Part shown: positions 1 to 64,000 of the stretch, piece by piece
Layout of the letters: each line of letters begins with the position of its first letter
Position numbering within the stretch: the stretch's first letter is position 1
Assembly (NCBI GenBank): GCA_052326605.1
Contig: JBKQMB010000044.1
Span: 862 to 64,861, forward strand
Length of the DNA stretch: 64,000 nt
Reading direction: 5' to 3'
From: Acidimicrobiales bacterium
Lineage (GTDB): Bacteria > Actinomycetota > Acidimicrobiia > Acidimicrobiales > RAAP-2
Translations under genes and position numbers: made by a program
The notes under the pieces: generated by a model
Seen by the model: only the letters and a program-made list of their open reading frames with translations
Database searches by the model: none
Told to the model about the DNA's origin: nothing

Positions 1-265
1 CCGCAACAACGACCCGTCCCTGGAGGCGGCCCTGTTGAAGGGCCGCCAGTCCTCCGTCCAGGCGGACCGGGACGCCGCCTACCAGGAGGTGAACAGGCTC
101 ATGGGTGCGGACATCCCCTACGCATGGACGGCCCGGGCCGTGTGGTCGTGCGGCGCCCAGCCCAGCGTGCAGAACTTCAACAATCCGACCACCCCCTCGG
201 GACAGCCGGCTTTCGGATTCGTGACCGGCGCGATCTGGCCCACCCAGATCTGGCTCGGCTCCTGA
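1..265 (+). CDS. ABC transporter substrate-binding protein (family 5, peptide/nickel type), C-terminal fragment; the gene starts upstream of the window
   Basis: The frame is open from base 2. The tail ...YQEVNRLMGADIPYAWTARAVWSCGAQPSVQNFNNPTTPSGQPAFGFVTGAIWPTQIWLGS aligns position-for-position with the C-terminus of the complete SBP at 574..2256, so this is a tandem paralog. Confidence 0.75.
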   Translation, partial: RNNDPSLEAALLKGRQSSVQADRDAAYQEVNRLMGADIPYAWTARAVWSCGAQPSVQNFNNPTTPSGQPAFGFVTGAIWPTQIWLGS

Positions 266-535
266 CCGTCCATCGCCGATCCGCTCGGCACTGCCGGGGC
301 GGGACCGCACCGTTCCCCCCGGCGGACCGGCGATGGGCCAGCCGGTATCGGCGCGCGCCCCGACGCATGGGAGCGATGCCGGCCCGGTAGCCGGGGCCCG
401 CGTCCCCCCGTCCGCGGGCAACGCCCGCCCCGGCCAATCCCCCGCGACGACGGTCGGAAGGCTAACGTCATCCCGTCGCCGGCGATGCAGGCTTCAGGGG
501 GAGCACGCCGACAGCAACGTTCCATGCGTGCGGCC

Positions 536-554
536 GACGGCGGACGCCGCCGTC
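536..554 (+). promoter_or_regulatory. GC-rich hairpin between the two SBP genes (possible intercistronic terminator or attenuator)
   Basis: GACGGCGG-acg-CCGCCGTC forms an 8-bp perfect stem with a 3-nt loop, followed by CGCTTTCCC. It ends 20 nt before the ATG at 574. The function is inference only. Confidence 0.3.
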
Positions 555-573
555 CGCTTTCCCAAGGGGGAAT

Positions 574-2256
574 ATGTCTGACCGAATCGACCGACGCTCG
601 TTTCTGGCGCGGGGGACGGCCACCGGAGTGGGAATCGCCGCCATTGGCGCCTCGGGGGGTCTGCTGGCCGCCTGCAGCTCGGGGTCGAGCCCGAGTTCAA
701 CGACCGGAGCGACCGCGACCCACCCCAACGGCGTCTCGACCGCCACACCGAAACCCGGTGGCGCGCTCGTCTTCGGCGTCGACGCCGAGGAGAAGGGTTT
801 CTCCCCGACACAGGGCACGTTCGACGAGGTCGGCATCCTCTACGCCCGCACGGTCTTCGACCCACTGATGATCCTCGCCGCCGACAGCACCCCACAGCCC
901 TATCTGGCCCAGTCGGTCACCCCGAACGGCGACTACACCGTGTGGACCATCACCATGCGGCCCAACCTGATCTTCCACAACGGTTCCCCGTGCGACGCCG
1001 CCGCGGTGGCTGCCAACTTCGCGGCCCACAAGGCGTCGGCCCTCACCGGCCCGGCCATCACCACCATCGACACCGTCACCGTCACCAGCCCTCTGGTGGT
1101 GACCATCACCATGAAGTCGCCGTGGGTGCCCTTCGACTACTACCTGACCGGTGGCATCGGCGGGCAGTTCGCCTTCATCGCCGAGCCCAACTGGCTCAAC
1201 TCGAACAGCCAGACCAACCCGGTCGGCACCGGCCCGTTCGTCTTCCAGGAGTGGGTCCCGAACGACCACTTCACCGCCACCAGGAACCCTCACTACTGGC
1301 GGTCGGGGTACCCCTACCTGGACAGCGTCACCTACAAGCCGATTCCCGACCCGGACCAGCTGCTGAGCAGCCTGACCTCCGGATCGGTCGACATCATGCA
1401 CTCGGACACCCCCAATGCGATCAGTACGCTCCGAAGCGACACGTCGCTGGGCTATGTCGACGACTCGACCAACGTCGCCGGAGAATCGGACATGGGCTGC
1501 CTCCTGCTCAACCTGGACAAGCCGCCGTTCAACAACCTGAAGGTGCGCCAGGCCACGGCCTACGCCATCAGCTCGGCCCAGTACGTCAAGGTGATCGACC
1601 AGGGGATCTTCCCCACCTCGAACGGGCCCTTCTCCAGCAACTCGCCCTACTACGTGGCCGACAACGGCTACCCCGTCTACAACGTGTCGAAGGCCAAACA
1701 GCTCGTCCAGGAGGCGCAGCAGGAGACGGGCCAGCCGGTGTCGGTCACCGTCAACCATGTGCCCGACCCGACCACGACCCGGATCGCCGAATACCTGCAG
1801 CAGGCCCTGGAGACGGCCGGCATCACGGTGACCCTCAGCCCGATCCAGCAGGCCCAGATCATCAACACGGCCCTGCTGGGCACCTTCCAGGCCCAGGTGT
1901 GGCGGCAGTTCGGCGCGGTCGACCCGGACATGAACTACATCTTCTGGAGCCCGACCAACGCCAACACGCCGGGGTTCTCGATCAACATGGCCCGCAACTC
2001 CGACCCGACCATGCAGACGGCCCTGCTCCAGGGGCGCCAGTCTCCGAACAAGTCGGACCGGATCGCCGCCTACCAGCAAGTCAGCAAGTTGCTGGGCTCC
2101 GACATCCCCTACGTCTGGTACGACCGGACCGTTTGGGCCATCGGAGCCCAGCCCACAGTCGAGAACTTCGACAACCCGACCACGCCTGCCGGCGCCAAGG
2201 CCTTCGGGTTGATCGGCGGGGCGATCTGGCCCACCCAGATCTGGCTGAACTCCTGA
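574..2256 (+). CDS. ABC transporter substrate-binding lipoprotein, family 5 (peptide/nickel/opine type)
   Basis: 560-aa ORF with a Tat-like plus lipobox N-terminus (RRSFLARG...LLAACSS). The sequence is SBP_bac_5-like over its full length. AAGGGGG lies just upstream of the ATG. Confidence 0.9.
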   Translation: MSDRIDRRSFLARGTATGVGIAAIGASGGLLAACSSGSSPSSTTGATATHPNGVSTATPKPGGALVFGVDAEEKGFSPTQGTFDEVGILYARTVFDPLMILAADSTPQPYLAQSVTPNGDYTVWTITMRPNLIFHNGSPCDAAAVAANFAAHKASALTGPAITTIDTVTVTSPLVVTITMKSPWVPFDYYLTGGIGGQFAFIAEPNWLNSNSQTNPVGTGPFVFQEWVPNDHFTATRNPHYWRSGYPYLDSVTYKPIPDPDQLLSSLTSGSVDIMHSDTPNAISTLRSDTSLGYVDDSTNVAGESDMGCLLLNLDKPPFNNLKVRQATAYAISSAQYVKVIDQGIFPTSNGPFSSNSPYYVADNGYPVYNVSKAKQLVQEAQQETGQPVSVTVNHVPDPTTTRIAEYLQQALETAGITVTLSPIQQAQIINTALLGTFQAQVWRQFGAVDPDMNYIFWSPTNANTPGFSINMARNSDPTMQTALLQGRQSPNKSDRIAAYQQVSKLLGSDIPYVWYDRTVWAIGAQPTVENFDNPTTPAGAKAFGLIGGAIWPTQIWLNS

Positions 2257-2311
2257 TCCGCCCCGGCCGACCTGCCCTCCCGGGGACGGTCGGCCGTGTC
2301 ATGATCGGACG

Positions 2312-2989
2312 ATGAGTCGAATCCTGATCGTCGAGGACGACGAGCGGATCCGGTCGTCGATGCGGCTGGCCCTGGAGGACGAGGGCTACACCGTGGAGGA
2401 TGTGGCCAGCGGCGAGGAGGCGGCAAGCCGCTTCACCGAGGAGCCGGCAGAGCTGGTGCTCATCGACCTGATGCTCCCGGGTATCGACGGATTCGAGACC
2501 TGTCGGACCCTGCGAAGCCAGAGCACGGTTCCCATCATCATGGTGACCGCCCGCTCCGACACCCACGACGTCGTCGCCGGCCTCGAGGCGGGCGCCGACG
2601 ACTACGTCACCAAGCCATTCGTGGCCAAGGAGCTGGCGGCCCGGATCCGCGCCCTGCTCCGGCGGTCGCGCCCCACCGACGCGGGCGACTCCGCACTCAG
2701 CTTCGGCGACGTGGAGATCGAACGAGACGCCGGCGTGGTGCGCCGCGACGGCCAGGAGGTCCACTGCACCCGCACCGAGTTCCGGCTGCTCTGCGAGTTG
2801 GCCGACCACCCGGGCAAGGTGCTCAGCCGCGAGCACCTCCTCGAGCGGGTCTGGGGCTACGACTACTTCGGCGACGGGCGCCTCGTCGACGTGCACGTAC
2901 GCCGTCTACGCACCAAAGTCGAGCCCGACCCGGCCAATCCCCGCTTCATCCTCACTGTCCGGGGCATGGGCTACAAGCTGGCGGTCTGA
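2312..2989 (+). CDS. mtrA: OmpR/PhoB-family response regulator, MtrA-like
   Basis: Receiver domain (ILIVEDD..., DLMLPG) plus a winged-helix output (VHVRRLRTKVE...LTVRGMGYKL). It resembles actinobacterial MtrA and is followed by a histidine kinase and a GerMN lipoprotein, as in mtrA-mtrB-lpqB. Confidence 0.85.
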   Translation: MSRILIVEDDERIRSSMRLALEDEGYTVEDVASGEEAASRFTEEPAELVLIDLMLPGIDGFETCRTLRSQSTVPIIMVTARSDTHDVVAGLEAGADDYVTKPFVAKELAARIRALLRRSRPTDAGDSALSFGDVEIERDAGVVRRDGQEVHCTRTEFRLLCELADHPGKVLSREHLLERVWGYDYFGDGRLVDVHVRRLRTKVEPDPANPRFILTVRGMGYKLAV

Positions 2990-2992
2990 CCG

Positions 2993-4549
2993 GTGGCCCA
3001 GGCGGTGCACCGGGCCGCGACAGAAGCTCCTACCAACGGTGAGGACGCCGGCCGACCCTCCGGCAACTCGGCACAAGGGCCGATCCGAAAAGCCCGCCGC
3101 ACCCGGCTGTCGGGCGGACTGGGGCTCCGGGCCCGGGTCACTGCGGCATTTGCCATTGGTGCCTTTGCCCTCTCCACCATGATGGCCGGCATCACGTACT
3201 TCGCCGCCCGCCAGACCTTTCTCAACGAGCGCCAGACCGCTTCGCAACGCCAGGCCTTCGCCAACGCCTCGTTGATCCAGAACGCGCTCCGCTCGCCCGG
3301 TACCCAGGTCGACCAGTTGATCTCGTCGGTGGACACCCTGCCCGGATCACGGTCGGTGCTGGAGGCCGGCGGCCAGTGGTACGCAACGTCGATCTCTGTG
3401 GGCCAGAGCGCCGTCCCCGTCCAGGAGCGCACCCTCGTCCTGGCCGGCACGCCGGCTTCCCAGCTCTTCTCCCTCGGCGGGACTCCCCAACTGGTGATCG
3501 GCGTGCCGCTCCCGGCGGTGCATGCCGCCTACTTCGAGGTGTTCTCGTTGGACGAGCTGGCCGGCACGCTGCGGGCCCTGGCCTTCGCTCTCGCCGCAGC
3601 CGCCCTGGTCACCACCCTCGCCGGGGCCGCCGTCGGACGATGGGCCAGCTCTCGGGCACTGCGCCCGCTCTCCGACGTGACCGATGCAGCAGTGGCCATC
3701 GCCGGTGGTGAGCTCGACACGCGGATGGAGGTCGGCGACGACGTCGACCTCCAGGAACTGGCCTCCGCGTTCAACCGGATGACCGCGGCCTTGCAGGACC
3801 GCATCGAACGGGAGGCCCGGTTCACGTCGGACGTCAGCCACGAGCTCCGCTCACCGCTCACCACGCTCATGGCAACCGTGGGCGTGCTCGAGGGCCACCG
3901 GGACGAGTTGGGCCCGCGAGCGCAGAGCGCCCTCGATCTGCTCGACGGGGATCTGAGGCGGTTCACGCGCATGGTGGACGACCTCCTGGAGATCTCGAGG
4001 TTCGACGCCGGTTCCGCCGAGCTCTCGCTGGACGAGGTCGACCCCGGGGAGCTGGTCCGCCGGTCGGTGACCGCGTCCGCCCCCGTCGGCGGCGACGGCC
4101 ACCGGGCTGCGGTCGCCTTTCCAGTGGAGATCGGTGAGGGCGTCACGGGCCTGCGGCTCCGGGTCGACAAGCGGAGGTTCGAGCGGGTCATGGCCAATCT
4201 GGTCGAGAACGCCTCGCTCTACGCCGGAGGTGTCAGCAGGGTCATCGTCGAACGCCACCCCGGCGTGGCCGGTGCCGAGCCGCCCCGGACCATCCGGGTC
4301 ATCGTCGAGGATCGGGGACCGGGGATCCCAGAACACGAGCGCCAGCACCTGTTCGAACGCTTCTACCGGGGAAGCCGGGCCGGCCAGCGGGCCTCCAGCC
4401 AAGGCACCGGTCTCGGGCTGTCCCTGGTGGCCGAGCACGTCCGGCTCCATGGCGGCCGGATGTGGATCGAAGACGCACCGGGCCACGGGTCGAGGTTCGT
4501 CGTCGAACTCCCCCTCCAACCGGTCGACTCCGAGCCGGTGATCCCGTGA
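2993..4549 (+). CDS. mtrB: Sensor histidine kinase, MtrB-like
   Basis: Membrane segments, a HAMP-like linker, an H-box (SHELRSPLT), an N-box (NLVENA) and G-boxes (DRGPGI, GTGLGLS). It starts 3 nt after the regulator's stop codon. Confidence 0.85.
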   Translation: MAQAVHRAATEAPTNGEDAGRPSGNSAQGPIRKARRTRLSGGLGLRARVTAAFAIGAFALSTMMAGITYFAARQTFLNERQTASQRQAFANASLIQNALRSPGTQVDQLISSVDTLPGSRSVLEAGGQWYATSISVGQSAVPVQERTLVLAGTPASQLFSLGGTPQLVIGVPLPAVHAAYFEVFSLDELAGTLRALAFALAAAALVTTLAGAAVGRWASSRALRPLSDVTDAAVAIAGGELDTRMEVGDDVDLQELASAFNRMTAALQDRIEREARFTSDVSHELRSPLTTLMATVGVLEGHRDELGPRAQSALDLLDGDLRRFTRMVDDLLEISRFDAGSAELSLDEVDPGELVRRSVTASAPVGGDGHRAAVAFPVEIGEGVTGLRLRVDKRRFERVMANLVENASLYAGGVSRVIVERHPGVAGAEPPRTIRVIVEDRGPGIPEHERQHLFERFYRGSRAGQRASSQGTGLGLSLVAEHVRLHGGRMWIEDAPGHGSRFVVELPLQPVDSEPVIP

Positions 4550-5172
4550 CCCGTCCGAGCAGCCGGAGCGTTCAGGGAAGTGGGAGCACCCGACTCCTTG
4601 CCGGTACGGCCACGCTGGTGCTGGTGGTGTGCGCGGCGTGCGGGATCCCGACCACCGGAGGCCCCACGGCGATCGCCAAGTCGGATGTGCCGTTCCACCT
4701 CCTGAATCCGGCCCCTCCGACCACGGTCAACTCGACGCTGCCGCCTGAGGTCGGTGTCTCCGAGCCCATCTTCCTGGTCGCCCCCAGCCTGCACCTGGAG
4801 GAGGTGTCCCGCGACGTCCAGATTCCCGCCACCCTCAGCGAGATCCTCGGGGCCCTGCTCGAAGGGCCGACCGCTGCCGAGTCGGCGGCAGGCCTCCAGA
4901 GCTTCCTGACCGGCAGCCGCACGCAGGTCGTCACCACGGTGGCCGGTGGGATCGCCACCGTCAACTTCACCACCAACCCGATTCAGGTGGTCGGCCCCGA
5001 TCAGACCCTGGCCATCGCCCAGGTCGTGTTCACCGCCACCCAACAGCCCGGGGTCACCGGGGTCACCTTCCAGATCGCCGGCCAGCCGATCGAGGTCCCC
5101 ACAGCCAACGGGGTGCAGGTGCCGGGCCCGGTGGATCGCACATCCTACGTGCCCCAGGCACCGCTCCCGTGA
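4546..5172 (+). CDS. GerMN-domain lipoprotein (short LpqB-like)
   Basis: The GTG at 4546 overlaps the kinase stop codon (GTGA). There is a lipobox-like LVVCAAC and GerMN-type sequence (SEILGALLEGPTAAESAAGLQSFL...ATVNFT...). The position matches lpqB, but at about 208 aa it is far shorter than mycobacterial LpqB. Confidence 0.7.
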   Translation: MTRPSSRSVQGSGSTRLLAGTATLVLVVCAACGIPTTGGPTAIAKSDVPFHLLNPAPPTTVNSTLPPEVGVSEPIFLVAPSLHLEEVSRDVQIPATLSEILGALLEGPTAAESAAGLQSFLTGSRTQVVTTVAGGIATVNFTTNPIQVVGPDQTLAIAQVVFTATQQPGVTGVTFQIAGQPIEVPTANGVQVPGPVDRTSYVPQAPLP

Positions 5173-5185
5173 CCGGTCGGCGGCC

Positions 5186-5587
5186 TCAGGACGGGGCGGG
5201 CAAGGCCCAGGTTATCCGGGGTGCGTCGAGCCAGAGGTGCTCGAGGTCGTAGAACTCGCGGGCCTCGTCCAGAAAGATGTGCACCAGGAACTCGCCATAG
5301 TCCATCAGGACCCAGCGGGCGTCAGTCAGGCCCTCGACCCGAAGCGGCGACTGGCCGCCCGACCCCTTGACCTGCAGCTCCACCTCGTCGACGATGGCTT
5401 TGACCTGGCGGGAAGTGCGACCGCTGGTGATCACGAAGGCGTCGGTGACCCCTAGCAGCTCACCCATCGCCAGGATGACCGTGTCCTCGCCCGACTTCGC
5501 CTCGGCAGCGCGTGCTGCAACGATACTCTCCTCGGGGACGGCGGGGTCATCGTGTTCGACGACGGGCACGGCGCTGGTCGATGTCAA
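5186..5587 (-). CDS. rsfS: Ribosome silencing factor RsfS
   Basis: The C-terminal ~130 aa match RsfS/DUF143 (DTVILAMGELLGVTDAFVITSGRTSRQVKAIVDEV...WVLMDYGEFLVHIF). The TTG at 5587 overlaps the stop of the upstream ORF (TTGA). The rest of the 197-aa maximal ORF is Arg/Pro-rich and does not look coding. Confidence 0.85.
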   Translation of the reverse strand: MTSTSAVPVVEHDDPAVPEESIVAARAAEAKSGEDTVILAMGELLGVTDAFVITSGRTSRQVKAIVDEVELQVKGSGGQSPLRVEGLTDARWVLMDYGEFLVHIFLDEAREFYDLEHLWLDAPRITWALPAPS

Positions 5588-5949
5588 GGGTCGGCTCCTT
5601 CTGGCGCTGCTGCGCCGTGGGTTTCGGGGGGCTGCGGGTCGAGCGGGACGAAGCGGGGATGGGTGGCGGGGAGGAGCGCGAGCGCGGGCCCGACCCCTTG
5701 GGGGCCCGCGGCCCGGTTGCGGGCCAAGTCCACGACCAGGATAGTGAGGGCGAGGCACACGGCGACCACCACGGCGCACAGTACCGAGAGCCGCCGCCGC
5801 TGGCGGCGGACCTCACGGAGGGCCCGGCGGCCGTCGGTCCGGGGGCGATCAGGTGAAGGCCCTGGTGGTGCATCACCTGGTACGGGCGGATGCGGGTCGG
5901 GGGGACGTGGGGTGGTGCCTGACTCGGTGGGCGTCATCCGCACAGTCAT
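5584..5949 (-). CDS. Small Pro-rich single-pass membrane protein (hypothetical)
   Basis: The ATG at 5949 overlaps the nadD stop (ATGA), and its stop overlaps the rsfS TTG. There is one clear hydrophobic segment (LSVLCAVVVAVCLALTILVV) preceded by RRQRRR. Third codon positions are G/C-rich. Confidence 0.45.
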   Translation of the reverse strand: MTVRMTPTESGTTPRPPDPHPPVPGDAPPGPSPDRPRTDGRRALREVRRQRRRLSVLCAVVVAVCLALTILVVDLARNRAAGPQGVGPALALLPATHPRFVPLDPQPPETHGAAAPEGADP

Positions 5950-6542
5950 CTCCCCGTAGCGTACAGACCTCGTTGCACGATGCAATGGATGACCGGATCG
6001 GGAACCAGCCCCGCCAGCGACTCCCCCGCCTCGATGCGCCTCCGGAGCTCGGTGCTCGAGACGTCGAAGGGTGCCACCGGCACGTCGACGCCATGCCAGC
6101 CCGGAGGTGGTGCCACCCTGGGGGCGCCCGGCCGGCCGACCACTGCCAGGGTCACCAGGTCGCGCAGTGCGGGCTCGTCCTTCCATGTGGGGAGCTCAGC
6201 CACGACGTCGGAGCCGACCACCAGGACCAGCGCCGCATGCGGCTCGAGGCGCCGAAGCTGCTCGACCGTGTCGATCGTGTAGGACGGCCCACCCCGGTCG
6301 ATCTCCATCCGGCACGGCTCCAGTCCGGGCCGTCCCTCTACGGCTGCCGCCACCATCGCATAGCGATCCTCCGCCGGCGTCACCGACCGACCCTGCTTCT
6401 GCCAGGGCTCGTTGGCCACCACCAGCAGCATGCGGTCGAGCCCCAGGGCCCGGCCCACCGCCTCGGCCACTTCCACATGGGCGGTGTGGATCGGATCGAA
6501 CGTGCCGCCGAAGATCCCGATCCGCGTGGCCTCCCTAGCCAC
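5946..6542 (-). CDS. nadD: Nicotinate-nucleotide adenylyltransferase
   Basis: IGIFGGTFDPIHTAHV motif and full-length NadD-like sequence. The GTG at 6542 gives 198 aa and lies 1 nt after the upstream gene's stop. Confidence 0.9.
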   Translation of the reverse strand: MAREATRIGIFGGTFDPIHTAHVEVAEAVGRALGLDRMLLVVANEPWQKQGRSVTPAEDRYAMVAAAVEGRPGLEPCRMEIDRGGPSYTIDTVEQLRRLEPHAALVLVVGSDVVAELPTWKDEPALRDLVTLAVVGRPGAPRVAPPPGWHGVDVPVAPFDVSSTELRRRIEAGESLAGLVPDPVIHCIVQRGLYATGR

Positions 6543-6543
6543 C

Positions 6544-7473
6544 TCAGGTACCGGACAACGCTGCCACCACCGGCGAGAACGCCTCCATCTCCGCTTCGTG
6601 CACCACGATGTAGGAGAAGCCGTACAGCTCACGACGATGGCGGAGGGTCTCGATGATCTGGTCGGTAGTGCCGACCAGCGCGATCGGCGAGCCGGCCACC
6701 TGCTCGGCGGTCACCGCCAGCAGGCCGGCCAGTCGTTCGATGGCCTCGTCCCGATCAGGGACGACCTGGACCAGGAAGGTCAGTACCTGCAGTTCGAGCC
6801 GCTCGAACCGGTCGCCGGCGGCCTCTCTGATCCACGCCAACCGCTGGTGGTAGTACTCGGCTGTGGTGGTCTCGAGGACCTCGGACCCGATGTGCCCGGC
6901 GGCCAGGCTCGGGTTCACACCGACGATGTCGGCCTCGCGGGCGGCGATGCCCAGTACCCGCCGCCCGCCGCCGCCGATGATGATCCGCGGATGGGGACGC
7001 TGGTGGGGCTCGGGTGCACCTACGGCCCGGGTGATCCGGTAGTGCTCCCCCTCGAAGGTGGCCGTGCCCTCCGACCACAGGGACTTCATCACCGCCAGGC
7101 TCTCGGCCATCCGGCTGATCCGCACGCCGGCAGCGTCCTCGGTGATGCCCGCCTGCTCGTAGTCGGCGCGCATCCACCCGGCCCCCAGGCCGAATTCGAC
7201 CCGGCCCTCGGAGACGAGGTCGAGCGTGGCGATCTCCTTGGCCAGGACCACCGGGTGCCGGTAGTCGTTGCCGAAGACCAGGGATCCCACCCGGAGGGTG
7301 GAGGTGGCCTCGGCCGCCACGGTGAGCGCCACCAGGGGGCCGAACTGGTCCTCGAAGTGGTCGGGGATGAACAGGGTCGAGTAACCGAGGCCCTCGATCG
7401 TGCGGGCGAGGTCGCGCCAGGCACGGCCAGATGCAGCCCGGGACAGCTGGACTCCGAATCGGAAAGGTGGCAT
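6544..7473 (-). CDS. LLM-class (luciferase-like) flavin/F420-dependent oxidoreductase
   Basis: 309 aa. FGVQL...GYSTLFIPDHF...LRVGSLVFGNDYRHPVVLAKEIATLDLVSEGRVEFGLGAGW is typical of the luciferase-like monooxygenase family. Confidence 0.85.
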   Translation of the reverse strand: MPPFRFGVQLSRAASGRAWRDLARTIEGLGYSTLFIPDHFEDQFGPLVALTVAAEATSTLRVGSLVFGNDYRHPVVLAKEIATLDLVSEGRVEFGLGAGWMRADYEQAGITEDAAGVRISRMAESLAVMKSLWSEGTATFEGEHYRITRAVGAPEPHQRPHPRIIIGGGGRRVLGIAAREADIVGVNPSLAAGHIGSEVLETTTAEYYHQRLAWIREAAGDRFERLELQVLTFLVQVVPDRDEAIERLAGLLAVTAEQVAGSPIALVGTTDQIIETLRHRRELYGFSYIVVHEAEMEAFSPVVAALSGT

Positions 7474-7511
7474 GTTCCGAGCCTAGGGCCGGAGGCCTTA
7501 CGCTGTTGGCC

Positions 7512-8870
7512 GTGGCCACTCCGCCCCCCGCCGCAGCCTGGACGCCCGACTCGTGGAGATCGAAGCGCGCGGCCCAGCAACCCCACTGGCCCGACGAGGG
7601 CGAGCTGAAGCGCGTCCACGCGCAGCTGAACGGGCTGCCGCCCCTGGTCTTCGCCGGTGAGGCCCGACACCTGACCCGTGCGCTCGGCCAAGCCGCCCAG
7701 GGCAAGGCCTTCGTGCTCCAGGCCGGCGACTGCGCCGAGTCGTTCAACGAGTTCAGCGCCGACGGGATCCGCGACAAGCTGAAGGTCATCCTCCAGATGG
7801 CGGTCGTCCTCACCTATGGAGCGGGCGTGCCGGTCGTCAAGGTGGGCCGCATCGCCGGCCAGTTCGCCAAGCCGCGCACCTCCCCCACCGAGCAGGTCGG
7901 CGACCTCGTGCTGGACTCTTTCCGGGGCCACATGGTCAACGACGACCTTCCCGAGCCGGGCGCCCGCGTCCCGGACCCGGTGCGGTTGGTGGCTGCCTAT
8001 CAGCAGTCGGTCTCCACCCTCAATCTGCTCCGGGCCTTCACCAAGGGTGGGTTCGCCGATCTGAGCCAGATCCACGCCTGGAACCAGGAGTTCGTGGCAT
8101 CCTCGACCGAAGGTCGGCGCTTCGACGACATCGCCGAGGGGATCGACCGCGCCCTGCGGTTCATGGCGGCTTGCGGCATCAATCTCACGGCGGAGGACAC
8201 CCTTCACCAGGTGGACTTCTGGACCAGCCACGAGGCGCTGATCCTCGACTACGAAGAGGCCCTGACCCGTCGGGACTCGCTCACCGGCGACTGGTACGAC
8301 TGCTCGGCCCACATGCTCTGGGTGGGCGAGCGAACTCGCCAGCTCGACGGAGCCCACTGCGAGTTCCTCTCCGGCATCCACAACCCGGTGGGATCCAAGG
8401 TCGGCCCCTCCGCCACGGCCGACGACGTCGTCGCCCTGTGCGAGCGCCTCAATCCCGGCCGGATCCCGGGCCGACTCACCCTGATCACCCGGTTCGGCGC
8501 GGCTGCCATCGATGCCACCTTGCCCCCTCTCCTGCGCGCCGTCCGTTCCGAGGGCCACCCGGTGGTGTGGATTTGCGACCCGATGCACGGCAACACCTTC
8601 ACCGCCGAGGGGGGCCGCAAGACCCGGAGGTTCGACGACATCATCGCCGAGCTGCAGGGCTTCTTCCGCGCCCACCGGGAGGTCGGCACCTGGCCCGGAG
8701 GCGTGCACGTGGAGCTGACCGGGGATGACGTCACCGAGTGCCTGGGTGGCGTCGAGGAGATCGTGGAAGGACAGCTCGACCAGCGCTACACCACCACCTG
8801 TGACCCCCGGCTCAACGGCCGACAGGCCCTCGACCTGGCATTCGGCGTGGCCGAACTCCTGCGCAGCTGA
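7512..8870 (+). CDS. aroG: Class II 3-deoxy-7-phosphoheptulonate (DAHP) synthase
   Basis: WTPDSWRSKRAAQQPHWPD...PPLVFAGEARHL...FVLQAGDCAESF and the remaining sequence are class II DAHPS-like. The start is uncertain: the maximal ORF begins at 7431 and there is an in-frame GTG at 7512. Confidence 0.88.
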   Translation: MATPPPAAAWTPDSWRSKRAAQQPHWPDEGELKRVHAQLNGLPPLVFAGEARHLTRALGQAAQGKAFVLQAGDCAESFNEFSADGIRDKLKVILQMAVVLTYGAGVPVVKVGRIAGQFAKPRTSPTEQVGDLVLDSFRGHMVNDDLPEPGARVPDPVRLVAAYQQSVSTLNLLRAFTKGGFADLSQIHAWNQEFVASSTEGRRFDDIAEGIDRALRFMAACGINLTAEDTLHQVDFWTSHEALILDYEEALTRRDSLTGDWYDCSAHMLWVGERTRQLDGAHCEFLSGIHNPVGSKVGPSATADDVVALCERLNPGRIPGRLTLITRFGAAAIDATLPPLLRAVRSEGHPVVWICDPMHGNTFTAEGGRKTRRFDDIIAELQGFFRAHREVGTWPGGVHVELTGDDVTECLGGVEEIVEGQLDQRYTTTCDPRLNGRQALDLAFGVAELLRS

Positions 8871-8914
8871 CCAGGGCGATTGGGTGCTTCGATCGCCGCA
8901 CCTTGGGGGTGTTG

Positions 8915-8943
8915 TTGACCCGGGCACCGGTGGCCACCACAAT
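8915..8943 (+). promoter_or_regulatory. Candidate sigma-70-type promoter for the secreted repeat protein
   Basis: TTGACC (8915-8920), a 17-nt spacer, then CACAAT (8938-8943), about 100 nt upstream of the 9049 start. This is pattern only. Confidence 0.25.
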
Positions 8944-9048
8944 GGGAGGGTCACCTCCTGGCACATCCGATCGCGGCGCTCACCCCGACCGTGTCGCGTC
9001 TGCCCCGTGCGGTGACTACGTCCAAACCCCCTGGAGACCCCGTCGCTG

Positions 9049-10641
9049 ATGAACCATGCCCCCGACCAATCACAGAGTGCCAGGCGATCGATGGCGACGC
9101 GAATGACCGGCGGACCGGGCGTGCGGGGGACCCTGACAGCGCTGGCAGCGGTCCTGGTGGCCCTCCTCCTGCTGCCCGGCACCGGCGGGGCCGCGACACC
9201 GGCAGCCACCCCCGCAGCCACCCCCTCGGCCCAGGTGTCTGCCTACTGGTTGGTGGCCAGTGACGGTGGCGTCTTCTCCTTCGGCGGCCTCCCCAGCTAC
9301 GGGTCGATGGGTGGGCAGCACCTCAACGAGCCGGTGGTGGGCATGGCTGCCACGCCGGACGCCGGGGGATACTGGCTCGACGCCTCCGACGGGGGGATCT
9401 TCGCCTTCGGCAACGCCGCCTTCCACGGGTCGATGGGCGGGCAGCACCTGAACAAGCCCATCGTCGGGATGGCCGCCACACCGGACGGAGGGGGCTACTG
9501 GCTGGTCGCAAGTGACGGGGGCATCTTCTCCTTCGGCGACGCCGGTTTCCGCGGGTCGACCGGTGCCCTCACCCTCAACAAGCCGGTGGTCGGCATGGCT
9601 CCTACCGCCGATGGCGGGGGCTACTGGCTGGTGGCCAGCGACGGCGGCATCTTCGCCTTCGGCGACGCCGGTTTCCACGGGTCGACAGGTGCCCTGACGC
9701 TGCAGAAGCCGGTGGTGTCGATGGCCGCCACACCGGACGGAGGGGGCTACTGGCTGGTCGCCTCCGACGGGGGCGTGTTCGCCTTCGGTGACGCTCCCTT
9801 CTTCGGGTCGACCGGGGGCGAGCACCTCTCCCGGCCCATCGTGGCCATGGGGGCCACCCGGTCCGGCAACGGCTACTGGTTCACCGACGCTGCCGGCCTG
9901 GTCCTCAACTTCGGCGGTGCCGGGTACTACGGGTCGGCGCCACCCCACCTCAACCAACCGGTCCAGGGCATGGCCGTCGCGCCGGCGTCCGGTGCGCCGG
10001 CGGCGGACCCCGCCTACCCGTCGGGAGCCACCGGCTACGACATCTCCAAGTGGCAGTGCAGCGGCTTGCCACCGGGCCCGTACCAGATCGGAGTCGTGCA
10101 GGTCACCGGAGCGTCAGGCGCGTACGTCAACCCGTGCCTGGCTTCCGAGGCGGCCTGGGCCGGGGGCGGTCTCAACCTCTACATCTACCTGACCTTCGAT
10201 TCGCAGGCGTCGGGGCCCGCCGTCTGCAACGGTGACGACGCCTGCAACGCGGGATACAACGACGCCCAGTTCGCGTTCCAGGCGGCGCAGAACGCCGGAG
10301 TGAACACCGCCGTCACCTGGTGGCTCGACGTCGAGGGAGACCCGTCGTGGTCGGGCGACACGTCCCAGAACGCCGCCTTCGTCAAGGGGTCCATCCAGGG
10401 CCTGCAGGCCGAGGGCGTCAACAATGTGGGGATCTACTCCCAGGTGTCGCACTGGTCGTCCATCGTGGGGAGCTACTCGCCGTCGGTACCCGAGTGGGTG
10501 GCCAACTACGGCACCGACAGCCCACCGTTCAACCCCAGTCAGTACTGCTCGGGCTACAACTTCGCCTCGGGCCCGGTATGGCTGGTCCAGTACACCGATG
10601 GACAGACCACCAACGGCTTCGACCACGACTACGCCTGTTGA
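9049..10641 (+). CDS. Secreted protein: six 42-aa ASDGG-type repeats plus a C-terminal GH25/DUF1906-like glycoside-hydrolase-like domain
   Basis: Signal-like N-terminus (LTALAAVLVALLLLPGTGGAA), six tandem repeats, then GYDISKWQC...WWLDVEGDPSW...VGIYS...WLVQY, which resembles muramidase-like (GH25 / Rv2525c-like) domains. Confidence 0.8.
   Translation: MNHAPDQSQSARRSMATRMTGGPGVRGTLTALAAVLVALLLLPGTGGAATPAATPAATPSAQVSAYWLVASDGGVFSFGGLPSYGSMGGQHLNEPVVGMAATPDAGGYWLDASDGGIFAFGNAAFHGSMGGQHLNKPIVGMAATPDGGGYWLVASDGGIFSFGDAGFRGSTGALTLNKPVVGMAPTADGGGYWLVASDGGIFAFGDAGFHGSTGALTLQKPVVSMAATPDGGGYWLVASDGGVFAFGDAPFFGSTGGEHLSRPIVAMGATRSGNGYWFTDAAGLVLNFGGAGYYGSAPPHLNQPVQGMAVAPASGAPAADPAYPSGATGYDISKWQCSGLPPGPYQIGVVQVTGASGAYVNPCLASEAAWAGGGLNLYIYLTFDSQASGPAVCNGDDACNAGYNDAQFAFQAAQNAGVNTAVTWWLDVEGDPSWSGDTSQNAAFVKGSIQGLQAEGVNNVGIYSQVSHWSSIVGSYSPSVPEWVANYGTDSPPFNPSQYCSGYNFASGPVWLVQYTDGQTTNGFDHDYAC
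9241..9993 (+). repeat. 6 x 126-bp in-frame tandem repeat (42-aa module GYWLVASDGGIFxFGDAxFxGSxGxxxLNxPVVGMAxTPDG)
   Basis: Read directly in the translation. Units start at AYWLVASDGGVFSFG (9241) and recur every 42 aa. Confidence 0.9.
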
Positions 10642-10705
10642 GAGCCGACTGACCACCGGGGCGTGACAGCGGGCCAGCTGCTCGCGGGCCTGCTCGCGCC
10701 CCACC

Positions 10706-11470
10706 TCACCGGCCGGCGAGGTGGGCGGCGTCGTTGTACCCGAGCAGGCGCCACCGGCCCTCGTCGATCTCCCAGGTGGTGAGCGAGGCATGGTGGGTTC
10801 GCAGTTGGAGCCGGGCCCCTTCCAGTCCGCCGGCAACCGGCACCTTGGCCAGCAACGACGCCTCGATCACCCCGGCGTGGCAGGCGACCACCACCAGCTG
10901 GCCGGAATGGCGCACGACCAGGGTGTCGAGGCTCTCGGCCACCCGGTTGACGAACCCGGTCCAACTCTCGCCACCGGGAGCGATCACCCGGCCCGGGTCG
11001 GCGACCCAGTCGAGGTCCCCGAACTCGACGGTGAACTCGGCCCAGGTCATCCCGTCGGCCTTGCCGGGGTGCAGCTCGCACAGGCCACACTCGGTGACCA
11101 GCTCGGGTACCGACCTTCCGTCGCTGCGGGGCCCGGGTTCCGCCAACGCCGGGGACAGCAGTTCGGCGGTCTCGATCGCCCGAGGCAGCACACTTGCGTA
11201 CAGCGCATCGACCCGGGCCAGCTCGCCGGTCTCGGCCAGGCGGTCGCGGAGCGCCTCCACCTGTCCCCTGCCCCGATCGGTCAGCCCCTCACAGCCGATG
11301 GGGCCGCCGCACACCCCGGACACGTTGCACACCGCCTCGCCGTGGCGGACCAGCACCACGCGGGTCGCGGTGTCCGACCGGGGCGACACCGTGCGGATCC
11401 CGGCCGGTGGGGCCGGGGACCTGCCGCCACCTCCTCCGGACCCCGAGAGCCCTTCGAACCCGCCGGTCAT
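10706..11470 (-). CDS. Histidine phosphatase family protein (PGAM-like)
   Basis: LVRHGEAVCN (RHG catalytic motif) ...GLTDRGRGQ... and later ACHAGVI. The ATG overlaps the stop of the VWA gene (ATGA). Confidence 0.85.
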   Translation of the reverse strand: MTGGFEGLSGSGGGGGRSPAPPAGIRTVSPRSDTATRVVLVRHGEAVCNVSGVCGGPIGCEGLTDRGRGQVEALRDRLAETGELARVDALYASVLPRAIETAELLSPALAEPGPRSDGRSVPELVTECGLCELHPGKADGMTWAEFTVEFGDLDWVADPGRVIAPGGESWTGFVNRVAESLDTLVVRHSGQLVVVACHAGVIEASLLAKVPVAGGLEGARLQLRTHHASLTTWEIDEGRWRLLGYNDAAHLAGR

Positions 11471-12969
11471 GCCAGCTCCCCCACGAAGCGCTCCAGCTGA
11501 CGGAGGGTGCGGACCTCGACCACGTCGTCACAGTGGACGGCGTACTCGCCCACGATCGAGTCCCCCGAGTTCCAGTAGGCCCGAGGCTCGGGATTGAGCC
11601 AGTAGACGTGGCGGGCCCGGGCGCGCAGCTCCTTGACCACCCATGCCTGGGAGGCGTGGTAGTTGTTGCGGGCGTCCCCCAGCAACAGCACGCTGGTCCG
11701 CGGGGTAATCTCCTCACCCCACCGCTCCCAGAACACGGTAAAGGCGTGGCCGTAGTCGGAGTGGCCGTCCACCCAGATGACGTCCGCCTCGGTGTTGATC
11801 CGGTGCACCGCCTCGGAGGGGTCGTCGGCGCCCTCGAAGAACCGACTCACCTCGTCGATCCCGTCGATGAACACGAAGCTCCGCACCTTGGAGAACTGCG
11901 AGCTGATTGCGTGGACGAGGTGGAGGGTGAAGCGGGCGAAGGAGGCCACCGAGCCCGAGATGTCGGCGATGACCACGATCTCCGGTTTGGAGGGCCGCGG
12001 GTAACGGAATTTGGGATCGACCGGGACCCCGCCCGTGGACAGCGAGTGGCGGACGGTCGAACGGAAGTCGAGCGCTCCCTTGCGGCCATGGCGCCGTTTG
12101 CGGGCGAGCCGGACCGCAAGCTTCCGTGACAGGGGCTGCAGCGACTTGCGCAGCGCCACCAGCTCGTCGCGGGTGGCGTGCATCATGTCGATGTCCTCGG
12201 GCAGCGGCTTGCGCAGGGACTTGGCCAGGGCCTCGCTCCCCCGGTCGGCGACCAGCCGGCGGCGGATCTCGTTCTCGATCTCCTGGCGGAGCTGATCGAT
12301 GCGGGACTGGTACTCGTCACGAAGCAGTCGTTCCTCCAGCGGGGTGAGGGCGGCCGGCGGCGCACCATCACCGGGCGGCATGTCGTCGTTGAGCGACGAG
12401 GTGGCGGCACGGGCCTGGTCGACCAGCTGTTCGAGCACCCGGTCGAGGTCGAGGTTCCGCAGGGTCCGGTAGAGGTAGTAGGTCCCGCCCACCGGCCGCC
12501 CGGCCTCCATGCCCGCGTAGCGCGACACCGCCTGTCTGGCCACGGCGGCCACCATGGCACCGTTGGCGCCGAGCAGCGCCTTGTAGAGCAGTTCGGCAAG
12601 CTCCTCGGGGGTCATGCCCTCCTGCCCCCCGCCGCTGCCCCGACCCTGGCCCTGGCCGCGCCGATTGCCCTGGCCGGGGATCGACACGGCCTCGTCGTCG
12701 TCCCCCCGGCGGCCCTCGCCGTCGTCCCCGTCCTCCTCGATCCGGTAGTCGGGACCCCGCAGGGAGAAGTAGATCTCGAAGGCCGTCTCGTAGGTCCGCC
12801 AGTGGGTGGAGGACTTCACCAGGCTGGCCCCGAGGGTGTACTTGATGGCCTCGCGGTCCCCCATCGGGACGTGGCGCAGGGTCTCGGCGGCGTCGAGGTG
12901 CTCGGTCAGGGACACCGGGATGCCCGCAGCCCGGAGCTCGGCAACGAAGCCGGTGAGCAGGTCGAGCAT
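11467..12969 (-). CDS. VWA domain-containing CoxE-like protein
   Basis: MLDLLTGFVAELRAAGIPVSLTEHLDAAETL... N-terminus and a C-terminal VWA region (VVIADISGSVASF...) typical of CoxE/VWA partners of MoxR ATPases. Confidence 0.85.
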   Translation of the reverse strand: MLDLLTGFVAELRAAGIPVSLTEHLDAAETLRHVPMGDREAIKYTLGASLVKSSTHWRTYETAFEIYFSLRGPDYRIEEDGDDGEGRRGDDDEAVSIPGQGNRRGQGQGRGSGGGQEGMTPEELAELLYKALLGANGAMVAAVARQAVSRYAGMEAGRPVGGTYYLYRTLRNLDLDRVLEQLVDQARAATSSLNDDMPPGDGAPPAALTPLEERLLRDEYQSRIDQLRQEIENEIRRRLVADRGSEALAKSLRKPLPEDIDMMHATRDELVALRKSLQPLSRKLAVRLARKRRHGRKGALDFRSTVRHSLSTGGVPVDPKFRYPRPSKPEIVVIADISGSVASFARFTLHLVHAISSQFSKVRSFVFIDGIDEVSRFFEGADDPSEAVHRINTEADVIWVDGHSDYGHAFTVFWERWGEEITPRTSVLLLGDARNNYHASQAWVVKELRARARHVYWLNPEPRAYWNSGDSIVGEYAVHCDDVVEVRTLRQLERFVGELA

Positions 12970-12987
12970 GGCGGGCGTCCCTCGAAC

Positions 12988-13923
12988 TCAGTCCGGGGAT
13001 TCCACCCCGGCCAGCTCCTTGGCCGCCCGGTCGATGTCCGACTGGTACTTCAGCAGGATGTGGAGGGTGTCCTTGGCCTGTTCGGCGTCGATCGACTGCA
13101 CTCCCAGCACCACCAGGGTGCGCGCCCAGTCGAGGGTCTCCGACACGGAGGGGGACTTCTTCAGGTCGAGCGTGCGGATCGACCGCACGATGCGCGCCAC
13201 CTGGTCGGCCAGCGCCTGACTGATGCCCGGCACCCGGGTCTCGATGATGGCGCGCTCTCGGTCGAGCTTGGGGTAATCGATGTGCAGGTAGAGGCACCGC
13301 CTCTTCAGGGCCTCGGACAGTTCGCGGGTGTTGTTCGAGGTGAGGAAGACCAGCGGGATCTGCGAGGCCCGTACCGTGCCGAGCTCGGGGATGGACACCT
13401 GGTACTCGGAGAGGATCTCGAGGAGCAGCGCCTCGGTCTCGAGCTCCACCCGGTCGACCTCGTCGATCAGCAGCACCACCGGCTCGGTCGACTTGATGGC
13501 CTCGAGCAGGGGCCTGGTGAGCAGGAACTCCTCGGAGAAGATGTCCTCTTCGAGCTGCTGCCACGACTGGCCCGAGTCGGCCTGGATCCGGAGCAGCTGC
13601 TTCTTGTAGTTCCACTCGTAGAGGGCCTTGGACTCGTCGAGCCCCTCGTAGCACTGGAGGCGGATCAGCCGGCTCCCCGTGAGCCGGGCCACCGACTTGG
13701 CCAGTTCGGTCTTGCCGGTCCCCGCCGGGCCCTCCACCAGCACCGGTTTGGCCAGGCGGTCGGCCAGGAACACCACGCCGGAGATCCCCTCGTCGGCCAG
13801 GTAGTCCACACCGGCCAGGCCGGTGCGCACCTCGCCGATGGAGCCGAAACGGGGCACACCGGCCACCGGGAACCCGGTGGTGATCTCCTCGGCGGCCCGG
13901 TCGGGTCCGACCACGCCGCTCAT
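12988..13923 (-). CDS. MoxR/CoxD-like AAA+ ATPase
   Basis: Walker A (VEGPAGTGKTELAK), LIRLQCYEGLDESKALYEWNYKKQLL and Walker B (VLLIDEVDR). The ATG at 13923 overlaps the proA stop (ATGA). The listed 590-aa ORF is an artefactual upstream extension. Confidence 0.9.
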   Translation of the reverse strand: MSGVVGPDRAAEEITTGFPVAGVPRFGSIGEVRTGLAGVDYLADEGISGVVFLADRLAKPVLVEGPAGTGKTELAKSVARLTGSRLIRLQCYEGLDESKALYEWNYKKQLLRIQADSGQSWQQLEEDIFSEEFLLTRPLLEAIKSTEPVVLLIDEVDRVELETEALLLEILSEYQVSIPELGTVRASQIPLVFLTSNNTRELSEALKRRCLYLHIDYPKLDRERAIIETRVPGISQALADQVARIVRSIRTLDLKKSPSVSETLDWARTLVVLGVQSIDAEQAKDTLHILLKYQSDIDRAAKELAGVESPD

Positions 13924-15176
13924 GACCGCACCTGGCCGTTCCCCGAGACGATGAACTTGACCGAGGTCAGCTCCCGCAGGCCCATCGGGCCCCGGGCGTG
14001 GAGCTTCTGCGTGGAGATGCCGATCTCCGCACCCAGACCCAGCTCCTCGCCGTCGATGAACCGGGTGGAGGCGTTGACCACGACGGCGGCCGCGTCCACC
14101 TCGGTGGTAAAGCGGGTGGCGGCAGCCAGGTCGCCGGTGATGATGGCCTCGGAGTGCCCCGAGCCGAACCGGGCGATGTGGTCGATGGCCCCGTCGAGGT
14201 CGTCGACCACCGCCACCGACAGCTTCATCCCCAGGAACTCCGTGGCGAAGTCCTCCTCGGTGGCTTCGCCGATATGGGGGAGCACCGCTCGGGTGGCTGC
14301 GTCGCCCACCAGGGTCACCTCCGACAGTGCCGCCGACACACGGGGCAGAAACGCGTCGGCCACCGAACAGTGCACGAGGAGGGTCTCCGCCGCGTTGCAG
14401 ACGCCCGGTCGTTGGGTCTTGGCATTGACGACCACGGCCTCTGCCATCGAGAGATCCGCGGCGGCATCCACGTAGACGTGGCAGTTGCCGGCCCCGTCCA
14501 GCACATAGGGGACGGTGGCGTGCTCGAGGACCGAGGCCAGCAGGGAGGGTCCCCCGCGCGGGATGAGGCAGTCGATGTATCCGTCCATCTGCATGAACGC
14601 CACCGCAGAGGCGCGGCTGGTGTCCTCCACCAGTCCCACGCCCCCGACCGGCAGTCCAGCCTTGGCCAGCCCCTCGCGGAGGACGCCGGCGATGGCGGTA
14701 TTGGAAGAGATGGCTGACGACGACCCACGCAGGAGCACTGAGTTGCCCGACTTGAGGCACAACCCGGCGGCGTCACTGGTGACGTTGGGCCGGTTCTCGT
14801 AGATGATCCCCACCACCCCGAGCGGCACCCGGACCCGCTCGACCCGCAGGCCGTTGGGGCGGACCCAGCCGTCGACGACCTCGCCCACCGGGTCGGGCAG
14901 GCCCGCCACGCTGCGCAGGCCGGTCGCCATGGCTGTCACCCGTTGCCCGTTCAGGCGCAGCCGGTCGAGGGAGGTGACATCGGCGCCGGCCTCCTCGGCC
15001 CGCACCACGTCCGCGGCATTGGCCTCGAGGATGTCGCCGGACCGCTGCTCCAGTAGGTCGGCCGAGCGGAGAAGGGCCTCGTTACGGGCACCCGAGGAGG
15101 CACCGGCCAGAAGCCTGCTGGCCGCCTTGGCACGCCGGCCGATCTCGACGAGTGACGGAGGGGAGCTGGTTGGCAC
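13920..15176 (-). CDS. proA: Gamma-glutamyl phosphate reductase
   Basis: ProA-like throughout (...NRPNVTSDAAGLCLKSGNSVLLRGSS...AKTQRPGVCNAAETLLVH...). The GTG at 15176 gives 418 aa. The upstream part of the maximal ORF is Arg/Gly/Pro-rich and does not look coding. Confidence 0.9.
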   Translation of the reverse strand: MPTSSPPSLVEIGRRAKAASRLLAGASSGARNEALLRSADLLEQRSGDILEANAADVVRAEEAGADVTSLDRLRLNGQRVTAMATGLRSVAGLPDPVGEVVDGWVRPNGLRVERVRVPLGVVGIIYENRPNVTSDAAGLCLKSGNSVLLRGSSSAISSNTAIAGVLREGLAKAGLPVGGVGLVEDTSRASAVAFMQMDGYIDCLIPRGGPSLLASVLEHATVPYVLDGAGNCHVYVDAAADLSMAEAVVVNAKTQRPGVCNAAETLLVHCSVADAFLPRVSAALSEVTLVGDAATRAVLPHIGEATEEDFATEFLGMKLSVAVVDDLDGAIDHIARFGSGHSEAIITGDLAAATRFTTEVDAAAVVVNASTRFIDGEELGLGAEIGISTQKLHARGPMGLRELTSVKFIVSGNGQVRS

Positions 15177-15268
15177 CGTGCCAGCGTAGTGGCCCGGATT
15201 CGGGACGCGTGGCCTGGTGCCGGTCGCAGCCGCGCCAGGCCGGTGCCGATCGCCGCTGCGCCGGGGGC

Positions 15269-17706
<2,438 letters not shown>

Positions 17707-17749
17707 CTACCGATCGATCGTCATGGTCCCGGGAATCGACCCGATGGCC

Positions 17750-18493
17750 TCAGACCTCCACGAGGACGGTGTGCTCCAGCCGACCGACCGCCTCGGTCAC
17801 CCCGAGAGCCTCGGCCAGCGCCTCATAGGTGCCGTACTCCGCCCGGAGGGCGTCGAGGAACTCCTCCATCGTCTCGGGCACCACATGGAGGATCGCCGGA
17901 GCGAACTGCTCCACGGCCTCGACCGAGTCGGGGTACTCCGCCTTCAGCCGGTCGAGGAGGCGCTCCATGGCCAGAGCGCTGAGCGCGTAGTCTTCGACGA
18001 TCGTCTCGTCGGGGACGCCCAGGAAGGCGAGCACCAGGGCGGAGAGCACCCCGGTCCGGTCCTTCCCGGCGCTGCAGTGGACGACCGCCGGCAGCGAGTC
18101 GGCCGAGGCCAGGACCTCGATGGCCCGGGTCAGGGCCGCACCACCCCGCGCCACCATCTGTGCGTACCGCGAAGCCACATAGGAGGCCTCCCGCCACTCC
18201 GGAAGCTCCTCGGTGGAGGGGAGGACGTCGGTCAGGGGAAGGTCGAAGTAGCGAACCGGCACCATGTCGACCGGGAACCGGCCGCGTTGGTCCGCCTCGT
18301 CGACGGTCCGCAGGTCGATCACCGTGGCCAGTCCCAGGCCCACCAGCTGGTGGCGATCGGCCGGGGTCAGCTTGTTGAGCCCGTCGGCCCGGAACAGGCG
18401 CCGCCAGCCGATCTGGCGCCCGTCGACGGTCCGGTACCCGCCGAGGTCGCGGAAGTTGACGCATCCCTCGAAGTCGAGGGTCCGGCTGGGCAA
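17750..18493 (-). CDS. Protein-tyrosine phosphatase family protein (Y_phosphatase3-like)
   Basis: CX5R motif HCSAGKDRTG, with NFRDLGGY near the N-terminus. The TTG at 18493 was chosen so the gene does not run into rpmA. The maximal ORF reaches 18568. Confidence 0.8.
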   Translation of the reverse strand: MPSRTLDFEGCVNFRDLGGYRTVDGRQIGWRRLFRADGLNKLTPADRHQLVGLGLATVIDLRTVDEADQRGRFPVDMVPVRYFDLPLTDVLPSTEELPEWREASYVASRYAQMVARGGAALTRAIEVLASADSLPAVVHCSAGKDRTGVLSALVLAFLGVPDETIVEDYALSALAMERLLDRLKAEYPDSVEAVEQFAPAILHVVPETMEEFLDALRAEYGTYEALAEALGVTEAVGRLEHTVLVEV

Positions 18494-18503
18494 CGGGTGA
18501 GAC

Positions 18504-18758
18504 TCAGTCGCCGGCGACGACGTCGACCAGCTTGCGCCCCTTGCGACTGGTGAAGTGCACCGTGCCATCGGCCAGGGCGAAGAGCGTGTCGTCGCCGCCG
18601 AGGCCCACGTTGTGACCGGGGTGGAACTTGGTGCCCCGCTGGCGGACGATGATCGCCCCGGCGCGCACCGTGGTGCCGCCGAAGGTTTTCACCCCCAGGC
18701 GCTGGGCGTTCGAATCGCGTCCGTTGCGGGTGGAGCCGCCACCCTTGGTCTTGGACAT
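18504..18758 (-). CDS. rpmA: 50S ribosomal protein L27
   Basis: [20 protein letters not shown]...GTKFHPG is a canonical L27 sequence. Confidence 0.97.
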
Positions 18759-18896
18759 TCCGACTACTCCTTGTGCTCTACCGTGCCAGGGGACTCTGGC
18801 GATACGGTGCGTTTGACTCGTGCGGGCCGGTCGCGGGTGCGGCGCCCACCTTTCGGACCGGGGACCGGCCGGGACCGGACCCGTGGTCGTGCCGGC

Positions 18897-19211
18897 TCAG
18901 CCTGCGGCGCTGATGCCCGTGATGGCGATGGTCGAGTACCGCTGGCGGTGGCCCCACCGGGTGCTCTGGTTCGACTTGCTCTTGTAGGTGAAGCCCCTGA
19001 TCTTCGGCCCGAGCTCCTCCCCCACCACCGTGGCGGTGACGGTCGAGCCGGCCAACTGTTCCGGTGTGGCCAACACGGTGTCACCGTCCACCACCAGGAC
19101 CGGGGAGAAGGTGACCTCGGTCCCGGTGCCCTCCCCGAGCAGTTCCACGCGGAGCTCCTGGCCCTCGGCCACTCGCTCCTGCTTGCCTCCGGTCTTGATC
19201 ACGGCGTACAT
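18897..19211 (-). CDS. rplU: 50S ribosomal protein L21
   Basis: MYAVIKTGGKQERV...FTYKSKSNQSTRWGHRQ is a canonical L21 sequence. Confidence 0.97.
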   Translation of the reverse strand: MYAVIKTGGKQERVAEGQELRVELLGEGTGTEVTFSPVLVVDGDTVLATPEQLAGSTVTATVVGEELGPKIRGFTYKSKSNQSTRWGHRQRYSTIAITGISAAG

Positions 19212-19223
19212 AGGGATACGAGT

Positions 19224-21197
19224 CTACAGCTCCGGGTCGCCGAAGACTATTCCACGCCCCTGGCACACCTCGCAGGTGGTGGACATCGACTCGATGAGGC
19301 CCTCCGACACCCTCTTCCGGGTCATCTCCACCAAGCCGAGCTCCGAGATGTCGAAGACCTGGGTACGGGTCTTGTCCCTGGCCAGGGCGGCCCGCAGGGC
19401 GCTCCCCACCTTGTCGCGGTTCTCTCGGATCTCCATGTCGATGAAGTCGATCACGATGATCCCCCCGATGTCCCGAAGCCGCAGTTGGCGGGCCACCTCC
19501 TCCGCCGCCTCCAGGTTGTTCCGGTAGACCGTCTCCTCCAGGTTGGTGGTACCCACGTTCTTGCCGGTGTTCACGTCGATCACGGTGAGGGCCTCGGTGC
19601 GGTCGATCACCAGGGAACCGCCCGAGGGCAGGTAGACCTTGCGGTCGAGCGCCTTGTGGAGCTGCTCGTGCACGTGGAACCGCTCGAAGACCGGAAGCGC
19701 CTCGACCTCGGGGTCGAAGTACTCCACCCGGTCGGCCAGCTCGGGGTTGACCGCGCCGACGTACTCCCGAACCTGCTCGTAGAGTGCCCGGTCGTCGATG
19801 ACCACCGCCCGGTACTCACGGTTCAGCTCTTCGCGGATGACCCGGACGGCAATGGCCGGTTCACGGTAGAGGAGGGCGGGACCGTGTCCCTTGAGGGAGT
19901 CGGCGGCGATCGCCTCCCACTGGCCCACCAGGCGCTCGACGTCGTGCTCCAGCTCCTCAGCGCTGGCCCCTGCCGCAGCCGTCCGGACGATCACCCCGTG
20001 CCCTGGGGGACGGATGGCATCGACGATCCTGCGCAACCGCTTGCGCTCGGCGTCCTCGAGCCGCTTGGAGATGCCGTAGGCGCTGCTGTTGGGGACCAGG
20101 ACCACGAAGCGACCGGGGAGGGAGACCTCCTGGGTGAGTCGTGCCCCCTTGGCGCCGATCGGGTTCTTGGTGACCTGGCACAGGATGGTCTGCCCGGGTC
20201 GGAGCAGCTGCTCGATCCTCGGTTGGCCCGAGGCGTTGGCGGACTCGATGTCGTCGACGTCGTAGCGGACGTCACCGTGGTAGAGCACGGCGTTCTTGGG
20301 TGTGCCGATGTCGATGAAGGCGGCCTCCATGCCCGGCAGGACGTTCTGGACCCGCCCCCGGTAGATGTTGCCGTCGATCTGGGTGGCGTCGTCGGAGGCC
20401 CGCGAGATGTAGTGCTCGACCAGCGTGCGGCCTTCGAGCAGCGCGATCTGGGTCATCTCGGGCCGCACATGCACGCAGATCATGTAGCGGCCCACGGCCT
20501 TGCCCCGGCGCTCGCGGCCCCCGCGGCGGCCCTCGGCCCGGGTGCCTGCCTCCGGTCGCGGCGTTCCACCCGGAGCCGCCCGTCCCGGAGCGTTCGCGCC
20601 CTTGGGCGGAGAGGTGCCTGCTGCCCTGGTGCTGCCGCCCCCTCTCCCTTCGGCTCCCCCACCTGTGCCGGCCGCGGAGGCACGCCCGTTGTCCGGTGCC
20701 GGGCGTTGGCGGGTCCGCGTGCCGCCACCGTTGCCGCTGGTCGATTCGGCCGTCACGCCGGCCACCGTGGGCCGGGCCGGGCGGCTGTCACCGATCTTGG
20801 GCCGCTCTGCGGCTACCGGCGACGGTGCGTCCGGCGTCTGGGGCACAGCCGCGGTCGGTGCCGCTGCCGGGGACTCCGGGGCGACGGCGACCGCCGCGCC
20901 CTCGGGGCCCTCCTCTCCGGGGGTTTGGCCCTGGGCCCCGGGAGTACCCGACCTGCCGCGTCCTCGTCCGCCCCGCGATCCGCGGCGCCGGCGACTCTGG
21001 CCGCCGGGTCCGCCGCCCTGGTCCCCGGGCCCCTGCCCGCCGCTCGGCGGGGTCGGGCCGCTACCGGCCGTTCCCTCCCCGGTCGTTGCGCTCTTCTGTG
21101 ACGGGGTCTGCCGGGACGCCGCGGTCGACGACCCTGGCTCTCCGGGGACCCCCACCGGCTGACCGGCTGTTCCATCTGGCATCGAATTCCCTTCCAA
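19224..21197 (-). CDS. rne: Ribonuclease E/G family endoribonuclease (RNase E-like) with a long disordered N-terminal extension
   Basis: S1 and catalytic core (IYRGRVQNVLPGMEAAFIDIG...; DFIDM; zinc link CEVCQGRG), preceded by ~240 aa rich in Arg/Gly/Pro/Ala. The exact start is uncertain. Confidence 0.9.
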   Translation of the reverse strand: MEGNSMPDGTAGQPVGVPGEPGSSTAASRQTPSQKSATTGEGTAGSGPTPPSGGQGPGDQGGGPGGQSRRRRGSRGGRGRGRSGTPGAQGQTPGEEGPEGAAVAVAPESPAAAPTAAVPQTPDAPSPVAAERPKIGDSRPARPTVAGVTAESTSGNGGGTRTRQRPAPDNGRASAAGTGGGAEGRGGGSTRAAGTSPPKGANAPGRAAPGGTPRPEAGTRAEGRRGGRERRGKAVGRYMICVHVRPEMTQIALLEGRTLVEHYISRASDDATQIDGNIYRGRVQNVLPGMEAAFIDIGTPKNAVLYHGDVRYDVDDIESANASGQPRIEQLLRPGQTILCQVTKNPIGAKGARLTQEVSLPGRFVVLVPNSSAYGISKRLEDAERKRLRRIVDAIRPPGHGVIVRTAAAGASAEELEHDVERLVGQWEAIAADSLKGHGPALLYREPAIAVRVIREELNREYRAVVIDDRALYEQVREYVGAVNPELADRVEYFDPEVEALPVFERFHVHEQLHKALDRKVYLPSGGSLVIDRTEALTVIDVNTGKNVGTTNLEETVYRNNLEAAEEVARQLRLRDIGGIIVIDFIDMEIRENRDKVGSALRAALARDKTRTQVFDISELGLVEMTRKRVSEGLIESMSTTCEVCQGRGIVFGDPEL

Positions 21198-21203
21198 GAC
21201 TGC

Positions 21204-22031
21204 TCAAGACGCACGCTCCAGGGCGTGCACGGCGCGGTGGGTCTCCGCCGGGATCCCCCGTGGTCGGAGGGGCTCCTCACGGATGCCGTCGCGCTCGATC
21301 CACTGTTGTGTCCTACAAGCCCGGTCAAGGACCGGGATTCCCACTGACCTGTCACCGTCGGCGGCCTGCCCCTCCAACGGCCGAAACGAAGGGCCCCCCG
21401 AGACTGCGATCAATCCACGCACCAACTCGACGGGGCGGACCCCACGGGGCTGGGTGGCCAGCTCGGCCACCACCCCCACCGAACAGCCGGTGTCGTCCCG
21501 ACGACCGGCCACCACCGCCCGGTCGTCGGAGACGGCCAGAGCCAGTACCGAGGGCCGGAGGTCGTCGTGCTCCTGGCGGCCCTTCCGCTCCCGCACGATC
21601 GGAACCGAGGGTGCGGAGAGGAGGGACTCCACCTGGTGGCGCAGCTCCTCCTTCGAGACACCGGTGAAGCGCATGGTCCACGAGCACGACGTCACCAGCT
21701 GCTGCAGGGAGCCGGGGCCCTTCTCCACCGGCACCGCCTCTTCGACGTCGATGCCCTCGGGCAGAAGCGGGGTGAGCAGGGCCGGCAGTGACGCCGCCTC
21801 GATGCCCGCCGCCCTGGCCGCGTCGAGGGCCACGTCGACGTACTCGGCCAGCGACTCGCACCCGGTGGGCAGGGCCAGGCCGAAGCTGAGCTGGGGCCGG
21901 GGCGAGAACCCCTCGGTGTAGGCCAGCGGAAGCTCCGCCCGACGGAGGGCCCGTTCCCACATGCGGGCGACGTCCCGTTGGCTGGTGAAGCGGATCTTGC
22001 CGAGTTTGGCGAAACGGAAACGAATGCGCAT
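21204..22031 (-). CDS. TIGR03936/DUF2344-family radical-SAM-associated protein
   Basis: MRIRFRFAKLGKIRFTSQRDVARMWERALRRAELPLAYTEGFSPRPQLSFGLALPTG is the characteristic N-terminus. The ATG at 22031 lies 1 nt after the radical SAM gene's stop. The 437-aa maximal ORF extension does not look coding. Confidence 0.85.
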   Translation of the reverse strand: MRIRFRFAKLGKIRFTSQRDVARMWERALRRAELPLAYTEGFSPRPQLSFGLALPTGCESLAEYVDVALDAARAAGIEAASLPALLTPLLPEGIDVEEAVPVEKGPGSLQQLVTSCSWTMRFTGVSKEELRHQVESLLSAPSVPIVRERKGRQEHDDLRPSVLALAVSDDRAVVAGRRDDTGCSVGVVAELATQPRGVRPVELVRGLIAVSGGPSFRPLEGQAADGDRSVGIPVLDRACRTQQWIERDGIREEPLRPRGIPAETHRAVHALERAS

Positions 22032-22032
22032 C

Positions 22033-24120
22033 TCAGCCTCTCCCCTCTCCGACCCGCACGGCCTCATGCTCCTCCGGCCCGGGGGCCGAAACGGCGCCGG
22101 ACGGCACCGTGGTGAGGAATCGTACCGGCACCTGACCTCCGGTCGAGAGATCCTGACCGGTTCCCTGGCTGCCGCCTGCCGGAGGCACCGCCGAGGCCAC
22201 CACGTGCTCGACCCCGAAACCGGTGCACGCCCCGCAGTCGTAGCAGGGGGTCCACCGACAGTCCTCCAGGCCGTGGTTGGCCAGTGCATCGAGCCAGTCC
22301 TGCCACAGGAAGTCGCGGTGCAGGCCGGCGGAGAGGTGGTCCCAGGGCAGCACCTCGCCCTCGGTCCGGTGGCGGTACACGGTGCCCTCGAGGGACATCC
22401 CGTGCGCGGCCAGGGCATCGGTCCACAGCCGCAGGTCGAAGTGCTCGGACCACTCCTGGAAGGTCCCGCCGTTGCGCCACACCTGCTCGATGACCGCCCC
22501 CATCCGGCGGTCGCCACGGCTGACGATGCCCTCGGCCGCCGTGGCCCTGGGGTCGTGCCACCGGATGGTCAGACCCCGCACCGGGCGGGCGGCATCGCGC
22601 AGCAGGTGGATCTTGCGGGTCAGCTCCTCGATCGTGTTCTGCCCGAACCACTGGAACGGGGTCTGGACCTTGGGGACGAAACCGCCGACCGAGGCGGTGA
22701 CCGTGACCCCCTTGTGGTACCGGCGGCCGATGGCCACGCACTGCTTGGCCAGCGCCACGATGCCCAGGGTGTCCTCGTCGGTCTCGGTGGGCAGCCCGAT
22801 CAGGAAGTAGAGCTTGACCCGCTTCCACCCCTGGCTGAAGGCGGCGTCGACCGCGGCGTAGAGATCCTCTTCGCGGATCAGCTTGTTGATCACCTGGCGC
22901 ATCCGCCAGGTACCGCCCTCGGGGGCGAAGGTGAGTCCTGTCCGCCTCACCCGCTGGATCTGGGCGGCGGTGCCCACGGTGAATGCGTCCACCCGCAGGC
23001 TGGGAAGGCTGACCGACACCTGTCCCGAGCAGGACGGGTCGTCGATGATCGAGGTCACCGTCTCCTCGATGCCCGAGTAGTCGGCACTGGACAGCGAGGT
23101 CAGGGCCACGTCGTCGTAGCCGGTCCGGGCCAGGCCGGCCTGCACCATGGTGCGGACCTGCTCGGCCGGCCGCTCGCGCACCGGGCGGGTGATCATCCCG
23201 GCCTGGCAGAATCTGCACCCGCGGGTGCACCCGCGGAACAGCTCGACGTTCAGACGGTCGTGCACCACCTCGATGAGCGGCACCAGCTGCTGCCTCGGGT
23301 ACGGCCACTGGCCCAGGTCGGCGATGGTGCGCTTCTCCACCCGTGCGGGGGTCTCGGCGAAGCGGGGGTTGGTGGCCGAAAGGCTGCCCGGCCCGACAGG
23401 GGCCGACGGGGTCGTCGATCCCCCCGATCCGGACTCTGCCGGCGCTGGTCCGTAGTGGGCCTCGTAGCACGCCGGCACGTAGACTCCGGGGACCCGTGAC
23501 AGGGCACGCAGCAGCGACTCCCTCGACCGGAGCCCGGCCGGGTGGTCGGAGGAGTGCCGCCCCTTCGAGCGGTGCTCGGCCACGACCTCGTTGATCTCGC
23601 CGACCACTTCCTCCCCGTCGCCCAGCACGAAGCAGTCCACGAAGTCGGACAGGGGCTCGGGGTTGAACGCGCAGTGACCGCCGGCCAGCACGATCGGGTC
23701 GTCCGCCGTGCGGTCCGAACCGTGGAGGGGCACCGCGGCCAGGTCGATCAGGTTGAGGACGTTGGTGTACACCAGCTCGGCCGACAGGTTGAAGGCCAGG
23801 ATGTCGAAGGCGCGAACCGGGAGGTGGTTCTCGAGCGAGAAGAGCGGCACCTCGGCGGCACGCATGGCCGCCTCCATGTCCACCCACGGGGCGTACGACC
23901 GCTCGGCTACCGCGTCGTCACGCTCGTTGAGGATCTCATAGAGGATCTGCAGGCCCTGATTGGGCAGCCCGATCTCGTAGGTGTCGGGGTAGACGAGCAG
24001 CCACGACACCGCCTGGCGTCCATGCTCGGCCACCTGGGCGCCCAGCTCCCCGCCGATATACCGTGCCGGCTTCGTGACCTGGGCCAACAGCGGCTCAACC
24101 TGTGGCCAGAGGGACTCCAT
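22033..24120 (-). CDS. TIGR03960-family B12-binding-domain radical SAM protein
   Basis: VTKPARYIGGELG N-terminus, CxxxCxxC cluster (RGCTRGCRFCQAG), and long conserved flanks typical of this family. Confidence 0.9.
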   Translation of the reverse strand: MESLWPQVEPLLAQVTKPARYIGGELGAQVAEHGRQAVSWLLVYPDTYEIGLPNQGLQILYEILNERDDAVAERSYAPWVDMEAAMRAAEVPLFSLENHLPVRAFDILAFNLSAELVYTNVLNLIDLAAVPLHGSDRTADDPIVLAGGHCAFNPEPLSDFVDCFVLGDGEEVVGEINEVVAEHRSKGRHSSDHPAGLRSRESLLRALSRVPGVYVPACYEAHYGPAPAESGSGGSTTPSAPVGPGSLSATNPRFAETPARVEKRTIADLGQWPYPRQQLVPLIEVVHDRLNVELFRGCTRGCRFCQAGMITRPVRERPAEQVRTMVQAGLARTGYDDVALTSLSSADYSGIEETVTSIIDDPSCSGQVSVSLPSLRVDAFTVGTAAQIQRVRRTGLTFAPEGGTWRMRQVINKLIREEDLYAAVDAAFSQGWKRVKLYFLIGLPTETDEDTLGIVALAKQCVAIGRRYHKGVTVTASVGGFVPKVQTPFQWFGQNTIEELTRKIHLLRDAARPVRGLTIRWHDPRATAAEGIVSRGDRRMGAVIEQVWRNGGTFQEWSEHFDLRLWTDALAAHGMSLEGTVYRHRTEGEVLPWDHLSAGLHRDFLWQDWLDALANHGLEDCRWTPCYDCGACTGFGVEHVVASAVPPAGGSQGTGQDLSTGGQVPVRFLTTVPSGAVSAPGPEEHEAVRVGEGRG

Positions 24121-24176
24121 CTCCCCTTCATCCTAGGCGGGCCGTCGGGGGGATCGGGACCGGCCCGCTCCCGGGC

Positions 24177-26432
24177 TCAGCCGGCGGATCCCGCCTGGGA
24201 TGCGGTGCCCGCCGCCGTGGTCGTGGTGGTCTTCGTCGCAGCGGGGGCCGTGGGCGCCGCGGGGCCCGTGGTCGGCAACGGGATCGGACCCGTGGATTGG
24301 ACGATCTGCGGCCCGGGGGGGATGCCCGGGGCGGTGACCGGATGGGTGGCCAGGTAGCTGTAGATGTCCCGCACCACCGGTGCTGCCGCCGTGGCGCCGT
24401 AACCGGCCTGGTCGATGACGCAGACCACCACGTACTGAGGGTCTGCCGTGGGGCCGAACCCGATGAACCAGGCGGTGGGCTCCTTGCCGGGGACGGTGTC
24501 GGCGGTGCCGGTCTTTCCGGCCAGGCCGCCGGGGAAGTTGAGGCCCTGGAAGGTCCCGTAGGCCGTCCCCCTCGGGTTCTGGACCACGCCGGTGAACCCC
24601 GCCAGCAGGGCCTGGTAGGCCGCCGGGGGGAGGTTCACGTGCCCGGTGACCTGTGGGGTGAAGCGCTTCACCACCTGCCCTGAGGGTGAGACGATAGCCG
24701 CGGCCACCTGGGGGGCGTACCGGGTGCCGCCGTTGGCGAAGGTGGAGTAGGCCACGGCCTGCTCGATCGGGGTGATGGCGGTGGCCCCCTGGCCGAAGGC
24801 CATCTGTACGTTGTCACCGGTGTACCAGGTGGTGTTGGGGAACCCGGTGGGGCTCAGCGCGTGCAGCTTGAGCCTCTCGGCCTGGCTGTCCACCCGGCCC
24901 TGGACCTCGCCGGGAAGGTCGATCCCGGTCAGCTCACCCAGGCTGTACTGGGCCGCCTGGTCCTGGATGGGGGTCTGCCCGTAGGTGGCCCGCTGGTCGT
25001 AGAAGAGGGCGCCCAGGTTGTAGAAGAAGTCGTCGCTGGACACGGTGAGGGCGCTGGAGATGTCGAGGGAACCGAGCGCGCCGTCGCCCTCGCTGTTGTG
25101 GAGATTGCACGAGGTGCTGTTGTACTGGCAGCCTGGCACCTTGAAGGTCCCCGAGTCGTCGTAGAACTCGTTCGGGGTCCACAGCCCGGAGTTGAGCGCG
25201 GCGGTGGCGGTGTTGAGCTTGAACGTTGACCCGGGCGTGTAGATGCCGGCGATGGCCCGGTTGATGAGGGGCTCGTTGTTGGCCGGGTCGGACAGGGCCG
25301 CGTACTGGGCGGTGGTGATCCCGCCCACCCAGATCGACGGGCTGTAGGTCGGGTAGGACGACATGGCGTACACGGCGCCGGTCTGGGGGCTCATCACGAT
25401 CACCGCACCGCCGGTGGCCGCCGGGTAGCACCCGGTGTTGTTGTTGCACTGCGGATCGAGCCCCTTGCGGAGATTGAGGATCTGGGTGGCCAGGGCGTTG
25501 TCGGCCACCTGCTGGAGGTTGGTGTCGATGTTGGTGACGATGTTGTCGCCCGGCGTGGCCGGCGTCGTCTTCAGCGCGCCCACCACCTGGCCCTCCGGGT
25601 TCACCTCGAGCTGCTGCTGGCCCGGCCCGCCACGCAGCTCCGCCTCGTACTGGTACTCGAGGCCCGACTGGCCGAAGGCGTCCCCGGCCTGGTACCCCTC
25701 TGCCGTCCGCGTCTTGAGCTCGGCAGCGTTGATGGTCCCCACGTACCCCAGCGTCTGGGCTGCCGGATAACCGGTCTGAGCGGGGCCGGGCAGCTCCAGT
25801 TGGGGATAGTTGCGCTGGGTGGTCTGCACCGACGACACCCCGGGGAACTCGGACTGGTGCTCCCTGATGTAGAGGATGTCGGACAGCGGGGCGTCGGACA
25901 GGACCGGCACCGGCTTGTAGAGGCTGTACCGGGGGTCGGCGACGGTGGCGTCGAGCTGCGCCGTGGTCTGGCCGATCAGTGCCGCCAGCCGGCCGACCAC
26001 CGCCGGATCCTGTTGGGCGGTCACCCGGGACAGGGTGATCTGCTGGGTGACCACGTTGTTCACCAGCGGGTTCCCGTACCGGTCGAGGACGAGCCCCCGG
26101 GTGGGGGCGACCGAGACCACGCGGATCTGGTTGGCGGTGACGGCCTGGGCGGCCGCCGGCGCCTGCAGCACCGTCAGCGTCCACAAGCGCAGCCCGAGTA
26201 CGGCGAACAGGCCGACCACCACCAGGCCGGTGATGCGCAGTCGCAGGCCGGGCCGGGAATCGGTGGTATCCGGCGCGTCCAGCATCGCCTCCATCGAGAA
26301 GCGGCTCTGGCGCATCTTCGGCTGCTTGGCCTTCTTGCGGTTGGGACGGCGGTCGGACTCCGTGCGGACGAACCGCCGCGAGCCGCGGAACGGATGGCGA
26401 AGTGATCGGCTCACGGGAGACCAGTATCCCAA
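24177..26432 (-). CDS. mrdA: Penicillin-binding protein 2 (peptidoglycan D,D-transpeptidase, MrdA-type) with a Pro/Thr-rich tail
   Basis: N-terminal TM segment, PBP dimerisation region, transpeptidase motifs (STFK, SxN-like, KTGT), and a position after mreBCD. A start at ATG 26315 is also possible. Confidence 0.9.
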   Translation of the reverse strand: MGYWSPVSRSLRHPFRGSRRFVRTESDRRPNRKKAKQPKMRQSRFSMEAMLDAPDTTDSRPGLRLRITGLVVVGLFAVLGLRLWTLTVLQAPAAAQAVTANQIRVVSVAPTRGLVLDRYGNPLVNNVVTQQITLSRVTAQQDPAVVGRLAALIGQTTAQLDATVADPRYSLYKPVPVLSDAPLSDILYIREHQSEFPGVSSVQTTQRNYPQLELPGPAQTGYPAAQTLGYVGTINAAELKTRTAEGYQAGDAFGQSGLEYQYEAELRGGPGQQQLEVNPEGQVVGALKTTPATPGDNIVTNIDTNLQQVADNALATQILNLRKGLDPQCNNNTGCYPAATGGAVIVMSPQTGAVYAMSSYPTYSPSIWVGGITTAQYAALSDPANNEPLINRAIAGIYTPGSTFKLNTATAALNSGLWTPNEFYDDSGTFKVPGCQYNSTSCNLHNSEGDGALGSLDISSALTVSSDDFFYNLGALFYDQRATYGQTPIQDQAAQYSLGELTGIDLPGEVQGRVDSQAERLKLHALSPTGFPNTTWYTGDNVQMAFGQGATAITPIEQAVAYSTFANGGTRYAPQVAAAIVSPSGQVVKRFTPQVTGHVNLPPAAYQALLAGFTGVVQNPRGTAYGTFQGLNFPGGLAGKTGTADTVPGKEPTAWFIGFGPTADPQYVVVCVIDQAGYGATAAAPVVRDIYSYLATHPVTAPGIPPGPQIVQSTGPIPLPTTGPAAPTAPAATKTTTTTAAGTASQAGSAG

Positions 26433-26469
26433 GCATCGGGCCCGGAGCGGACGCGCCCCCGGAACTGCC

Positions 26470-27006
26470 TCATCGCAACACGCCCGAGGCGACGGCCGAC
26501 GTCGGCATGCCCTCGGTCGAGGCCTCGGGCAGCGCCCAGGACACCAACCGCAGAGCGGGAAGGGCGAGGACGGCGTTCACCACCGACACCAGTACCACGA
26601 TGCGCAGCAGGTCCACGTGGAGCATCTGCGGTTGGCCCAGCACGGAACCGAGCATGGCGTAGGCCATCTCGTAGAGTGCGCTCCCACCCAGCGCGGCCAC
26701 CGGCGGGAGCCACCATGCCGAACGGTCGAGGGCCAGCGCGGCCCCTCCCACCGCGAAGCCGATCAAGCTCCCCACCAGGGCGGAGAGGCCGAAGGGCGTG
26801 GGAAGGAAGAGGTCCGCCACGAGGCCGGCCCCGAAGCCCATGGTGGCGCCCCGACCGGGACCGCCGACCACGCCGGCCACGATCGGCAGCAGGATCATGA
26901 TGTCCGGATGGACGCCTCCGACCCGGAGGTCGAGCATGAGGGTCTGCTGGACGACAACGAAGGCGAACACCACCAGAACGACGCGGGCAAGGTCGCGAGG
27001 GGTCAT
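26470..27006 (-). CDS. mreD: Rod shape-determining protein MreD
   Basis: Polytopic hydrophobic ~178-aa protein immediately after mreC. The start is taken at ATG 27006. The 249-aa maximal ORF overlaps mreC. Confidence 0.8.
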   Translation of the reverse strand: MTPRDLARVVLVVFAFVVVQQTLMLDLRVGGVHPDIMILLPIVAGVVGGPGRGATMGFGAGLVADLFLPTPFGLSALVGSLIGFAVGGAALALDRSAWWLPPVAALGGSALYEMAYAMLGSVLGQPQMLHVDLLRIVVLVSVVNAVLALPALRLVSWALPEASTEGMPTSAVASGVLR

Positions 27007-27055
27007 CGGACCGCCCGCTCCACTGCGGGGCGTCGGCGGTCGACGCCACCGCGGG

Positions 27056-27895
27056 TCATGCCGCCGGGCCCCACAGCACCACCGACACGTACCTGAGGTG
27101 GGCCAGATCGGCCAGGGGTTCCAGGACGACGGACTCCTGTGTCGCCGTGGCTCCGGTCCTGGCGGTGACCACCGAGGCCACCGGGATGCCTGGCGGGAAG
27201 AGGGCACCCTGGAGCCCACTGGTCGTGAACTGCTCGCCCTTGGTGAGCGGGGTGTTGTTCGGTACCAGGTCGGCGCTGAGCGGCTTGCCCGAGCCTTCGC
27301 CGGTCAGCACCGCCAGCGAGCCCGGGGCGGGGCCGTAGCGCACCCCGACCGAGGACTGGCCGTCGGTGATCAGCCGTACCGTCGCCGTGTCGTGGTTGGC
27401 CTGGACCACCATGCCCACCAGTCCGCCGGCCCCGACCACCGGCATGTTCAGCTGCACCCCGTCGGCCCGCCCCACGCTGATGTCGACGGTGGCGGCGAAG
27501 TCGCTGGTGTCGTAGTCGGTCACCTCGGCCGGCACCGTCTGCAGGTTGGACAGAAAGGGCAGGTTGAGCAGCGCGGTGAGCTGTTGCATGGACTGGTCGA
27601 CGTCGGCCTGCGAGGCGATCTGCTGCTTGAGCTGGCCGATCTCGGCCTGGAGCTTCTGGTTCTGCTGGCGGACCGCTCCGTAGTGGACCGAACCGGCCAG
27701 GAAGCTCCCGATCGGCTCGACGATGTCGTTGACGCCGGACCGCACCGGGGCGAAAGCGTCGGCTGCCACCGACTTCACCCCCGAGGTGATGACGTGGAAG
27801 CTCCCCCGGGCGTCGAGGGTGATGATGGTGACCGCGACAAGGACCAGCAGCAGCAGGGTGGTGCGAGGGCGGCGGGACCGCCGCGGCATCGCCAC
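27056..27895 (-). CDS. mreC: Rod shape-determining protein MreC
   Basis: N-terminal TM segment, a coiled-coil (QNQKLQAEIGQLKQQ) and a beta-rich C-terminus. It is located between mreB and mreD. Confidence 0.85.
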   Translation of the reverse strand: MAMPRRSRRPRTTLLLLVLVAVTIITLDARGSFHVITSGVKSVAADAFAPVRSGVNDIVEPIGSFLAGSVHYGAVRQQNQKLQAEIGQLKQQIASQADVDQSMQQLTALLNLPFLSNLQTVPAEVTDYDTSDFAATVDISVGRADGVQLNMPVVGAGGLVGMVVQANHDTATVRLITDGQSSVGVRYGPAPGSLAVLTGEGSGKPLSADLVPNNTPLTKGEQFTTSGLQGALFPPGIPVASVVTARTGATATQESVVLEPLADLAHLRYVSVVLWGPAA

Positions 27896-27917
27896 AGGAG
27901 AGCTGCCCGCCGATCGG

Positions 27918-28949
27918 TCAGCGGGCCGACGAGGTGATGAGGACCTGCTTGAGGGCGTCGAACTCCTCGAGGCACTGCCCGCTGCCGATGGCGACGCAGT
28001 TCAGCGGATCGCGGGCCACCACGATCGGCATCCCGGTCTCCTGCATCAGGCGGCTGTCGAGACCGTGCAGCAGTGCGCCGCCACCGGTCAGGACGATGCC
28101 CTGCTCCATGATGTCGGCCGCCAGCTCCGGCGGGGTCCGGTCGAGGGTCACCTTGACGGCGTCCACGATGGCGGAGACCGGCTCGTCGATGGCCTTGCGG
28201 ATCTCCTGGGTGGAGATGACCACCGTCTTCGGCAGCCCGGTGACCAGGTCGCGTCCGCGGATCTCCGCGTGGAGCTCCTCTTCGAGTTCGTAGGCGGAGC
28301 CCAGGGCGATCTTGATCTCCTCGGCAGTCCTCTCCCCGAGGGCCAGGCTGTACTCCTTCTTGACGAAGGAGACGATCGCCTCATCGAGCTCGTCGCCGCC
28401 GATACGGATCGACTGGCTGGTGACGATGCCGCCCAACGAGATGACTGCCACCTCGGTGGTACCACCGCCGATGTCCACCACCATGTTGCCGGTCGGCTCG
28501 TGCACGGGGAGCCCGGCGCCGATGGCCGCGGCCATGGGCTCCTCGATGATGTATGCCTTGCGGGCGCCGGCGTACTCGGCTGCCTCCATCACCGCACGCT
28601 GCTCGACCCCGGTGATCCCCGAGGGGACGCAGATGACCATGCGGGGCTTGGCGAAGCGGCGCTGGTGCACCCGGTGGATGAAGTAGCGCAGCATCTTCTC
28701 GCAGATCTCGAAGTCGGCGATGACTCCGTCCTTCAGAGGCCGGATCGCCTGGATGTGGCTCGGCGTGCGACCGATCATCCGCTTGGCCTCGGCCCCCACG
28801 GCGAGCGGCCGGCCATCCTTGACGTTGACGGCGACCACCGAGGGCTCGTTCAGGACGATACCCCGGCCGCGGACGTACACCAGGGTGTTGGCGGTGCCAA
28901 GGTCGACTGCCATGTCGCGGCCGAGAAGGGAAAAACCATTGTCGCGCAT
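27918..28949 (-). CDS. mreB: Rod shape-determining actin homolog MreB
   Basis: [25 protein letters not shown]...[16 protein letters not shown] is a canonical MreB sequence. Confidence 0.97.
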
Positions 28950-29223
28950 CAGAGATGCACTCCTCCGTCAGTAGTGGGTAGGGACTTCGCGAGTGCGTGT
29001 CACCACACCTGGGCTCCGCTGCACTCGTGCTTCGCTGCAAGCGGCATATGGCTCCTCAGGCTACGGGAATCGGCGGGTGCGCACAAGGCCGCCCCCCCGC
29101 CCGCTCGGCAGGGAGGGGGTCCGAGTGCAGCTCAGGGATGGTGCAGACCCCGAGAATGGCCCGTCCCGCCGGCAGCCGGCCCGGCCGTCTCCCCAGGGCA
29201 TGGGCCCGTTCGGGCCAGACTCA

Positions 29224-29634
29224 TCAGTGCAGGCCCGGGAAGAAGATCTCGATCTCCCGTGCCGCCGACTCCGTGGAGTCCGATCCGTGCACGAGGTTCT
29301 CACCCATCTCGAGGGCGAGATCACCCCGGATCGTGCCGGGCGCGGCGTCCACCGGGTTGGTGGCGCCCATCAGGTTGCGCACCACCTTGTAGGTCTCGTC
29401 AGGGCCTTCCACTACCATCACCAGCGCCGGCGACCGGGTGATGAACAGCACCAGCTCGCCGAAGAAGGGCTTGCCCTGGTGCTCTTCGTAGTGCCGGCCC
29501 GCCACCTCCTCGGTGATGGTCCGCAGCTCGGCGGCGACCAGGCGCAGGCCCTTCCGCTCGATCCGGCCGATGATCTCTCCGGCAAGGCCGCGTTCGACCG
29601 CATCGGGCTTGGCGATGACAAGTGTTCGTCCCAC
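29224..29634 (-). CDS. ndk: Nucleoside diphosphate kinase
   Basis: [15 protein letters not shown]...GATNP...IRGDLA...NLVHGSDS is a canonical Ndk sequence. Confidence 0.97.
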
Positions 29635-29729
29635 GAGCGGGGCAGGCTAGCCGACCACTCGCACCCTGTCAGACCCCGTGACCCGGGCGGTGGTCGACGC
29701 GATGGCCCCGACAACCACGCCGGGCCGAC

Positions 29730-31049
29730 TCACACCGTGTCGTGGACCAACAGACGCCGCGCGTCCGCCACCACGTAGAGGGAACCGCACACGATGATGC
29801 GGTCGTCCGGCCCGGCCCGTTCGACCGCCAGGCGCACCGCCTCGGCGGGGGATCCGGACAAGGTGACCTCCATCCCCAGACTGGCAGCGGCTTCGGCCAC
29901 CACTTCGGCCGGCAGGGCACGCGGGGAGGCCGGGGCGCAGACCACGATCGACCGGATCCCGGCGGTCAGCAGGGCGTCGAGCATCGCCGCCGGATCGCGG
30001 CCTGACAGCATGCCGACGACGGCCACTGCGTCGCCGTCGACGTTGAACTCCTCGACCAGCGAGCGGGCCAGGGCCACCATGCCGGCGGCATTGTGGGCGC
30101 CGTCCACCACCACCAGCGGATGGCGGCCGATCACCTCGAGGCGACCGGGCACCCGCACCCCTGCCAGGGCCTCGGCGACCACGTCCTCGTGCACCGGGGC
30201 ACCGAAGAACGCCTCGACGGCAGCCAGGGCGCAGGACGCATTGTCCCCCTGATGGGCGCCGTGGAGTGGGAGCAGCAGCTCGCCGTAGGCGGCAACCGGG
30301 GTGCGGAGGTCGAGCAGGCGCCCACCTACCGCCAGTCGGTTGGCGGTGCAGCCGAACTCCTGACCCCGGAACCAGACCTCGGACGCCCCGACCCGGAGCG
30401 CTGCCTCCCGGAGCAGCGCTACCAGGGTGGGGTCGGACTCGCCGATGACCACCCTGCTGTCCGGCTTGAAGATCCCCGACTTGTCGCGGGCGATGTCCTC
30501 GAGCGTCGGGCCGAGCACCTCGGTGTGGTCGAAGCTGATGTTGGTCACGACGGCCACGTCCCCGTCGACCACGTTGGTGCAGTCCCACCGGCCGCCGAGG
30601 CCGACCTCCACGACAGCCACGTCGACGGCCTCGTCGGCGAACCAGGCGAGGGCCGCCGCCGTCAGCAGCTCGAACCGGGTGGGCCGGTCCCCCATCAGCT
30701 CCTCCAGCCGGGCCAGCGACTCGAGCACCTCGACGAAGGCGCCGTCGTCGATGGGCACCCCGTTCCGCGAGATCCGCTCGTTCACCCGGGCCAGATTGGG
30801 GCTGGTGTAGGTGCCGACCGACAACCCCTGACCGCCGAGCAGCGCCGTGACCATGGCCGCGGTGGAGCCCTTGCCATTGGTTCCGGTGATGTGCACGGAC
30901 CGGTAGGCGGTCTGGGGATCTCCCAGCAGGTCCATCAGCTCGCGCATCCGGTCGAGGGTGGGGAGCGACCTGCGTGACGGCATGGCCGACTCGAAGTCGA
31001 TGTGCGAGTCGAGCCAGTCGAGGGCGTCGGGAAGATCGTCGAAGTTCAC
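29730..31049 (-). CDS. folC: Folylpolyglutamate synthase / dihydrofolate synthase
   Basis: HITGTNGKGST P-loop and Mur-ligase-like middle and C-terminal domains. The GTG at 31049 gives 439 aa. The maximal ORF reaches 31223. Confidence 0.9.
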   Translation of the reverse strand: MNFDDLPDALDWLDSHIDFESAMPSRRSLPTLDRMRELMDLLGDPQTAYRSVHITGTNGKGSTAAMVTALLGGQGLSVGTYTSPNLARVNERISRNGVPIDDGAFVEVLESLARLEELMGDRPTRFELLTAAALAWFADEAVDVAVVEVGLGGRWDCTNVVDGDVAVVTNISFDHTEVLGPTLEDIARDKSGIFKPDSRVVIGESDPTLVALLREAALRVGASEVWFRGQEFGCTANRLAVGGRLLDLRTPVAAYGELLLPLHGAHQGDNASCALAAVEAFFGAPVHEDVVAEALAGVRVPGRLEVIGRHPLVVVDGAHNAAGMVALARSLVEEFNVDGDAVAVVGMLSGRDPAAMLDALLTAGIRSIVVCAPASPRALPAEVVAEAAASLGMEVTLSGSPAEAVRLAVERAGPDDRIIVCGSLYVVADARRLLVHDTV

Positions 31050-31117
31050 GATTGCATCTGCAGGATCGGGCAGGCCGGGCCGGCCGTCGGCCCGCGGGCT
31101 CGTTCCGACGAGGGTCC

Positions 31118-32401
31118 TTAGGAGGCAGCTCTGCGGCTTCGGGCGGACTTGGCCGGAGGGCTGTTCAGCGGCACCAGGGTCGGATGCACCTTGTCGAGTA
31201 CCACGGCACGGTCCACGACGCATTTGGAGATGTCGGTCCGGCTGGGCAGGTCGTACATGACCTCGAGGAGGACCTCCTCGAGGATTGCGCGCAGCCCCCT
31301 GGCCCCGGTCCCCCGCAGCAGCGCCTGTTCGGCCACCGCCTCGAGGGCGTCGTCGGTCAGCTCGAGTTCGACCTGGTCGAGTTCGAAGACCCTCTTGTAC
31401 TGGCGGGTCAGTGCGTTCTTCGGCTCGACCAGGATGCGGATGAGCGCCTCCTTGTAGAGGTGGGAGACCGCCCCCACCACCGGCAGTCGGCCGATGAACT
31501 CGGGGATCAGCCCGAACTTCATCAGGTCTTCGGGGAGCACGTGGCGGAGCAGCTCGGAGTCGTCCCGCTCGGACGCCTTGCGCACTTCGGCGCGGAAGCC
31601 CATCCCCTTGCGGCCGATACGGTTCTCGATGATCGTGTCGACCCCGGCGAAGGCCCCGCCGCAGATGAACAGGATGTTGGTGGTGTCGATCTGGATGAAC
31701 TCCTGGTGAGGGTGCTTGCGCCCACCCTGCGGGGGGACCGACGCGGTCGTGCCCTCGAGGATCTTCAACAGCGCCTGTTGCACCCCTTCGCCGGAGACGT
31801 CGCGGGTGATCGAGGGGTTCTCCGACTTTCGGGCGATCTTGTCGATCTCGTCGATGTAGATGATGCCGGTCTCGGCCCGCTTGACGTCGTAATCAGCGGC
31901 CTGGATCAACTTCAACAGGATGTTCTCGACGTCCTCGCCCACATAGCCGGCCTCGGTGAGCGCTGTGGCATCGGCGATGGCGAAGGGCACGTTGAGCATC
32001 CGGGCCAGCGTCTGGGCCAGGAGGGTCTTGCCGCAGCCCGTGGGGCCGAGGAGGAGGATGTTCGACTTGGCCAGCTCCACCTCGTTGTCGTTGGTGCCGT
32101 TGCTGCCCGCCTGGACCCGCTTGTAGTGGTTGTAGACGGCGACCGAGAGGATCTTCTTTGCGTACTCCTGCCCGATCACGTAGTCGTTGAGGAACTCGTA
32201 GATCTCCTTCGGCTTCGGCAGCTCTTCGAAGGTGAGTTCCGTGGTGTCGGCCAACTCCTCGGCGATGATGTCGTTGCACAGCTCGATGCACTCATCGCAG
32301 ATGTACACGCCGGGCCCGGCGATCAGCTTCTTCACCTGCTTCTGCGACTTGCCGCAGAAGCTGCACTTCACAAGATCGCCCCCGTCTCCGAACTTCGCCA
32401 C
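31118..32401 (-). CDS. clpX: ATP-dependent Clp protease ATP-binding subunit ClpX
   Basis: Zinc-binding N-terminus (CSFCGKSQ...ICDECI) and Walker A ([11 protein letters not shown]), with ClpX-like sequence throughout. Confidence 0.97.
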
Positions 32402-32607
32402 GTCGGTTCCTCTTGTCCTTCTGTCAGTGGTCCCTGTTGCTCATACGTACGTGCTGCTCGCTACGACCCTGCTGCCCGATGTGGCGTCACCCGCCGCATC
32501 GCTCGCTGCCCTGCACCTCCGTCCGGGGCGACCCATGCCCCCGGCACGTCTCCCGACTCCTCAACCCTAGCGGCTGGGCCGGCTCCGACGGGCCTCCGTG
32601 CACCGGA

Positions 32608-33261
32608 CTAGGCCGCCCCGACCGCCTCGATGCCGACGGCGTCCCTGGCCGAGATCACTTCGTCGATCAATCCGTAGGCCACCGCTTCTTCCGCCGTCAT
32701 GATGAAGTCGCGGTCTGTGTCCTTGGAAACGCGCTCGACCGTCTGGCCGGTGTCGCCGGCCAGCATCCCGTTGAGGAGGTCGCGCATCCGCAGGATCTCC
32801 TTGGCCTGGAGCTCGATGTCGCTGGCCTGGCCCTCCACGCCACCGAACGGCTGGTGCAACAGGATGCGGGCATGGGGCAGGGCGAAGCGCTTTCCCCTGG
32901 TGCCCGCTCCGAGGAGGACCGCAGCAGCCGAGGCCGCCTGTCCGAAGCAGAAGGTGGACATGTCCGGCTTGATGTACTTCATCGTGTCGTAGATGGCGAA
33001 CAGCGCCGTGATGTCGCCGCCGGGCGAATTGATGTAGAGGTGGATGTCCTTGTCCGCCTCTTCCGACTCCAGGAAGAGGAGCTGGGCGCAGACCAGGTTG
33101 GCCACCGTGTCGTTGATCGGTGTGCCGAGGAAGATGATCCGCTCCCGCAGGAGGCGCGAGTACAGGTCGTAGTTGCGCTCTCCCCTGCTGGTGGACTCGA
33201 CCACCCACGGCACACTGTACGCCTGTGCATCCATCGGCCTGGTTGCCTCTGTGAAGCTCAT
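32608..33261 (-). CDS. clpP: ATP-dependent Clp protease proteolytic subunit ClpP
   Basis: [13 protein letters not shown]...[10 protein letters not shown]...[10 protein letters not shown] (catalytic Ser context). The ATG overlaps the tig stop (ATGA). Confidence 0.95.
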
Positions 33262-34604
33262 TCCGAGTCCTCCTCGCCCTGGTTCACCTTCAGGTCGTCC
33301 CGCGACACGGGCCTCCCCTCCTCATCGACCAGATCGACATTGTCGATCAGCCAGCGCATGGCTTTGGCCTTGCGCCGGTCCGAGCGTACCGCCGCAAGCC
33401 GGCCGGCCCGGTCCAGTTGCTCCCGAACCTGGTCGACGTCCATCTCCAGACGCTCGCCCATGGCGGCCAGCTCGTCGTCGAGCTCTTCGTCGGTCAGCTC
33501 GATGGACTCCTCCTCAGCGAGGGCACGGAGCGCCAGGTCGGCCTTGACGCTCTGGAGGGCGCCTGTCCGCAGCTCCTCGAGGAACTCCTCCTCGCTGCGA
33601 CCGGTGGCGCCGAGGAATTGGCCCAGGTTCATCCCCTGGCCCTCGAGGCGGTGGTTCAGGTCGTGGACCCTCTCGCGCTGCTCCTCGACGACGAGCTGCT
33701 CGGGGATCTCCTCGGTCACCAGTTCGACCAACGCCTCGACGGTCTTCTGCTGGAGGGCCAGCTGCGCCTGGACGATGCGGCGCTGCCGGAGGCGCTCCGC
33801 GATGTCGGCAGTCAGCTCCTCGACCGTGTCGAACTCCGAGGCCTCGGCGGCCCACTCGTCGTCGAGTTCGGGAAGGTCCAGCTCCTTCACGTCCTTGACC
33901 AGTACACGGAACGAGACCGTGTGGCCGAGCGGTTCGATGGTCGAGTCGAACTCGAAGATGTCGCCGACCTTCGCTCCCCGCAGCTGGTCGTCGAGCTCGG
34001 GCACCACACCGCCGCTCCCCACCTCGTAGAGCAGGTCCTCGGCATCGAGGTCACGGTCGTCAGCGGCCCCCTCCGGTCCCTCGCGGGTGCCGTGGATGTC
34101 GATGGTGACCTGGTCGCCGTCGCGGGCCGGCCGCGTCACTTCCACCAACTCGCCCGAGGTGGCCCGTAGGCGATCGATCTGGGCGGTGACCTCCTCGTCG
34201 GGGACGTCCAGGCCCGGGAGGCTCACCACCAGCCCCCCGTATCCGGGGATGGCCACTGTCGGCCGCACCATCACGACGGCATCGAACGACACGGCCCCCG
34301 ATTCGTCACCGGAGGTGATGTCGATCTCCGGCTGGTCGATGGGGTCGAGTTCGGCGTCGGTCACCGCCCGGGCGTAGAAATCGGGGAGCGCCTCACGGAT
34401 CGCCTCGACCCGCAGGGCCGCCGGCCCTCCCATCCGGGCCTCGAGGACCCGGCGGGGCACCTTCCCGGGGCGGAAACCGGGCACCCGCACCTCACGGGAC
34501 AACCGCCTCATGACCCCGTCGAGGGCCTCGTCCATCTCCGTTTCGTCGATCTCGACTGACAGGCGGACCTTGTTGCCCTCCTCGGGCGCTGCTGTGGCAC
34601 GCAT
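33258..34604 (-). CDS. tig: Trigger factor
   Basis: [17 protein letters not shown]...[15 protein letters not shown] and an acidic C-terminus. The start is taken at ATG 34604 (MRATAAPE...). Confidence 0.93.
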
Positions 34605-34724
34605 ACGAATAGGTGAGTGTACTGGCACCCGGGCTCACCTCTTTCTTTCCGCCCCGTCGGGTGCCTGCGGGCCGGCGGCTCCGGGGTGAGTCCCGGGAGG
34701 TATCAGGAGAGACCGATCCCCACC

Positions 34725-35552
34725 TCAGATCATGAAGGCCATGGACGCCAGCACCTTGTGACCGATGGCCACGTCCCCGTCGACCCGGACCTGACCGGAC
34801 GCCAGTACCCGGGCCGGCTCCACCCGGCCCAACCCGAGGCGCCAGAACGTCTCCTGGTCCATGGTCAGCACCACCGAAGGAGCGAGAGTGGACGGCGTCC
34901 CCCGTGGCGAGGCGCGACCGGCGTCCATCACAATCAGGATCTGGCGTCCCATGACCCCGGTGACGCTGAACAGCACCGAGCTGCCGTCCTGCGGGGCCAC
35001 GCGCTTGCCCACCACATAGACCATGGCCTTCTCGCACCGATCGAGGACGACTGCCTCGCCGACGCCGTTGCGCCCGCCGGGCCGGCCGACCGAACGCCTG
35101 GCGTCCTGTTCGTGGGCCCAGCTGTCGAGAATGCGGGTCTGCATGAACTCGCGGTACGGAACCTCACCGATCGGGCTCCAGCCGACCACGTCGAATTCGT
35201 CTGCCGGCTTGGCCCGCAGTGCGGTGAGTCGCCGTTGGGTGACGTCGACGAACTCGGCCAGCACCTCGCTCCCGGACACCCGCCGCCTGGCCTCCACCCA
35301 CGCCTCGTTCATCTCGCCGAACGAGTTGGCGACATGGGCCGGAACGTCGGTCAGCGGAGGGGGTGGCGTGTCACCGAGCAGCAGGCGCTCGACGCCGACG
35401 AGATGCGAGAACTGATCCTTTACCGTCCACCCGGGGCAGTCGGTGGCGAGCTCCCACTGCCTGGCGCCGATTGCCCGCCCCACGTCGACCATGGACGTCC
35501 ACACCTGGGCCAGGTGGCCGACCACTGGTTCGCGATTTGACGGACCGCTCAT
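34725..35552 (-). CDS. Mycothiol-dependent maleylpyruvate-isomerase-type (DinB/MDMPI N-terminal domain) protein
   Basis: HLAQVW...CPGWTVKDQFSHLVGVE is typical of the actinobacterial TIGR03083-like DinB family. Confidence 0.8.
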   Translation of the reverse strand: MSGPSNREPVVGHLAQVWTSMVDVGRAIGARQWELATDCPGWTVKDQFSHLVGVERLLLGDTPPPPLTDVPAHVANSFGEMNEAWVEARRRVSGSEVLAEFVDVTQRRLTALRAKPADEFDVVGWSPIGEVPYREFMQTRILDSWAHEQDARRSVGRPGGRNGVGEAVVLDRCEKAMVYVVGKRVAPQDGSSVLFSVTGVMGRQILIVMDAGRASPRGTPSTLAPSVVLTMDQETFWRLGLGRVEPARVLASGQVRVDGDVAIGHKVLASMAFMI

Positions 35553-35584
35553 TCGTCCCCTTCCACCCATCGAGCCGACCTGTC

Positions 35585-36073
35585 TCAGGCCGGCAGGTTG
35601 GCCTCGATGGCGTCGATCACCTCGGGTGCCTCGGGGTCCACCAGCGGCCTGAACCGGCGCACGATCTCACCGGTCGGGGAGACGAGGAACTTCTCGAAGT
35701 TCCACTGGATGTCGCCGGCTTCGCCGTCTGTGTCGGGGAACGACACCAGCTCGTCGTAGACCGGGTGGCGGCCCTCGCCATTGACCTCGATCTTCTCGAA
35801 CAGGGGGAAGGTGACGCCATAAGTGGCGGAACAGAACGAGGCGATCTCCTCGGAGGTGCCCGGCTCCTGGCCTCCGAACTGGTCGCAGGGGAACCCCAGC
35901 ACGGTGAACCCCCTGTCGCCGTAGGTCTCCTGCAGGCGCTCCAGTCCTTCATACTGAGGGGTGAGGCCGCATTTGGAGGCCACGTTGACCAACAGCAGCG
36001 CCCGGCCGCGATAGTCGCCGACCGAGGCGGGTGTGCCGTCGAGGGAGTGCAGCGTGGGGTCGAAGATACTCAT
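35585..36073 (-). CDS. Glutathione peroxidase family protein
   Basis: LLVNVASKCGLTPQY and LGFPCDQFGGQEPG signature motifs. The ATG is at 36073. Confidence 0.92.
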   Translation of the reverse strand: MSIFDPTLHSLDGTPASVGDYRGRALLLVNVASKCGLTPQYEGLERLQETYGDRGFTVLGFPCDQFGGQEPGTSEEIASFCSATYGVTFPLFEKIEVNGEGRHPVYDELVSFPDTDGEAGDIQWNFEKFLVSPTGEIVRRFRPLVDPEAPEVIDAIEANLPA

Positions 36074-36294
36074 GGCGTGCAGTGTAGGTGGCCCGGACGG
36101 AGGCCCACCTGACCGGGGCACGGTACGTCGGGCTCGGCCGGAGCCGGCCAGGTCGACCGGATCCCGGGGGCCACTCCCACCGTTCCGGCCCGGGGGCCCG
36201 ATCGCCCCGCGCGGTAAAGAATCGGTGTCCGCCGGTCGAAGAGAGAAGTGACCATACTGTCGATTGCGGGTCGGCCCGGGTGCCGAGGGGTTGG

Positions 36295-39200
36295 ATGACT
36301 AGCCACGTCGAGGTTGAACAGCCGAACCAGACCGAGCAGACCGGAGGGCCCCGGGACGTCTCCGGAGGGGTCGTCCACGTCCTGATCAACCTGGTCCGCA
36401 CGGGGGCGGGCGACGCCGGGGTGGCCCAAGCACTCGCTCTCGCCGGGGAGCAGCGTTCCTTCTCCGCCCTCGGGGACCTGGCCTGCTGGAGCTCGCTCGC
36501 CGAGACCGTGGCGCTGTTCAACGCGGTGGCGCTGGTGACCGGCAACGATGCCATCGGGCTCCACGTGGGCCAGGAACTCCTGCACGCCCCCGACGGGACC
36601 GACTTCGTCGATCGCCTGCGGGCCCTTGGCTCACCGGAGGCCGCCCTCAAACAGGTGACGCCACTACTGGACCACTTCGAGACGACCTCGGAGGCGGTGG
36701 CCCTGGAGGTTGCCGCCGATCACGCGCTGATCCAGGTGTCTCCCCTGCACTCGGACAGCCGGCACGCCCACCTGTGCGAGATGACCAGGGGACTGCTCTC
36801 CGAGATCCCCGGGCTCTACGGATTGGAACCGGCGCTGATCACCGAGCACGAATGCAGTGCCAGGGGTGGCCGGTACTGCCTGTACGCCCTGAGTTGGGAC
36901 GACGGAGGGACCGGACCCGGCCCGGATGCCGGGGCGGAGTCTCCGCTTGATGACCGGGACGAGACCCACGAGGACGACGCTGCCGGCCGGGGGCCGGGGG
37001 ACCGCCCGACGTGGGCACCCGTGGACGTCGTCGAGCGCCTCGAGGCGGAAGCCGTCGCCGAGCGGACGGCGGCCGAGCACACCGTCGCCCGGCTGAACTC
37101 CGAGGTCGACCAGATGGGCACCCTGTTGGAAGGGGCGTTCTCCACGAACCTCGAACTGCTCGACGACGACGCCGACTCACTGCTCTCCCAGATCGCCGCC
37201 CGGGCCGACGCGGTGGTTGCCGCCCCCAACTACCTGCTGATGATCAGGGTCGGTCCCGGCGCACCCATCCAACTCCACCACCGTGGGCTCGAACCCGACG
37301 AGGCCCAGTTGCTCGCGGCAGAGCTGTGGAGGGAGCACCCCGACGATGCCGGCGGGAGGCGTCTCATCGTCGACATCGCCTCACCAGGGCGCCGGTACGG
37401 CCGACTGGCCGAGTTCCTCCCGCCAGGCGCCACCCGCTCCCCGTCAGAGGAGCGGGTGCTGCACCTCTATGCCAAGTACGCCGCCAATGCACTGGACATC
37501 TTCGGTGAGGTCACCAACGCCAGGCGCAGCGATGCCACGGCACGGACGCTGCTTTCGTTCTCCGAGGCCCTTTCCCAGGTGACACACCTGGCCGAGTCGG
37601 TGCAGCTGTTGGCGGACACCGTGCCGTCGGTGACGGGCTGCGACCAGTGCACCGTCTACCTGTGGGACGGCGAGTACGGGCAGATGGTCCCGCGGGCCCG
37701 TACCGCGGGCCTGGAGGATCCCCATGCCCACCTGGGCCCCGTCGTTCCCGTCACCGGATCCGGGCGACCCGCCACCAGGCGGTCGACCACGCCGGGAGGG
37801 CATGAAGAACGCCCTGTCGGCGCAGTACACGAGCCGCCCGAGTCCGGGGTCGTCACCATCCGCATCGACACCCTCGAAATCGAGCGGTTGTTCGTTCACC
37901 ATGAGGTCATCGTCCTCGACGCGTCGACCGAAGATCCCTCCCTGAGGGAGCTGCTCCATCGCTCCCGCACCACCTCATCGGTGGTGGCCCCGCTCTTCGC
38001 CGCCGGCGAGTTCCTCGGAGTGATCGCTGCCAACTTCGGTTCGGTCGGCTCGACTGGGTCCGTCCACGACCCTGACCTCCACGAGCGGCTGGGCGGCCTG
38101 GCCGACCTGGCTGCCACTGCCCTCCAGAACCTCGAGCTGCTCGAGCGGGTCTCCCACATGGCGTGGCACGATGCCCTGACCGGACTGCCCAATCGCCGCC
38201 TGTTCGAGGATCGGGTCGAGCAGGAACTGGTCCGGTCCCGACGGGTCGGCGAGCCGGTCTGCATGTTCTTCGTCGACCTCGACCACTTCAAGGAGGTGAA
38301 CGACACGCTGGGCCACGGGGCCGGGGACGACCTGATCCGACAGGTGGGCGAGCGCCTGGTGGACACCGTGCGCAGCCAAGACACGGTGGCGCGGGTGGGG
38401 GGTGACGAGTTCGCCATCCTCCTGCCCGGACTGGCAGACCAGCTGGCCATCGACCAGCTCGCCCAGCGCACCCTCGATGCGATCGGCGCCCCGTTCATCG
38501 TGTTCGACGAGCAGGTCGAGAACACTGCGTCCATCGGCATCGCCATCGCCCCCGAGCACGGCGACTGCTACGACGACCTCCTCAATCGGGCCGACGCGGC
38601 CATGTACCGCGCCAAGGCCCTGGGCCGGAACACCTTCCAGATGTACATGGCCGAACCCTGGCCGGCCGCGACCGACCGGACGGCGTTCGACGACCGCACG
38701 CTGCTTGCCGAGCTGTCCCGTGCGCTCGAGCGCGACGAGTTCTTCATCCTCTACCAGCCCTACATCGACCTCCACTCCGCCCAGGTGGTCGGAGTCGAGG
38801 CCCTCGTCCGATGGAACCACCCGACCATCGGGGTGCTGGAGCCGTCCTCGTTCATCTCTCTGGCCGAAAAGAGCGACATCATCGTCGCCCTGGACAGATG
38901 GGTGCTCGACCAGACCTGCCGACAAGCCCGGGCCTGGCTCGACCGCGGGCTGGATCCGCTGCGGCTCTCGGTGAACCTCGCCTCCCGCGACCTCTCGCAT
39001 CCGGACTTCTTCGACTGCGTCGAGCGCACCCTCGAGATGACACGCATCGATCCCGCGTCACTCGAGCTCGAGATCACCGAGCGGGTGGTCCTCGACAAGT
39101 CGGGACCGGCCAAGGCGAACATCGAGCGGCTGCGGCAGCTCGGGGTGAAGTTCACCATCGACGATTTCGGAAGCGGGAACTCCTCGCTAAGCCGTATCGG

Positions 39201-39513
39201 CACCTTTCCGGTCAACACACTCAAGATCGACCGGACTTTCGTGCAGGTACTCGGCCCCGACGACGAGAACAACGCGTTGGTGGCCGCGATCATCTCGATG
39301 GCCGACCGGCTTGGACTGGCCTGTGTGGCCGTGGGCGTCGAAACCTCGCTCCAGAACCAGGTCCTCCTCCAGCGCGGCTGCACCACCGCCCAGGGGTACT
39401 TCTTCAGCCCGCCGCTCCCACCCGAGGACATCGAACAGGTGATGGCCACCATCGCCTCGACCGATGGACCGACGGACCGACCCCCGGCGTCCGACGACCA
39501 CCGGCCGGCATGA
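36295..39513 (+). CDS. Multidomain c-di-GMP turnover protein (unassigned N-terminal sensor region, GAF-like regions, GGDEF, EAL)
   Basis: GGDEF site intact (RVGGDEFAILL) and EAL site intact (VEALVRWNHP ... DDFGSG). The start is taken at ATG 36295. The maximal ORF begins at 36088. Confidence 0.9.
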   Translation: MTSHVEVEQPNQTEQTGGPRDVSGGVVHVLINLVRTGAGDAGVAQALALAGEQRSFSALGDLACWSSLAETVALFNAVALVTGNDAIGLHVGQELLHAPDGTDFVDRLRALGSPEAALKQVTPLLDHFETTSEAVALEVAADHALIQVSPLHSDSRHAHLCEMTRGLLSEIPGLYGLEPALITEHECSARGGRYCLYALSWDDGGTGPGPDAGAESPLDDRDETHEDDAAGRGPGDRPTWAPVDVVERLEAEAVAERTAAEHTVARLNSEVDQMGTLLEGAFSTNLELLDDDADSLLSQIAARADAVVAAPNYLLMIRVGPGAPIQLHHRGLEPDEAQLLAAELWREHPDDAGGRRLIVDIASPGRRYGRLAEFLPPGATRSPSEERVLHLYAKYAANALDIFGEVTNARRSDATARTLLSFSEALSQVTHLAESVQLLADTVPSVTGCDQCTVYLWDGEYGQMVPRARTAGLEDPHAHLGPVVPVTGSGRPATRRSTTPGGHEERPVGAVHEPPESGVVTIRIDTLEIERLFVHHEVIVLDASTEDPSLRELLHRSRTTSSVVAPLFAAGEFLGVIAANFGSVGSTGSVHDPDLHERLGGLADLAATALQNLELLERVSHMAWHDALTGLPNRRLFEDRVEQELVRSRRVGEPVCMFFVDLDHFKEVNDTLGHGAGDDLIRQVGERLVDTVRSQDTVARVGGDEFAILLPGLADQLAIDQLAQRTLDAIGAPFIVFDEQVENTASIGIAIAPEHGDCYDDLLNRADAAMYRAKALGRNTFQMYMAEPWPAATDRTAFDDRTLLAELSRALERDEFFILYQPYIDLHSAQVVGVEALVRWNHPTIGVLEPSSFISLAEKSDIIVALDRWVLDQTCRQARAWLDRGLDPLRLSVNLASRDLSHPDFFDCVERTLEMTRIDPASLELEITERVVLDKSGPAKANIERLRQLGVKFTIDDFGSGNSSLSRIGTFPVNTLKIDRTFVQVLGPDDENNALVAAIISMADRLGLACVAVGVETSLQNQVLLQRGCTTAQGYFFSPPLPPEDIEQVMATIASTDGPTDRPPASDDHRPA

Positions 39514-39537
39514 CGCCGGCGGGCGCCTCCGGGGAAG

Positions 39538-39571
39538 CGCTCCACTGCCGACTGCAGCTGGCAGTGGAGCG
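39538..39571 (+). terminator. Strong hairpin 25 nt downstream of the GGDEF-EAL stop (candidate intrinsic terminator without a U-tract)
   Basis: CGCTCCACTGCC - 10-nt loop - GGCAGTGGAGCG forms a 12-bp perfect stem. No T-run follows it. Confidence 0.4.
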
Positions 39572-39657
39572 TCCCATCCCCCCGTTCGTCAGCCCAGACC
39601 GGTACCTTCGAGCCATCCGATCAACGGATGGAACCGTTCGAAGCACGAGGAGGAACC

Positions 39658-39810
39658 ATGGCGTCGTACGAGGGATACTGCGTGAAGTGTCGTGAGAAAC
39701 GGCAGTTCGAAGGCGAAGAGGTCGAGATGGCCAACGGCCGGCGGTCCGCCAAGGGCAAGTGCCCGACGTGCGGCACCGGGATGAACAGGATCCTCGGCAA
39801 GAAGGCCTGA
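39658..39810 (+). CDS. DUF5679-type small zinc-ribbon protein
   Basis: MASYEGYCVKCREKRQFEGEEVEMANGRRSAKGKCPTCGTGMNRILGKKA has CxxC...CxxC. GAGGAGG lies 5 nt upstream of the ATG at 39658. Confidence 0.75.
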   Translation: MASYEGYCVKCREKRQFEGEEVEMANGRRSAKGKCPTCGTGMNRILGKKA

Positions 39811-39826
39811 ACACCCAGGGACAGGG

Positions 39827-40819
39827 CTACGACCCCGTCCCGCCCCGGGCTCCGGGGCGGCGATCCGCCGGTAGGGACAGACCGTCGATGACGGCGCCCT
39901 CCCTGAGCCCCCATTCGCTGACCACCAGGCCCTGCAGGCCCAGGTGCTCCACCAGTGTGGAGAGCACCACTGCGCCGATGGGAAGCAGCGGTGCCCGGCG
40001 GGCCTGGATGCCGGGCAGGGCCAGGCGGCCTCCGAGATCGAGGGCGGCCAGCCGCTCGGCCAGTTCGTCGAGCTGCCCTGCAGGCAGCTCGACCTGGTTG
40101 ACCTGGAGCGATGACGCGGAAGCGGGTGGTGGTCGGTGCAGGCCCATGGCCAACCGGGCCAGGGCGCGTACGGTCCCCCCGCTGGCGATCACCCGCCCGG
40201 TTGCCGAAGGATGGCGGCGGAGCATCTCGAGGATGGGCTCGGCCCGGGACGTCGTCGCCTCCCTGATGGCCAGGCGGTCATCGGGGGTCAGCACTTCGCC
40301 GGTCTCCATCTCCCCTTGGATCCGGGCCGTCCCGAGGGCGACGCTGGCGACCGCACACACCTGGTCGACGGTCCCGATGCCCGCCTCGAGGCTCCCGCCT
40401 CCGAGGTCGAGCCCCAGCACCGGGTCGTGGCCCACCCACACCCCGGCGCGCTGCCCCAAGAAGCACAGGCGCGCCTCCTCCTCGCCACTCAGCAACGTGA
40501 CCTGGTGACCCAGTACCCGCTCGAGCCGGTCGAGCAGCCCACCTCCGTTGCCGGCGTCCCTCAGTGCGGCCGTGGCCATCGCCACCACCACGTCGGCTCC
40601 GGCGTCGTCGGCCGCCACCCGTAACCTGCGGACCGTCCGTACCGCTGCCGCCGCCCGGTCGGCGGGGACGTCCCCCGTCCGCGCCACCTCGGTGCCCAGG
40701 TGGAGGAACGAACGCCTGCGCAGCACCGGATCCAGCCGACCGTCGCGGGACGCGTCCACCACCATCAGGTGGAACGAATTGCTGCCCAGGTCGAACACGG
40801 CTACTCGCACGGTGGGCAT
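39827..40819 (-). CDS. ppx: Ppx/GppA-family exopolyphosphatase
   Basis: VAVFDLGSNSFHLMVVD...DLGGGSLE motifs. The ATG is at 40819. The maximal ORF runs on into the tRNA remnant and was rejected. Confidence 0.85.
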   Translation of the reverse strand: MPTVRVAVFDLGSNSFHLMVVDASRDGRLDPVLRRRSFLHLGTEVARTGDVPADRAAAAVRTVRRLRVAADDAGADVVVAMATAALRDAGNGGGLLDRLERVLGHQVTLLSGEEEARLCFLGQRAGVWVGHDPVLGLDLGGGSLEAGIGTVDQVCAVASVALGTARIQGEMETGEVLTPDDRLAIREATTSRAEPILEMLRRHPSATGRVIASGGTVRALARLAMGLHRPPPASASSLQVNQVELPAGQLDELAERLAALDLGGRLALPGIQARRAPLLPIGAVVLSTLVEHLGLQGLVVSEWGLREGAVIDGLSLPADRRPGARGGTGS

Positions 40820-40911
40820 CGGCGTGACGCTATCCCGTACGGCGGGGTCGGGGGAACGCCGCCTGTCCGGTGGCCTACGCTGTGATCCGGCGGCGCGGGA
40901 TGGCGTCGCAA

Positions 40912-40950
40912 CGGGAAGTAGCGCAGCTTGGCAGCGCGCCTGCTTTGGGA
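40912..40950 (+). repeat. attL: orphan 5' half of tRNA-Pro(UGG) (positions 1 to the end of the anticodon loop)
   Basis: CGGGAAGTAGCGCAGCTTGGCAGCGCGCCTGCTTTGGGA is identical to 50871-50909. The sequence after 40950 is unrelated to a tRNA. Confidence 0.9.
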
Positions 40951-41099
40951 CTAGCCAGACGTGAGCGCTGTGCTGACCTGCGGCTGTGCAGGTCGGATGC
41001 AAGCGATCCTCGTGGTGTTATCCGCTCAACTTTCACCGCTGTCGCCCTGAACATTCCCCCACGATCCCCCTTGCGCCTCGCAAACGGTCAGGGTGGGGG

Positions 41100-42752
41100 T
41101 CAGGTGCGGGCGTCCTCAGCCGCAGCGAAGTCTGCCTCGACGCTCTCGTTGTCCTCGACCAGATCCATCAACTCGCGGAGCGTCGTCACCGGCAGGGCGT
41201 CCCGGGGCCAAGACTCCGTGTAGCCGTCGAACTTTCCGCCATCGGTGCTCCCATCCGGTTGGATTCCCCGGTCATGGAGCGCCTTGAGGATGGATGTCTC
41301 CCAGGCCTTCGCCAGGTTGCCATCCATCGGACCTCTCAGGTCCAGTAGGTTCCACCCGCCCTTCTCGTGCTGGGACAGTCGCGACTTCGGATCGTTTGTT
41401 ATGCCAATCTGAGTTAGCCCCCAAGAGGGATGATCCAACAGATAGAGCCAGCCCCTCGCCGACGAATCAAAGCCATGCTTGGCACAACGTGGGCAGCCGT
41501 TTCCCGCTAAGCGATTGTTACCGGGGGCTTGCCACTCGTGATCCGGTCCTTCCGGGCACTTCCACCAGAGTCTCGTGTGGGTTCCCGCGACCACATCGGC
41601 GGGAGTCAGGTCGCCGTTCTTCGTCGGGTGGAACTGGGCGGCAAGCTCCGGGAAGTTGGCCAGGCTGTTGGTCACCGACACCTGGAATCCTGCGCAGAAG
41701 GGGCAGCCGCTTCTGTAAACACGCCTGTTCCCGGTGGTTTGCCACTCGTGGTCCGGTCCCTTCGGGCACTTCCACCAGAGCTTCTTCACGGTTCCCGCCA
41801 CCACATCACTGGGGTTCAGGTCGCCGTTCTTCGTCGGGTGGAACTGGGCGGCAAGCTCCGGGAAGTTCGCCAGAGTGTTGGTCACCGACACCTGATAGCC
41901 AGCGCAGTAGGGGCAGCCGCGTCTACGGCCTACTCGGCCATTGCCGGTGGCTACCCACTCGTGGTCCGGTCCTTCCGGGCACTTCCACCAGAGCCTCGTG
42001 TGGGTTCCGGCCGTTACATGTGCGGGTGTCAGGTCGCCGTTCTTCGTCGGGTGGAACTGGGCGGCAAGCTCCGGGAAGTTCGCCAGACTGTTGGTCACCG
42101 ACACCTGATAGCCAGCGCAGTAGGGGCAGCCCCATCCACTCATACGGCCGCTCCCAGGCGCCTCCCACTCGTGGTCCGGACCCTGCGGGCACTTCCACCA
42201 GAGCCTCCTGTTTGTTCCCGCCACCACATCGGCGGGGGTCAGGTCGCCGTTCTTCGTCGGGTGAAACTGTGCCGCTAGCTCCGGGAAGTTCGCCAGGCTG
42301 TTGGTCACCGACACCTGGAATCCTGCGCAGAAGGGGCAGCCGCTTCCACTAACACGGTTGCCTCCGGTGGCCTCCCACTCGTGGTCCGGTCCCTCGGGGC
42401 ACTTCCACCAGAGCCTCCTGTTTGTTCCCGCCACCACATCGGCGGGGGTCAGGTCGCCGTTCTTCGTCGGGTGAAACTGTGCCGCTAGCTCTGGGTAGTT
42501 GGCCAGGCTGTTGGTCACCGACACCTGTCTGCCCGCGCAAGCGGGGCAGCCGCTTCCATTAATGCGGTTGTTCCCGGGGGCTTGCCACTCGTGATCCGGT
42601 CCTTTCGGGCACTTCCACCAGAGTCTCGTGTGTGTTCCCGCGACCACATCGGCGGGGGTCAGGTCGCCGTTCTTCGTCGGGTGCCACTGAGCCGCCAAGT
42701 CAGGGTGGGTGACCGCAAGGTTGTGAGTCTCAGACGCCCTGGCACCGCCCAT
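41100..42752 (-). CDS. Six-module zinc-ribbon (DUF4379-like, CHCC) array fused to a GIY-YIG-superfamily-like C-terminal domain
   Basis: Six repeats of HPTKNGDL...LWWKCPxGPDHEW...GCPxCAG...NSLANFPELAAQF. The tail reads GWLYLL...QIGITNDPKSRLSQHEKGGW. Confidence 0.85.
   Translation of the reverse strand: MGGARASETHNLAVTHPDLAAQWHPTKNGDLTPADVVAGTHTRLWWKCPKGPDHEWQAPGNNRINGSGCPACAGRQVSVTNSLANYPELAAQFHPTKNGDLTPADVVAGTNRRLWWKCPEGPDHEWEATGGNRVSGSGCPFCAGFQVSVTNSLANFPELAAQFHPTKNGDLTPADVVAGTNRRLWWKCPQGPDHEWEAPGSGRMSGWGCPYCAGYQVSVTNSLANFPELAAQFHPTKNGDLTPAHVTAGTHTRLWWKCPEGPDHEWVATGNGRVGRRRGCPYCAGYQVSVTNTLANFPELAAQFHPTKNGDLNPSDVVAGTVKKLWWKCPKGPDHEWQTTGNRRVYRSGCPFCAGFQVSVTNSLANFPELAAQFHPTKNGDLTPADVVAGTHTRLWWKCPEGPDHEWQAPGNNRLAGNGCPRCAKHGFDSSARGWLYLLDHPSWGLTQIGITNDPKSRLSQHEKGGWNLLDLRGPMDGNLAKAWETSILKALHDRGIQPDGSTDGGKFDGYTESWPRDALPVTTLRELMDLVEDNESVEADFAAAEDART
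41478..42710 (-). repeat. Six in-frame tandem 210-bp repeats (70-aa zinc-ribbon units; the last unit is truncated)
   Basis: The periodicity can be read in both the DNA and the protein. It includes a perfect 95-bp match between 42187-42281 and 42397-42491. Confidence 0.9.
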
Positions 42753-42804
42753 GAAGTGATGTTACCGAGGGGAGCAGTCGCGATTCCTCACCCCAATCCC
42801 AGGT

Positions 42805-43176
42805 TTACGGAATGCGTAGCGAGAGATGGAGCGCCAGGGCTTCGTCCACCTGATCCATGACCGCCGTTGGAAGAGTGTTGATCAAGTTCCCAAGGCGTTC
42901 CTTGGCCACTGTCAGAAGTTGGCCGCAGTAGATAGTCCCACCTTGCTGGTCTAGAAGGTCAGGAGGAAGAGACACATTCTGCGGGTACTGCCTCCGAGGG
43001 ATGGTGTGAGTGATCGCCACGACCGTCACCACCGATCCAAACTCATTGCCTACATCGTTAGACACGACCAGAGCCGGACGCTCGCCTGCCTGTTCGGAGC
43101 CTCGCGTGGGCGAGAAGTCCACCGAATACACTTCGCCGCGACGAGGAGGAATGGGCACCGACGCAGGGTACCGCAC
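42805..43176 (-). CDS. mazF: Type II toxin, PemK/MazF-family endoribonuclease
   Basis: RGEVYSVDFSPTRGSEQAGERPALVVSND...VVAITHT...GTIYCGQLLTVAKERL is a MazF/PemK signature. It has a GTG start at 43176. Confidence 0.9.
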   Translation of the reverse strand: MRYPASVPIPPRRGEVYSVDFSPTRGSEQAGERPALVVSNDVGNEFGSVVTVVAITHTIPRRQYPQNVSLPPDLLDQQGGTIYCGQLLTVAKERLGNLINTLPTAVMDQVDEALALHLSLRIP

Positions 43177-43183
43177 CCCTATT

Positions 43184-43456
43184 TCAGTAGGGGTTGTCCA
43201 TCGACTGGATTGCGGCCGGGGCGGCGAACTCGGCGATGGCGAGTGATGCCGCTGCCTGCTCCTCGTAACCTTGACGCAGGAGAATGACCTTCCACATTGG
43301 CATCCCGGGAGGGGCCTTGCGCACTGGCACGGTCATAGTCGTCCCTGCGAAGCTCGCCCGAAGATAGGCGCTGGTCACTCGCGCAGAAGTTGCCTCGTTG
43401 ATCCCGGAAGGGGAATAACCGTCGGGATTCGTCGCCACTAGTTCGGTGACTGTCAT
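43184..43456 (-). CDS. Hypothetical 90-aa protein in the antitoxin position (no recognisable MazE/AbrB, RHH or HTH motif)
   Basis: The ATG at 43456 overlaps the DUF3467 stop (ATGA). Its stop is 7 nt before the mazF GTG. Third codon positions look coding. The alternative frame 43179..43493 is Arg/Ser/Asp-rich and less protein-like. Confidence 0.55.
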   Translation of the reverse strand: MTVTELVATNPDGYSPSGINEATSARVTSAYLRASFAGTTMTVPVRKAPPGMPMWKVILLRQGYEEQAAASLAIAEFAAPAAIQSMDNPY

Positions 43457-43773
43457 TGTGGCTCCTTTCCGGCATTCGGCCCAGGTCGCTCATTAGCCGC
43501 CATGGCTTTCATGGCATCTTCTCGCAGGCTGACATTCGTTGCCAACGCCCTCAACATGTCATCGACGACTGTAGGCGGAACCTTGATGCGCGCCACCACT
43601 CGGGCAGGAACATTGACCACCGATTCGCCAACCTGAGACTGCGGCAGTCCAGTGACCATGAAATCCAGCGTGAACTCGTGCAGGGTGTGCCAAACGCCTA
43701 TGAAGTTGGCGTAGATGTTCGGCAGGTCGTCCGGCACTTCGATTTGGAAGTTCGTGGTCGGTTCCTCAGGCAT
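43453..43773 (-). CDS. DUF3467-family protein
   Basis: NFQIEVPDDLPNIYANFIGVWHTLHEFTLDF...ARVVARIKVPPTVVDDMLRALATNV fits the DUF3467 pattern I recall (I.I...YaN...v.Hs..EF.lDF ... R..m.P..ak.l..aL). The ATG is at 43773. Confidence 0.75.
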   Translation of the reverse strand: MPEEPTTNFQIEVPDDLPNIYANFIGVWHTLHEFTLDFMVTGLPQSQVGESVVNVPARVVARIKVPPTVVDDMLRALATNVSLREDAMKAMAANERPGPNAGKEPQ

Positions 43774-43868
43774 GACTGAACCATCGTTACACAGGTCAGC
43801 CTCACCAGGCTTGTCAGCGAGGGCCACATCCCCCAGCCTGAACGGTTGCGGCCACGCCAGCCGGGCTG

Positions 43869-44522
43869 TCAGGCGGTCGCGGCGAGTACGTCCAGAGAAA
43901 CTGAGCCGATGACAGCCCTGACCGTAGAAGCGTGCCACCTTCCGCCTCGGGCGGTAGGTATTGCCTCGGCATTCAGATCGTCGGCGACAGCTCGCAGGGA
44001 ACGGCCAGCTGCCCTCTCGGCGGCGATGCGGAGGCGCACGCCCTCGGCCAGCTCGACTGGGCGACCGAGACGGACACCACGGGCCTTCATGGCCTGCATG
44101 GCCTCGGAAGTCCGCTGGCCGATGATCCGGCGCTCCCACTGAGCTACGGAGCCGTAGATGTTGGCCATCAACTCGCCGGTCGGGGTGCTGGTGTCTACGT
44201 CTACGTCAAGGGCCACAAGCGACCAGCCGCCCCGCTTGGCCCGCTCAACCAGGGTGGCGAAATCCCGCACCGACCGGGACAGCCGGTCAAGTTTGGCGAC
44301 GGCCAGCACGTCAGCCTCGCCCCGGTCGAGGCGGTCGAGGGCGTCGGTCAGGGCCGGGCGGTGGATGTTGCTACCCGAGCGGCCCTCGTCGGTGTGGCTG
44401 CCCACCAGCTCCCAGCCACGGGCGTCGATGGCCTTGCCGATGGTGGCGGCCTGGGCCTCCAGTCCGTTGCCGGTGTCGGCCTGCTTGTCAGTGCTGACTC
44501 GGTGATAGGCGATCACTCTCAT
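43869..44522 (-). CDS. Small serine recombinase (resolvase/invertase family)
   Basis: MRVIAYHRVSTDKQ (catalytic Ser context), VAKLDRLSRS, and a C-terminal HTH (GRSLRAVADDLNAEAIPTARGGRW). Confidence 0.92.
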   Translation of the reverse strand: MRVIAYHRVSTDKQADTGNGLEAQAATIGKAIDARGWELVGSHTDEGRSGSNIHRPALTDALDRLDRGEADVLAVAKLDRLSRSVRDFATLVERAKRGGWSLVALDVDVDTSTPTGELMANIYGSVAQWERRIIGQRTSEAMQAMKARGVRLGRPVELAEGVRLRIAAERAAGRSLRAVADDLNAEAIPTARGGRWHASTVRAVIGSVSLDVLAATA

Positions 44523-44561
44523 GTGCCTAGTGTACATAAAAGGTTCCCATCTTGTACAGGA

Positions 44562-44699
44562 TGGGCAGGGGTGGGCGTGCCCGCGGGCGCTCAGCGGCGT
44601 CGGGGGTGATCGTGCTCTGAGCTTGTGGGCAACGGTGGGCGCTCAGGTGGGCATGCCCGCGGGCGGCGGGTCAGGTGCCCAGTGGGCAGGTGTGGGCGT
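44562..44699. repeat. Nested direct repeats with a palindromic core, upstream of the serine recombinase gene
   Basis: GGTGGGCGTGCCCGCGGGCG (44570-44589) matches GGTGGGCATGCCCGCGGGCG (44646-44665). Each contains the palindrome GCCCGCGGGC. TGGGCAGGGGTGGGCGT (44562-44578) matches TGGGCAGGTGTGGGCGT (44683-44699). Confidence 0.6.
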
Positions 44700-44708
44700 C
44701 TGGGCGAT

Positions 44709-45359
44709 CTACTTCACTTTGCCGAGAATCCGCACCGCAGTTGTGTTGTAGTAGGCGAGTTGCCAGTTCCCGGATGAGTCTCCGTAAGCCATCAGACGAC
44801 TTTGTATCTCGCCTGACGGTCCCGCGGTGTCGAACCAGTTGAGGTCTGCTCCTGGAGTAGGAGTGGATAGGACCAGCCAGTAGGTGGTCGAAGGCGAGAG
44901 GACGGGGCGGTCAACTGATCTGAACGAGTAGTTCTGTCCGTTCCAGTCTGTCGTGATCCTCGGTATCGAGATTTGGTCCAGCACCTGGCTGGCGTTGGGC
45001 TGACCACCTTGGTCGGGCACTAGGAGAAATACGGCAGTGTCGTTGGCTGCGCCGAATCTCCCCGAGAGCGGAGCCAGGTATTTGGTTACCTTGATCGAAC
45101 TGCCGGGGGGAGTGACGAAAGACAGCGCTACAGAGGCATTTCCGCCTACTGATCCGACCGTCTGTGACCCTCCAGTGATGTAGTAGTTGTACCAGTTGAC
45201 GCCGTTGTTGGTGAAGTAGTTGTCGTAGACCGTGGCGACTCTGGACGGACTCTGCGCCGCCCTAGCGGGGCCAGACAGTGATCCGAGAGCCAGGACGCTG
45301 GCCGCGACGGCAACCCCAACTAGCAGGATTACGGCTCGCAGGCGCTTTGGGTTTCTCAT
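44709..45359 (-). CDS. Secreted hypothetical protein (signal peptide; Asn/Ser/Thr/Tyr-rich beta-type sequence)
   Basis: MRNPKRLRAVILLVGVAVAASVLALGSLSGPARAAQ signal sequence, with AAGGA upstream of the ATG. The GC content is clearly lower than that of neighbouring genes (by eye). Confidence 0.7.
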   Translation of the reverse strand: MRNPKRLRAVILLVGVAVAASVLALGSLSGPARAAQSPSRVATVYDNYFTNNGVNWYNYYITGGSQTVGSVGGNASVALSFVTPPGSSIKVTKYLAPLSGRFGAANDTAVFLLVPDQGGQPNASQVLDQISIPRITTDWNGQNYSFRSVDRPVLSPSTTYWLVLSTPTPGADLNWFDTAGPSGEIQSRLMAYGDSSGNWQLAYYNTTAVRILGKVK

Positions 45360-45501
45360 TGGGGGGTCCTTTTCCTTGGGCGGCCCACTCCAGCAGCGAG
45401 CCGGAGATGCGCCCGCCCCCTCTCCACCGGCACCTCCTGCATGAGCAACGGTACGCCGGTACCTGGACCGTCAACAGGGCCAAAGGGCACAACCCGGCGC
45501 T

Positions 45502-45557
45502 GTCATCCCTGCTGTCATCCGACCTCCGTTGTCGCCCCGTCATCCCTGGTGTCATCC
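45502..45557. repeat. Four GTCATCC heptamers arranged as two 19-bp direct repeats (operator- or iteron-like) in a divergent intergenic region
   Basis: GTCATCCCTGCTGTCATCC (45502-45520) and GTCATCCCTGGTGTCATCC (45539-45557). The heptamers are 12 bp apart within each pair, and the pairs are 37 bp apart. Confidence 0.6.
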
Positions 45558-45687
45558 GGTCGGTCGGGGGGCCAAAAGCAACCGCCCTACTTGCAACCCA
45601 ATCGGCGAATCCGCTAATGCTCCTCGGTCCTCGGGTCGATAGCGAGATGAAGGGAACCGCGGCAGGGGCGAAAGCGGAGCGAAGAAG

Positions 45688-46554
45688 ATGAGCGACACAT
45701 TGCAGGGACCTGGGTGGTGGCAGGCGTCCGACGGCAATTGGTACGCCCCCGAACTGCATCCCGACTACTCGCCTCCCAAAGCGCCCAGTCCTCCGCAACC
45801 ACCAGAAGTGCCCAATCTTCCTCACGCCACAGCGCCCGCAGCGCCCGGAGCGCAGGGGGCCAATACACCGCCGATACCAGGGTGGTGGCAGTCAGGCGAT
45901 GGTGGTTGGCATCCGCCACAGCCACCGTCTCCCCAGCCTCAGCCGCAGCCAACGTATTCACAGCAACCCACTCAGGCTTTCTCTCCCAGTCAGGAGAAGA
46001 AGTCGCGAACAGGCCTAACGGTCGCTCTCGTCGCGGTACTGGCGCTCTTGGTCGTTGGGGTGATTGCGGCCATCGCAGTCTCGAAGAAAAGCGGGCCATC
46101 GACGACGCCAACCTCAGCTCCTGCGGCAGCAAACACGTCCCCAACTTCGGCTTCCGCCCAGGCTGCTGCGCAAGCTTTTCTTGTGGCATTCAACAACCTC
46201 AACACTGCATCAAACGCTGATTCGGCACAACTCAACGCGAACATGCAGAGCGCGAATCCGGAACCAGTGGCTGCAACTGCCACTATCAACAGTTGGATCG
46301 CTAGCAGCCAGACATTCGATAGAGCGATGGGCTCCATTCAATTCCCCAGCGCCCTTCAATCCGACGTTCAACAAGTGATGTCGGCGAGTGCTGCCTTTCA
46401 GTCGGGCCTGCAACAACTCGGTGCCAACACGGACAACATCAGCAACTACAACTCGGCATTGTCCTCGCTGACCCCATTGAAGGCGAACTTAGTCGCAGCC
46501 ACCAGTGTGTTGGGCGAGGCACTTGGATTGACAAAAGCCACCACGTCTCCGTAG
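45688..46554 (+). CDS. Single-pass membrane protein with two N-terminal GWWQxxDGxW motifs, a Pro-rich linker and an Ala/Ser/Asn/Gln-rich C-terminal domain
   Basis: PGWWQASDGNWYAP and PGWWQSGDGGWHPP (DUF2510-like short motif), a TM segment (LTVALVAVLALLVVGVIAAIAV), and GCGGAG 8 nt upstream of the ATG. Confidence 0.7.
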   Translation: MSDTLQGPGWWQASDGNWYAPELHPDYSPPKAPSPPQPPEVPNLPHATAPAAPGAQGANTPPIPGWWQSGDGGWHPPQPPSPQPQPQPTYSQQPTQAFSPSQEKKSRTGLTVALVAVLALLVVGVIAAIAVSKKSGPSTTPTSAPAAANTSPTSASAQAAAQAFLVAFNNLNTASNADSAQLNANMQSANPEPVAATATINSWIASSQTFDRAMGSIQFPSALQSDVQQVMSASAAFQSGLQQLGANTDNISNYNSALSSLTPLKANLVAATSVLGEALGLTKATTSP

Positions 46555-46760
46555 GTGAGGCTCCCAATCGAGGCCTCCTCGGCGCCAATGGCGGGGGAGC
46601 CAAAAACAATAACCCCTGACGCAACCGAATCGGGCCGTTTTCAATCGCCGCCGTGTGAACCAAAATCGGCGTTTTGGCAACCCCCTTTGGCAGAACCGCA
46701 TCGCCGCCGATCTGGCGGCTCAGGCGGGGTCAGTCACCACCGCGTCTGTGTCTACCGGAA

Positions 46761-46976
46761 TCAGGCGATCCCGGCCCGGCGCTCGACCAGCTCGGCGGCC
46801 TCAGTGAGCAAGGCGCACAGGTGGGCGTCCCGTGGGTTCGTGGCGGGCAGCGCGGCCAAGATGGCCCGGACCTGCTCGGCCACGTCGAGGGCCTCGGTCG
46901 CGGTCAGGCTGGCGAGGGGTCGGCCAGTGGCGGCCTCCACCACGGCGGCGAGGTCGTCGGGGTCCGGGGCGGTCAT
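46761..46976 (-). CDS. Hypothetical small protein (element backbone)
   Basis: The ATG at 46976 overlaps the stop of the upstream ORF (ATGA). The sequence is acidic and Ala-rich, with no recognisable motif. Confidence 0.4.
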   Translation of the reverse strand: MTAPDPDDLAAVVEAATGRPLASLTATEALDVAEQVRAILAALPATNPRDAHLCALLTEAAELVERRAGIA

Positions 46977-47224
46977 CGTCCACACGTCGGGCAGTGGGCC
47001 GAGGCGGCGGCCAGGAGGTCGAGCAGGTGAGCCGCGGCGGCGTCCTGGTCAGCCCGTAGACGGTCGAGCAGGCCGGTGTCGGGCGGCGGCAACAGGGCGG
47101 CGAGGTCGAGTGGTGGCCGCTCGGGCGGGGCGAATCGTTCGGGACATAGGCAAACCACACAGTGTTCCCGGTCGGACGGGTCAGTGGTCATGGCAGTGGT
47201 GTCCTCCACGTAGTTGTCCGTCAT
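46973..47224 (-). CDS. Hypothetical small Cys-motif protein (element backbone)
   Basis: CVVCLC ... CPTC. The ATG overlaps the stop of the upstream HTH gene (ATGA). Confidence 0.5.
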   Translation of the reverse strand: MTDNYVEDTTAMTTDPSDREHCVVCLCPERFAPPERPPLDLAALLPPPDTGLLDRLRADQDAAAAHLLDLLAAASAHCPTCGR

Positions 47225-47748
47225 GTCGTCGCCACCGGGGTCGGGCGGTCGGCCAGGTCGGCGGTCAGCTCGCGGCGCATCTGCTCACGATCATCGCGTT
47301 GTCGTGCCGCATCGGCGTCCCGGAACTCCTGTAACGTCGCCCACACTTCGGGGCCCGTGGGCATGATCCTGCTACCGGCCGGGATAGCATCGAGGTCGGA
47401 TCGACTCTCGGCCGGTGGGCTCAACACCCGGACCACGGCTAGGGCGTCGGTCAGCGATGCGTCGTCATCCAGACGGGACTCGACTACGGACAGGGCACGG
47501 CCCCGGATGCGGCGAGCGCGGTCGGCCTGCTCGGTCACCAGGACTGCCCGGTACTCGGCCAGAGCGTCCCGGAAGGTCGGATCGTGGTTGAACCATCGGT
47601 TGACGGCCTCCCGACTGACACCGGCCAGGACTGCCGCCTCAGTCTGTGACGACCCGGTGGCGAGGGCTTCTACGGCGGCCTGTTTCGCCGGGGTCAACTC
47701 GGCCACGGCATCGAGGACCGGCGCGTCGGTGTCATCGAGCGGGTTCAC
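47221..47748 (-). CDS. HTH-domain protein (phage small-terminase-like or regulatory HTH)
   Basis: LTPAKQAAVEALATGSSQTEAAVLAGVSREAVNRWFNHDPTFRDAL resembles the N-terminal HTH of P27-type small terminases and similar phage regulators. The assignment is tentative. Confidence 0.6.
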   Translation of the reverse strand: MNPLDDTDAPVLDAVAELTPAKQAAVEALATGSSQTEAAVLAGVSREAVNRWFNHDPTFRDALAEYRAVLVTEQADRARRIRGRALSVVESRLDDDASLTDALAVVRVLSPPAESRSDLDAIPAGSRIMPTGPEVWATLQEFRDADAARQRDDREQMRRELTADLADRPTPVATT

Positions 47749-47833
47749 GGCTAGCTCCCTCGGCGTGATCGGTCGTGATCCAGTGTGACACTGTGCGCGG
47801 GTGGCGGCTGCTGGGATCGAGGGTCAGGGGTCA

Positions 47834-48046
47834 TCATAGGTGCCGCCGGGTCCGCGTCCGGTGTGCGCGCACTCGACACGTCGTCGAGCAGCTCAGGGCG
47901 TCGGCCCAGGCGTCGGGGTCGAGCGGCTGGCCGCATACCTGGCACGTCCGAGGGCGTGGCCGTAGGTCATCCCAGAGAGCGAGCTGGGGATCGTCGGCGG
48001 TCGAGGTCTCCCCCGCCCCCGCGGGGGGGTCAGCCACCACGGCCAC
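47834..48046 (-). CDS. Hypothetical small zinc-ribbon-like protein (element backbone)
   Basis: CQVCGQPL...CSTTCRVRAHR followed by a basic tail. It runs in the same direction as its neighbours. Confidence 0.45.
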   Translation of the reverse strand: MAVVADPPAGAGETSTADDPQLALWDDLRPRPRTCQVCGQPLDPDAWADALSCSTTCRVRAHRTRTRRHL

Positions 48047-48185
48047 CAGCTACGGCGAGAGCGGCGTATACAGGCCTCTCGTCGGTCGATGGTGGCACCG
48101 TCGTGGCTTCCCAACAGAGTCCGAGGTCGAACGCCCTAACCATCGGACGGTCGGGCACTGGGTCTGACGGTCGCCATGCCCGGCG

Positions 48186-48986
48186 CTAGTCGAACTCGAG
48201 ACTCAGCCCACTCTCCCAATCCACGGTTGGCCAATCGCCCGCGGCGTCGTTCGCTGCCACAACTGCGGCACAGCAGGTCGGACAGAGACGCGGTCCCCAG
48301 TACGCCTCGACTAGACGTTGGTTGCTCCTTCCGCAGGAAGCGCATCTCGGTAGCTCGACCACCTCGGCCGCTCGATCCGACTCGTCGCCACCGGGCGCTT
48401 CTGTCTGAGGATCACCCACGGCAATGGGTTCGTGGTCGCTCAAGAAGGGGTGGCCGCTGATTTCTTCTCCACAGCCGCATCTCAGCCCATTGCTAGATAC
48501 CTCCATCCCTCTTTGCCGCCTTACCTCGTGAGCCGCCTCTATTCCCTGGTCGTTCGCGTCAGATTGCACAATCTCGACGCGGACCTGGCCCGAACTGGGC
48601 GCGAACTTGACGCCATCTGCCAGGGTCTGATTCGCGTCATCTGACGCCAACAAGGAACGGTTTCCGAGGTTCACCAGGCGGCCATGCTCGATGACCTTCA
48701 CCCGTCCTTCCGTGCCCTGATGAAACGGCACGACTGGCTCCAGTAAGCCAATACCCGCCAGTTGCACAACGACCTTCGTGACCGTCTTCCGGGAAAGCCT
48801 GGTGGCCGCAGCAAGGTCGGTGAGCGTTCCGGCCCATTCACTCGATCTGTACTCGGCCTGTATGGCCAACAGAAGAAAGACCAGTAGTTGGTTTGCCGTC
48901 AGATGGCGTTCTCTTGCGATGTCACATGCAGCGAACGGATCGACTTTGGGCCACTTCCACCTTAGCGAACCCCGTTCGCCGGTCAC
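48186..48986 (-). CDS. Winged-helix N-terminus plus C-terminal Cys clusters; candidate replication or regulatory protein of the element
   Basis: LTANQLLVFLLLAIQAE...LTDLAAATRLSRKTVTKVVVQLAGIGLLE (wHTH-like). The C-terminus has CGCG, CASCG and CPTCC. The GTG start overlaps the upstream stop (GTGA). Confidence 0.6.
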   Translation of the reverse strand: MTGERGSLRWKWPKVDPFAACDIARERHLTANQLLVFLLLAIQAEYRSSEWAGTLTDLAAATRLSRKTVTKVVVQLAGIGLLEPVVPFHQGTEGRVKVIEHGRLVNLGNRSLLASDDANQTLADGVKFAPSSGQVRVEIVQSDANDQGIEAAHEVRRQRGMEVSSNGLRCGCGEEISGHPFLSDHEPIAVGDPQTEAPGGDESDRAAEVVELPRCASCGRSNQRLVEAYWGPRLCPTCCAAVVAANDAAGDWPTVDWESGLSLEFD

Positions 48987-49243
48987 TTGCCTGTCCCCCG
49001 CCGCCGACGCGCTCTAGCCGACTTCAACGCCAACCCTGTGAAGTACGCCTTCTTCGCCGCCTCGGCACGACGGTGGCGCTCTGCCTCAGGCAGCACCCCC
49101 TCAGGGTCAACCTGGCGGTCGAAACGGTCACGGAAGGCCGCCCGTGCGTTTGCAGTTCTGGCCGCCGGATCAGCCGTCCTGGACCAGGACACCTGAGCGG
49201 CGAGACGGCCACGCAAGCTCTGCTCGGCTGGTGACATCGACAT
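48983..49243 (-). CDS. Hypothetical basic protein (element backbone)
   Basis: 86 aa, Arg/Ala-rich with a basic C-terminus. It is co-directional with and overlaps the next gene. Confidence 0.5.
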   Translation of the reverse strand: MSMSPAEQSLRGRLAAQVSWSRTADPAARTANARAAFRDRFDRQVDPEGVLPEAERHRRAEAAKKAYFTGLALKSARARRRRGTGK

Positions 49244-49336
49244 GTAGAAGCAACCCCTTCGGGTGCTCCGGGTGCCGACGCCGGAGCGAAGCTTCTACCT
49301 GATGGCCTGGCGGGCTAGTAGTCGATCACCGTTGTA

Positions 49337-49810
49337 CTAGACGCGGGGCGGGCGAGGCAAGGAACTGGCCCGCCTGACTCGTACGAGGGGTGGCGGCTCC
49401 GACATCGCCAGGCTGCAGATGGCCGACACTGGCTCTGCGAGGGGGGTGAAGTGAAGAAGAGGCAGCAGTCGTTCGGATCGCTCCATTTCGGATTCAACCG
49501 GCTGCCAGCGGATCGCGCTACCCAATGCAGCGGCACGGTCCGCGATTTGACGGACCCGAAGTTGGTCCAGAACCACCCGCCCATTGCAGCGCACGTTGCT
49601 GCACGCACACTCGCAGAAGCTGAGCGGTGCGCTCTCGCTGACTTTGGACGGATACCAGCGGCGGTCTTCGACATCCCGTTCGCTTCGCTGAGCGATGCCA
49701 GGTGACCGGAACTCGACTGACAACTTGCCACCCGGAGCCTGGAAGACACGGGCGAGTATCCGAGCGCAAGATGGACAGCCAACCTCGGCGACTTGAGATT
49801 CGGCAGTCAT
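49337..49810 (-). CDS. Cys-rich hypothetical protein translationally coupled to the integrase
   Basis: The ATG at 49810 overlaps the int stop (ATGA). Motifs are CPSC ... [10 protein letters not shown]. The alternative frame 49315..49782 looks less protein-like. The C-terminal third is doubtful. Confidence 0.45.
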
Positions 49811-50844
49811 AGCCGGTCCCCTGGTGAGCGGGTCTGGTATGCGGCTCTGGCTCGCTCGTCGGCCGCGCTGGCGCCGTACCGATTCAACATCTCCCTCGTA
49901 CGCCAGCCAACCAGCCGCATGAGGTCGCCCTCATTGCCGCCGTCCGCCAACCAGCGGTGTGCGAATGAGTGCCGGAACAGATGGGCATGGATGTGGCCGA
50001 TTCCCGCCTGCTTGCCCCTGCGCTCCACGATTGAGCGGATACCCGGTGTACCCAGCGGGCCGCGTATACCGAGCCACAAGCTGTCACTCGTGGCCGCGTG
50101 GGGATCCCGTGCCCGAGCGTGGATGTAGCGGTCGAGCGCCCCAGCTGTCTTTGCGCCGAACGGACAGGCCCTGGGCCGCCTCCCCTTGCCCATGACGATG
50201 GCCACCCTCGCATCGAGGTCAACGTCGTTGACGGTGAGATTGGCCAACTCAGACAGCCTCATGCCGGTGTCGAGAAACAGCCGGAGCACAGCAGTGTCCC
50301 GGCGGTCCTCCATGCTCTTGCCCTCGCAGGTAGCAAGCAGTCTGCGCAAGTCCTCGTCGGTCATCACCGGCACCGGCACGTCGGGTACCCGTGGCGGCTT
50401 CATCTTCTCCATCGGTGAGCGAGTGATTTCGCCCCAATCGACCAGGAAGTTGAACAGGGCGGTCAGCGCCCGGTAGCGGTTGTTGGCGGTGGCAGGAGCC
50501 TTGGTCTCTACGAGACGCTCGATGAATGACTCGACGTGCTCCCGGCCGATCTTGGTGACCTCGGTGGGCATCCCGGACTCGCGAAGGAAATCGAGGAGCT
50601 GGTTGGCGGCCTCCGAGTAGGTGGCGACGGTCTTGGCGCTCTTGTTCGCCGCCCGAAGACTGCGCTGGAATGACGGGATCAGCGTGGCGAGGTCGCCTAC
50701 ACTTTCGGTGGTTACCGGGTTCAAGGAAGTGCCTTTCCTGGGCCGGAAGCCCGCTGTAGTGGGAGCGTTGGCTCGCTCGCCATTCCAAAGGTTATCCGCT
50801 GAGGGAGCGTTGTGCAAGCAGGCTCCCAAGGCGGAAAACCACAA
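49807..50844 (-). CDS. Tyrosine recombinase / phage-type integrase
   Basis: SAM-like N-domain ([16 protein letters not shown]...[13 protein letters not shown]) and catalytic-domain motifs (TGMRLSEL ... HLFRHSFA ... LVGWRT...MLNRY). The true start is probably internal to the maximal ORF. Confidence 0.93.
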
Positions 50845-50870
50845 AAGGCCAGTTCACTGGCTATTTTTAC

Positions 50871-50944
50871 CGGGAAGTAGCGCAGCTTGGCAGCGCGCCT
50901 GCTTTGGGAGCAGGAGGTCGCGGGTTCAAATCCCGTCTTCCCGA
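50871..50944 (+). tRNA. tRNA-Pro (anticodon UGG); its 5' 39 nt form attR
   Basis: Acceptor stem CGGGAAG/CTTCCCG, D arm GCGC-AGCTTGGCA-GCGC, anticodon stem-loop CCTGC-TTTGGGA-GCAGG, T arm GCGGG-TTCAAAT-CCCGT, discriminator A. CCA is not encoded. Confidence 0.95.
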
Positions 50945-50981
50945 CACGGCGGATGGCGCTCGCGGCGAACGGCCGCGGGTC

Positions 50982-52781
50982 TCAGGCGCTGACCTGCAGG
51001 CCGAAGGCGGCGATGAGGTCCGCGGCCGGGAGCGGCCTCGAGAAGAGGAACCCCTGGGCGAAGTCGCAGCCGAGGGACCGGAGCGCGTCCAACTGCTGTT
51101 CGGTCTCCACGCCCTCGGCCACCACCTTGAGGCCCAGCGCATGGGCGAGGTTGATCACCGCTGACACGATCTCCTCGCCCTCGCCGCCGGCACCGGCGCC
51201 GAGGTCCTCGACGAAATTGCTGTCCACCTTCAGGATGTCCAAGGGAAAGCGCCGCAGGTAGCTGAGCGACGAGTAGCCGGTGCCGAAATCGTCGATGGCC
51301 AGCAGCACCCCGATGTCCTTCAGGGCGCGCAGGACCAGCAGGGCCGAGGCCGCGTCAGCCATCAGGGCGGTCTCGGTGATCTCGAGGGTCAGGTGCCCGG
51401 GGGGCAGACCGGTGCGGCTGAGGATCCCCTCGACCGTGCTCACGATGTGCGGGTCGTCGATCTGGCGGGCCGAGATGTTCACCTCCACCGTGCCTCGCGG
51501 TCCGGTGCGGCCCTCGCGCTGCCAGTCGCGGAGCTGATGACAGGCCTCCTCGAGCACCCATGCCCCGATCGGGATGATCAGCCCGCTCTCCTCGGCCACC
51601 GGGATGAACCGGCAGGGGGAGACCAGGCCCTGGGAGGGATGTTGCCATCGGACGAGCGCCTCCATGCCCACCGTGGTGAGCTCCCCGAGTTCTACCACCG
51701 GCTGGTAGTGGAGCATCAGCTCGCTGCGCTCGAGGGCCCGGTGCAGCGAGTGCTCGGTGGTCATCCGATCGACGACCTCGATCCGCATGGACTCGCCGAA
51801 GGTCTCGACCCTCGATCCTCCCCGCTGCTTGGCCCGGTACATGGCGGCCTCGGCGTTGGACAACAGCGTTGACGGGTCGTCGACCCCGAACGTGTTGAGG
51901 GCGACACCGACCGACGCATCGAGAAACACCTCGGACCCTGCGACGTCGAACGGCTCGGCCAGCGCCAGGCGCGCCCGCTCGATGAAGGCCGACGCGACGT
52001 CCCCGACCGGACCGTCCCCGCTCCAAAAGAGGGCCAGGAATTCGTCTCCGCCGAAGCGGGCGAAGAGCTCGGCGTCGCCGGCGGCGCGCCGCAGGCGCTC
52101 GGCGACCGCAGCCAGCACCCGGTCACCGGCCTCGTGGCCCACGGAGTTGTTGATGGCCTTGAAGCGGTCAAGATCGAGCAGCACCACCGCAACCGCACCT
52201 GGGATGCCGCCCGCCGTGGCCACCGCACGCGCCAGCCGCGACTCGAAATGCACTCGATTCGGCAGTCCGGTCAGCCTGTCGTGCAGGTCCGCATGGGACA
52301 GCGGCTCACCAGAAGATGCACTCCCCCGGCCGTCGTAGAGGAAACCGGCGATGCCGCCGGACGCCCCACTACCGACGGTGAACAACAGCCCGTCGGCGAC
52401 GATCCGGTGCCCCTGCTTGTGCAGCAACTCGACCTTCCGCCGGACACCTTCGCCCGAGCGCACCCCCCGCCACCCGAGTTCGGCGATCTCAACGTCGAGC
52501 GCTCCCTTGCGCGCCCGGACGAACGGAGACGGTCCGATGCACTCGGGGAGGGCGGTCTGGGTGATTTCCCTACCGATCACCTCGTGGCGCCTCCACCCGA
52601 GCACCTGCTCGGCACGCGGGTTCCACTGGGTGACCATGCCGGCACCGTTCACCTCGAGGTAGGCGTCGCGGCAGAAGGCGACCAGCTGGGCAAAGCCATC
52701 GGGTCCGACCGGCAACCGGGGCGATGGCCCCCGTTTTGGCTTGCTCACTCTTGCCCGCGCTTGGTCACGGCGAACCGCCAC
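50982..52781 (-). CDS. PAS-GGDEF-EAL c-di-GMP turnover protein
   Basis: PAS-like region ([23 protein letters not shown]), GGDEF ([11 protein letters not shown]) and EAL ([10 protein letters not shown]...DDFGTG). The start is uncertain: there is a GTG at 52781 and the maximal ORF reaches 52976. Confidence 0.88.
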
Positions 52782-53074
52782 CGTCCGAGATGATCGATCA
52801 TCATGTACCGTCCCACCCGGTTTCCGTGGCACACGACCCCACAGGGAGGGCCGTGTCGTTGGGGAGTCATGGTAGGCACTCGCCTGCCCCACTTCAAGGA
52901 TTTGCGGTCTGCGGCACCACCTGATGGAAGTCGTCGACGCGCCGCCGCGACCGGGTGTCGCCGCGGACCACCCCACTGGGAGCAGCCCGCGCCATCTCGT
53001 TCGACCTTCCGTGTACCGTGCCTGTCGTGGTCGTGGTCACGGGCAAACTGCAAAAGGAGGCATGGGACAACCAG

Positions 53075-54076
53075 GTGCTTCCACCGGTGGAGCAGGTCCG
53101 TCCGGGGCTGTGGTCGATACCCGTGCCGATTCCGGACAATCCACTCCGTTACGTGCTCGTCTACGCTCTCGAACTCGATGGCGGAGGCGTGGCCCTGGTC
53201 GACGCCGGGTGGGATACCGACGAGGCGTGGCTCGCGCTGGAGGGCGGGCTTTCCGCGGCAGGCGGGAGCATCTCCGACGTCAGCGCCGTGCTGGTCACCC
53301 ACATCCACCCTGACCACTACGGGCTGGCCGGTAGGGTCCGCGAAGTGTCCGGCGCCTGGATCGGGCTGCACCCGGACGACGCCGTGATGCTCGAGGCCCG
53401 CTACGGCGACACCGATGAGCTCCTCTCGGACATGTCCCACTTTCTGGCTGACTCCGGCGTTCCGGCGGACAAGCTGCCCGACCTGGCCTTCGCCTCGATG
53501 GTGTTGAAGTCGATGGTGACCATGGCTGCTCCCGACGTGCTGTTCGAGGACGGGAAGGAGATCGAGCTCCCGGGTTGGTCGTTGCGCACGATCTGGACGC
53601 CGGGCCACTCCCCCGGGCATGTCTGCTTCTACAGCGACGACCGCAAGCTGCTCCTCTCGGGTGACCACGTCCTCCCGCGCATCACCCCGAACATCTCGGT
53701 GCACACCCAACAGTTCCCCAACCCGCTGGGCGACTATCTGGAGTCACTGCTGAAGGTCCAGAACCTCGGGGCCGAAGAGGTCCTGCCGGGCCACGAGTAC
53801 CGGTTCGCCGATCTGCAAGGTCGGCTCGAAGAGATCATCGCCCACCACGCCGCGCGGCTCCAAGAGATCGAGCAGGTGCTGGCCGAGCACCCCGGCTCGA
53901 CGGCCTGGGACATCACCCTCGGGCTGCACTGGTCACGTCCCTGGGACGAGATCCAGCCGTTCATGCAACGCCAGGCCAACGGCGAGACCCTGGCCCACTG
54001 CGTGCTCCTAGAACTGCACGACCGCATCCGTCGTGAAGGGAGCGAGCCCGCACTATTCTTCACGATCGACCGCTGA
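53075..54076 (+). CDS. MBL-fold metallo-hydrolase
   Basis: HxHxDH motif (VTHIHPDHYG), with a later TPGHSPGH. A GTG at 53075 lies downstream of AAGGAGG. The maximal ORF begins at 52955. Confidence 0.85.
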   Translation: MLPPVEQVRPGLWSIPVPIPDNPLRYVLVYALELDGGGVALVDAGWDTDEAWLALEGGLSAAGGSISDVSAVLVTHIHPDHYGLAGRVREVSGAWIGLHPDDAVMLEARYGDTDELLSDMSHFLADSGVPADKLPDLAFASMVLKSMVTMAAPDVLFEDGKEIELPGWSLRTIWTPGHSPGHVCFYSDDRKLLLSGDHVLPRITPNISVHTQQFPNPLGDYLESLLKVQNLGAEEVLPGHEYRFADLQGRLEEIIAHHAARLQEIEQVLAEHPGSTAWDITLGLHWSRPWDEIQPFMQRQANGETLAHCVLLELHDRIRREGSEPALFFTIDR

Positions 54077-54210
54077 CGCAGCCCCCGGGTCGGTGCCCCG
54101 GGGAGCTTTTCGAGACCGTCGGCCGCCAGCCCTCCCGTGGCTGCAGACGCCCTGGCCCGCCGCACCGACACCGCAGCACACCGACACCGAAGCGCACAGA
54201 CGAGGACACC

Positions 54211-56331
54211 GTGGAACGCCTGTCCCAGAGAGCACGCCGCATACGCCGACAGCGCCTACGGGCGATCGCCATCGCCGCCCTGGCCGTCCTCCTCGTCGGT
54301 GGCATCGCATTCGCGTCGTGCTCGGGTGGGCCGTCCACCTCGTCGGCCACCACCACCTCCCCGGCACCGGCCCAGGCGACCTCCGGTCACAAGGCCTCCA
54401 CCGCGGGCGGTCCGGCCTCGATCGAAGCCGGTGTCGAGCCCTGGCAGCTGGGCGCACCCCTGTCACGCGAAGCGGTGGCGGCCCACGGGACCGGGCTGAC
54501 CGTTCTCGGCGGCATCACCCCCTCGGGTACCTCGCTGGCCACCGTCTCCACGATCAGCCCCGCCAGCGGGGCCATCGCCACAGCGACGGCTCTGGCCACG
54601 CCGGTGCACGATGCCGCGGCCGTGGCCCTCGGGCGCACCACCTATGTGGTCGGCGGCGGTTCGCCCGACACCGTGGCCACCGTGCAGTCCCTGCCTACGC
54701 CGGCCGTCCCGCCCGCGACGGGTGGCACGGGGACGGTGGCGGGCCAGCTCCCCCAGCCCCGCTCGGACCTTGCCATCGCCACCATCCCGGCCCGGACCGG
54801 GGGACGCACGGCGACCACCGCCTACGTCGTCGGCGGCTACAACGGCACCACCTATCTGCCGGGCGTCCTGTCCACGACCGACGGCACCCACTTCGCCACG
54901 GTGGCCACCCTGCCCGTTGCCGTCCGCTACCCCGCCGTCGTGGCCGACGGCGGGTTGGTCTACGCCTTCGGGGGCCAGACGGTGTCCGCCGGGTCCGCCA
55001 CCACCGCCACCGACGACATCCAGGTGGTCGATCCGGTGACCCACAGGGCCAGCGTCGTCGGCCACCTTCCCCAGGCGCTCTATGGTGCCGCGGCCTTCCT
55101 CATCGGCGGCACCATCTACGTGGCCGGGGGCCAGGTCCCCGCAGGTCCGACCCTGACCCAGATCACCGCGTTCGTGCCGTCGTCGCACAAGGTCCTGGAT
55201 GCAGGCCTCCTGCCCCAGGCAGACGCCTTCGCCGGATACGCCACGGTGGGATCCTCCGGCAGCGCCGTCGGCTACATGGTGGGGGGCGAAGTCACCGGCC
55301 AGTCCGGCAACGACCAGGCCGGCGTGGCCTCCGGATCACTCCGGACGGTCATCTCCCTCCGTCCCAGCCGGTACGGGGGGCCGGCCGGCAGCCCGGGAGC
55401 CGGTGCGCCCTTCGCTGGCACACTGCTCATCGCCGACCGGGGCAACGACCGCCTGCTGGCCCTCGACCCTGCCCGGAGCATCACCTGGCAGTACCCCTCG
55501 GCCACCATGCCTCCGCCGCCCGGTGGCTTCTACTTCCCGGACGACGCGTTCTTCATCAAGGGCGGGACCGGGATCATCTCCAACCAGGAGGACAACCACA
55601 CCATCGTGGAGATCGGCTATCCGTCGGGGAAGATCCTGTGGCAGTACGGGCATCCCGGCCAGTCCGGCTCGGCACCCGGCTACCTCAATCAACCCGACGA
55701 CGCCTACCTGCTCAAGTCCGGCACCATCACCGTCGCCGACGCGTCGAACAACCGCATCCTGTTCATCTCGCCGCAGGGCCAGGTCACCGGTCAGATCGGC
55801 AATGGGGTGGACGCCCACAACCCACCGACGTCGATCGCCTACCCCAATGGTGACACCCCGCTCGCAAACGGTGATGTGCTGGTGTCGGAGATCAACGGCT
55901 CGTGGATCGACGAGTACACCCCCACGGGAACACTGGTGTGGACGGTGCACATACCCACCGTCAACTACCCCTCGGACCCCCAACAGCTCGCCTCCGACCT
56001 CTACCTCATGACCGACTACGACCCCCCGGCAGAGGGCCGGATCCTCGAATTCACCCGGACCGGCCAGGTGACCTGGCTCTACGACGCGACGTCAGGCGAC
56101 GCCATGCTGAAGAAGCCCTCGCTGGCCGAGCGGCTGCCCAACGGCCTGATCATGGTCAACGACGACTACCGCAACCGGGTGGTGGTCATCGACCCGGCCA
56201 CCTACTCCATCGTCTGGCAGTACGGCATCACCGACGTGTCGGGCACGGCTCCTGGCCTGGTGTCGATCCCGGACGGCTTCGACCTGCTCGAGGCAAACGG
56301 CACCACTCCCACGCACCCCCAGACCGGCTAG
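54211..56331 (+). CDS. N-terminally anchored or secreted protein with Kelch-like repeats followed by an NHL/ASST-like beta-propeller region
   Basis: TM or signal segment (AIAIAALAVLLVGGIAF). Kelch-type GG motifs (TYVVGGG, AYVVGGYNG, VYAFGGQ, IYVAGGQ). The C-terminal half has repeated motifs (ADRGNDRLLALD, ADASNNRILFIS, NDDYRNRVVVID). Confidence 0.8.
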   Translation: MERLSQRARRIRRQRLRAIAIAALAVLLVGGIAFASCSGGPSTSSATTTSPAPAQATSGHKASTAGGPASIEAGVEPWQLGAPLSREAVAAHGTGLTVLGGITPSGTSLATVSTISPASGAIATATALATPVHDAAAVALGRTTYVVGGGSPDTVATVQSLPTPAVPPATGGTGTVAGQLPQPRSDLAIATIPARTGGRTATTAYVVGGYNGTTYLPGVLSTTDGTHFATVATLPVAVRYPAVVADGGLVYAFGGQTVSAGSATTATDDIQVVDPVTHRASVVGHLPQALYGAAAFLIGGTIYVAGGQVPAGPTLTQITAFVPSSHKVLDAGLLPQADAFAGYATVGSSGSAVGYMVGGEVTGQSGNDQAGVASGSLRTVISLRPSRYGGPAGSPGAGAPFAGTLLIADRGNDRLLALDPARSITWQYPSATMPPPPGGFYFPDDAFFIKGGTGIISNQEDNHTIVEIGYPSGKILWQYGHPGQSGSAPGYLNQPDDAYLLKSGTITVADASNNRILFISPQGQVTGQIGNGVDAHNPPTSIAYPNGDTPLANGDVLVSEINGSWIDEYTPTGTLVWTVHIPTVNYPSDPQQLASDLYLMTDYDPPAEGRILEFTRTGQVTWLYDATSGDAMLKKPSLAERLPNGLIMVNDDYRNRVVVIDPATYSIVWQYGITDVSGTAPGLVSIPDGFDLLEANGTTPTHPQTG

Positions 56332-57116
56332 ACCCCGGACTCGGGATCCGACCGGCGTTGTTCCGCCGGGCGGCTCTCCGCGGGCAGCGACCCTGGGTCG
56401 GGGGACGGCCGGGCCATGTCGGCGAACTCGGTTGCCAGCCGCCGCCGTTCCCGCCGCTTCATGATCAAGCGGATCACGATCGCCACCACGATGACGGCAC
56501 CGACCACCGCCAGCGACCAGAGGCCCACCGACTTGAGGATGCGCTCGAAGGAGACCCCGACGAGGTATCCGAGCAGGGTGTAGCCCACGCCCCAGACCAA
56601 CCCGCCGGCGGCGTTGTAAGCGAGGAACACCCGGTAGCGCAGGCCGCTCATGCCGGCCAGCCCGGGGATGACGGCCCGGGCGAACGCCACGAAGCGACCG
56701 AGGAAAACTGCGGGGCCCCCGTAGCGCTCGAGCATGGCAATGGACTGCCTAACGCCGGCGTTGCCCTTGAGCGGCCGCCGTGCGAGCAGCCACGGCCCGG
56801 ACTTCTTGCCGATCTCGAATCCGACCGAGTCGCCGGCGATGGCGCACACCACGACCACCGCCATCATCACCCCGAGGTTGACGCGGCCGAGCCCGGCCAG
56901 CACCCCCCCGATTACCACCGCCGTCTCTCCCGGGATGAAGAACCCGATCATCACCCCGGCCTCGGCGAAGGCCAGGAGCCCAACCACCGCATAGGCGGCG
57001 GGCCCGTGGAAGTGGAGCAGCCATCCGGTCACTCCCCCGGGGTTGGTCTGGTTGGACGACGCCGCCAGCAGTGGGCCCGCACCGAGCCGGGCCATGATCG
57101 GCACCTTCAGGCCCAC
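56328..57116 (-). CDS. DedA-family membrane protein
   Basis: AEAGVMIGFFIPGETAVVIGGVLA...AGDSVGFEIGKK is typical of the DedA/SNARE-associated family. A start at ATG 57095 is possible. Confidence 0.85.
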   Translation of the reverse strand: MGLKVPIMARLGAGPLLAASSNQTNPGGVTGWLLHFHGPAAYAVVGLLAFAEAGVMIGFFIPGETAVVIGGVLAGLGRVNLGVMMAVVVVCAIAGDSVGFEIGKKSGPWLLARRPLKGNAGVRQSIAMLERYGGPAVFLGRFVAFARAVIPGLAGMSGLRYRVFLAYNAAGGLVWGVGYTLLGYLVGVSFERILKSVGLWSLAVVGAVIVVAIVIRLIMKRRERRRLATEFADMARPSPDPGSLPAESRPAEQRRSDPESGV

Positions 57117-57168
57117 GTCGAACTCGGGAGCCGCCCACCGGATCGACTGCTCACCGGGGACCCGGTCT

Positions 57169-57552
57169 TCACCTCGACAGGGTCACGCTTGTCCACGCTC
57201 GGCGGCGACACGCCGGACAGGTCATCCGTCGGTCAAAGGTGCGTCCGGGCAGCCAGACGCCGACGGGGAACTGCAGCACCGCAAATTCGAAGAGGCCCAC
57301 CCGGCTGACCGAGCCACAGGTGGAACATGCCACGGTCAGGATCCCCCGTTGCGGCAGTGGTTCGGCTGCGGTGGCCGTCGACGTGGACCGCTCCTTCTCG
57401 CCGGCCGGGGTCGCCGCCGAATACAGGGCGTGCTTGCCGGCGGGGCGGGCATGACGGGTTGCGGCACTCGACCGGGGGTGGGCCTGCGCCTCTGCCCGCC
57501 CGACGGAGGGAGCGTCGTCCTCGCCACCGGCCGCCTGGGCCTCGACGGGCAT
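57169..57552 (-). CDS. Hypothetical small protein with a C-terminal Cys4 (CSTCG...CPAC) motif
   Basis: The ATG at 57552 lies 44 nt downstream of the ParA-like stop, on the same strand. The N-terminal half is low complexity. The upstream part of the maximal 254-aa ORF overlaps parA and was rejected. Confidence 0.4.
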   Translation of the reverse strand: MPVEAQAAGGEDDAPSVGRAEAQAHPRSSAATRHARPAGKHALYSAATPAGEKERSTSTATAAEPLPQRGILTVACSTCGSVSRVGLFEFAVLQFPVGVWLPGRTFDRRMTCPACRRRAWTSVTLSR

Positions 57553-57596
57553 CCAGAACAGCGCCCGCTTGCCGAGCGGGTCGGGTCCGTCGGCCA

Positions 57597-58382
57597 CTAC
57601 CCGACGGTGCCGGAGACCGCGCTCATCTCGAGCAGGGTGCGGGCCAATTGGCGATAGGCGTTCGCCCCTGGCGAGGTGGGGGCATGCTGGAGGATCGACT
57701 TGCCCCGGGCCGGGGCCTCGGCGAATCGGATCGACTTGCGCACCGGCGGCTGCAGCACCGGGATCCCATACCTGGCCTCGACCTCTTCCATAATGTGTCG
57801 AGAGTGCCTGGTCCGGTCGTCGTACATGGTGGCGATGATCCCCCTCACCGTGAGGTCGCTGTTGGCGAAGGCCCGCACGTCCTCGATGGTCTCGAGCAGT
57901 TGGCCGACCCCACGGTGGGATAGAGCCTCGCACTGCAGGGGGATCAGCACCGAATTGGCGGCTGTCAGCCCGTTGATGGTCAGCACGCCGAGCGAGGGCG
58001 GGCAGTCGATGAGGACGAGGTCGTACCGGTCCAACACGGGCTCCAACGCCCGCTCGAGCACGTGCTCACGGCCGGTGCGGGTGAGCAGATGCACTTCCGA
58101 CCCGGCCAGGTCGATGGTGGCCGGCAGAAGGTCGAGCCCGGGGACGCCCGGCACCGGGCAGGCGACGTCGGAGACACTTTCCCGACGGACGAAGACGTCG
58201 TGCAGGGAGCGGTCGAGCGCGTCGGGGTCGAGCCCGAGGGAGAAGGTCAGACAGGCCTGGGGGTCGAGGTCGACCACCAGGACCCTCCGGCCGAGCTCCG
58301 CCGATGCCACGCCGAGCGAGTGGACGGTGGTGGTCTTGGCCACTCCGCCCTTCTGGTTGGCCACGGCCAGTACGTCGGTCAC
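57597..58382 (-). CDS. ParA/Soj-family ATPase
   Basis: Deviant Walker A (NQKGGVAKTTT), then VLVVDLDPQA and LIDCPPSLG. No parB is visible in the window. Confidence 0.93.
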   Translation of the reverse strand: MTDVLAVANQKGGVAKTTTVHSLGVASAELGRRVLVVDLDPQACLTFSLGLDPDALDRSLHDVFVRRESVSDVACPVPGVPGLDLLPATIDLAGSEVHLLTRTGREHVLERALEPVLDRYDLVLIDCPPSLGVLTINGLTAANSVLIPLQCEALSHRGVGQLLETIEDVRAFANSDLTVRGIIATMYDDRTRHSRHIMEEVEARYGIPVLQPPVRKSIRFAEAPARGKSILQHAPTSPGANAYRQLARTLLEMSAVSGTVG

Positions 58383-58422
58383 GTGCGGAGTCTACGCCCG
58401 GCGACGGCGATCACAATTGGGG

Positions 58423-59166
58423 TCAGAACCCGGCCATGCCGACGATCGGCCGGTTGAGGGGCGAGCCACCCATCGAGCCCAGGAACGGTGCGCTGAAACT
58501 GAAGATCCCCCCGTCGGAGGCGGCGAACCGATAGCCGCTGCCGTTGGCCGTCTCCGCCATGCCCACGACGGGCGCAGCCAGGGGTCGGCCACCGGTCGAG
58601 CCGAAGAACGGGGCACCGCCGAAGGAGAAGACGCCGCCATCGGAGGCCACCTCCCAGTACCCGCCGGTATTGGTATCGTTGGCCGTGCCCACGACCGGCC
58701 TGTTCAGGACGCGATCGCCCATCGAACCGGCGAACGGCGCATCGCCGAACGAGAAGATCCCCCCGTCGGAAGCGACCAGGCGGTAGCCGTTCCCGTCGGT
58801 GGCGGTCGAGATGCCCACCACCGGCTTGTTGAGGTGATCGCCACCCATCGACCCGTAGAAGCCGGCGTCACCGAAGGCGAAGATGCCGCCGTCGGAGGCG
58901 ACCTCCCAGTACCCCTTGCCGTCCGGCGTGGCCGCCATGCCCACAATCGGCTGGTTCAGGTGGCGGCCGCCCATCGATCCGTAGAAACCGGCGCCGCCGA
59001 AGGCGAAGATGCCGCCGTCGGAGGCGACCTCCCAGTACCCTCCGGTGCTCGGCGCCATGGCGATGCCCACGACAGGGGCGTTGAGGTCGATGTTGCCGGT
59101 GGAGCCGCAGAAGGGGGCCCCGCCGAAGGAGAAGATGCCCCCGTCGGAGGCGGCCAGTTCGTACCC
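58423..59166 (-). repeat. 6 x 126-bp in-frame tandem repeat (GYWEVASDGGIFAFGxAxFxGSMGGxxLNxPVVGMA module; the last unit is shortened)
   Basis: Read directly from the translation. Units start at GYELAASDGGIFSFGG and recur every 42 aa to the C-terminus. Confidence 0.9.
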
Positions 59167-60753
59167 GGTGCCGGCCGCCGCCGGCACCGAGCAGGCCGGG
59201 ATCGACCCCGGGGCCGGGGTCCCGCCCGCATCACCGGTGAGCTGGGGATCGTGGTGGAACATGGGCCAGGCACTCCCCCCGACGGCCTCGGCGGGGTTCA
59301 GGCCCGAGATCTCGTAGTGGTCGATCCTCCCCACGGCGGGCGAGTTGGGGCCGCCCGAGGGGATGTAGCCGGCCAGCGTGATCCCGATCGTCCCGTTCGG
59401 GTCCGCGGTGATCAAGGGCGAGTTCTGCAGTCCGAGGTCCTGGCTCAGATAGGCAATCTGGGTGCCGGTCCTGGCATCGAACACGTAGGCGCCGTTGGTG
59501 GTGGGGACGATGATGTCGTCGTACCCGGCGCCGGTGAGATCGGCGGTCACCACCGAGCCGATCACCCGCCCCAAGCCTGTGGCCTTCCACAGTGTCGCTC
59601 CGGTGGCGGCGTCGAGGACCCAGACCGACCCCGACGAGCCCTGGCCCATATCGGTACCCTCGACCACCTGGAGCGACCCGTTGCCCAGCACGTCCGACAG
59701 CGCCGGCGACGAGAAGGTGCTGCCGTCGAGATGGGCCGACCACTTCAGCTGGCAGTGGGTGTCGTACGCCTTCACGGCATCGGTGTCCGAAGCGCCCGGG
59801 AAGTAGGCGCCGGTGCCCACCACGATGCCCGTCGCCCCGCCGGGGAGGAATCCGCCCACTGCCGGCGAGGAGTCCACTGTCTGGTTGGTGTCGGCCCGGC
59901 ATATCTGGTTGCCCTGGGCGCTGAAGATCCGAAGATGGCCCCCGTCGGTGTAGGACTGGCCCTGGCCGGTGCCGGCGGTCTGGTCCCCACCGACGGCGAT
60001 CTCGGGTTGGCCGGTGCCGTACAGGTCGGCCACGGCCGCGGTGGAGTGGGTGCTGTCGGAGTTGAAGAACGGCCAGCCGGTCAGCGTGGCACCGCTCTGG
60101 CCGGACAGTGCGTAGGCGTTCTGGCCCAGGGATCCGGCAACGATGTCCGGACCACCGGCCTGCAGGTTCCCCACGGTCAGGCCGGCCTGCACCCCGGTGT
60201 CCGGCGCGGCATCGCTCGGCGGATCGACCGCCGGGGTGAACCACTGCTGCGAGCCGCTCGGGCCGAACGCCTGGTAGCCGCCCGTGGTCGGGTCGGCATC
60301 GTTCCCCGATCCGACGAACACCGACGTTGCGCCGCCTGCGGACGGGGCGACGGAAGGGGTCGAGTCGATGGGGCCGCTCCCGTCAGTGGTCGGCCACCCG
60401 GCCACCGGGGTCGGAGCGGGCAGCGGGGGCGGCGTGCCGGCAGGAGCAGCCAGGTCGAAGGCGTAGAGGTAGCCCCGCCTGTCCCCCACAACGACCGATG
60501 GCTGGCCCTTGAGGGTGGCCGGTATCGGCGACGACTCGGCGATGGGCGACCCCGTGTCCGGTAGCGGACCGGTCGACCAGGTCTCATTCCAGGTCGGAGG
60601 CGCGAAATTGTGGCTCGACACGGGCTGGGAGTGGCTCGCCGGGGCCGCTGCGGCCGGGGCAGCCGGGCTCACGGCGCCCACCAGGAACGACGCGCCCAGC
60701 AGAGCGGCCAGCGCGGTGGCAACTCGGGCCGCCGATCGGCGGTGCCGACGCAC
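58423..60753 (-). CDS. Secreted protein: FG-GAP/PQQ-like beta-propeller region plus six C-terminal 42-aa ASDGG-type repeats
   Basis: Signal peptide (VATALAALLGASFLVGAVSPAAPAAAA). The N-terminal part has repeated hydrophobic-G-x-x-x-G...Y-A-x-D strands. The C-terminal six repeats belong to the same family as those in 9049..10641. Confidence 0.85.
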   Translation of the reverse strand: MRRHRRSAARVATALAALLGASFLVGAVSPAAPAAAAPASHSQPVSSHNFAPPTWNETWSTGPLPDTGSPIAESSPIPATLKGQPSVVVGDRRGYLYAFDLAAPAGTPPPLPAPTPVAGWPTTDGSGPIDSTPSVAPSAGGATSVFVGSGNDADPTTGGYQAFGPSGSQQWFTPAVDPPSDAAPDTGVQAGLTVGNLQAGGPDIVAGSLGQNAYALSGQSGATLTGWPFFNSDSTHSTAAVADLYGTGQPEIAVGGDQTAGTGQGQSYTDGGHLRIFSAQGNQICRADTNQTVDSSPAVGGFLPGGATGIVVGTGAYFPGASDTDAVKAYDTHCQLKWSAHLDGSTFSSPALSDVLGNGSLQVVEGTDMGQGSSGSVWVLDAATGATLWKATGLGRVIGSVVTADLTGAGYDDIIVPTTNGAYVFDARTGTQIAYLSQDLGLQNSPLITADPNGTIGITLAGYIPSGGPNSPAVGRIDHYEISGLNPAEAVGGSAWPMFHHDPQLTGDAGGTPAPGSIPACSVPAAAGTGYELAASDGGIFSFGGAPFCGSTGNIDLNAPVVGIAMAPSTGGYWEVASDGGIFAFGGAGFYGSMGGRHLNQPIVGMAATPDGKGYWEVASDGGIFAFGDAGFYGSMGGDHLNKPVVGISTATDGNGYRLVASDGGIFSFGDAPFAGSMGDRVLNRPVVGTANDTNTGGYWEVASDGGVFSFGGAPFFGSTGGRPLAAPVVGMAETANGSGYRFAASDGGIFSFSAPFLGSMGGSPLNRPIVGMAGF

Positions 60754-60948
60754 CGGTCCCTGCGCCCCGAGCGCAGCCCCGGTCCAGAGAGGTTTCGATC
60801 CGCACAGTTCGATCCGTTCACACTATGCGGTCCCCAGGGTGCGAACGAACTCGCCCCCACGGCTCCGCCCATCAATTCACCCACCGGGGCGGGCCCGGTC
60901 GCCGGTCGAGGCCCCCTGCCGGGGTCGGGCGGGCCGTCGGCCGGCCTT

Positions 60949-61410
60949 TCAGCGACCCGGCGGTCTCGATGCGACCGGGCCCGCCCCGGGCGGAGGCGCA
61001 GAGGCAGGCGCCAGCCGACGGCCTGTGACGACGTCGGTCCGGATCCGCACGATCCGGTGGCCTGGCTCTCTCACGGCAGGCTCCGGGAAGTGCTCCGGCA
61101 GGTGCCCGCCGTGTTCCCCGTCGTCCTCGATGGCCAGGCCACGAACCAGCACGCTCCAGGCACGGCCGGCATCGACCCCGTCCACCTGGAGGGCGATCAG
61201 CCGGGCTCCTTCCACCCGCTCGAAGAGGCCCTCACCGATCCGGATCACCACGTCGGAGCCGTCCGCCGCATAGTTCACTGGCAACACCAGGGGAGCTCCG
61301 TCCGCGGCGATGCCGATGTGGCCATGGAGCCCCTGTTTCGCACCCAGCGCCAGGAGGCGGTGACACTCGGCCGGGTCCAGGACCTCTGATCCTCGCTCAT
61401 CGATCCACAT
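60949..61410 (-). CDS. Pyridoxamine 5'-phosphate oxidase family protein
   Basis: LDPAECHRLL...GHIGIAADGAPLVLPVNYAADGSDVVIRIGEG...WSVLVRGLA fits the PNPOx-like split-barrel family. The start is taken at ATG 61410. The maximal ORF reaches 61491. Confidence 0.75.
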   Translation of the reverse strand: MWIDERGSEVLDPAECHRLLALGAKQGLHGHIGIAADGAPLVLPVNYAADGSDVVIRIGEGLFERVEGARLIALQVDGVDAGRAWSVLVRGLAIEDDGEHGGHLPEHFPEPAVREPGHRIVRIRTDVVTGRRLAPASAPPPGAGPVASRPPGR

Positions 61411-61655
61411 GAGCACCATTGTCGACCAGGCCATCCACCGACGCCAGTGCCGAAATCCCCAATCTGCCGGCAGCCGGCGGCCGAATGCCAATCGGTCAAT
61501 TGGGACTTTCGGCCCCAGGCACCGTCAGGACGCCTCCGTAACTGCCCGGAAAGGGAGATGATGAGACCGAGCGTGTCTCATGGGTTCGCCCGCTAGCAGA
61601 CGGGGGTACACCATGGCACTGGGTCTGGATCTCGACTAGCTCGAGCGATCGGCCA

Positions 61656-61665
61656 GGGGGGGGGG
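61656..61665 (+). repeat. G10 homopolymer tract (a C7 tract follows at 61807-61813)
   Basis: Counted directly in the sequence. Both tracts lie in the apparently non-coding 5' region of the ferritin-like gene. Confidence 0.9.
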
Positions 61666-61836
61666 AGTTCGACCTGGGTTGGCTTCGCGACACCGACTCG
61701 GAATGGGGGGTCCGGGCCAAGCCGGGCAAGACGGGCCTCACGTTGCGCGACATCGCCATCGGCTCCTACGGCGAGGTTCCCGACCACGCTCCTCTGCGGA
61801 CGATGGCCCCCCCGGGGCTCCGACATCGATCCCGAC

Positions 61837-62574
61837 GTGCCGGACATGGGGTACACCGTCAACGACAAGTCCGAGGTGTGGTCGGACAACCTCCACGACC
61901 TCTACGAGAAGGCGGTGAGCCGCCAGTGGAGCGCCACTCGGGACATCCCGTGGGGCGACCTGCCCGAGCTCGACCCGGACATCGAGCAGGCCATGTGCCA
62001 GTTGGCGACCGTGCTCTCCGAGGTCGAGATGGTGGCGTCCGACTTCCCCGCCAAGTGGCTGTGGCGCATCAACCACGACTACGTGGAAGCCAAGATGCTC
62101 CTCTGCACCCAGGTGATGGACGAGGCCCGCCACACCGAGGTGTACGCCAAGCGTGCGCGGGCCAACGGTGGCGGGCTCGGGCGGGCGTCGGCGGTGGTCG
62201 AGCGCTTCTTGCAGCTCATCCTCGACGCGCAGAGCTGCGACGAGAGCTCGGCGCTGATGCACCTGCTCGGCGAGGGCATCGTGCTCTCCCTGTTCCGCGC
62301 CGGCGAGGCCATCGCCCCCTCACCGCTGGAGCAGCAAGTCTTCCGGCTCTGCATGCAGGTCGAGGCCAGGCACGATGCCTGCGGCTCGATGCTCTGGCGG
62401 GAGCCGGGTGGCGAATGGGGCTGCAGCTCGTGCCGGACGACCGGTGACGAGGGCGCCCATCACGCTTCGTGTCCCAAGGTGTGCAAGGCGGCCCGGCTCG
62501 CCGCCCGCCCGCCCGTCGTCGGAACACTCCGATGGCACGGCCTCAGGCCACCACCCCATGGTGCGCGCCGATGA
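61837..62574 (+). CDS. Ferritin-like / diiron-oxygenase-like protein, possibly frameshifted at the 5' end and degenerate at the 3' end
   Basis: Helical ExxH-type motifs (VMDEARHTEVY; MQVEARHDA). The last ~55 aa are Cys/Arg/Gly-rich, look non-native, and overlap the convergent cupin gene by 32 nt. See the finding for this region. Confidence 0.55.
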   Translation: MPDMGYTVNDKSEVWSDNLHDLYEKAVSRQWSATRDIPWGDLPELDPDIEQAMCQLATVLSEVEMVASDFPAKWLWRINHDYVEAKMLLCTQVMDEARHTEVYAKRARANGGGLGRASAVVERFLQLILDAQSCDESSALMHLLGEGIVLSLFRAGEAIAPSPLEQQVFRLCMQVEARHDACGSMLWREPGGEWGCSSCRTTGDEGAHHASCPKVCKAARLAARPPVVGTLRWHGLRPPPHGARR

Positions 62575-63085
62575 GGGTGACGGCGACGACCGCAGGCACA
62601 TCTCCGGCATTCGACCAGCGGTGGCGCGTGCCGTTCTGGATGTAGGTGTCGCCTGGATTCAGCGCGACCTTCGCCCCGTCGTCGAGCTCGAGGGTGGCCT
62701 GTCCTGACAGCACGACTCCGTAGTCGATCGTGGCCGTGGTGTGCATGCCAGGGTCATCACGATCGAAGTGGCCCGCCGCTCCCGGGAGCTTCTGCTCGAT
62801 CTCCGCGACGGCTGCCTCCACATCGATGTCCGCCGGGACGCCGCTCCCCCCGTCGGGAGGGATGGTGAAGAACCCGAATCGGAATCCGCCCAGCGGTGGA
62901 AAGTACGTCCTCGCCTCCGGCCTCGAACCATCGTCGGGGAAGGTGCGGGTCGAATCCGCCCCCCAGACCTGGTGGAACTCACTGCCGGGCATCAGGGCCA
63001 GTGTCACCGGCGCCACCCGATCGTCACTGACGAAGACCGAATTGCCGTCGGCACCGTGCCCGGTGGCCACTCGCCGAATGTCCAT
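62543..63085 (-). CDS. Cupin domain protein
   Basis: MDIRRVATGHGADGNSVFVSDD...MHTTATIDYGVVLSGQATLELDDG...PGDTYIQNGTRHRWSN is a typical small cupin. The ATG is at 63085. Confidence 0.75.
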   Translation of the reverse strand: MDIRRVATGHGADGNSVFVSDDRVAPVTLALMPGSEFHQVWGADSTRTFPDDGSRPEARTYFPPLGGFRFGFFTIPPDGGSGVPADIDVEAAVAEIEQKLPGAAGHFDRDDPGMHTTATIDYGVVLSGQATLELDDGAKVALNPGDTYIQNGTRHRWSNAGDVPAVVAVTLIGAHHGVVA

Positions 63086-63341
63086 GCTGCCTCCTCGGGT
63101 CGGCTGCCCCTTCGCCCCGAACGGGCAGCCGAGCAGTAGCCACCGCACTCGGCGAACGAACGGCATGCCGTCCGGGGACCGTGCTAATGCCCGGGACGCT
63201 ACACCGCCGGAGGAATCCACGGCTGGGTCAACGTCCGCCGGTTGCGCCCGGTGCAGGGGGCGATGTTACCGACCCCGCACCGCCGGGTCCAGGTGTCCGC
63301 CCGGGTGGGCGAGGTCCGTCGGAGCGGCTCGACGGGGTTGG

Positions 63342-63752
63342 TCAGTCGTCCGGGTTCTCGAGCATGGACACGATGGTGCGGAACCGCCTGATCGTCTCGT
63401 CGAGCCCCTCGACGGCGCCCTCAATCCGAATCTCGGCAACCGCGTCGCAGACATACTGGAGTGCTCCGTTCATCGCGAGGGTGGCCTCGATAACCCCATG
63501 GCTGACCAACCTGTTCAGCTCGCGGGCGATCTGCTCCCGAAGGTGGATCCGATGCGTCCCATCCACACCGTCCGGGCATGTGTTCTGGGGGACTGCCAGC
63601 GTGCCGGGGCGCTCGGTGGCTTCGGCCAGCGGCTCGAGAAGTGCCAACCTGGCGTCAACGGCGATCGAGTCGGTTGCCGTTCCCACATACGCCAGCGCTG
63701 ACTGGACGTCCCACTGTGCCGGCATCGACCAGTCGGTCGGGTGATCCGACAT
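63342..63752 (-). CDS. Hypothetical protein
   Basis: The 136-aa ORF from ATG 63752 has a protein-like composition. The upstream part of the maximal ORF is Arg/Ser-rich. No family was recognised. Confidence 0.45.
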   Translation of the reverse strand: MSDHPTDWSMPAQWDVQSALAYVGTATDSIAVDARLALLEPLAEATERPGTLAVPQNTCPDGVDGTHRIHLREQIARELNRLVSHGVIEATLAMNGALQYVCDAVAEIRIEGAVEGLDETIRRFRTIVSMLENPDD

Positions 63753-64000
63753 GGGAAGCGTTCCCCGTGGCACGGAGACGCGGTGCACGCCCGGGCGGAG
63801 GTGCCGGCGAGGTCGCTGCCGGCCTCGCCGACACCCTCCGCCATGCCGGGTCGACCCACGATCCGTCATCCGTGTAGCCGGAACCTTACAATCGGCACCG
63901 ATCCTGCCACTCGCCGACGTCGCCGATACCGAGGTGGTCGGGCGGGCACGCGACCTCGACGAGCTCCTCGAGCTCGTCGAGCGACTCACCCCCGAGGCGG

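Follow-up and report, generated by a model that had tools for sequence, protein, structure and literature searches.

The window, the whole 64,000-nucleotide stretch analysed, holds a segment of about 10 kb with the same piece of a tRNA-Pro(UGG) gene at both ends, and that piece is the 5′ half of the gene. Two questions follow: how the segment came to lie there, and from which promoter the tRNA gene at its right end is now transcribed.

Attachment repeats and target site

The 39-mer CGGGAAGTAGCGCAGCTTGGCAGCGCGCCTGCTTTGGGA was found in exactly two copies (40912-40950 and 50871-50909, both on the + strand). No further copy was present in the window even when three mismatches were allowed, and none arose in 100 shuffles, so a dispersed repeat, which the initial annotation had named as a danger to its reading, was not seen. 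ARAGORN returned a single tRNA across the 64 kb, a tRNA-Pro(tgg) at 50871-50945 on the + strand (Rfam score 68.2 bits, gathering score 29); at the left copy, neither ARAGORN nor Rfam detected a tRNA. The left copy and the tRNA gene split directly past the anticodon loop (...CTTTGGGA|CTAGCC and ...CTTTGGGA|GCAGGA), the last base of the repeat being the last base of that loop. The repeat, the complete right-hand tRNA and the left copy that is tRNA-like only through the anticodon loop had all been described correctly.

The left copy is thus annotated as the attL core, a displaced chromosomal 5′ half (nt 1-39) identical to 50871-50909, and the right copy as part of attR (50871-50945), a rebuilt intact gene in which nt 1-39 (50871-50909) come from the element or are common to both sides and nt 40-75 are chromosomal. 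The orphan 5′ fragment adjoins the native promoter block and the rebuilt gene has element DNA upstream, which confirms the reversed polarity originally proposed, identity running toward the 5′ end of the tRNA.

The interval between the repeats is 9.96 kb (element size 9,959 bp), and low GC is confined to it: 63.8% compared with 69.6% outside, where all 69 equal-sized windows had a value of at least 0.679. A difference first judged by eye is therefore measurable (0.638 versus 0.696). Both flanks are core genes, as had been stated. The left one encodes a ppx/GppA phosphatase (39827-40819, − strand; Pfam Ppx-GppA, E=1e-43) with orthologues at 76-87% identity in Acidimicrobiales MAGs, and the right one a PAS-GGDEF-EAL protein by Pfam (50982-52976, − strand), with an orthologue beside tRNA-Pro in L002, L003, L005 and L007.

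An empty site was recovered from six related Acidimicrobiales genomes (L001, L002, L003, L005, L006 and L007); in each, about 100-170 bp separate ppx from an intact tRNA-Pro(tgg) in divergent orientation, and wherever the contig extends far enough, the GGDEF-EAL orthologue follows the tRNA. This is the adjacency that the initial annotation had suggested looking for. It had also raised the case of relatives with the intervening genes and no repeats, and element genes were absent from the ppx/tRNA-Pro interval of the relatives examined. The three conditions that it had named as refuting its reading all turned out in favour of that reading. L004, which keeps a 5′ fragment and a remnant of int, and L008 have decayed insertions with the same site and polarity, and a second assembly (L176) carries the same element at the same site.

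The locus also shows the tDNA-island signature used by Islander, an intact tRNA gene plus, 2-200 kb away and in direct orientation, a fragment from one end of that gene: the fragment is 39/39 identical, 9,959 bp upstream and on the same strand. A tyrosine integrase gene lies within the interval (49807-50724; PF00589 plus SAM-like domains), the target is uninterrupted in the six related genomes, and the fragment (40912) stands upstream of the + strand tRNA (50871), as the configuration rule has it for a 5′ fragment.

Integrase clade, attachment arms and cargo

The integrase gene (49807-50724, − strand; Pfam Phage_integrase and SAM-like domains) has its 5′ end toward the tRNA and is transcribed divergently from it. 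Its product is an Xer-like tyrosine integrase with intact catalytic motifs (conserved pattern R..HxxR..W..Y). The open reading frame was at first drawn as 49807-50844, ending 26 bp from the right repeat; the frame is real, and its probable start is instead a TTG at 50724, which gives 305 aa, in line with the typical 304-306 aa of 6282 homologues (E<1e-20), and therefore places int 147 bp from the tRNA. XerC and XerD were the best NCBIfam matches and have the same build (SAM-like core-binding plus catalytic domain, about 300 aa, without an arm-binding domain), but their equivalog cut-offs were not reached (143 bits for XerC against 335.15, and 137.2 bits against 329.6). XerC/XerD are chromosome-dimer resolvases, whereas this integrase is found on a mobile element beside a tRNA att site and at no housekeeping locus.

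Every int homologue at 77-83% identity had a tRNA-Pro(tgg) transcribed divergently from it, with the tRNA 5′ end 145-170 bp away. Reversed members of the clade have tRNA nt 1 to about 39-41 in common with their target, whereas in canonical cousins the identity block runs from tRNA nt ~28-33 to the 3′ end. Since the anticodon loop is the sole segment common to both kinds of block, strand exchange very probably takes place within its 7 nt. An independent 4.2-kb tRNA-Pro element (L024) has the same 1-39 repeat and homologous arms, and unintegrated attP forms with the tRNA 5′ half only were found in L098, L100, L101, L171 and L042; the first of these carries nt 1-40 of a tRNA-Met, and its terminal overlap suggests a circular contig. 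An element-borne 5′ tRNA part in attP is seen directly in these five; in the window, attL and attR together imply the same. In L012, L013 and L015, a search over 10 kb did not reveal the far end with the 5′ fragment.

Short motifs flank both cores. The left arm (P′; 40951-41026, + strand) comprises CTAGC, GAGCGCTGTGC (40963-40973) and GTTATCCGCT (41017-41026) and includes the inverted repeat CTGACCTGC/GCAGGTCGG (40973-40981 and 40988-40996); L024 has the same left-arm layout. The right arm (P; + strand, 50791-50815) carries GTTATCCGCT (50791-50800) and GAGCGTTGTGC (50805-50815). Exact GTTATCCGCT and GAGCGNTGTGC each occur twice in the window, once by each att core, and most reversed loci have GTTATCCGCTG-N5-GAGCG-N-TGTGC in the stretch from int to the tRNA. 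These arm motifs are putative binding sites.

The predicted cargo is non-housekeeping, as first described from the sequence. From the left, the genes encode a protein with six DUF4379 treble-clef zinc-finger repeats and an endonuclease-like C-terminus (41100-42752, − strand; DUF4379 E=1e-118 in six stretches, phrog_681 endonuclease E=7e-47), a MazF/PemK-type toxin (42805-43176, − strand; Pfam PemK_toxin E=6e-29), a DUF3467 protein (43453-43800, − strand; Pfam E=2e-7), a small serine recombinase of the resolvase/invertase type (43869-44537, − strand; Pfam Resolvase E=1e-39) that has a homologue at 55% identity in L095, another reversed-polarity element, and a secreted protein with a choice-of-anchor R domain (44709-45359, − strand; NCBIfam NF041539, 35.9 bits, cut-off 30). 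These are followed by a proline-rich predicted membrane protein, called from its ORF and translation and without a family match (45688-46554, + strand), and a helix-turn-helix protein with weak HTH and small-terminase-like matches (47221-47748, − strand; GC3 0.78). Nearest the integrase lie a 266-aa protein with a weakly replication-initiator-like N-terminus (48186-48986, − strand; phrog_8102 E=1.5e-4; also in L176), a small conserved protein that recurs near integrases of this family (48983-49243, − strand; phrog_2842 E=1e-9; tblastn matches in 10 other int loci), and a 157-aa ORF, the first 4 nt of which overlap the end of int (49337-49810, − strand). The last has a 41% identical homologue in the int-proximal block of L015 (11613-12041, second gene after int).

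Searches against Pfam, PHROGs and NCBIfam recognised no phage structural, replication or transfer module in the element, which is therefore described as a small island or mobilisable element and not a full prophage; of the genes expected of a prophage (capsid, tail, portal, large terminase) none was seen, only the weak small-terminase-like HTH matches. Some relatives of the integrase are found on IMG/VR viral contigs.

The element might have integrated as described and since lost excision, leaving a fixed genomic scar with no active coupling between the tRNA and a mobile element. No excisionase, replication or transfer gene was recognised with the three databases, the cargo is mosaic with a second (serine) recombinase, and decay of such insertions in place is seen in the sister genomes L004 and L008. 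The repeats, however, are still identical at 39 of 39 positions, int is full length with its catalytic residues conserved, the arm motifs are intact on both sides, and the small unannotated ORFs beside int could include an excision factor; we regard an immobile relic as possible but somewhat unlikely.

Promoter of the rebuilt tRNA gene

Because the element replaces the front half of the tRNA gene, it would have to supply the promoter of the rebuilt copy. The putative native promoter block CCTACGCTG (40874-40882, + strand; −10 TACGCT at 40876-40881) is invariant upstream of tRNA-Pro in 8/8 aligned relatives and would now drive the orphaned 5′ half only. The same block as the native GGCCTACGCT recurs in the element as GTCGCCTACACT (50692-50703, + strand), 167 nt upstream of the tRNA, where its −10 hexamer TACACT (50698-50703) reads antisense to int codons 8-9 (AGT GTA). 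The initial annotation had placed the promoter in or against the 5′ region of int, and comparison of homologous loci backs this position. TANNNT was found within −8 to +4 nt of the aligned int codon in 28/36 reversed and 2/26 canonical loci, counts that do not represent independent events because both polarity and −10 motif follow the phylogeny. At the hexamer site, 13/16 cases use the rare GTA codon, compared with 7.9% elsewhere (binomial 2e-12).

In these genomes, ordinary host tRNAs carry their TANNNT −10 at −15 to −47, and none was found within 90 nt of the four rebuilt tRNA-Pro genes checked. In many reversed loci, no TANNNT other than the hexamer in the int codons lies within 230 nt upstream of the tRNA. 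The window has one other (TATTTT, 50862-50867), which is 3 nt from the tRNA and would therefore start transcription within it. Several reversed loci have a good −35 at 17 nt from the hexamer; the window copy has none of note. An E. coli-type promoter scan returned nothing on either side. A leader of ~160-165 nt is long for a tRNA. A 6-bp hairpin (50847-50868; −9 kcal/mol) stands directly before the gene, with T5 behind it on the + strand and CTTTTG on the − strand, and could terminate transcription; it may serve to shield int from host read-through or make the distal promoter weaker.

The long leader, and the hairpin with T5 between hexamer and tRNA, would also fit a different role for the hexamer. 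With element and polarity real, it might drive an antisense RNA or interference that controls int, toward whose upstream region it points, while the tRNA is transcribed from another start (read-through or a non-canonical promoter) or is dispensable beside a second tRNA-Pro(UGG) copy, copy number being readable only within the 64-kb window. Canonical cousins would gain equally from int control, yet the hexamer is near-absent in them and largely limited to reversed loci, where it is often the only candidate; it copies the native −10 block, and TATTTT lies too near the tRNA to serve in its place. A role confined to int therefore seems unlikely to us. Transcription of the rebuilt tRNA from the element promoter with −10 TACACT is the reading we lean toward, by a modest degree.

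Proposed history and relation to known systems

A 39-bp repeat alone is no proof of integration, but its origin by local duplication or gene conversion, with the intervening DNA arriving by another route, is extremely improbable given clean empty sites in relatives, an integrase gene at canonical distance from the core, a repeat that ends precisely at the anticodon loop, and the same architecture repeated across dozens of homologous loci and free attP forms. Very probably, the segment is an integrative element of 9,959 bp whose own Xer-like tyrosine integrase inserted it into the one local tRNA-Pro(UGG) gene, with the reversed polarity that marks the clade. Its attP carried tRNA nt 1-39. Integration stranded the chromosomal 5′ half and native promoter at the left end (attL, 40912-40950), and in attR (50871-50945) a 5′ half from the element side is joined to the chromosomal 3′ half as the functional gene. 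The predicted junction of the attP circle is …GGCTATTTTTAC, the 39-mer and CTAGCCAGACG…, and RNase P would remove the ~160-nt leader of the element-promoter transcript.

Reversed-orientation tDNA islands were reportedly described by Zhao & Williams in 2002 (J Bacteriol 184:859). As here, a tyrosine-integrase element in a tRNA gene displaces the 5′ part, which is restored by the element, and the gene is cut from its own promoter; here the polarity is clade-wide, with a candidate promoter within int codons. An anticodon-loop class of tRNA attachment sites (site 'A' in Islander) is likewise said to have been defined by Williams in 2002. The window agrees with that class in an identity block bounded by the anticodon stem-loop, with the 7-nt loop as probable overlap region, and departs from it in the direction of identity, which extends from the loop to the 5′ end, not the 3′ end. 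The attB loop is flanked by the palindromic stem CCTGC/GCAGG; attP in the window retains the 5′ stem arm only, the other arm being CTAGC, as in L024.

The pSAM2-type actinomycete integrative conjugative elements also target tRNA-Pro and restore its 3′ part. Host (actinobacterial), target, size (~10 kb) and a tyrosine integrase are common to pSAM2 and the element, but the integrase here is short and Xer-like, the polarity is opposite, and Rep, FtsK-like Tra and Xis were not found with Pfam, PHROGs or NCBIfam. Closer in polarity are the pTN3/TKV4-type integrases of Thermococcales, for which attB is the tRNA 5′ half and the rebuilt tRNA, cut from its original promoter, is said to use the integrase promoter region (PMC5495485, PMC8371274). 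Those are archaeal, SSV-type 'suicidal' integrases with attP within the int ORF, so that int is split on integration (PMC5495485, PMC8371274); in the window the host is bacterial, the recombinase Xer-like, int intact and the core 147 bp upstream of the int start.

Reversed tDNA polarity is rare, as initially claimed, but was already documented (PMC6563490, PMC4383910, PMC8371274) and is therefore less novel than was implied: 159/3919 Islander islands (~4%) have a 5′ tDNA fragment (PMC4383910). Islander deliberately filters out Xer-type proteins (PMC4383910), so this Xer-like family is possibly under-counted there. Transcripts of the rebuilt tRNA would run head-on through the int upstream region and may therefore also dampen int expression. 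Judged by sequence comparison, reversed polarity is here the trait of a large integrase clade, and this is the new element of the findings.

Integration site and boundaries of the element

The 39-mer was searched for across the whole window, and precisely two exact copies were found, at 40912-40950 and 50871-50909, both on the + strand. No further copy was present in the window at ≤ 3 mismatches and none arose in 100 shuffles; within the window it is not a dispersed repeat. The only tRNA called by ARAGORN in the whole window was tRNA-Pro(tgg) (50871-50945, + strand; Rfam score 68.2 bits), which opens with the right copy, and Rfam reported nothing at the left copy. The left copy matches the tRNA to the final base of the anticodon loop and then departs from it (TTTGGGA followed by CTAGCC, versus TTTGGGA followed by GCAGGA in the tRNA). 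The GC content, judged by eye in the initial annotation to be low, was computed as 63.8% for the interval versus 69.6% for the remaining window, and none of 69 equal-sized windows outside the interval fell below 67.9%. The flanks were identified as the expected core genes, ppx/GppA (39827-40819, − strand) and a PAS-GGDEF-EAL gene (50982-52976, − strand). The T-stem of the window tRNA-Pro (50931-50935) reads CCCGT, compared to CCCGC in every relative, a change that converts a G-C pair to G·U within the chromosomal 3′ half of the tRNA.

Relatives were found using a ppx-based scan of species-representative genomes, which placed the window in the Acidimicrobiales. Six relatives (L001, L002, L003, L005, L006, and L007) have an empty site, with an intact, divergent tRNA-Pro(tgg) roughly 100-170 bp upstream of ppx, in the position where the window holds only the orphan 5′ half. 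The conserved order in relatives is GGDEF-EAL, tRNA-Pro, ppx, and a large GGDEF gene. No element proteins are encoded at the relatives' ppx/tRNA-Pro locus; the intervening genes are thus not found there without the repeats. Older insertions with the same polarity are present in two more relatives. At L004 (8386-9910), ppx and the intact tRNA are 1.5 kb apart, the 5′ half next to ppx is decayed (94% identity across tRNA nt 1-34), and an integrase remnant with an internal deletion lies against the tRNA 5′ end; this insertion also has a sulfotransferase-like gene. At L008 (4860-10000), a frameshifted integrase remnant lies against the tRNA 5′ end with approximately 5 kb of foreign DNA. Judging from these remnants, either the tRNA-Pro site may have been used repeatedly, or one old insertion may have eroded differently in each lineage. 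A second assembly (L176) has the same element at the same site, with an int gene 99% identical. Given the empty sites, the decayed insertions of the same polarity, and the second assembly, the element and its boundaries are well supported; both its existence and its reversed polarity are firmly established.

Just upstream of the ppx start, GTGACGCTATCC (40824-40835, minus strand reading) is invariant in all relatives. Read on the ppx strand as GGATAGCGTCAC, it contains a TAGCGT −10 ending about 7 nt before the ATG at 40819, which suggests a leaderless ppx mRNA and a divergent control region of approximately 90 bp common to ppx and tRNA-Pro.

After integration of a mobile element into a tRNA gene, the gene almost always stays under the control of its native promoter. 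The arrangement in the window is the opposite, as the ppx side, with the native promoter, retains tRNA nt 1-39 only and the intact gene has element DNA upstream. Displacement of the tRNA 5′ part has been documented: Islander lists 159 5′-fragment versus 3760 3′-fragment islands (PMC4383910, Table 1), and pTN3-like archaeal integrases target the tRNA 5′ half, with the rebuilt tRNA parted from its promoter (PMC5495485, PMC8371274). One review describes use of the 5′ half as "seldomly encountered in bacteria" (PMC8371274). The window element therefore belongs to a known, rare kind, and the polarity that the initial annotation called unusual is indeed reversed and rare but already described (PMC4383910, PMC5495485, PMC8371274). 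Unlike in pTN3, the window int is not split. Compared to pSAM2, the element has the opposite polarity, a different integrase type, and no Rep/Tra/Xis genes.

Integrase and gene content

The window integrase consists solely of SAM-like and catalytic domains. Although it is similar to XerC/XerD, its score falls far short of the NCBIfam cut-off (143 against 335 bits), and it is not a true Xer protein. Homologues are 304-306 aa long and their alignment begins at the residue equivalent to the TTG at 50724, so int starts 147 bp from the tRNA and is divergent from it. A divergent tyrosine integrase is thus present as initially annotated, but its start is placed at 50724 rather than at 50844 (26 bp from the tRNA). 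Among isolated phages no close integrase relative was found, the best being 37% identical (Streptomyces phage Kromp). Closely related integrases accompany very different cargo, including a TrwC-type relaxase (loci L012 and L013), a D5-like primase-helicase (L177), and phage-like IMG/VR contigs, and the integrase-attP module seems to move among element types.

Interval genes were called from reading frames and GC3 together with Pfam, PHROGs, and NCBIfam searches, and no capsid, tail, replication, or conjugation modules were recognised in the interval using these databases. On the − strand, 41100-42752 encodes a 550-aa protein in which six DUF4379 treble-clef zinc-finger repeats, nearly identical and each about 64 aa long, precede a C-terminal endonuclease-like domain (phrog_681). 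A MazF toxin gene (42805-43176, − strand) adjoins it, and the two might form a defence or addiction module. These are followed on the − strand by a DUF3467 protein (43453-43800), a small serine recombinase (43869-44537), and a secreted protein with a choice-of-anchor R domain (44709-45359), and then by a predicted membrane protein on the + strand (45688-46554). The remaining genes, all on the − strand, encode an HTH protein (47221-47748), a 266-aa protein with a weakly replication-initiator-like N-terminus (48186-48986), a small phrog_2842 protein (48983-49243), a 157-aa ORF coupled to int (49337-49810), and the tyrosine integrase (49807-50724). The serine recombinase (222 aa), which lies inside a tyrosine-integrase element, has a 55% identical copy in another reversed-polarity element (L095:6380-6982) and may represent an invertase or a mobile unit nested within the element. 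The cargo proteins have almost no homologues among related elements, so no conserved backbone is definable beyond int and the phrog_2842 protein. This 86-aa protein is the sole cargo gene recurring beside integrases of this family, near the integrase in ten other loci (e.g., L123, L103, L171, and L077), and is a candidate excision or regulatory factor.

Polarity and attachment sites across the integrase family

For each of three integrases 77-83% identical to that of the window (P0006, P0021, and P0035), the gene diverges from a tRNA-Pro(tgg) whose 5′ end is 145-170 bp away. When metagenomes were scanned with a profile, 80 loci were obtained, with a tRNA 60-250 bp ahead of the int start in almost every locus with upstream sequence. 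With the window and loci L012, L013, and L015 taken in, int was divergent from the tRNA (reversed, the 5′ part being carried) in 36 loci and co-directional (canonical, the 3′ part being carried) in 26, involving many tRNA species; as the scan started from a reversed member, the ratio is skewed and should not be read as an estimate of frequency. The integrase clade spans Acidimicrobiales genomes and uncultured metagenomic and viral contigs, and targets at least 11 tRNA species. In a neighbour-joining tree, reversed and canonical members fell mostly into separate clades with few switches. In the same tree, L043 and L078 have sister integrases at tRNA-Asn(gtt) with opposite polarity (L043 reversed, L078 canonical), which may represent a recent polarity switch at one target.

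A complete reversed element at tRNA-Pro (L024) has an exact repeat of tRNA nt 1-39 located 4.2 kb away, whereas complete canonical elements repeat nt 31-75 (L037), 33-75 (L070), or 28-75 (L078). No far-end 5′ fragment was found within 10 kb in L012, L013, or L015, and these elements therefore exceed the fetched flank. Unintegrated attP forms have a partial tRNA only beside int. One of these is L098 (tRNA-Met nt 1-40). The opening 25 nt of this 9.7-kb contig reappear about 127 nt before its end, suggesting a circular assembly. Other 5′ halves are those of L100 and L101 (tRNA-Gly 1-41), L171 (tRNA-Gly 1-40), and L042 (tRNA-Pro, ending exactly at TTTGGGA). In many canonical relatives, attP holds a tRNA 3′ part beginning at nt 27-33. 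L063 has a canonical attP-like tRNA-Val 31-73 fragment 90 bp ahead of int and a full tRNA-Val(tac) elsewhere on the same 37.9-kb contig. Many contigs among the metagenome loci (L016-L095) start roughly 200-300 bp upstream of int, at or in the tRNA, which fits assembly breakage at a duplicated tRNA segment and would hinder the assignment of such elements to MAGs.

The anticodon loop is the sole segment common to both kinds of identity block and, by strong inference, the site of strand exchange, in line with the classical anticodon-loop class. Within the window, exact copies of the decamer GTTATCCGCT are confined to 41017-41026 and 50791-50800, and those of GAGCGNTGTGC to 40963-40973 and 50805-50815, giving one copy of each per arm within about 110 bp of the core; the left arm also holds the inverted repeat CTGACCTGC/GCAGGTCGG. 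The arm layout of L024 equals that of the window, including CTAGC directly after the loop, and akin motifs recur between int and tRNA throughout the reversed clade. These arm motifs are probably binding sites for the recombination machinery. The pair GTTATCCGCT…TGTGCAAGC was also considered as the −35/−10 of an int promoter; the aligned hexamer lacks its final T in several loci and the motif is also on the far arm, and a protein-binding site is more likely. For the window element, the predicted attP junction is GGCTATTTTTAC + 39-mer + CTAGCCAGACG and the predicted repaired attB is GGCGTCGCAA + full tRNA.

Candidate promoter of the rebuilt tRNA

In empty-site relatives, the native block CCTACGCTG (−10 TACGCT) is invariant upstream of tRNA-Pro, and other host tRNAs in these genomes have TANNNT 15-47 nt upstream. 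The rebuilt tRNA-Pro of L012, L013, L015, and L016 has no TANNNT within 90 nt. An E. coli-type promoter scan of both sides of the element returned no sites; its criteria are too stringent for an actinobacterial genome of 70% GC, and candidate promoters were instead sought by aligning relatives and mapping TANNNT. Within 230 nt upstream of the window tRNA there are only two TANNNT candidates. The first, TATTTT (50862-50867), was rejected, as it ends 3 nt before the tRNA, so that transcription would start inside the tRNA with no leader possible, and it is not conserved in L008. The second, TACACT (50698-50703), lies within GTCGCCTACACT, which is nearly identical to the native tRNA-Pro block, and is antisense in int codons 8-9 (AGT GTA, Ser-Val).

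Family −10 counts were anchored by alignment at the int N-terminal codons, using TANNNT directed toward the tRNA. The motif occurred within −8 to +4 nt of the aligned codon in 28/36 reversed versus 2/26 canonical loci, a contrast in which polarity and motif share one phylogeny, and within 120 nt in 35/36 versus 9/26. The hexamer varies by sub-clade (TACGCT, TATAAT, TACAAT, TAGAAT, TAGAGT, TACGAT, and TAAGAT), with textbook −35/−10 pairs in some loci (TTAACA-17-TACAAT in L088 and L079, TTGACG-17-TAGAGT in L076 and L083) and TGnTATAAT in L060. Among genes encoding Ser-Val, valine is GTA in 13 of 16, whereas GTA makes up 7.9% of the valine codons in the rest of these genes (binomial 2e-12), and serine is AGY in 14 of 16; these choices are exactly those preserving T-12, A-11, and T-7. 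Based upon the likeness to the native block, the family motif, and the codon bias, we suggest that the element carries a replacement tRNA promoter inside the start of int. Such an embedded promoter is plausible and slightly favoured on this comparative evidence, and agrees with the initial suggestion that the promoter lies in or against the int 5′ region.

Two features call for caution about the putative TACACT promoter: its leader would be about 165 nt, and in the window a 6-bp hairpin (−9 kcal/mol) plus T5 intervenes just before the tRNA. Read on the opposite strand, this hairpin precedes CTTTTG and could, in an alternative role, keep transcription of the GGDEF-EAL gene from continuing into int. 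A transcript from the embedded promoter would cross the int upstream region head-on and so, speculatively, could also repress int.

Extended to the family, we tentatively propose an Xer-like integrase clade built for capture of tRNA 5′ halves, each element carrying a replacement promoter antisense in the first ~10 codons of int that is held by rare synonymous codons. In this scheme, an essential host tRNA and the integrase would be transcribed head-on into each other; the host would rely on the element for its tRNA and the integrase would be kept quiet while integrated. The clade-wide polarity and the int-embedded promoter may be new, as no description was found, with Zhao & Williams 2002 and Williams 2002 compared as represented in papers citing them. 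Polarity alone would not surprise a specialist; the family pattern and the codon-constrained antisense promoter are worth testing.

Elements of this type may escape island finders that filter out Xer-like recombinases or look for 3′ fragments. As a bacterial example the locus is clean, with empty sites, decayed insertions in sister genomes, and free attP forms all represented, and it points to a whole integrase clade with the reversed habit. In this reversed class, a tRNA comes under the control of the element, and the tRNA-Pro here may be single-copy and essential. If the promoter in the int codons is real, coding and regulatory information would overlap here in compact form, and the locus would be a ready system for studying an element that makes itself hard to lose and the self-regulation of int through convergent transcription.

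Follow-up and report, generated by a model that had tools for sequence, protein, structure and literature searches.

Phage homing endonucleases of the T5orf172 type with repeated zinc fingers of the CapR, DUF723 and DUF4379 types have been described (Barth, Dunham & Seed 2023, PMC10448857); the coverage of DUF4379 in that work is ambiguous because the text names DUF4397/PF14344 and a figure legend DUF723/4379. Odn (ICP1 gp88), an origin-directed nuclease with a T5orf172 domain, cuts DNA in vitro and is inactivated by the substitution E180A (PMC8263062). The related finger protein CapR, which binds DNA through four cysteines, is encoded by the PLE satellite of Vibrio cholerae, is related to T5orf172 homing endonucleases and, domesticated, acts as a repressor (PMC8096241). 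Arrays of CapR-, DUF4379- or DUF723-like fingers fused to a Vsr nuclease have been proposed to be DNA-targeted homing endonucleases (PMC12350094), and a family of proteins containing DUF4379 only is massively duplicated in Mucoromycota fungi (PMC11291939). Here, we analyze a gene with six DUF4379 units and a nuclease-like tail in a stretch of 64,000 nucleotides from an Acidimicrobiales bacterium, hereafter the window. Its architecture has already been published for phage T5orf172 homing endonucleases and for zinc-finger/Vsr enzymes, and the window contributes a new bacterial case. The find is thus real but not unprecedented, since phage homing endonuclease genes of such a design are known, and the statement in the original prediction that no function had been characterized for this architecture is outdated (PMC10448857, PMC8096241, PMC8263062, PMC12350094).

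The gene occupies positions 41100..42752 of the minus strand (ORF list, Pfam DUF4379 and phrog_681) and encodes 550 amino acids from an ATG start to a stop codon at 41100-41102. The protein consists of six units of 70 or 71 residues followed by a 124-residue T5orf172/GIY-YIG-like tail, and the phrog_681 family, annotated as "endonuclease", spans both the repeats and the tail (E 7e-47). At the DNA level, Tandem Repeats Finder reports a 210-nt period with 5.5 copies, 85% matches and a score of 1539 within the gene; in the translation, the repeats start at residues 24, 94, 164, 234, 305 and 375, each being 70 residues long except the fourth, which has 71. The pattern WWKC-x5-H-x14/15-C-x2-C is present in 6/6 units. 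The units were delimited with a unit HMM and, for the first five, a unit alignment, all on the minus strand: unit 1 (aa 11-80, 42513..42722) carries HTR / K / QAP-NN-IN-GS / A / R at the variable positions, unit 2 (aa 81-150, 42303..42512) NRR / E / EAT-GN-VS-GS / F / F, unit 3 (aa 151-220, 42093..42302) NRR / Q / EAP-SG-MS-GW / Y / Y, unit 4 (aa 221-291, 41880..42092), which is 71 residues long with one additional residue, HTR / E / VAT-NG-VG-RRR / Y / Y, and unit 5 (aa 292-361, 41670..41879) VKK / K / QTT-NR-VY-RS / F / F; unit 6 (aa 362-426, 41475..41669) joins the tail directly after GCPRCA. The array is weakly basic (net charge +3) and the tail acidic (-10). The layout of six tandem units and a tail had been read correctly from the letters, and the quoted motifs, including GWLYLL, QIGITND and RLSQHEKGGW of the tail, are exactly those of the translation; the variable patches between units, as described there, agree with the unit alignment.

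Assignment of the units to Cys/His/Cys/Cys zinc fingers of the DUF4379 family is borne out by Pfam (PF14311, "probable treble clef zinc finger"), which matches six stretches of the protein with E 1.1e-118, far beyond chance, and 387.8 bits against a cut-off of 24.5, the individual units scoring 73-76 bits. The Cys/His and Cys-x2-Cys columns, which are the predicted zinc ligands, are 96-100% conserved among 1,097 units. An AF2 model of two units (pLDDT 96.2, pTM 0.81) comprises a strand hairpin and a short helix and superimposes on 6sga_Fd in Foldseek with an rmsd of 1.2 A over 68 columns at 31% identity (E 3.8e-4). All solved DUF4379 domains belong to kinetoplastid mitoribosomal proteins or assembly factors, an RNA-protein setting. 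The Pfam models of CapR (PF21817) and DUF723 did not match the units even at E<=10, the Pfam families of TALE and C2H2 zinc fingers gave no match at E<=0.01, and NCBIfam yielded only spurious low matches to glutaredoxin-like CxxC models.

The tail (aa 427-550, 41103..41474, minus strand) is a putative nuclease domain of T5orf172/GIY-YIG-like type with an acidic helix behind it at the C-terminus, as judged from sub-threshold Pfam matches, the AF2 fold and the BFVD viral structure library. Among the Pfam models compared (PF01541, PF10544 and PF13455), GIY-YIG matches it with E 0.003 and 18.2 bits, below the cut-off of 22.6, and T5orf172 with E 0.02 and 15.6-15.8 bits, below the cut-off of 20. 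Sub-threshold matches to GIY-YIG and T5orf172 were also obtained for 12/23 and 11/23 aligned tails, respectively, and two members of the same family (E<=1e-22 to the tail profile) exceed the cut-offs, P0238 for GIY-YIG (22.9 vs 22.6 bits) and P0262 for T5orf172 (20.8 vs 20). The tail alone matches phrog_681 with E 5e-12. Its AF2 model (pLDDT 90.6) has the order strand-strand-helix-strand-helix-strand-helix, compatible with the GIY-YIG alpha/beta fold (a three-stranded sheet ordered strand-strand-helix-strand-helix), and retrieves 49 BFVD matches at E<=1e-3, the named ones including T5orf172, MUG113, GIY-YIG and CapR-domain phage proteins and ICP1 ORF88 (Odn; F1D1B0), the last with E 9.7e-4 and a TM-score of 0.60. 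The residues Y, G-I, N, R, E and G-x2-E do not vary among the 23 aligned tails. They include Tyr437, the "GIY" tyrosine (41442..41444), Arg458, a candidate catalytic arginine (41379..41381) that pairs with I-TevI Arg27 in a non-significant hhalign alignment, and Glu513 of the DGYTE[ST]W motif, a candidate catalytic glutamate (41214..41216), all on the minus strand; Glu513 probably corresponds to E75 of I-TevI and E180 of Odn. The window tail also has His462 at the helix-1 His/Tyr position. The second GIY-YIG tyrosine is replaced by Gln or Lys in the tail family, with the Gly-Ile of "YIG" invariant.

Foldseek of the tail model found no significant match in the PDB (I-TevI at rank 40, E 6), and a PDB sequence search with the tail profile gave chance-level matches only. 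The hhalign comparison of the tail alignment with residues 1-92 of I-TevI, whose sequence was checked against 1mk0, was not significant and paired IGITN..R with VGSAK..R; the tail residues are matched to I-TevI through motif spacing and this non-significant alignment. Searching 50,697 phage records by tblastn with the tail gave no match at E<=1e-3; the phage link of the tail therefore rests on profile and fold evidence. Together, the sequence comparisons and the model support a T5orf172/GIY-YIG-superfamily domain with conserved residues of catalytic type, for which DNA cleavage is predicted. The GIY-YIG-like character that had been suspected from short motifs is supported by the fold matches and these residues, the Pfam scores of the tail itself being sub-threshold.

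Relatives of the gene are numerous. The scoring covered more than 5,600 close homologs of the array, and the family is annotated almost entirely as "zinc-ribbon domain-containing protein"; faint precomputed TAL_effector matches are attached to some homologs. The tail family comprises 2,944 cluster representatives in an exhaustive profile search, which was needed as a word-indexed homolog search with the tail alone gave 10 proteins. In nearly all of 148 examined members, the tail is C-terminal or nearly so, behind 0-10 units, and the unit number ranges from 0 to 13 among relatives, reaching 13 in close ones. Among the 125 closest homologs, 35 have a tail of the window type and 33 an unrelated DUF559/MTES_1575 (Vsr-like) nuclease, and some proteins, such as P0150, bear CapR-type fingers on the same tail family. 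Genes of relatives adjoin Wadjet and PIN-TPR genes or an IS3 transposase and type I restriction-modification genes, and one lies in an integrative element with a TrwC relaxase. Plasmid records with relatives number 151, a single record containing as many as 13 matching places, and at least three array ORFs lie on one plasmid of 71 kb. A variable unit number and a location in defence or mobile islands, and not at core loci, had been anticipated, and the relatives do lie on plasmids, integrative elements and defence-type islands; of the outcomes named in advance as speaking against the prediction, none was encountered among those that could be tested.

The variation between units is structured. 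The DNA identity of unit pairs is 77-89% and their dS 0.28-0.95, so the earlier description of a scaffold "almost invariant" at the nucleotide level was overstated. The scaffold dN/dS across units is 0.08, and the scaffold is therefore kept by purifying selection on the protein and not by very recent duplication; for 16 variable columns, which were picked afterwards as variable, dN/dS is 0.58. The columns that vary within the array are those hypervariable family-wide (Spearman 0.64, p 2e-9), which together with the low scaffold dN/dS agrees with the expectation of varying patches on a conserved frame. The hypervariable columns are rich in K, R, Q, Y, S and N and, in 1,097 units, give 1,091 different signatures. 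A position-by-position orthology of the units in six-unit relatives was rejected, the units matching their own neighbours at 70-88% vs 52-80% for the units of the closest homologs. A second assembly is identical over 21.6 kb save 35 mismatches, all inside units 2-3 within a stretch of 289 nt (42108..42396, minus strand). These differences resemble copies of neighbouring units, and a diversity-generating retroelement was set aside as their cause on this ground. Specificity may evolve via duplication, loss and gene conversion of units. If the assembly differences are real, target specificity would be the quickest-changing feature of the region.

The gene is the first one at the left end of an integrated island of 9.96 kb (40951..50870), recognized by its direct repeats and G+C content, the latter being about 0.61-0.66 in most 1-kb intervals of the island and about 0.66-0.74, mostly 0.67-0.71, in the flanks. 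The left boundary is a perfect 39-nt copy of the 5' half of tRNA-Pro(TGG) at 40912..40950 (plus strand; repeat search and sequence), and the tRNA gene itself (ARAGORN) lies at 50871..50945 on the plus strand, its first 39 nt (50871-50909) forming the right direct repeat. A tyrosine integrase is encoded at 49807..50844 on the minus strand (Pfam Phage_integrase, E 1.5e-28), and its relatives at 73-82% identity likewise adjoin tRNA-Pro. Immediately upstream of the nuclease gene, at a distance of 52 nt and on the same strand, is a PemK/MazF toxin gene (42805..43176; Pfam PemK_toxin, E 6e-29), which is preceded by an ORF of 90 aa without a family match (43184..43456, minus strand), a candidate antitoxin by position only. 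The toxin match, the 39-nt repeats, the tRNA-Pro gene and the integrase bear out the earlier reading of a mobile element with a toxin module alongside. Weak matches mark one further island protein as replication-initiator-like (phrog_8102, E 1.5e-4) and another as terminase-small-subunit-like (phrog_4044, E 2e-6); the island has no capsid genes. No sigma-70-like promoter was found in 40900-44700, nor a terminator-like site in the gap between MazF and nuclease genes, and four plus-strand "terminators" were dismissed because they are the unit repeats taken from the wrong strand. The nuclease protein and its two upstream neighbours have no match in PADLOC (PADLOC-DB 2.0). Related loci were collected through the island integrase in genome contigs and through MazF in metagenome contigs, and DUF4379 is present in 0/83 of them; the related tRNA-Pro islands share no other cargo either, so that no empty allele of the insertion point of the gene is identifiable and the comparison bears on homing neither way. 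Neither a target site nor evidence of homing was found.

We consider it probable, at about 0.6, that the protein is a DNA endonuclease directed to specific sequences, of the T5orf172 homing-endonuclease type, and that its gene is carried as accessory selfish or conflict cargo, binding and cleavage being predicted from relatives. This reading draws on the domain identities, the conservation pattern, the variable unit number, the exchange of nuclease heads and the location on an island. Each unit would fold around one zinc ion held by Cys, His, Cys and Cys, and the units would pack into a regular array, all six together recognizing a long DNA site. About 14 hypervariable positions would make the DNA contacts: those ahead of strand 1, those of the zinc knuckle and those in or next to the short helix, which carries a near-invariant Arg. 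The C-terminal domain, through Tyr437, Arg458, His462 and Glu513, would cleave nearby DNA, as homology suggests. As cargo of the tRNA-Pro island, most likely a selfish or conflict gene, it may either promote its own inheritance or that of the island or cut competing mobile DNA. The like interpretation of the same architecture in PMC10448857 and PMC12350094 supports the endonuclease reading. Set against it are the sub-threshold tail, the lack of a significant PDB match, the non-significant comparison with I-TevI, the replaced second tyrosine, the mitoribosomal setting of the solved DUF4379 domains, the missing CapR and DUF723 matches of the units, the low charge of the array and the acidity of the tail, the negative outcome for a target site, an empty allele and homing, and the PADLOC result. 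DNA binding by DUF4379 and a TALE- or zinc-finger-like code of one unit per site are both conjectural. A stronger proposal, that the units form a modular, re-assortable recognition system in which each reads a few base pairs via some 14 positions around the invariant Arg and arrays are retargeted by duplication and gene conversion, we consider fairly unlikely.

The same molecule might instead serve defence or interference as the dedicated effector of an island resembling a phage satellite, its array recognizing sequences of invading phages, helper phages or rival elements for destruction by the nuclease. The integrase, replication-initiator-like and terminase-small-subunit-like genes without capsid genes make a satellite-like set, the MazF gene adjoins, homologs neighbour Wadjet, PIN-TPR and type I restriction-modification genes, and there is a precedent in Odn of ICP1, which destroys the origin of replication of the PLE satellite (PMC8263062). 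However, PADLOC is silent, the satellite-like matches are weak, selfish nucleases gather in defence islands too and one fixed long target would provide a narrow defence, so that we regard this role as rather unlikely. The location of the gene at the island edge near the left attachment site would also suit a domesticated CapR-like regulator, its array sitting on a promoter, attachment or origin site and its tail no longer cutting; CapR, a domesticated T5orf172 homing-endonuclease relative, is a repressor (PMC8096241), and I-TevI also serves as one (PMC10448857). Yet CapR has lost the nuclease domain entirely, whereas the window protein retains one, and Tyr, Arg and Glu stay unchanged in all 23 of the divergent tails, with His also present here, as would not be expected of a dead nuclease domain; this makes the alternative improbable.

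Could the array read structured RNA or proteins, as its mitoribosomal relatives in kinetoplastids perhaps do, the tail acting on RNA or otherwise? The mitoribosomal setting of the solved DUF4379 structures and the low net charge of the array would fit, but closely similar arrays are joined to DNA endonucleases of two unrelated families, the same tail is also met with CapR-type fingers, the phage homing-endonuclease setting suggests DNA, and GIY-YIG enzymes are known as DNA nucleases; this reading is accordingly very improbable. A housekeeping role is unlikely altogether. GIY-YIG and Vsr folds do occur among repair enzymes, and a Vsr- or UvrC-like repair nuclease merely lying within a variable region could be imagined; the gene, however, lies within an integrated island delimited by direct repeats, related islands lack it, its unit number ranges between 0 and 13 and copies are found on plasmids, at times several on one replicon, and we find such a role barely credible. 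The homing-endonuclease reading remains our preferred one. Overall, the original prediction was supported in the family, the tail class, the variability and the mobility; the nucleotide invariance was overstated and the supposed lack of a characterized function outdated.

The link to the phage T5orf172 literature gives the bacterial members a testable function as long-site, sequence-directed nucleases of mobile elements. If the units read DNA modularly, their scaffold could be used as zinc-finger or TALE nucleases are: it would be a new programmable DNA-binding scaffold already paired with at least two nuclease heads, and the 35 mismatches in units 2-3 would be a snapshot of retargeting.

Several known systems share parts of this design. 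The kinetoplastid proteins mt-SAF33 (6sga chain Fd) and mS66 (7aor chain at) have the DUF4379 fold in common with the window units (sequence E 7e-7) but are components of eukaryotic organellar ribosomes and, unlike the window protein, lack a nuclease domain. TALE and C2H2 zinc-finger arrays likewise consist of tandem units, variable in number, whose scaffold is conserved and in which a few polar or basic positions are hypervariable; this is an analogy only, as their fold is another one, the DUF4379 hairpin and helix contrasting with the two-helix repeat of TALEs, and there is no sequence kinship. I-TevI, the GIY-YIG homing endonuclease of phage T4, is similarly modular, like "beads on a string", and shows the motif order and spacing GIY...[YIG]...R...H...E of the window tail, with Tyr, Arg and His in register in a gap-free alignment made by eye, the homology not being significant with the tools used. 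Its nuclease domain, however, is N-terminal and that of the window C-terminal, and I-TevI binds DNA via a helix-turn-helix and a single linker zinc finger. The order of array and then nuclease is also found in the EDxHD/Vsr-type array nucleases of phage group II introns (PMC12350094) and in the fusion of four DUF4379 units to a restriction endonuclease in Lausannevirus and Insectomime (PMC5513546). In the array-nuclease relatives, including bacterial DUF4379-DUF559 proteins, the units are closely similar to the window array (44-60% identity), whereas the nuclease head of the DUF4379-DUF559/Vsr-type proteins comes from a fold family without relation to the window tail (PD-(D/E)XK/Vsr: DUF559, MTES_1575).

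CapR, also borne by a mobile island, has a zinc-finger module akin to the DNA-binding parts of T5orf172 homing endonucleases, but it is a single finger domain without a nuclease, and its model does not match the window units. Odn resembles the window protein in having a separate N-terminal DNA-binding module and a T5orf172-type domain with a required catalytic Glu (PMC8263062); it differs in its RepA_N domain in place of zinc fingers and in lacking the helix-1 His/Tyr, which is His462 here, and its activity and target are experimental, whereas the window protein is known from sequence and predicted fold. The closest counterparts are the T5orf172 homing genes of ICP1-like and other phages, which also have tandem N-terminal fingers in variable number and a C-terminal T5orf172 domain (PMC10448857). 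The window copy differs from them in residing in an integrative island of an Acidimicrobiales chromosome and not in a lytic phage, in its six units (up to 13 in close relatives), more than in the phage examples quoted, and in units that are strictly DUF4379 (Cys-x5-His ... Cys-x2-Cys) and not CapR (CxxC...CxC), with a tail below the Pfam T5orf172 cut-off. The tail model matches such phage proteins and the tail phrog_681, and repeats discernible in the DNA, intragenic recombination between them and a position at the limits of exchanged DNA are further points of likeness. The layout described in PMC10448857, zinc-finger repeats at one end and T5orf172 at the other, recurs here as six DUF4379 units and the tail, and the patchy multi-copy spread on mobile DNA typical of T5orf172 homing genes is displayed by the relatives.

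The gene at 41100..42752 on the minus strand encodes a protein of 550 aa in which six repeated units are followed by a C-terminal tail of about 124 aa. Tandem Repeats Finder detects a 210-nt period in the DNA (5.5 copies, 85% matches, score 1539), and the translation contains six units starting at aa 24, 94, 164, 234, 305 and 375, each of 70 aa except unit 4, which has 71 aa. The motifs quoted in the original prediction and its three variable patches are reproduced exactly by the translation, and the assignment of the units to the DUF4379 zinc-ribbon family is borne out by Pfam, in which this family ("probable treble clef zinc finger") matches the protein six times (E 1.1e-118); a Cys-x5-His-x14/15-Cys-x2-Cys pattern is present in all six units. 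The feature itself is confirmed, and its domains had been assigned correctly. The claim that the scaffold is nearly invariant in DNA as well does not stand: unit pairs are 77-89% identical at this level, with a synonymous divergence of 0.28-0.95. Since the dN/dS ratio is 0.08 over 55 scaffold columns of these units, it is purifying selection, and no very recent duplication, that has preserved the protein scaffold; over 16 variable columns, picked after the fact, the ratio is 0.58.

An AlphaFold2 model of two units, built from 59 unit pairs, has a pLDDT of 96.2 and a pTM of 0.81, the high value of the latter suggesting a fixed arrangement between units. The predicted fold of the unit opens with two linker helices, both short. 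Strand 1 (RLWWK) and strand 2 (EWxAx) follow, with a Cys...His knuckle between them, and after strand 2 come a short helix, in which one Arg is near-invariant (95% family-wide), and a Cys-x2-Cys knuckle. The columns that vary among the six units are also the most variable in the family (Spearman 0.64, p 2e-9; 1,097 units from 125 homologs). They are found directly ahead of strand 1, inside the knuckle, where strand 2 ends, along the short helix and at the variable residue (x) of CPxC and of AGx, the hypervariable columns being numbers 30-32, 39, 46-56, 60 and 64. Residues over-represented there are K (2.4x), Y (2.4x), Q (1.9x) and R (1.6x), as well as S and N, and 14-column signatures are distinct in 1,091 cases among the 1,097 units; the array of the window is mildly basic, with a net charge of +3. 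TALE repeats begin with LTPxQVVAIAS, and the unit motif LTPADVVAGT-xxx, or more generally LTPxxVVAG[ST], is similar to this start, with the hypervariable triplet at the place of the TALE variable di-residue. Faint precomputed Pfam matches to TAL_effector (PF03377) are also found in about 15 of 120 homologs (for example, P0009, P0013, P0018, P0022 and P0028). The likeness is probably a coincidence because the predicted secondary structure differs.

The tail (aa 427-550) was originally described as GIY-YIG-like, a description supported by its conserved residues, by the profile matches of related tails and by the fold predicted for it rather than by a direct above-threshold match; on this basis, the tail is a predicted T5orf172-like member of the GIY-YIG superfamily. 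Searched alone, it matches Pfam GIY-YIG with E 0.003 (18.2 bits, below the cut-off of 22.6) and T5orf172 at a sub-threshold E of 0.02. The viral family phrog_681, annotated as "endonuclease", is matched with E 5e-12 by the tail alone and with E 7e-47 by the repeats and tail together. Alignment of 23 homolog tails reveals invariant Tyr437, Gly450, Ile451, Asn453, Arg458, Gly478, Glu485, Gly510 and Glu513, corresponding to a GIY...(Y)IG...R...E pattern in which the second Tyr is replaced by Gln or Lys; Pfam recognizes GIY-YIG in 12 and T5orf172 in 11 of these 23 tails, every match being weak. An exhaustive search with the tail profile retrieved 2,944 cluster representatives with a cut-off of E<=1e-3, 1,034 of them still matching at E<=1e-10, and the curated Pfam cut-offs are passed by some proteins of the tail family, such as P0238 (GIY-YIG) and P0262 (T5orf172). 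The AlphaFold2 model of the tail (pLDDT 90.6) has the order strand-strand-helix-strand-helix-strand-helix. Foldseek found no significant match for it in the PDB, with I-TevI at rank 40 (E 6), and 49 matches at E<=1e-3 among the predicted viral structures of BFVD, many of them unnamed and the named ones including "Treble clef zinc finger", "CapR homology domain", "T5 Orf172", "MUG113", "GIY-YIG nuclease" and BRO. Profile comparison of the tail with I-TevI, whose sequence was verified against PDB 1mk0, was not significant; in it, the Arg458 segment pairs with Arg27.

The closest homologs have between 1 and 13 units per protein, most often 10, and the top tail-sharing proteins have between 0 and 10. 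The tail type of the window is present in 35 of the 125 closest homologs, and in 33 of the 125 the nuclease joined to a similar array is an unrelated Vsr-like one, DUF559/MTES_1575. Positional orthology of the units was considered and rejected: the units are 70-88% alike with their own neighbors, against 52-80% with all the units of the nearest six-unit relatives. In addition, a block of several units has been duplicated in the homolog P0043, where units 4-5 repeat units 1-2 almost unchanged. Taken together, these sequence comparisons indicate that the arrays evolve through duplication and homogenization within lineages.

A second Acidimicrobiales MAG contig, L001, aligns with 31100-52752 of the window over 21,653 nt without gaps and with 35 mismatches, all of which fall within 42108-42396 (L001 10357-10645), inside units 2-3. 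They translate into 13 amino-acid changes, 12 of these at family-hypervariable columns, and the L001 protein (P0003) is 98% identical to that of the window; the two array versions have separate NCBI protein entries. Part of unit 3 in L001 is identical in DNA to unit 2 of the window (96/96 nt). These differences fit gene conversion between units, for which inter-repeat recombination in phage T5orf172 genes provides a precedent (PMC10448857), and they also fit a chimeric short-read assembly of the 210-nt repeats.

A perfect 39-nt direct repeat (40912-40950 = 50871-50909), which is the 5' half of tRNA-Pro(TGG) (50871-50945), a tyrosine integrase adjoining the tRNA (49807-50844) and a drop in G+C from ~0.69 outside to ~0.63 inside define an island of 9.96 kb (40951-50870). 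At its left end the array-tail gene comes first, separated from the left repeat by 149 nt, and a MazF/PemK gene lies 52 nt upstream on the same strand, so that the proposed location, mobile-element cargo beside a toxin, is confirmed. Beyond MazF, on the same strand, are an unassigned 90-aa ORF (43184-43456), which has no match in Pfam, NCBIfam, PADLOC or PHROGs and is, by position alone, a candidate new antitoxin; a DUF3467 gene (43453-43821), whose stop overlaps this ORF by 4 nt; and a short serine recombinase of 222 aa (43869-44537) with a full Resolvase domain and the start alone of the "Recombinase" domain, which could be the shortened form of a large serine recombinase and shares the island with a tyrosine integrase. 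Weak matches identify a small terminase subunit-like protein (47221-47748; phrog_4044, E 2e-6) and a phage replication initiator-like protein (48186-48986; phrog_8102, E 1.5e-4), and neither a capsid nor a large terminase gene was found in the island, a gene set that hints at a phage satellite (PICI-like element). GGDEF-EAL genes flank the island on both sides (36088-39513, plus strand; 50982-52976, minus strand), and a small DUF5679 zinc-ribbon gene (39628-39810, plus strand) is located between the first of them and Ppx/GppA.

Integrases 73-82% identical to that of the island are found in other Acidimicrobiaceae MAGs, likewise at tRNA-Pro(TGG), on contigs L008, L009, L010, L012 and L032, where the integrase is at ~10001-11000 and the tRNA at ~9750-9970; on another contig, L038, an integrase remnant alone adjoins the Ppx/GppA ortholog. 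The related tRNA-Pro islands share with the window's island the integrase alone, carry wholly different cargo and lack a DUF4379 gene; these elements are a mosaic family with one attachment site. In Micromonospora andamanensis (L002/L003; 5694-9764 and 1-3714), a 10-unit homolog directly follows a 1,356-aa PIN-TPR-GreABC protein, with Wadjet JetC/JetD nearby and a 1,059-aa DEAD helicase downstream, surroundings that are defence-island-like. Type I restriction-modification genes and an IS3 transposase adjoin another homolog, and the integrative element that harbors yet another one also encodes a TrwC relaxase and VapBC. Array homologs are found on 151 plasmids, among them the 71-kb CP008938.1 (L091/L092; 1687-3885 and 10938-14086) of the amoeba endosymbiont Candidatus Paracaedimonas acanthamoebae, which has at least three array ORFs; it carries a 10-unit DUF4379 ORF and a 4+1+8-unit run over three ORFs that is probably a disrupted gene. 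None of these ORFs has a GIY-YIG-like tail or appears in the gene table of the plasmid.

The array-tail protein is interpreted here, with a probability of roughly 0.6, as a DNA endonuclease directed by sequence. A long DNA site would be recognized by the hypervariable face of the zinc-finger array, the tail would cut DNA using Tyr437, Arg458, His462 and Glu513, and the gene, carried as mobile-element cargo, would act either selfishly, like a homing endonuclease, or as a weapon against competing elements. That the units embody a modular recognition code is a possibility of fairly low probability. The most probable rival reading, though an unlikely one, is a defence effector of a satellite-like island, comparable to Odn (ORF88) of Vibrio phage ICP1. 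Odn is among the named BFVD matches of the tail model; this T5orf172 nuclease cuts DNA in vitro, and the E180A mutation abolishes its activity (PMC8263062). The window's protein has no PADLOC match.

A regulator resembling CapR, its tail being silent, appears improbable. CapR-type fingers occur on some proteins of the tail family, such as P0150, and CapR has been shown to bind DNA in a way that requires its four Cys (Netter et al. 2021, PMC8096241); the window's protein is not a member of the CapR family. An array directed at RNA or protein is given a very small chance. The DUF4379 relatives with solved structures are limited to mitoribosomal proteins and assembly factors of kinetoplastids, none in complex with DNA, and the unit model matches 6sga_Fd at 1.2 A over 68 columns. 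The least credible alternative is a housekeeping repair enzyme, as the related islands lack a DUF4379 gene and the array-tail gene is therefore accessory island cargo.

The endonuclease reading of the original prediction is sensible and is already a working hypothesis in the phage literature. In 2023, Barth et al. found one or more zinc fingers of the CapR/DUF723/DUF4379 type (DUF4397 in places in their text) in 200 of 229 phage T5orf172 homing endonucleases, the fingers often being repeated, with recombination between repeats (PMC10448857). A 2025 NAR paper describes homing endonucleases comprising 3-5 CapR/DUF4379/DUF723-like domains and a Vsr-type nuclease, and mentions thousands of unannotated relatives (PMC12350094). 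A gene of Lausannevirus and Insectomime virus combines four DUF4379 domains with a restriction endonuclease domain. The architecture of a finger array joined to a nuclease has been published, and the window's gene therefore belongs to it as a bacterial, island-borne, six-unit example, related to TALE and C2H2 arrays by analogy only; its significance lies in a large bacterial family that has gone unstudied, in assemblies that differ within the array only and in the possible modular recognition code.

Follow-up and report, generated by a model that had tools for sequence, protein, structure and literature searches.

A MazEF-type cassette headed by a DUF3467 gene in an Acidimicrobiales bacterium

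Classical mazEF is bicistronic, and MazEF, which is among the best-studied toxin-antitoxin families, is regarded as strictly two-component. A cassette in the window analysed here (the whole stretch of 64,000 nucleotides from contig JBKQMB010000044.1 of an Acidimicrobiales bacterium) raises the question of whether a MazF toxin can be served by two conserved partners, an antitoxin and a protein of the DUF3467 family. The initial annotation, made from the letters alone, had suggested a tripartite module in which DUF3467 would be either a chaperone or adaptor for an unconventional antitoxin or the real antitoxin itself.

Layout and recurrence of the cassette

The cassette consists of three minus-strand genes in the order DUF3467, orf90, mazF (43773-42805; coordinates rechecked). 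Their coupling is in every detail as the initial annotation had described it: the ATG of orf90 overlaps the TGA of the DUF3467 gene in an ATGA at 43456-43453, and 7 nt separate the orf90 stop from the mazF GTG, a spacing that ranges from 0 to 19 nt in homologous loci. The features are:

43453..43773, minus strand: DUF3467 gene (ATG 43773 to TGA 43453, 106 aa), first in the cassette, Pfam PF11950
43184..43456, minus strand: orf90, also called orfX (ATG 43456 to TGA 43184, 90 aa), putative MazE-like antitoxin without a ribbon-helix-helix (RHH) domain
42805..43176, minus strand: mazF (GTG 43176 to TAA 42805, 123 aa), Pfam PF02452, predicted EndoA/YdcE-type MazF/PemK endoribonuclease toxin
43782..43794, minus strand: conserved DNA motif CTGTGnnACGATG, whose end lies 8 nt upstream of the DUF3467 ATG, candidate promoter/operator element

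The cassette is part of a lower-GC island adjoining a recombinase, and such islands are a typical setting of defence genes. No PADLOC defence-system match was obtained in the cassette.

The last gene encodes a genuine member of the MazF family, as had been recognised at the outset. It matches the Pfam PemK_toxin profile (PF02452) with E=6e-29 (100.9 bits, cut-off 23.1) over profile positions 1-108 of 109, and 28 MazF/Kid/PemK sequences in the PDB match it at E<=1e-3. Among solved structures, B. subtilis YdcE/EndoA (1ne8, 4mdx, 4me7) is closest, aligning over the full length with E about 1e-19. Aligned to 1ne8/4mdx, the window protein has R33 and T56 at the catalytic positions (R25/T48 in B. 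subtilis, R29/T52 in E. coli); it keeps the catalytic Arg and Thr and is a predicted endoribonuclease. Since homologues begin VPIPPRRGEVY, an alternative in-frame GTG at about 43155 could be the start.

The first ORF belongs to PF11950 (E=2.3e-7, 31.2 bits, gathering cut-off 25). Upstream of ATG 43773, conservation is at the level of DNA rather than protein, since this region is out of frame in locus L005; thus ATG 43773 is likely the true start, rather than that of the longer NCBI call (124 aa, P0002). The same frame shift implies that the motif CTGTGnnACGATG is conserved as DNA. It does not vary between the window, L001, L002 and L005, although the synonymous sites of the genes are saturated, and it precedes DUF3467, with no separate conserved element before orf90. 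A scan of this region for E. coli-type promoters found nothing. The motif may represent a -10-like promoter or an operator element of the operon.

The order DUF3467, ~90-aa gene, MazF was found in six loci: the window, L001, L002, L005, L086 and the more distant L087. The five besides the window are metagenomic; in L086 the DUF3467 gene lies at the contig end, and in L087 its copy is divergent. The ATGA overlap between DUF3467 and the middle gene is kept in five of the six. An exhaustive HMMER search with orf90 against 1.84 billion representatives returned only six matches at E<=0.001, and the weakest of these is doubtful; a word-indexed homologue search returned only orf90 itself. All distinct full-length versions whose locus was read (window, L001, L002, L005 and L086) sit in the triplet, and the remaining matches either nearly repeat these versions or represent a fragment or frameshifted form of one of them. 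No orf90-MazF pair without DUF3467 was found, either by the exhaustive orf90 search or among the ORFs around MazF relatives. Across the triplets, orf90 versions share as little as 34% identity, and the L087 middle gene 23%. The flanks vary: the window has a serine recombinase, L005 a tyrosine integrase and L001 transposases. The dN/dS values, estimated with nearly saturated synonymous sites, are 0.10-0.13 for orf90, 0.05-0.09 for MazF and 0.06-0.34 for DUF3467; all three genes are under purifying selection, and orf90 belongs to a small family. The triplet is a conserved, co-inherited tricistronic unit around MazF and recurs more than by chance. The MazF-linked DUF3467 proteins from the window, L001, L002 and L005 group in a single clade, and the L087 copy (E=1.5e-11 to PF11950) has a very different sequence. 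The linkage to MazF may go back to a single evolutionary event, the divergent L087 aside.

A MazE-like segment in the middle gene

In ordinary MazE, an N-terminal RHH domain provides dimerisation and operator binding. The product of orf90 had been described as free of any recognisable antitoxin signature, and part of this description stands. Searches of Pfam, NCBIfam, PADLOC and PDB sequences gave no match, no RHH, CopG or AbrB domain was detected at E<=1 in Pfam or NCBIfam, and no helix-turn-helix (HTH) was found. An AbrB-like N-terminus was considered and rejected (hhalign against E. coli AbrB-type MazE, P=0.22, not significant). A single-sequence AF2 model was poor (pLDDT 54), too low for a fold search.

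The other part did not hold, because about 30 residues at the C-terminus can be aligned to the segment by which EndoAI-type MazE binds MazF. Conservation within the orf90 family is weak in the N-terminal ~50 residues (Y31, G38, P49) and strong in the segment 53-90 (W55, L59, L60, G63, Y64, E65, Q67, A68, P80, D87, Y90), and in profile comparison the conserved C-terminal half, LLRQGYEEQA…P, resembles this segment. Overall, hhalign of the orf90 family against MazE profiles gave P between 8e-6 and 2e-4, with only the C-terminal part aligned. The orf90 family (A7) matched profile A10, which holds 13 MazE sequences, with a probability of 80-83% and P about 1e-5 (P=1.4e-5 at 80%), and profile A12, whose members were selected by position alone, with 46% and P=2e-4; the high probability was seen only when the profile contained two sequences chosen by their similarity. 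None of 300 shuffled controls (0/300) reached the real score. Early HMMER tests against MazE were weak (E 3-6), with orf90 family members ranking 2nd, 3rd and 5th of 3935 ORFs, and convincing figures were reached only with a broader MazE profile. Among the ORFs around MazF relatives, the best matches of the orf90 HMM outside the family were the L087 middle gene and a genuine RHH-type MazE in L100. The aligned residues, 56-84 of orf90 and 53-81 of B. subtilis MazE, make a short match of ~30 residues and lend moderate support. In B. subtilis MazE, the cleft of the MazF dimer is bound by the C-terminal alpha2/alpha3 part (review PMC5086665). The corresponding orf90 segment is acidic (pI about 4.1), which fits a blocker of the RNA channel.

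Since its C-terminal half matches the MazF-binding segment of EndoAI-type MazE, orf90 is regarded, with moderate confidence, as a MazE-like antitoxin without the usual RHH domain, a derived form rather than a canonical family member. The idea of a wholly unconventional antitoxin is thus abandoned in the light of the hhalign match. The closest known system is the MazEF of B. subtilis, EndoA/EndoAI (YdcE/YdcD, NdoA). Like it, the cassette has a full-length EndoA homologue with the catalytic Arg and Thr, an antitoxin gene directly upstream of mazF in the same orientation, and a C-terminal antitoxin segment (L-x-EGY-x-x-x-A...E.A) that matches the cleft-binding part of EndoAI-type MazE. It differs in that the antitoxin lacks an RHH domain, that no family could be detected for the antitoxin's N-terminal ~50 aa, and that the operon begins with a further conserved gene, DUF3467, whose translation is coupled to that of the antitoxin.

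DUF3467 in the cassette and in its family

The confident AF2 model of the DUF3467 protein (pLDDT 82.9) is a beta-meander (strands 24-29, 34-41 and 57-65) followed by a long C-terminal helix (67-94). Invariant aromatic and charged residues lie on the beta-sheet (Y21, N23, W28, H29, F34, D37, F38, R62), and the protein is acidic (pI 4.7, net charge -6). The proposal of a SecB-like chaperone fails as a statement of homology. Foldseek gave no PDB match at E<0.001 and no SecB among the 50 matches listed, no SecB match was obtained by Foldseek on BFVD or by PDB profile search, and hhalign against E. coli SecB gave a probability of 0.5%. The best PDB match by template TM-score, the ssDNA-binding PC4 domain, is not significant (TMt 0.52, probability 0.54, E=0.82), and with an hhalign probability of 0.07% a PC4-like fold was set aside as a weak lead. 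The Pfam scan matched the DUF3467 profile only, with no DNA-binding signature (HTH, RHH or AbrB). Across PDB and BFVD, Foldseek found no significant structural neighbour and thus no positive pointer to chaperone activity; a chaperone-like role is possible by analogy only.

A profile search returned 3137 PF11950 proteins at E<=1e-5. Most DUF3467 genes stand alone, in unrelated contexts, or are linked to whiB, with no toxin nearby; MazF is present in 3 of 71 loci scanned, and the family is rare in viral contigs (2 loci). It is uniformly acidic (median pI 4.6, range 4.05-5.45 in 123 members), which favours protein binding over operator binding and argues against a repressor role. Other DUF3467 clades are translationally coupled to two further small-gene cassettes (10 loci and 5 loci), one a ~120-aa/~100-aa pair and the other a 78-aa gene. 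Their partners showed no toxin or antitoxin identity in Pfam, NCBIfam, PADLOC, PDB profiles or hhalign, and no motif was common to orf90 and the middle proteins of the type-III cassettes. A HicB/HicA identity suspected for the ~120-aa and ~100-aa partners was not confirmed: Pfam, NCBIfam, PADLOC and PDB profiles gave no match, and hhalign gave P=0.03 and 0.13 against HicA and P=0.36 against HicB. Recurrent linkage of DUF3467 to toxins, which the initial annotation had made a touchstone, is therefore seen in part: the family has repeatedly joined small-gene cassettes, but MazF is the only recognised toxin among the partners found. The view that this MazF partner set is undescribed agrees with the searchable literature, where the set does not appear and DUF3467 is named in one, unrelated paper.

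Possible roles of DUF3467 and their meaning

The preferred reading, to which we give about an even chance, is a mobile tricistronic MazEF-type module with orf90 as the antitoxin and DUF3467 as its obligatory partner or stabiliser. MazF would act as an EndoA-type sequence-specific mRNA endoribonuclease, and the helix-forming C-terminal segment of orf90 would most likely block the RNA-binding cleft of the MazF dimer, as EndoAI-type MazE does. Having lost the N-terminal RHH domain, orf90 would be without the usual dimerisation and operator-binding part. DUF3467, made first and translationally coupled to orf90, may be the partner of the N-terminal part of the antitoxin; it would keep the antitoxin stable or oligomeric, in the manner of the chaperone of a toxin-antitoxin-chaperone (TAC) system though unrelated to SecB, and so set the level of free MazF. 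We infer MazF neutralisation by orf90, the contact between DUF3467 and orf90 and the stabilising role from these comparisons. DUF3467 appears to be part of the module because the ATGA overlap is kept, CTGTGnnACGATG stands before DUF3467, other clades are coupled likewise and the family is acidic.

TAC systems combine HigBA, MqsRA, HicAB or CmdTA with a SecB-like chaperone. The cassette resembles them in being tricistronic and type II-like, in encoding a third protein that is small and acidic, in drawing this protein from a family with stand-alone core-gene members, and in that specialised family copies travel with different small-gene cassettes. It differs in that DUF3467 has no detectable relationship to SecB, that no C-terminal chaperone-addiction (ChAD) extension is visible on orf90, which ends ~5 residues past the MazE-aligned segment with no extension beyond the toxin-binding segment in the alignment, that the accessory gene comes first, in reverse of the TAC order of TA pair then chaperone gene (bioRxiv 10.1101/2024.02.24.581848), and that the toxin is MazF, which the same source does not mention. 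A wider proposal, tentative and rather unlikely, makes DUF3467 a previously unrecognised family of small acidic partners unrelated to SecB. At least three different Actinomycetota cassettes (the RHH-less MazE/MazF, the ~120-aa/~100-aa pair and the 78-aa gene) would independently have taken up mobile copies as dedicated stabiliser, chaperone or adaptor of the adjacent protein, and core copies, such as those linked to whiB, would be general chaperone- or adaptor-like factors. To our knowledge, Actinomycetota are a phylum without SecB.

Alternatively, the cassette may be an ordinary two-gene MazEF with DUF3467 as an upstream passenger that shares its transcription and mobility but has no functional tie to the toxin-antitoxin pair. 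By far most DUF3467 genes occur without a toxin in the vicinity (MazF in 3 of 71 loci), many are whiB-linked core genes, and the linkage in close relatives traces to one clade. This reading is unlikely, however: the triplet has been kept in all six loci while orf90 diverged to 34% identity (23% in L087) and the mobile context changed, with the ATGA overlap retained in five of them; the conserved promoter-proximal motif stands before DUF3467 and none separately before orf90, orf90-MazF pairs lacking DUF3467 were not found, and the divergent L087 triplet has a very different DUF3467 of its own.

The repressors omega and PaaR are basic proteins of RHH or HTH type. DUF3467 could, by the logic of omega-epsilon-zeta or PaaR-PaaA-ParE, be a separate transcriptional autoregulator that supplies the DNA binding lost by the antitoxin and has no effect on antitoxin stability. 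[quoted passage not shown] The order of accessory gene, antitoxin without a DNA-binding domain (none in Pfam or NCBIfam for orf90) and toxin is the same, DUF3467 being first as omega and PaaR are; the conserved motif CTGTGnnACGATG lies directly upstream, and PC4, the least weak PDB match by TM-score albeit not significant (E=0.82), binds ssDNA. Yet the DUF3467 family is acidic as a whole (pI 4.05-5.45; net charge -6 in the window copy), and the protein carries no HTH, RHH or AbrB signature, reaches an hhalign probability of 0.07% against PC4, and has stand-alone members in unrelated contexts, all of which makes the autoregulator quite improbable. Very improbable, in turn, is a DUF3467 that acts as the true MazF inhibitor, or as a sensor or trigger subunit (binding, for example, a phage protein or nucleic acid), with orf90 as adaptor. 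Its acidity, shared with many toxin-channel blockers, the invariant beta-sheet residues, which could form a binding face, and the defence-gene-like setting would suit such a role. Nevertheless, the MazE toxin-binding motif is on orf90 and not on DUF3467, which also makes DUF3467 unlikely as the real antitoxin of the initial annotation, PADLOC gave no match, and DUF3467 is rare in viral contigs.

The cassette is thus seen as an undescribed variant of MazEF, a very common toxin-antitoxin system: a conserved version whose antitoxin would be reduced to the toxin-binding tail and in which DUF3467 is present in all six loci. If DUF3467 is a passenger, the cassette would be a routine MazEF in which the N-terminus of the antitoxin is unusual. 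If the preferred reading of DUF3467 as partner of the antitoxin is confirmed, the cassette would offer the first functional handle on DUF3467, a family with thousands of members, a second route, without SecB, to toxin-antitoxin control by three parts, and an example of an antitoxin that hands dimerisation or regulation to a separate subunit.

Cassette layout and genomic setting

The cassette consists of three minus-strand genes arranged head to tail in the order DUF3467, orf90, mazF. The stop codon of DUF3467 and the start codon of orf90 share the sequence ATGA (43456-43453), and a gap of 7 nt separates the orf90 stop from the GTG of mazF. Coordinates and Pfam searches agree with the initial annotation, which had described three stitched ORFs ending in a genuine MazF.

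Features of the cassette and its surroundings
ATG 43773 (likely start) to TGA 43453, minus strand: DUF3467 gene, 106 aa; Pfam PF11950 (E=2.3e-7, above gathering score)
ATG 43456 to TGA 43184, minus strand: orf90; no Pfam match
GTG 43176 to TAA 42805, minus strand: mazF; Pfam PemK/MazF (E=6e-29)
43869-44537, minus strand: small serine recombinase gene; Resolvase N-terminal domain (E=1e-39) and partial Recombinase domain
41100-42752, minus strand: DUF4379 gene, 550 aa; six tandem 'treble-clef zinc finger' repeats (Pfam E=1e-118)
50871-50945, plus strand: tRNA-Pro(TGG), sole tRNA of the window, about 4-5 kb past the low-GC stretch

The G+C content is 0.60-0.65 at about 41-46.5 kb, where the cassette is located, versus 0.68-0.72 in the flanks. 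The recombinase gene lies 95 nt upstream of DUF3467; a terminator-like hairpin and a 9-nt inverted repeat without mismatches (43863-43871 / 43910-43918) are located at its 3' end. These features and the reduced G+C content suggest that the stretch is a mobile island. The DUF4379 zinc-ribbon gene is on the same strand as mazF, 52 nt downstream of it, but is absent beside the triplet in the other triplet loci. The C-terminal region of its product shows weak GIY-YIG and T5orf172 matches (E 0.035 and 0.16, respectively) and the protein has no PADLOC match.

A 13-nt motif, CTGTGnnACGATG (43794-43782), lies upstream of DUF3467 with its end 8 nt before the ATG, and is invariant in all four loci with upstream sequence. 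Because it is out of frame in locus L005, it is conserved as DNA and not as protein. It marks ATG 43773 as the likely start of DUF3467, and its position points to an operon control region ahead of this gene, in which the motif may be a candidate -10-like promoter element or an operator. A promoter scan with an E. coli-type consensus found nothing.

Recurrence of the triplet

In a neighbourhood survey of 71 DUF3467 loci from Actinomycetota MAGs, MazF did occur beside the DUF3467 genes most closely related to that of the window, as the toxin linkage considered in the initial annotation would predict, but only there. Three loci reached through these relatives (L001, L002 and L005) have the same order of DUF3467, ~90-aa gene and MazF, although in L001 the mazF ORF is not a called gene. 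An exhaustive HMMER search with orf90 among 1.84 billion representatives retrieved only six matches at E<=0.001, and the weakest match is doubtful. One match (P0008) sits in a fifth triplet, L086, where DUF3467 is cut by the contig end. A metagenome scan with MazF as query returned 45 loci, and DUF3467 was present in only the closest (L087; 57% identity). Here, an 87-aa gene and then MazF come after DUF3467 (Pfam E=1.5e-11), forming a sixth, much more divergent triplet. The orf90 HMM had no match in the remaining 68 DUF3467 loci. All six known triplet loci are from uncultured Actinomycetota.

Pairwise dN/dS, with dS near saturation, was 0.10-0.13 for orf90, 0.05-0.09 for MazF, and 0.06-0.34 for DUF3467. 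These low values indicate that all three genes encode expressed proteins under constraint. The flanks vary (L005 has a tyrosine integrase, L001 has transposases); the inherited unit is the triplet itself. DUF3467, the ~90-aa gene and MazF thus form a real, recurrent unit, with orf90 conserved and apparently translated as initially assumed.

Toxin and proposed antitoxin

The nearest match to the MazF of the cassette is B. subtilis EndoA/YdcE (E about 1e-19); the catalytic Arg and Thr are kept as R33 and T56. The neighbouring orf90 has no match in Pfam, NCBIfam, or PADLOC. In the orf90 family alignment the N-terminal half is weakly conserved and the C-terminal segment, which is acidic (pI about 4.1), strongly so (W55, L59, L60, G63, Y64, E65, Q67, A68, P80, D87, and Y90). 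The B. subtilis antitoxin EndoAI, a MazE, contacts the cleft of the MazF dimer via the C-terminal part of alpha2 and alpha3 (review PMC5086665). This cleft-binding region reads DLMRRGYMEMAKINLNISSEA in EndoAI (sequence identical to 4me7 chain E), and the orf90 counterpart is ILLRQGYEEQAAASLAIAEFAAP. In hhalign comparisons of orf90 with single MazE sequences (P=0.014 and 8.7e-4), both real scores beat 300 of 300 composition-preserving shuffles. A 24-residue segment that we take to be the S. aureus MazE counterpart was also set beside orf90.

Genuine RHH antitoxins, collected from plasmids and metagenome contigs where their genes precede that of a MazF relative, have the common motif L-x-EGY-[KR]-A-[LM]-A. 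When compared with a profile of 13 such MazE sequences, orf90 scored a probability of 80% (P=1.4e-5), and 83% (P=8e-6) once L087 was added to the query. With a profile chosen by position only, minus two sequences noticed through similarity, the values were 46% and P=2e-4 and the register was unchanged (orf90 56-84 on MazE 53-81). In the reverse test, the best non-family matches of the orf90 HMM among ORFs around MazF relatives were the L087 middle gene and the RHH MazE of another locus, L100. The single-sequence AF2 model of orf90 was of too low quality for interpretation (pLDDT 54). The initial annotation had seen no MazE, AbrB, RHH, or HTH signature in orf90; no RHH, AbrB, or HTH domain was detected, but the C-terminal similarity to MazE revises the first point. 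With moderate confidence, we regard orf90 as a MazE derivative that kept the toxin-neutralising tail and lost the RHH domain.

Another non-canonical MazF partner in Actinomycetota was observed on a Rhodococcus sp. DMF-1 plasmid (NZ_CP090444.1, locus 113-1405), where a 241-aa MazF relative, which has a long extension at its C-terminus, has a SocA/Panacea-domain antitoxin as its partner in place of MazE.

Proposed role and family of DUF3467

The DUF3467 family comprises 3137 proteins at E<=1e-5. A confident AF2 model from a 123-sequence alignment (pLDDT 82.9) shows three or four beta-strands and, after them, a long helix (residues 67-94). Foldseek against the PDB gave no match with E<0.001 (best E 0.33; PC4 at TMt 0.52, E=0.82), SecB was absent among the 50 PDB matches listed, and only uncharacterised proteins were matched in BFVD. 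Comparisons by hhalign with E. coli SecB and human PC4 were null. Thus, the earlier proposal of a SecB-like chaperone is unsupported as homology.

The best-supported reading of the cassette is a tricistronic MazEF-type module. MazF would be the RNase toxin, blocked by orf90 through its MazE-like C-terminal segment. DUF3467 is made first, stoichiometrically coupled and always there, and we infer that it could act on orf90, taking over from the lost RHH domain in stabilising or dimerising the antitoxin. In TAC systems as described, the gene for a SecB-like chaperone comes after the TA pair (bioRxiv 10.1101/2024.02.24.581848); the role of DUF3467 would follow a similar logic with a protein unrelated to SecB. 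In known three-component TA systems the regulator is a basic repressor (PMC3879964). A separate repressor, of the omega/PaaR type for example, is disfavoured for DUF3467 because the whole family is acidic (pI 4.05-5.45, median 4.6) and lacks a DNA-binding fold. A mere passenger gene is disfavoured by retention in six of six triplets, by the coupling, and by where the control motif lies. The MazE motif, being on orf90, speaks against DUF3467 as the true MazF inhibitor or as a sensor. The literature searched contained no MazF module with a DUF3467 partner, in line with the partner set being undescribed as first suggested, and no RHH-less MazE of the orf90 kind; 'DUF3467' appeared only in one unrelated paper.

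Other DUF3467-headed cassettes
L035, L037, L039, L051, L053, L060, L061, L068, L069, L070: DUF3467, 105-132-aa gene, 99-100-aa gene
L037 3001-3959 and L080 5001-5977: examples of this operon
L042, L043, L044, L046, L048, about 3001-3548: DUF3467, 78-aa gene

Ten loci from Gaiellaceae and Solirubrobacterales MAGs carry the three-gene arrangement, mostly with the DUF3467 stop overlapping the next start as ATGA. The 105-132-aa partner has the C-terminal motif TGIxGxG..EA..D...A..EH..VLERQ and the ~100-aa partner the motif KGMER.E.HHHMFRK..GVT.LVTR.SH; they may be an undescribed toxin-antitoxin-like pair. In five loci (Microthrixaceae, Candidatus Poriferisodalis), the gene coupled to DUF3467 through ATGA encodes a conserved 78-aa protein, and this cassette occurs twice in one genome (L043/L044), about 4.7 kb apart with an adjoining transposase-like ORF. 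None of these partners matched Pfam, NCBIfam, PADLOC, or PDB, and a suspected resemblance of the 105-132-aa and ~100-aa proteins to HicB/HicA was not confirmed, either by these databases or by hhalign.

The core context, whiB-DUF3467 with convergent selB/selA, was found in 12 of the 71 loci, and further loci have a stand-alone DUF3467. Many Acidimicrobiia conserve the order NfeD - WhiB - DUF3467 with SelB/SelA convergent (L082 5703-6330; L083; L084 5343-5948), DUF3467 lying 30-45 nt downstream of the WhiB-family gene. This conserved context points to a housekeeping role of the family and possibly to a functional connection with WhiB-like regulators. Neighbour-joining places the MazF-linked, type-III, and type-IV DUF3467 (the latter two from other DUF3467-headed cassettes) in clades of their own, distinct from that of the whiB-context members. 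The family thus comprises core members and several mobile lineages, and each of these lineages has its own translationally coupled small-gene cassette. The pattern is like that of SecB and the TAC chaperones, except that a recognisable toxin is present in the MazF cassette only. The finding would gain interest if DUF3467 is a general partner or chaperone family.
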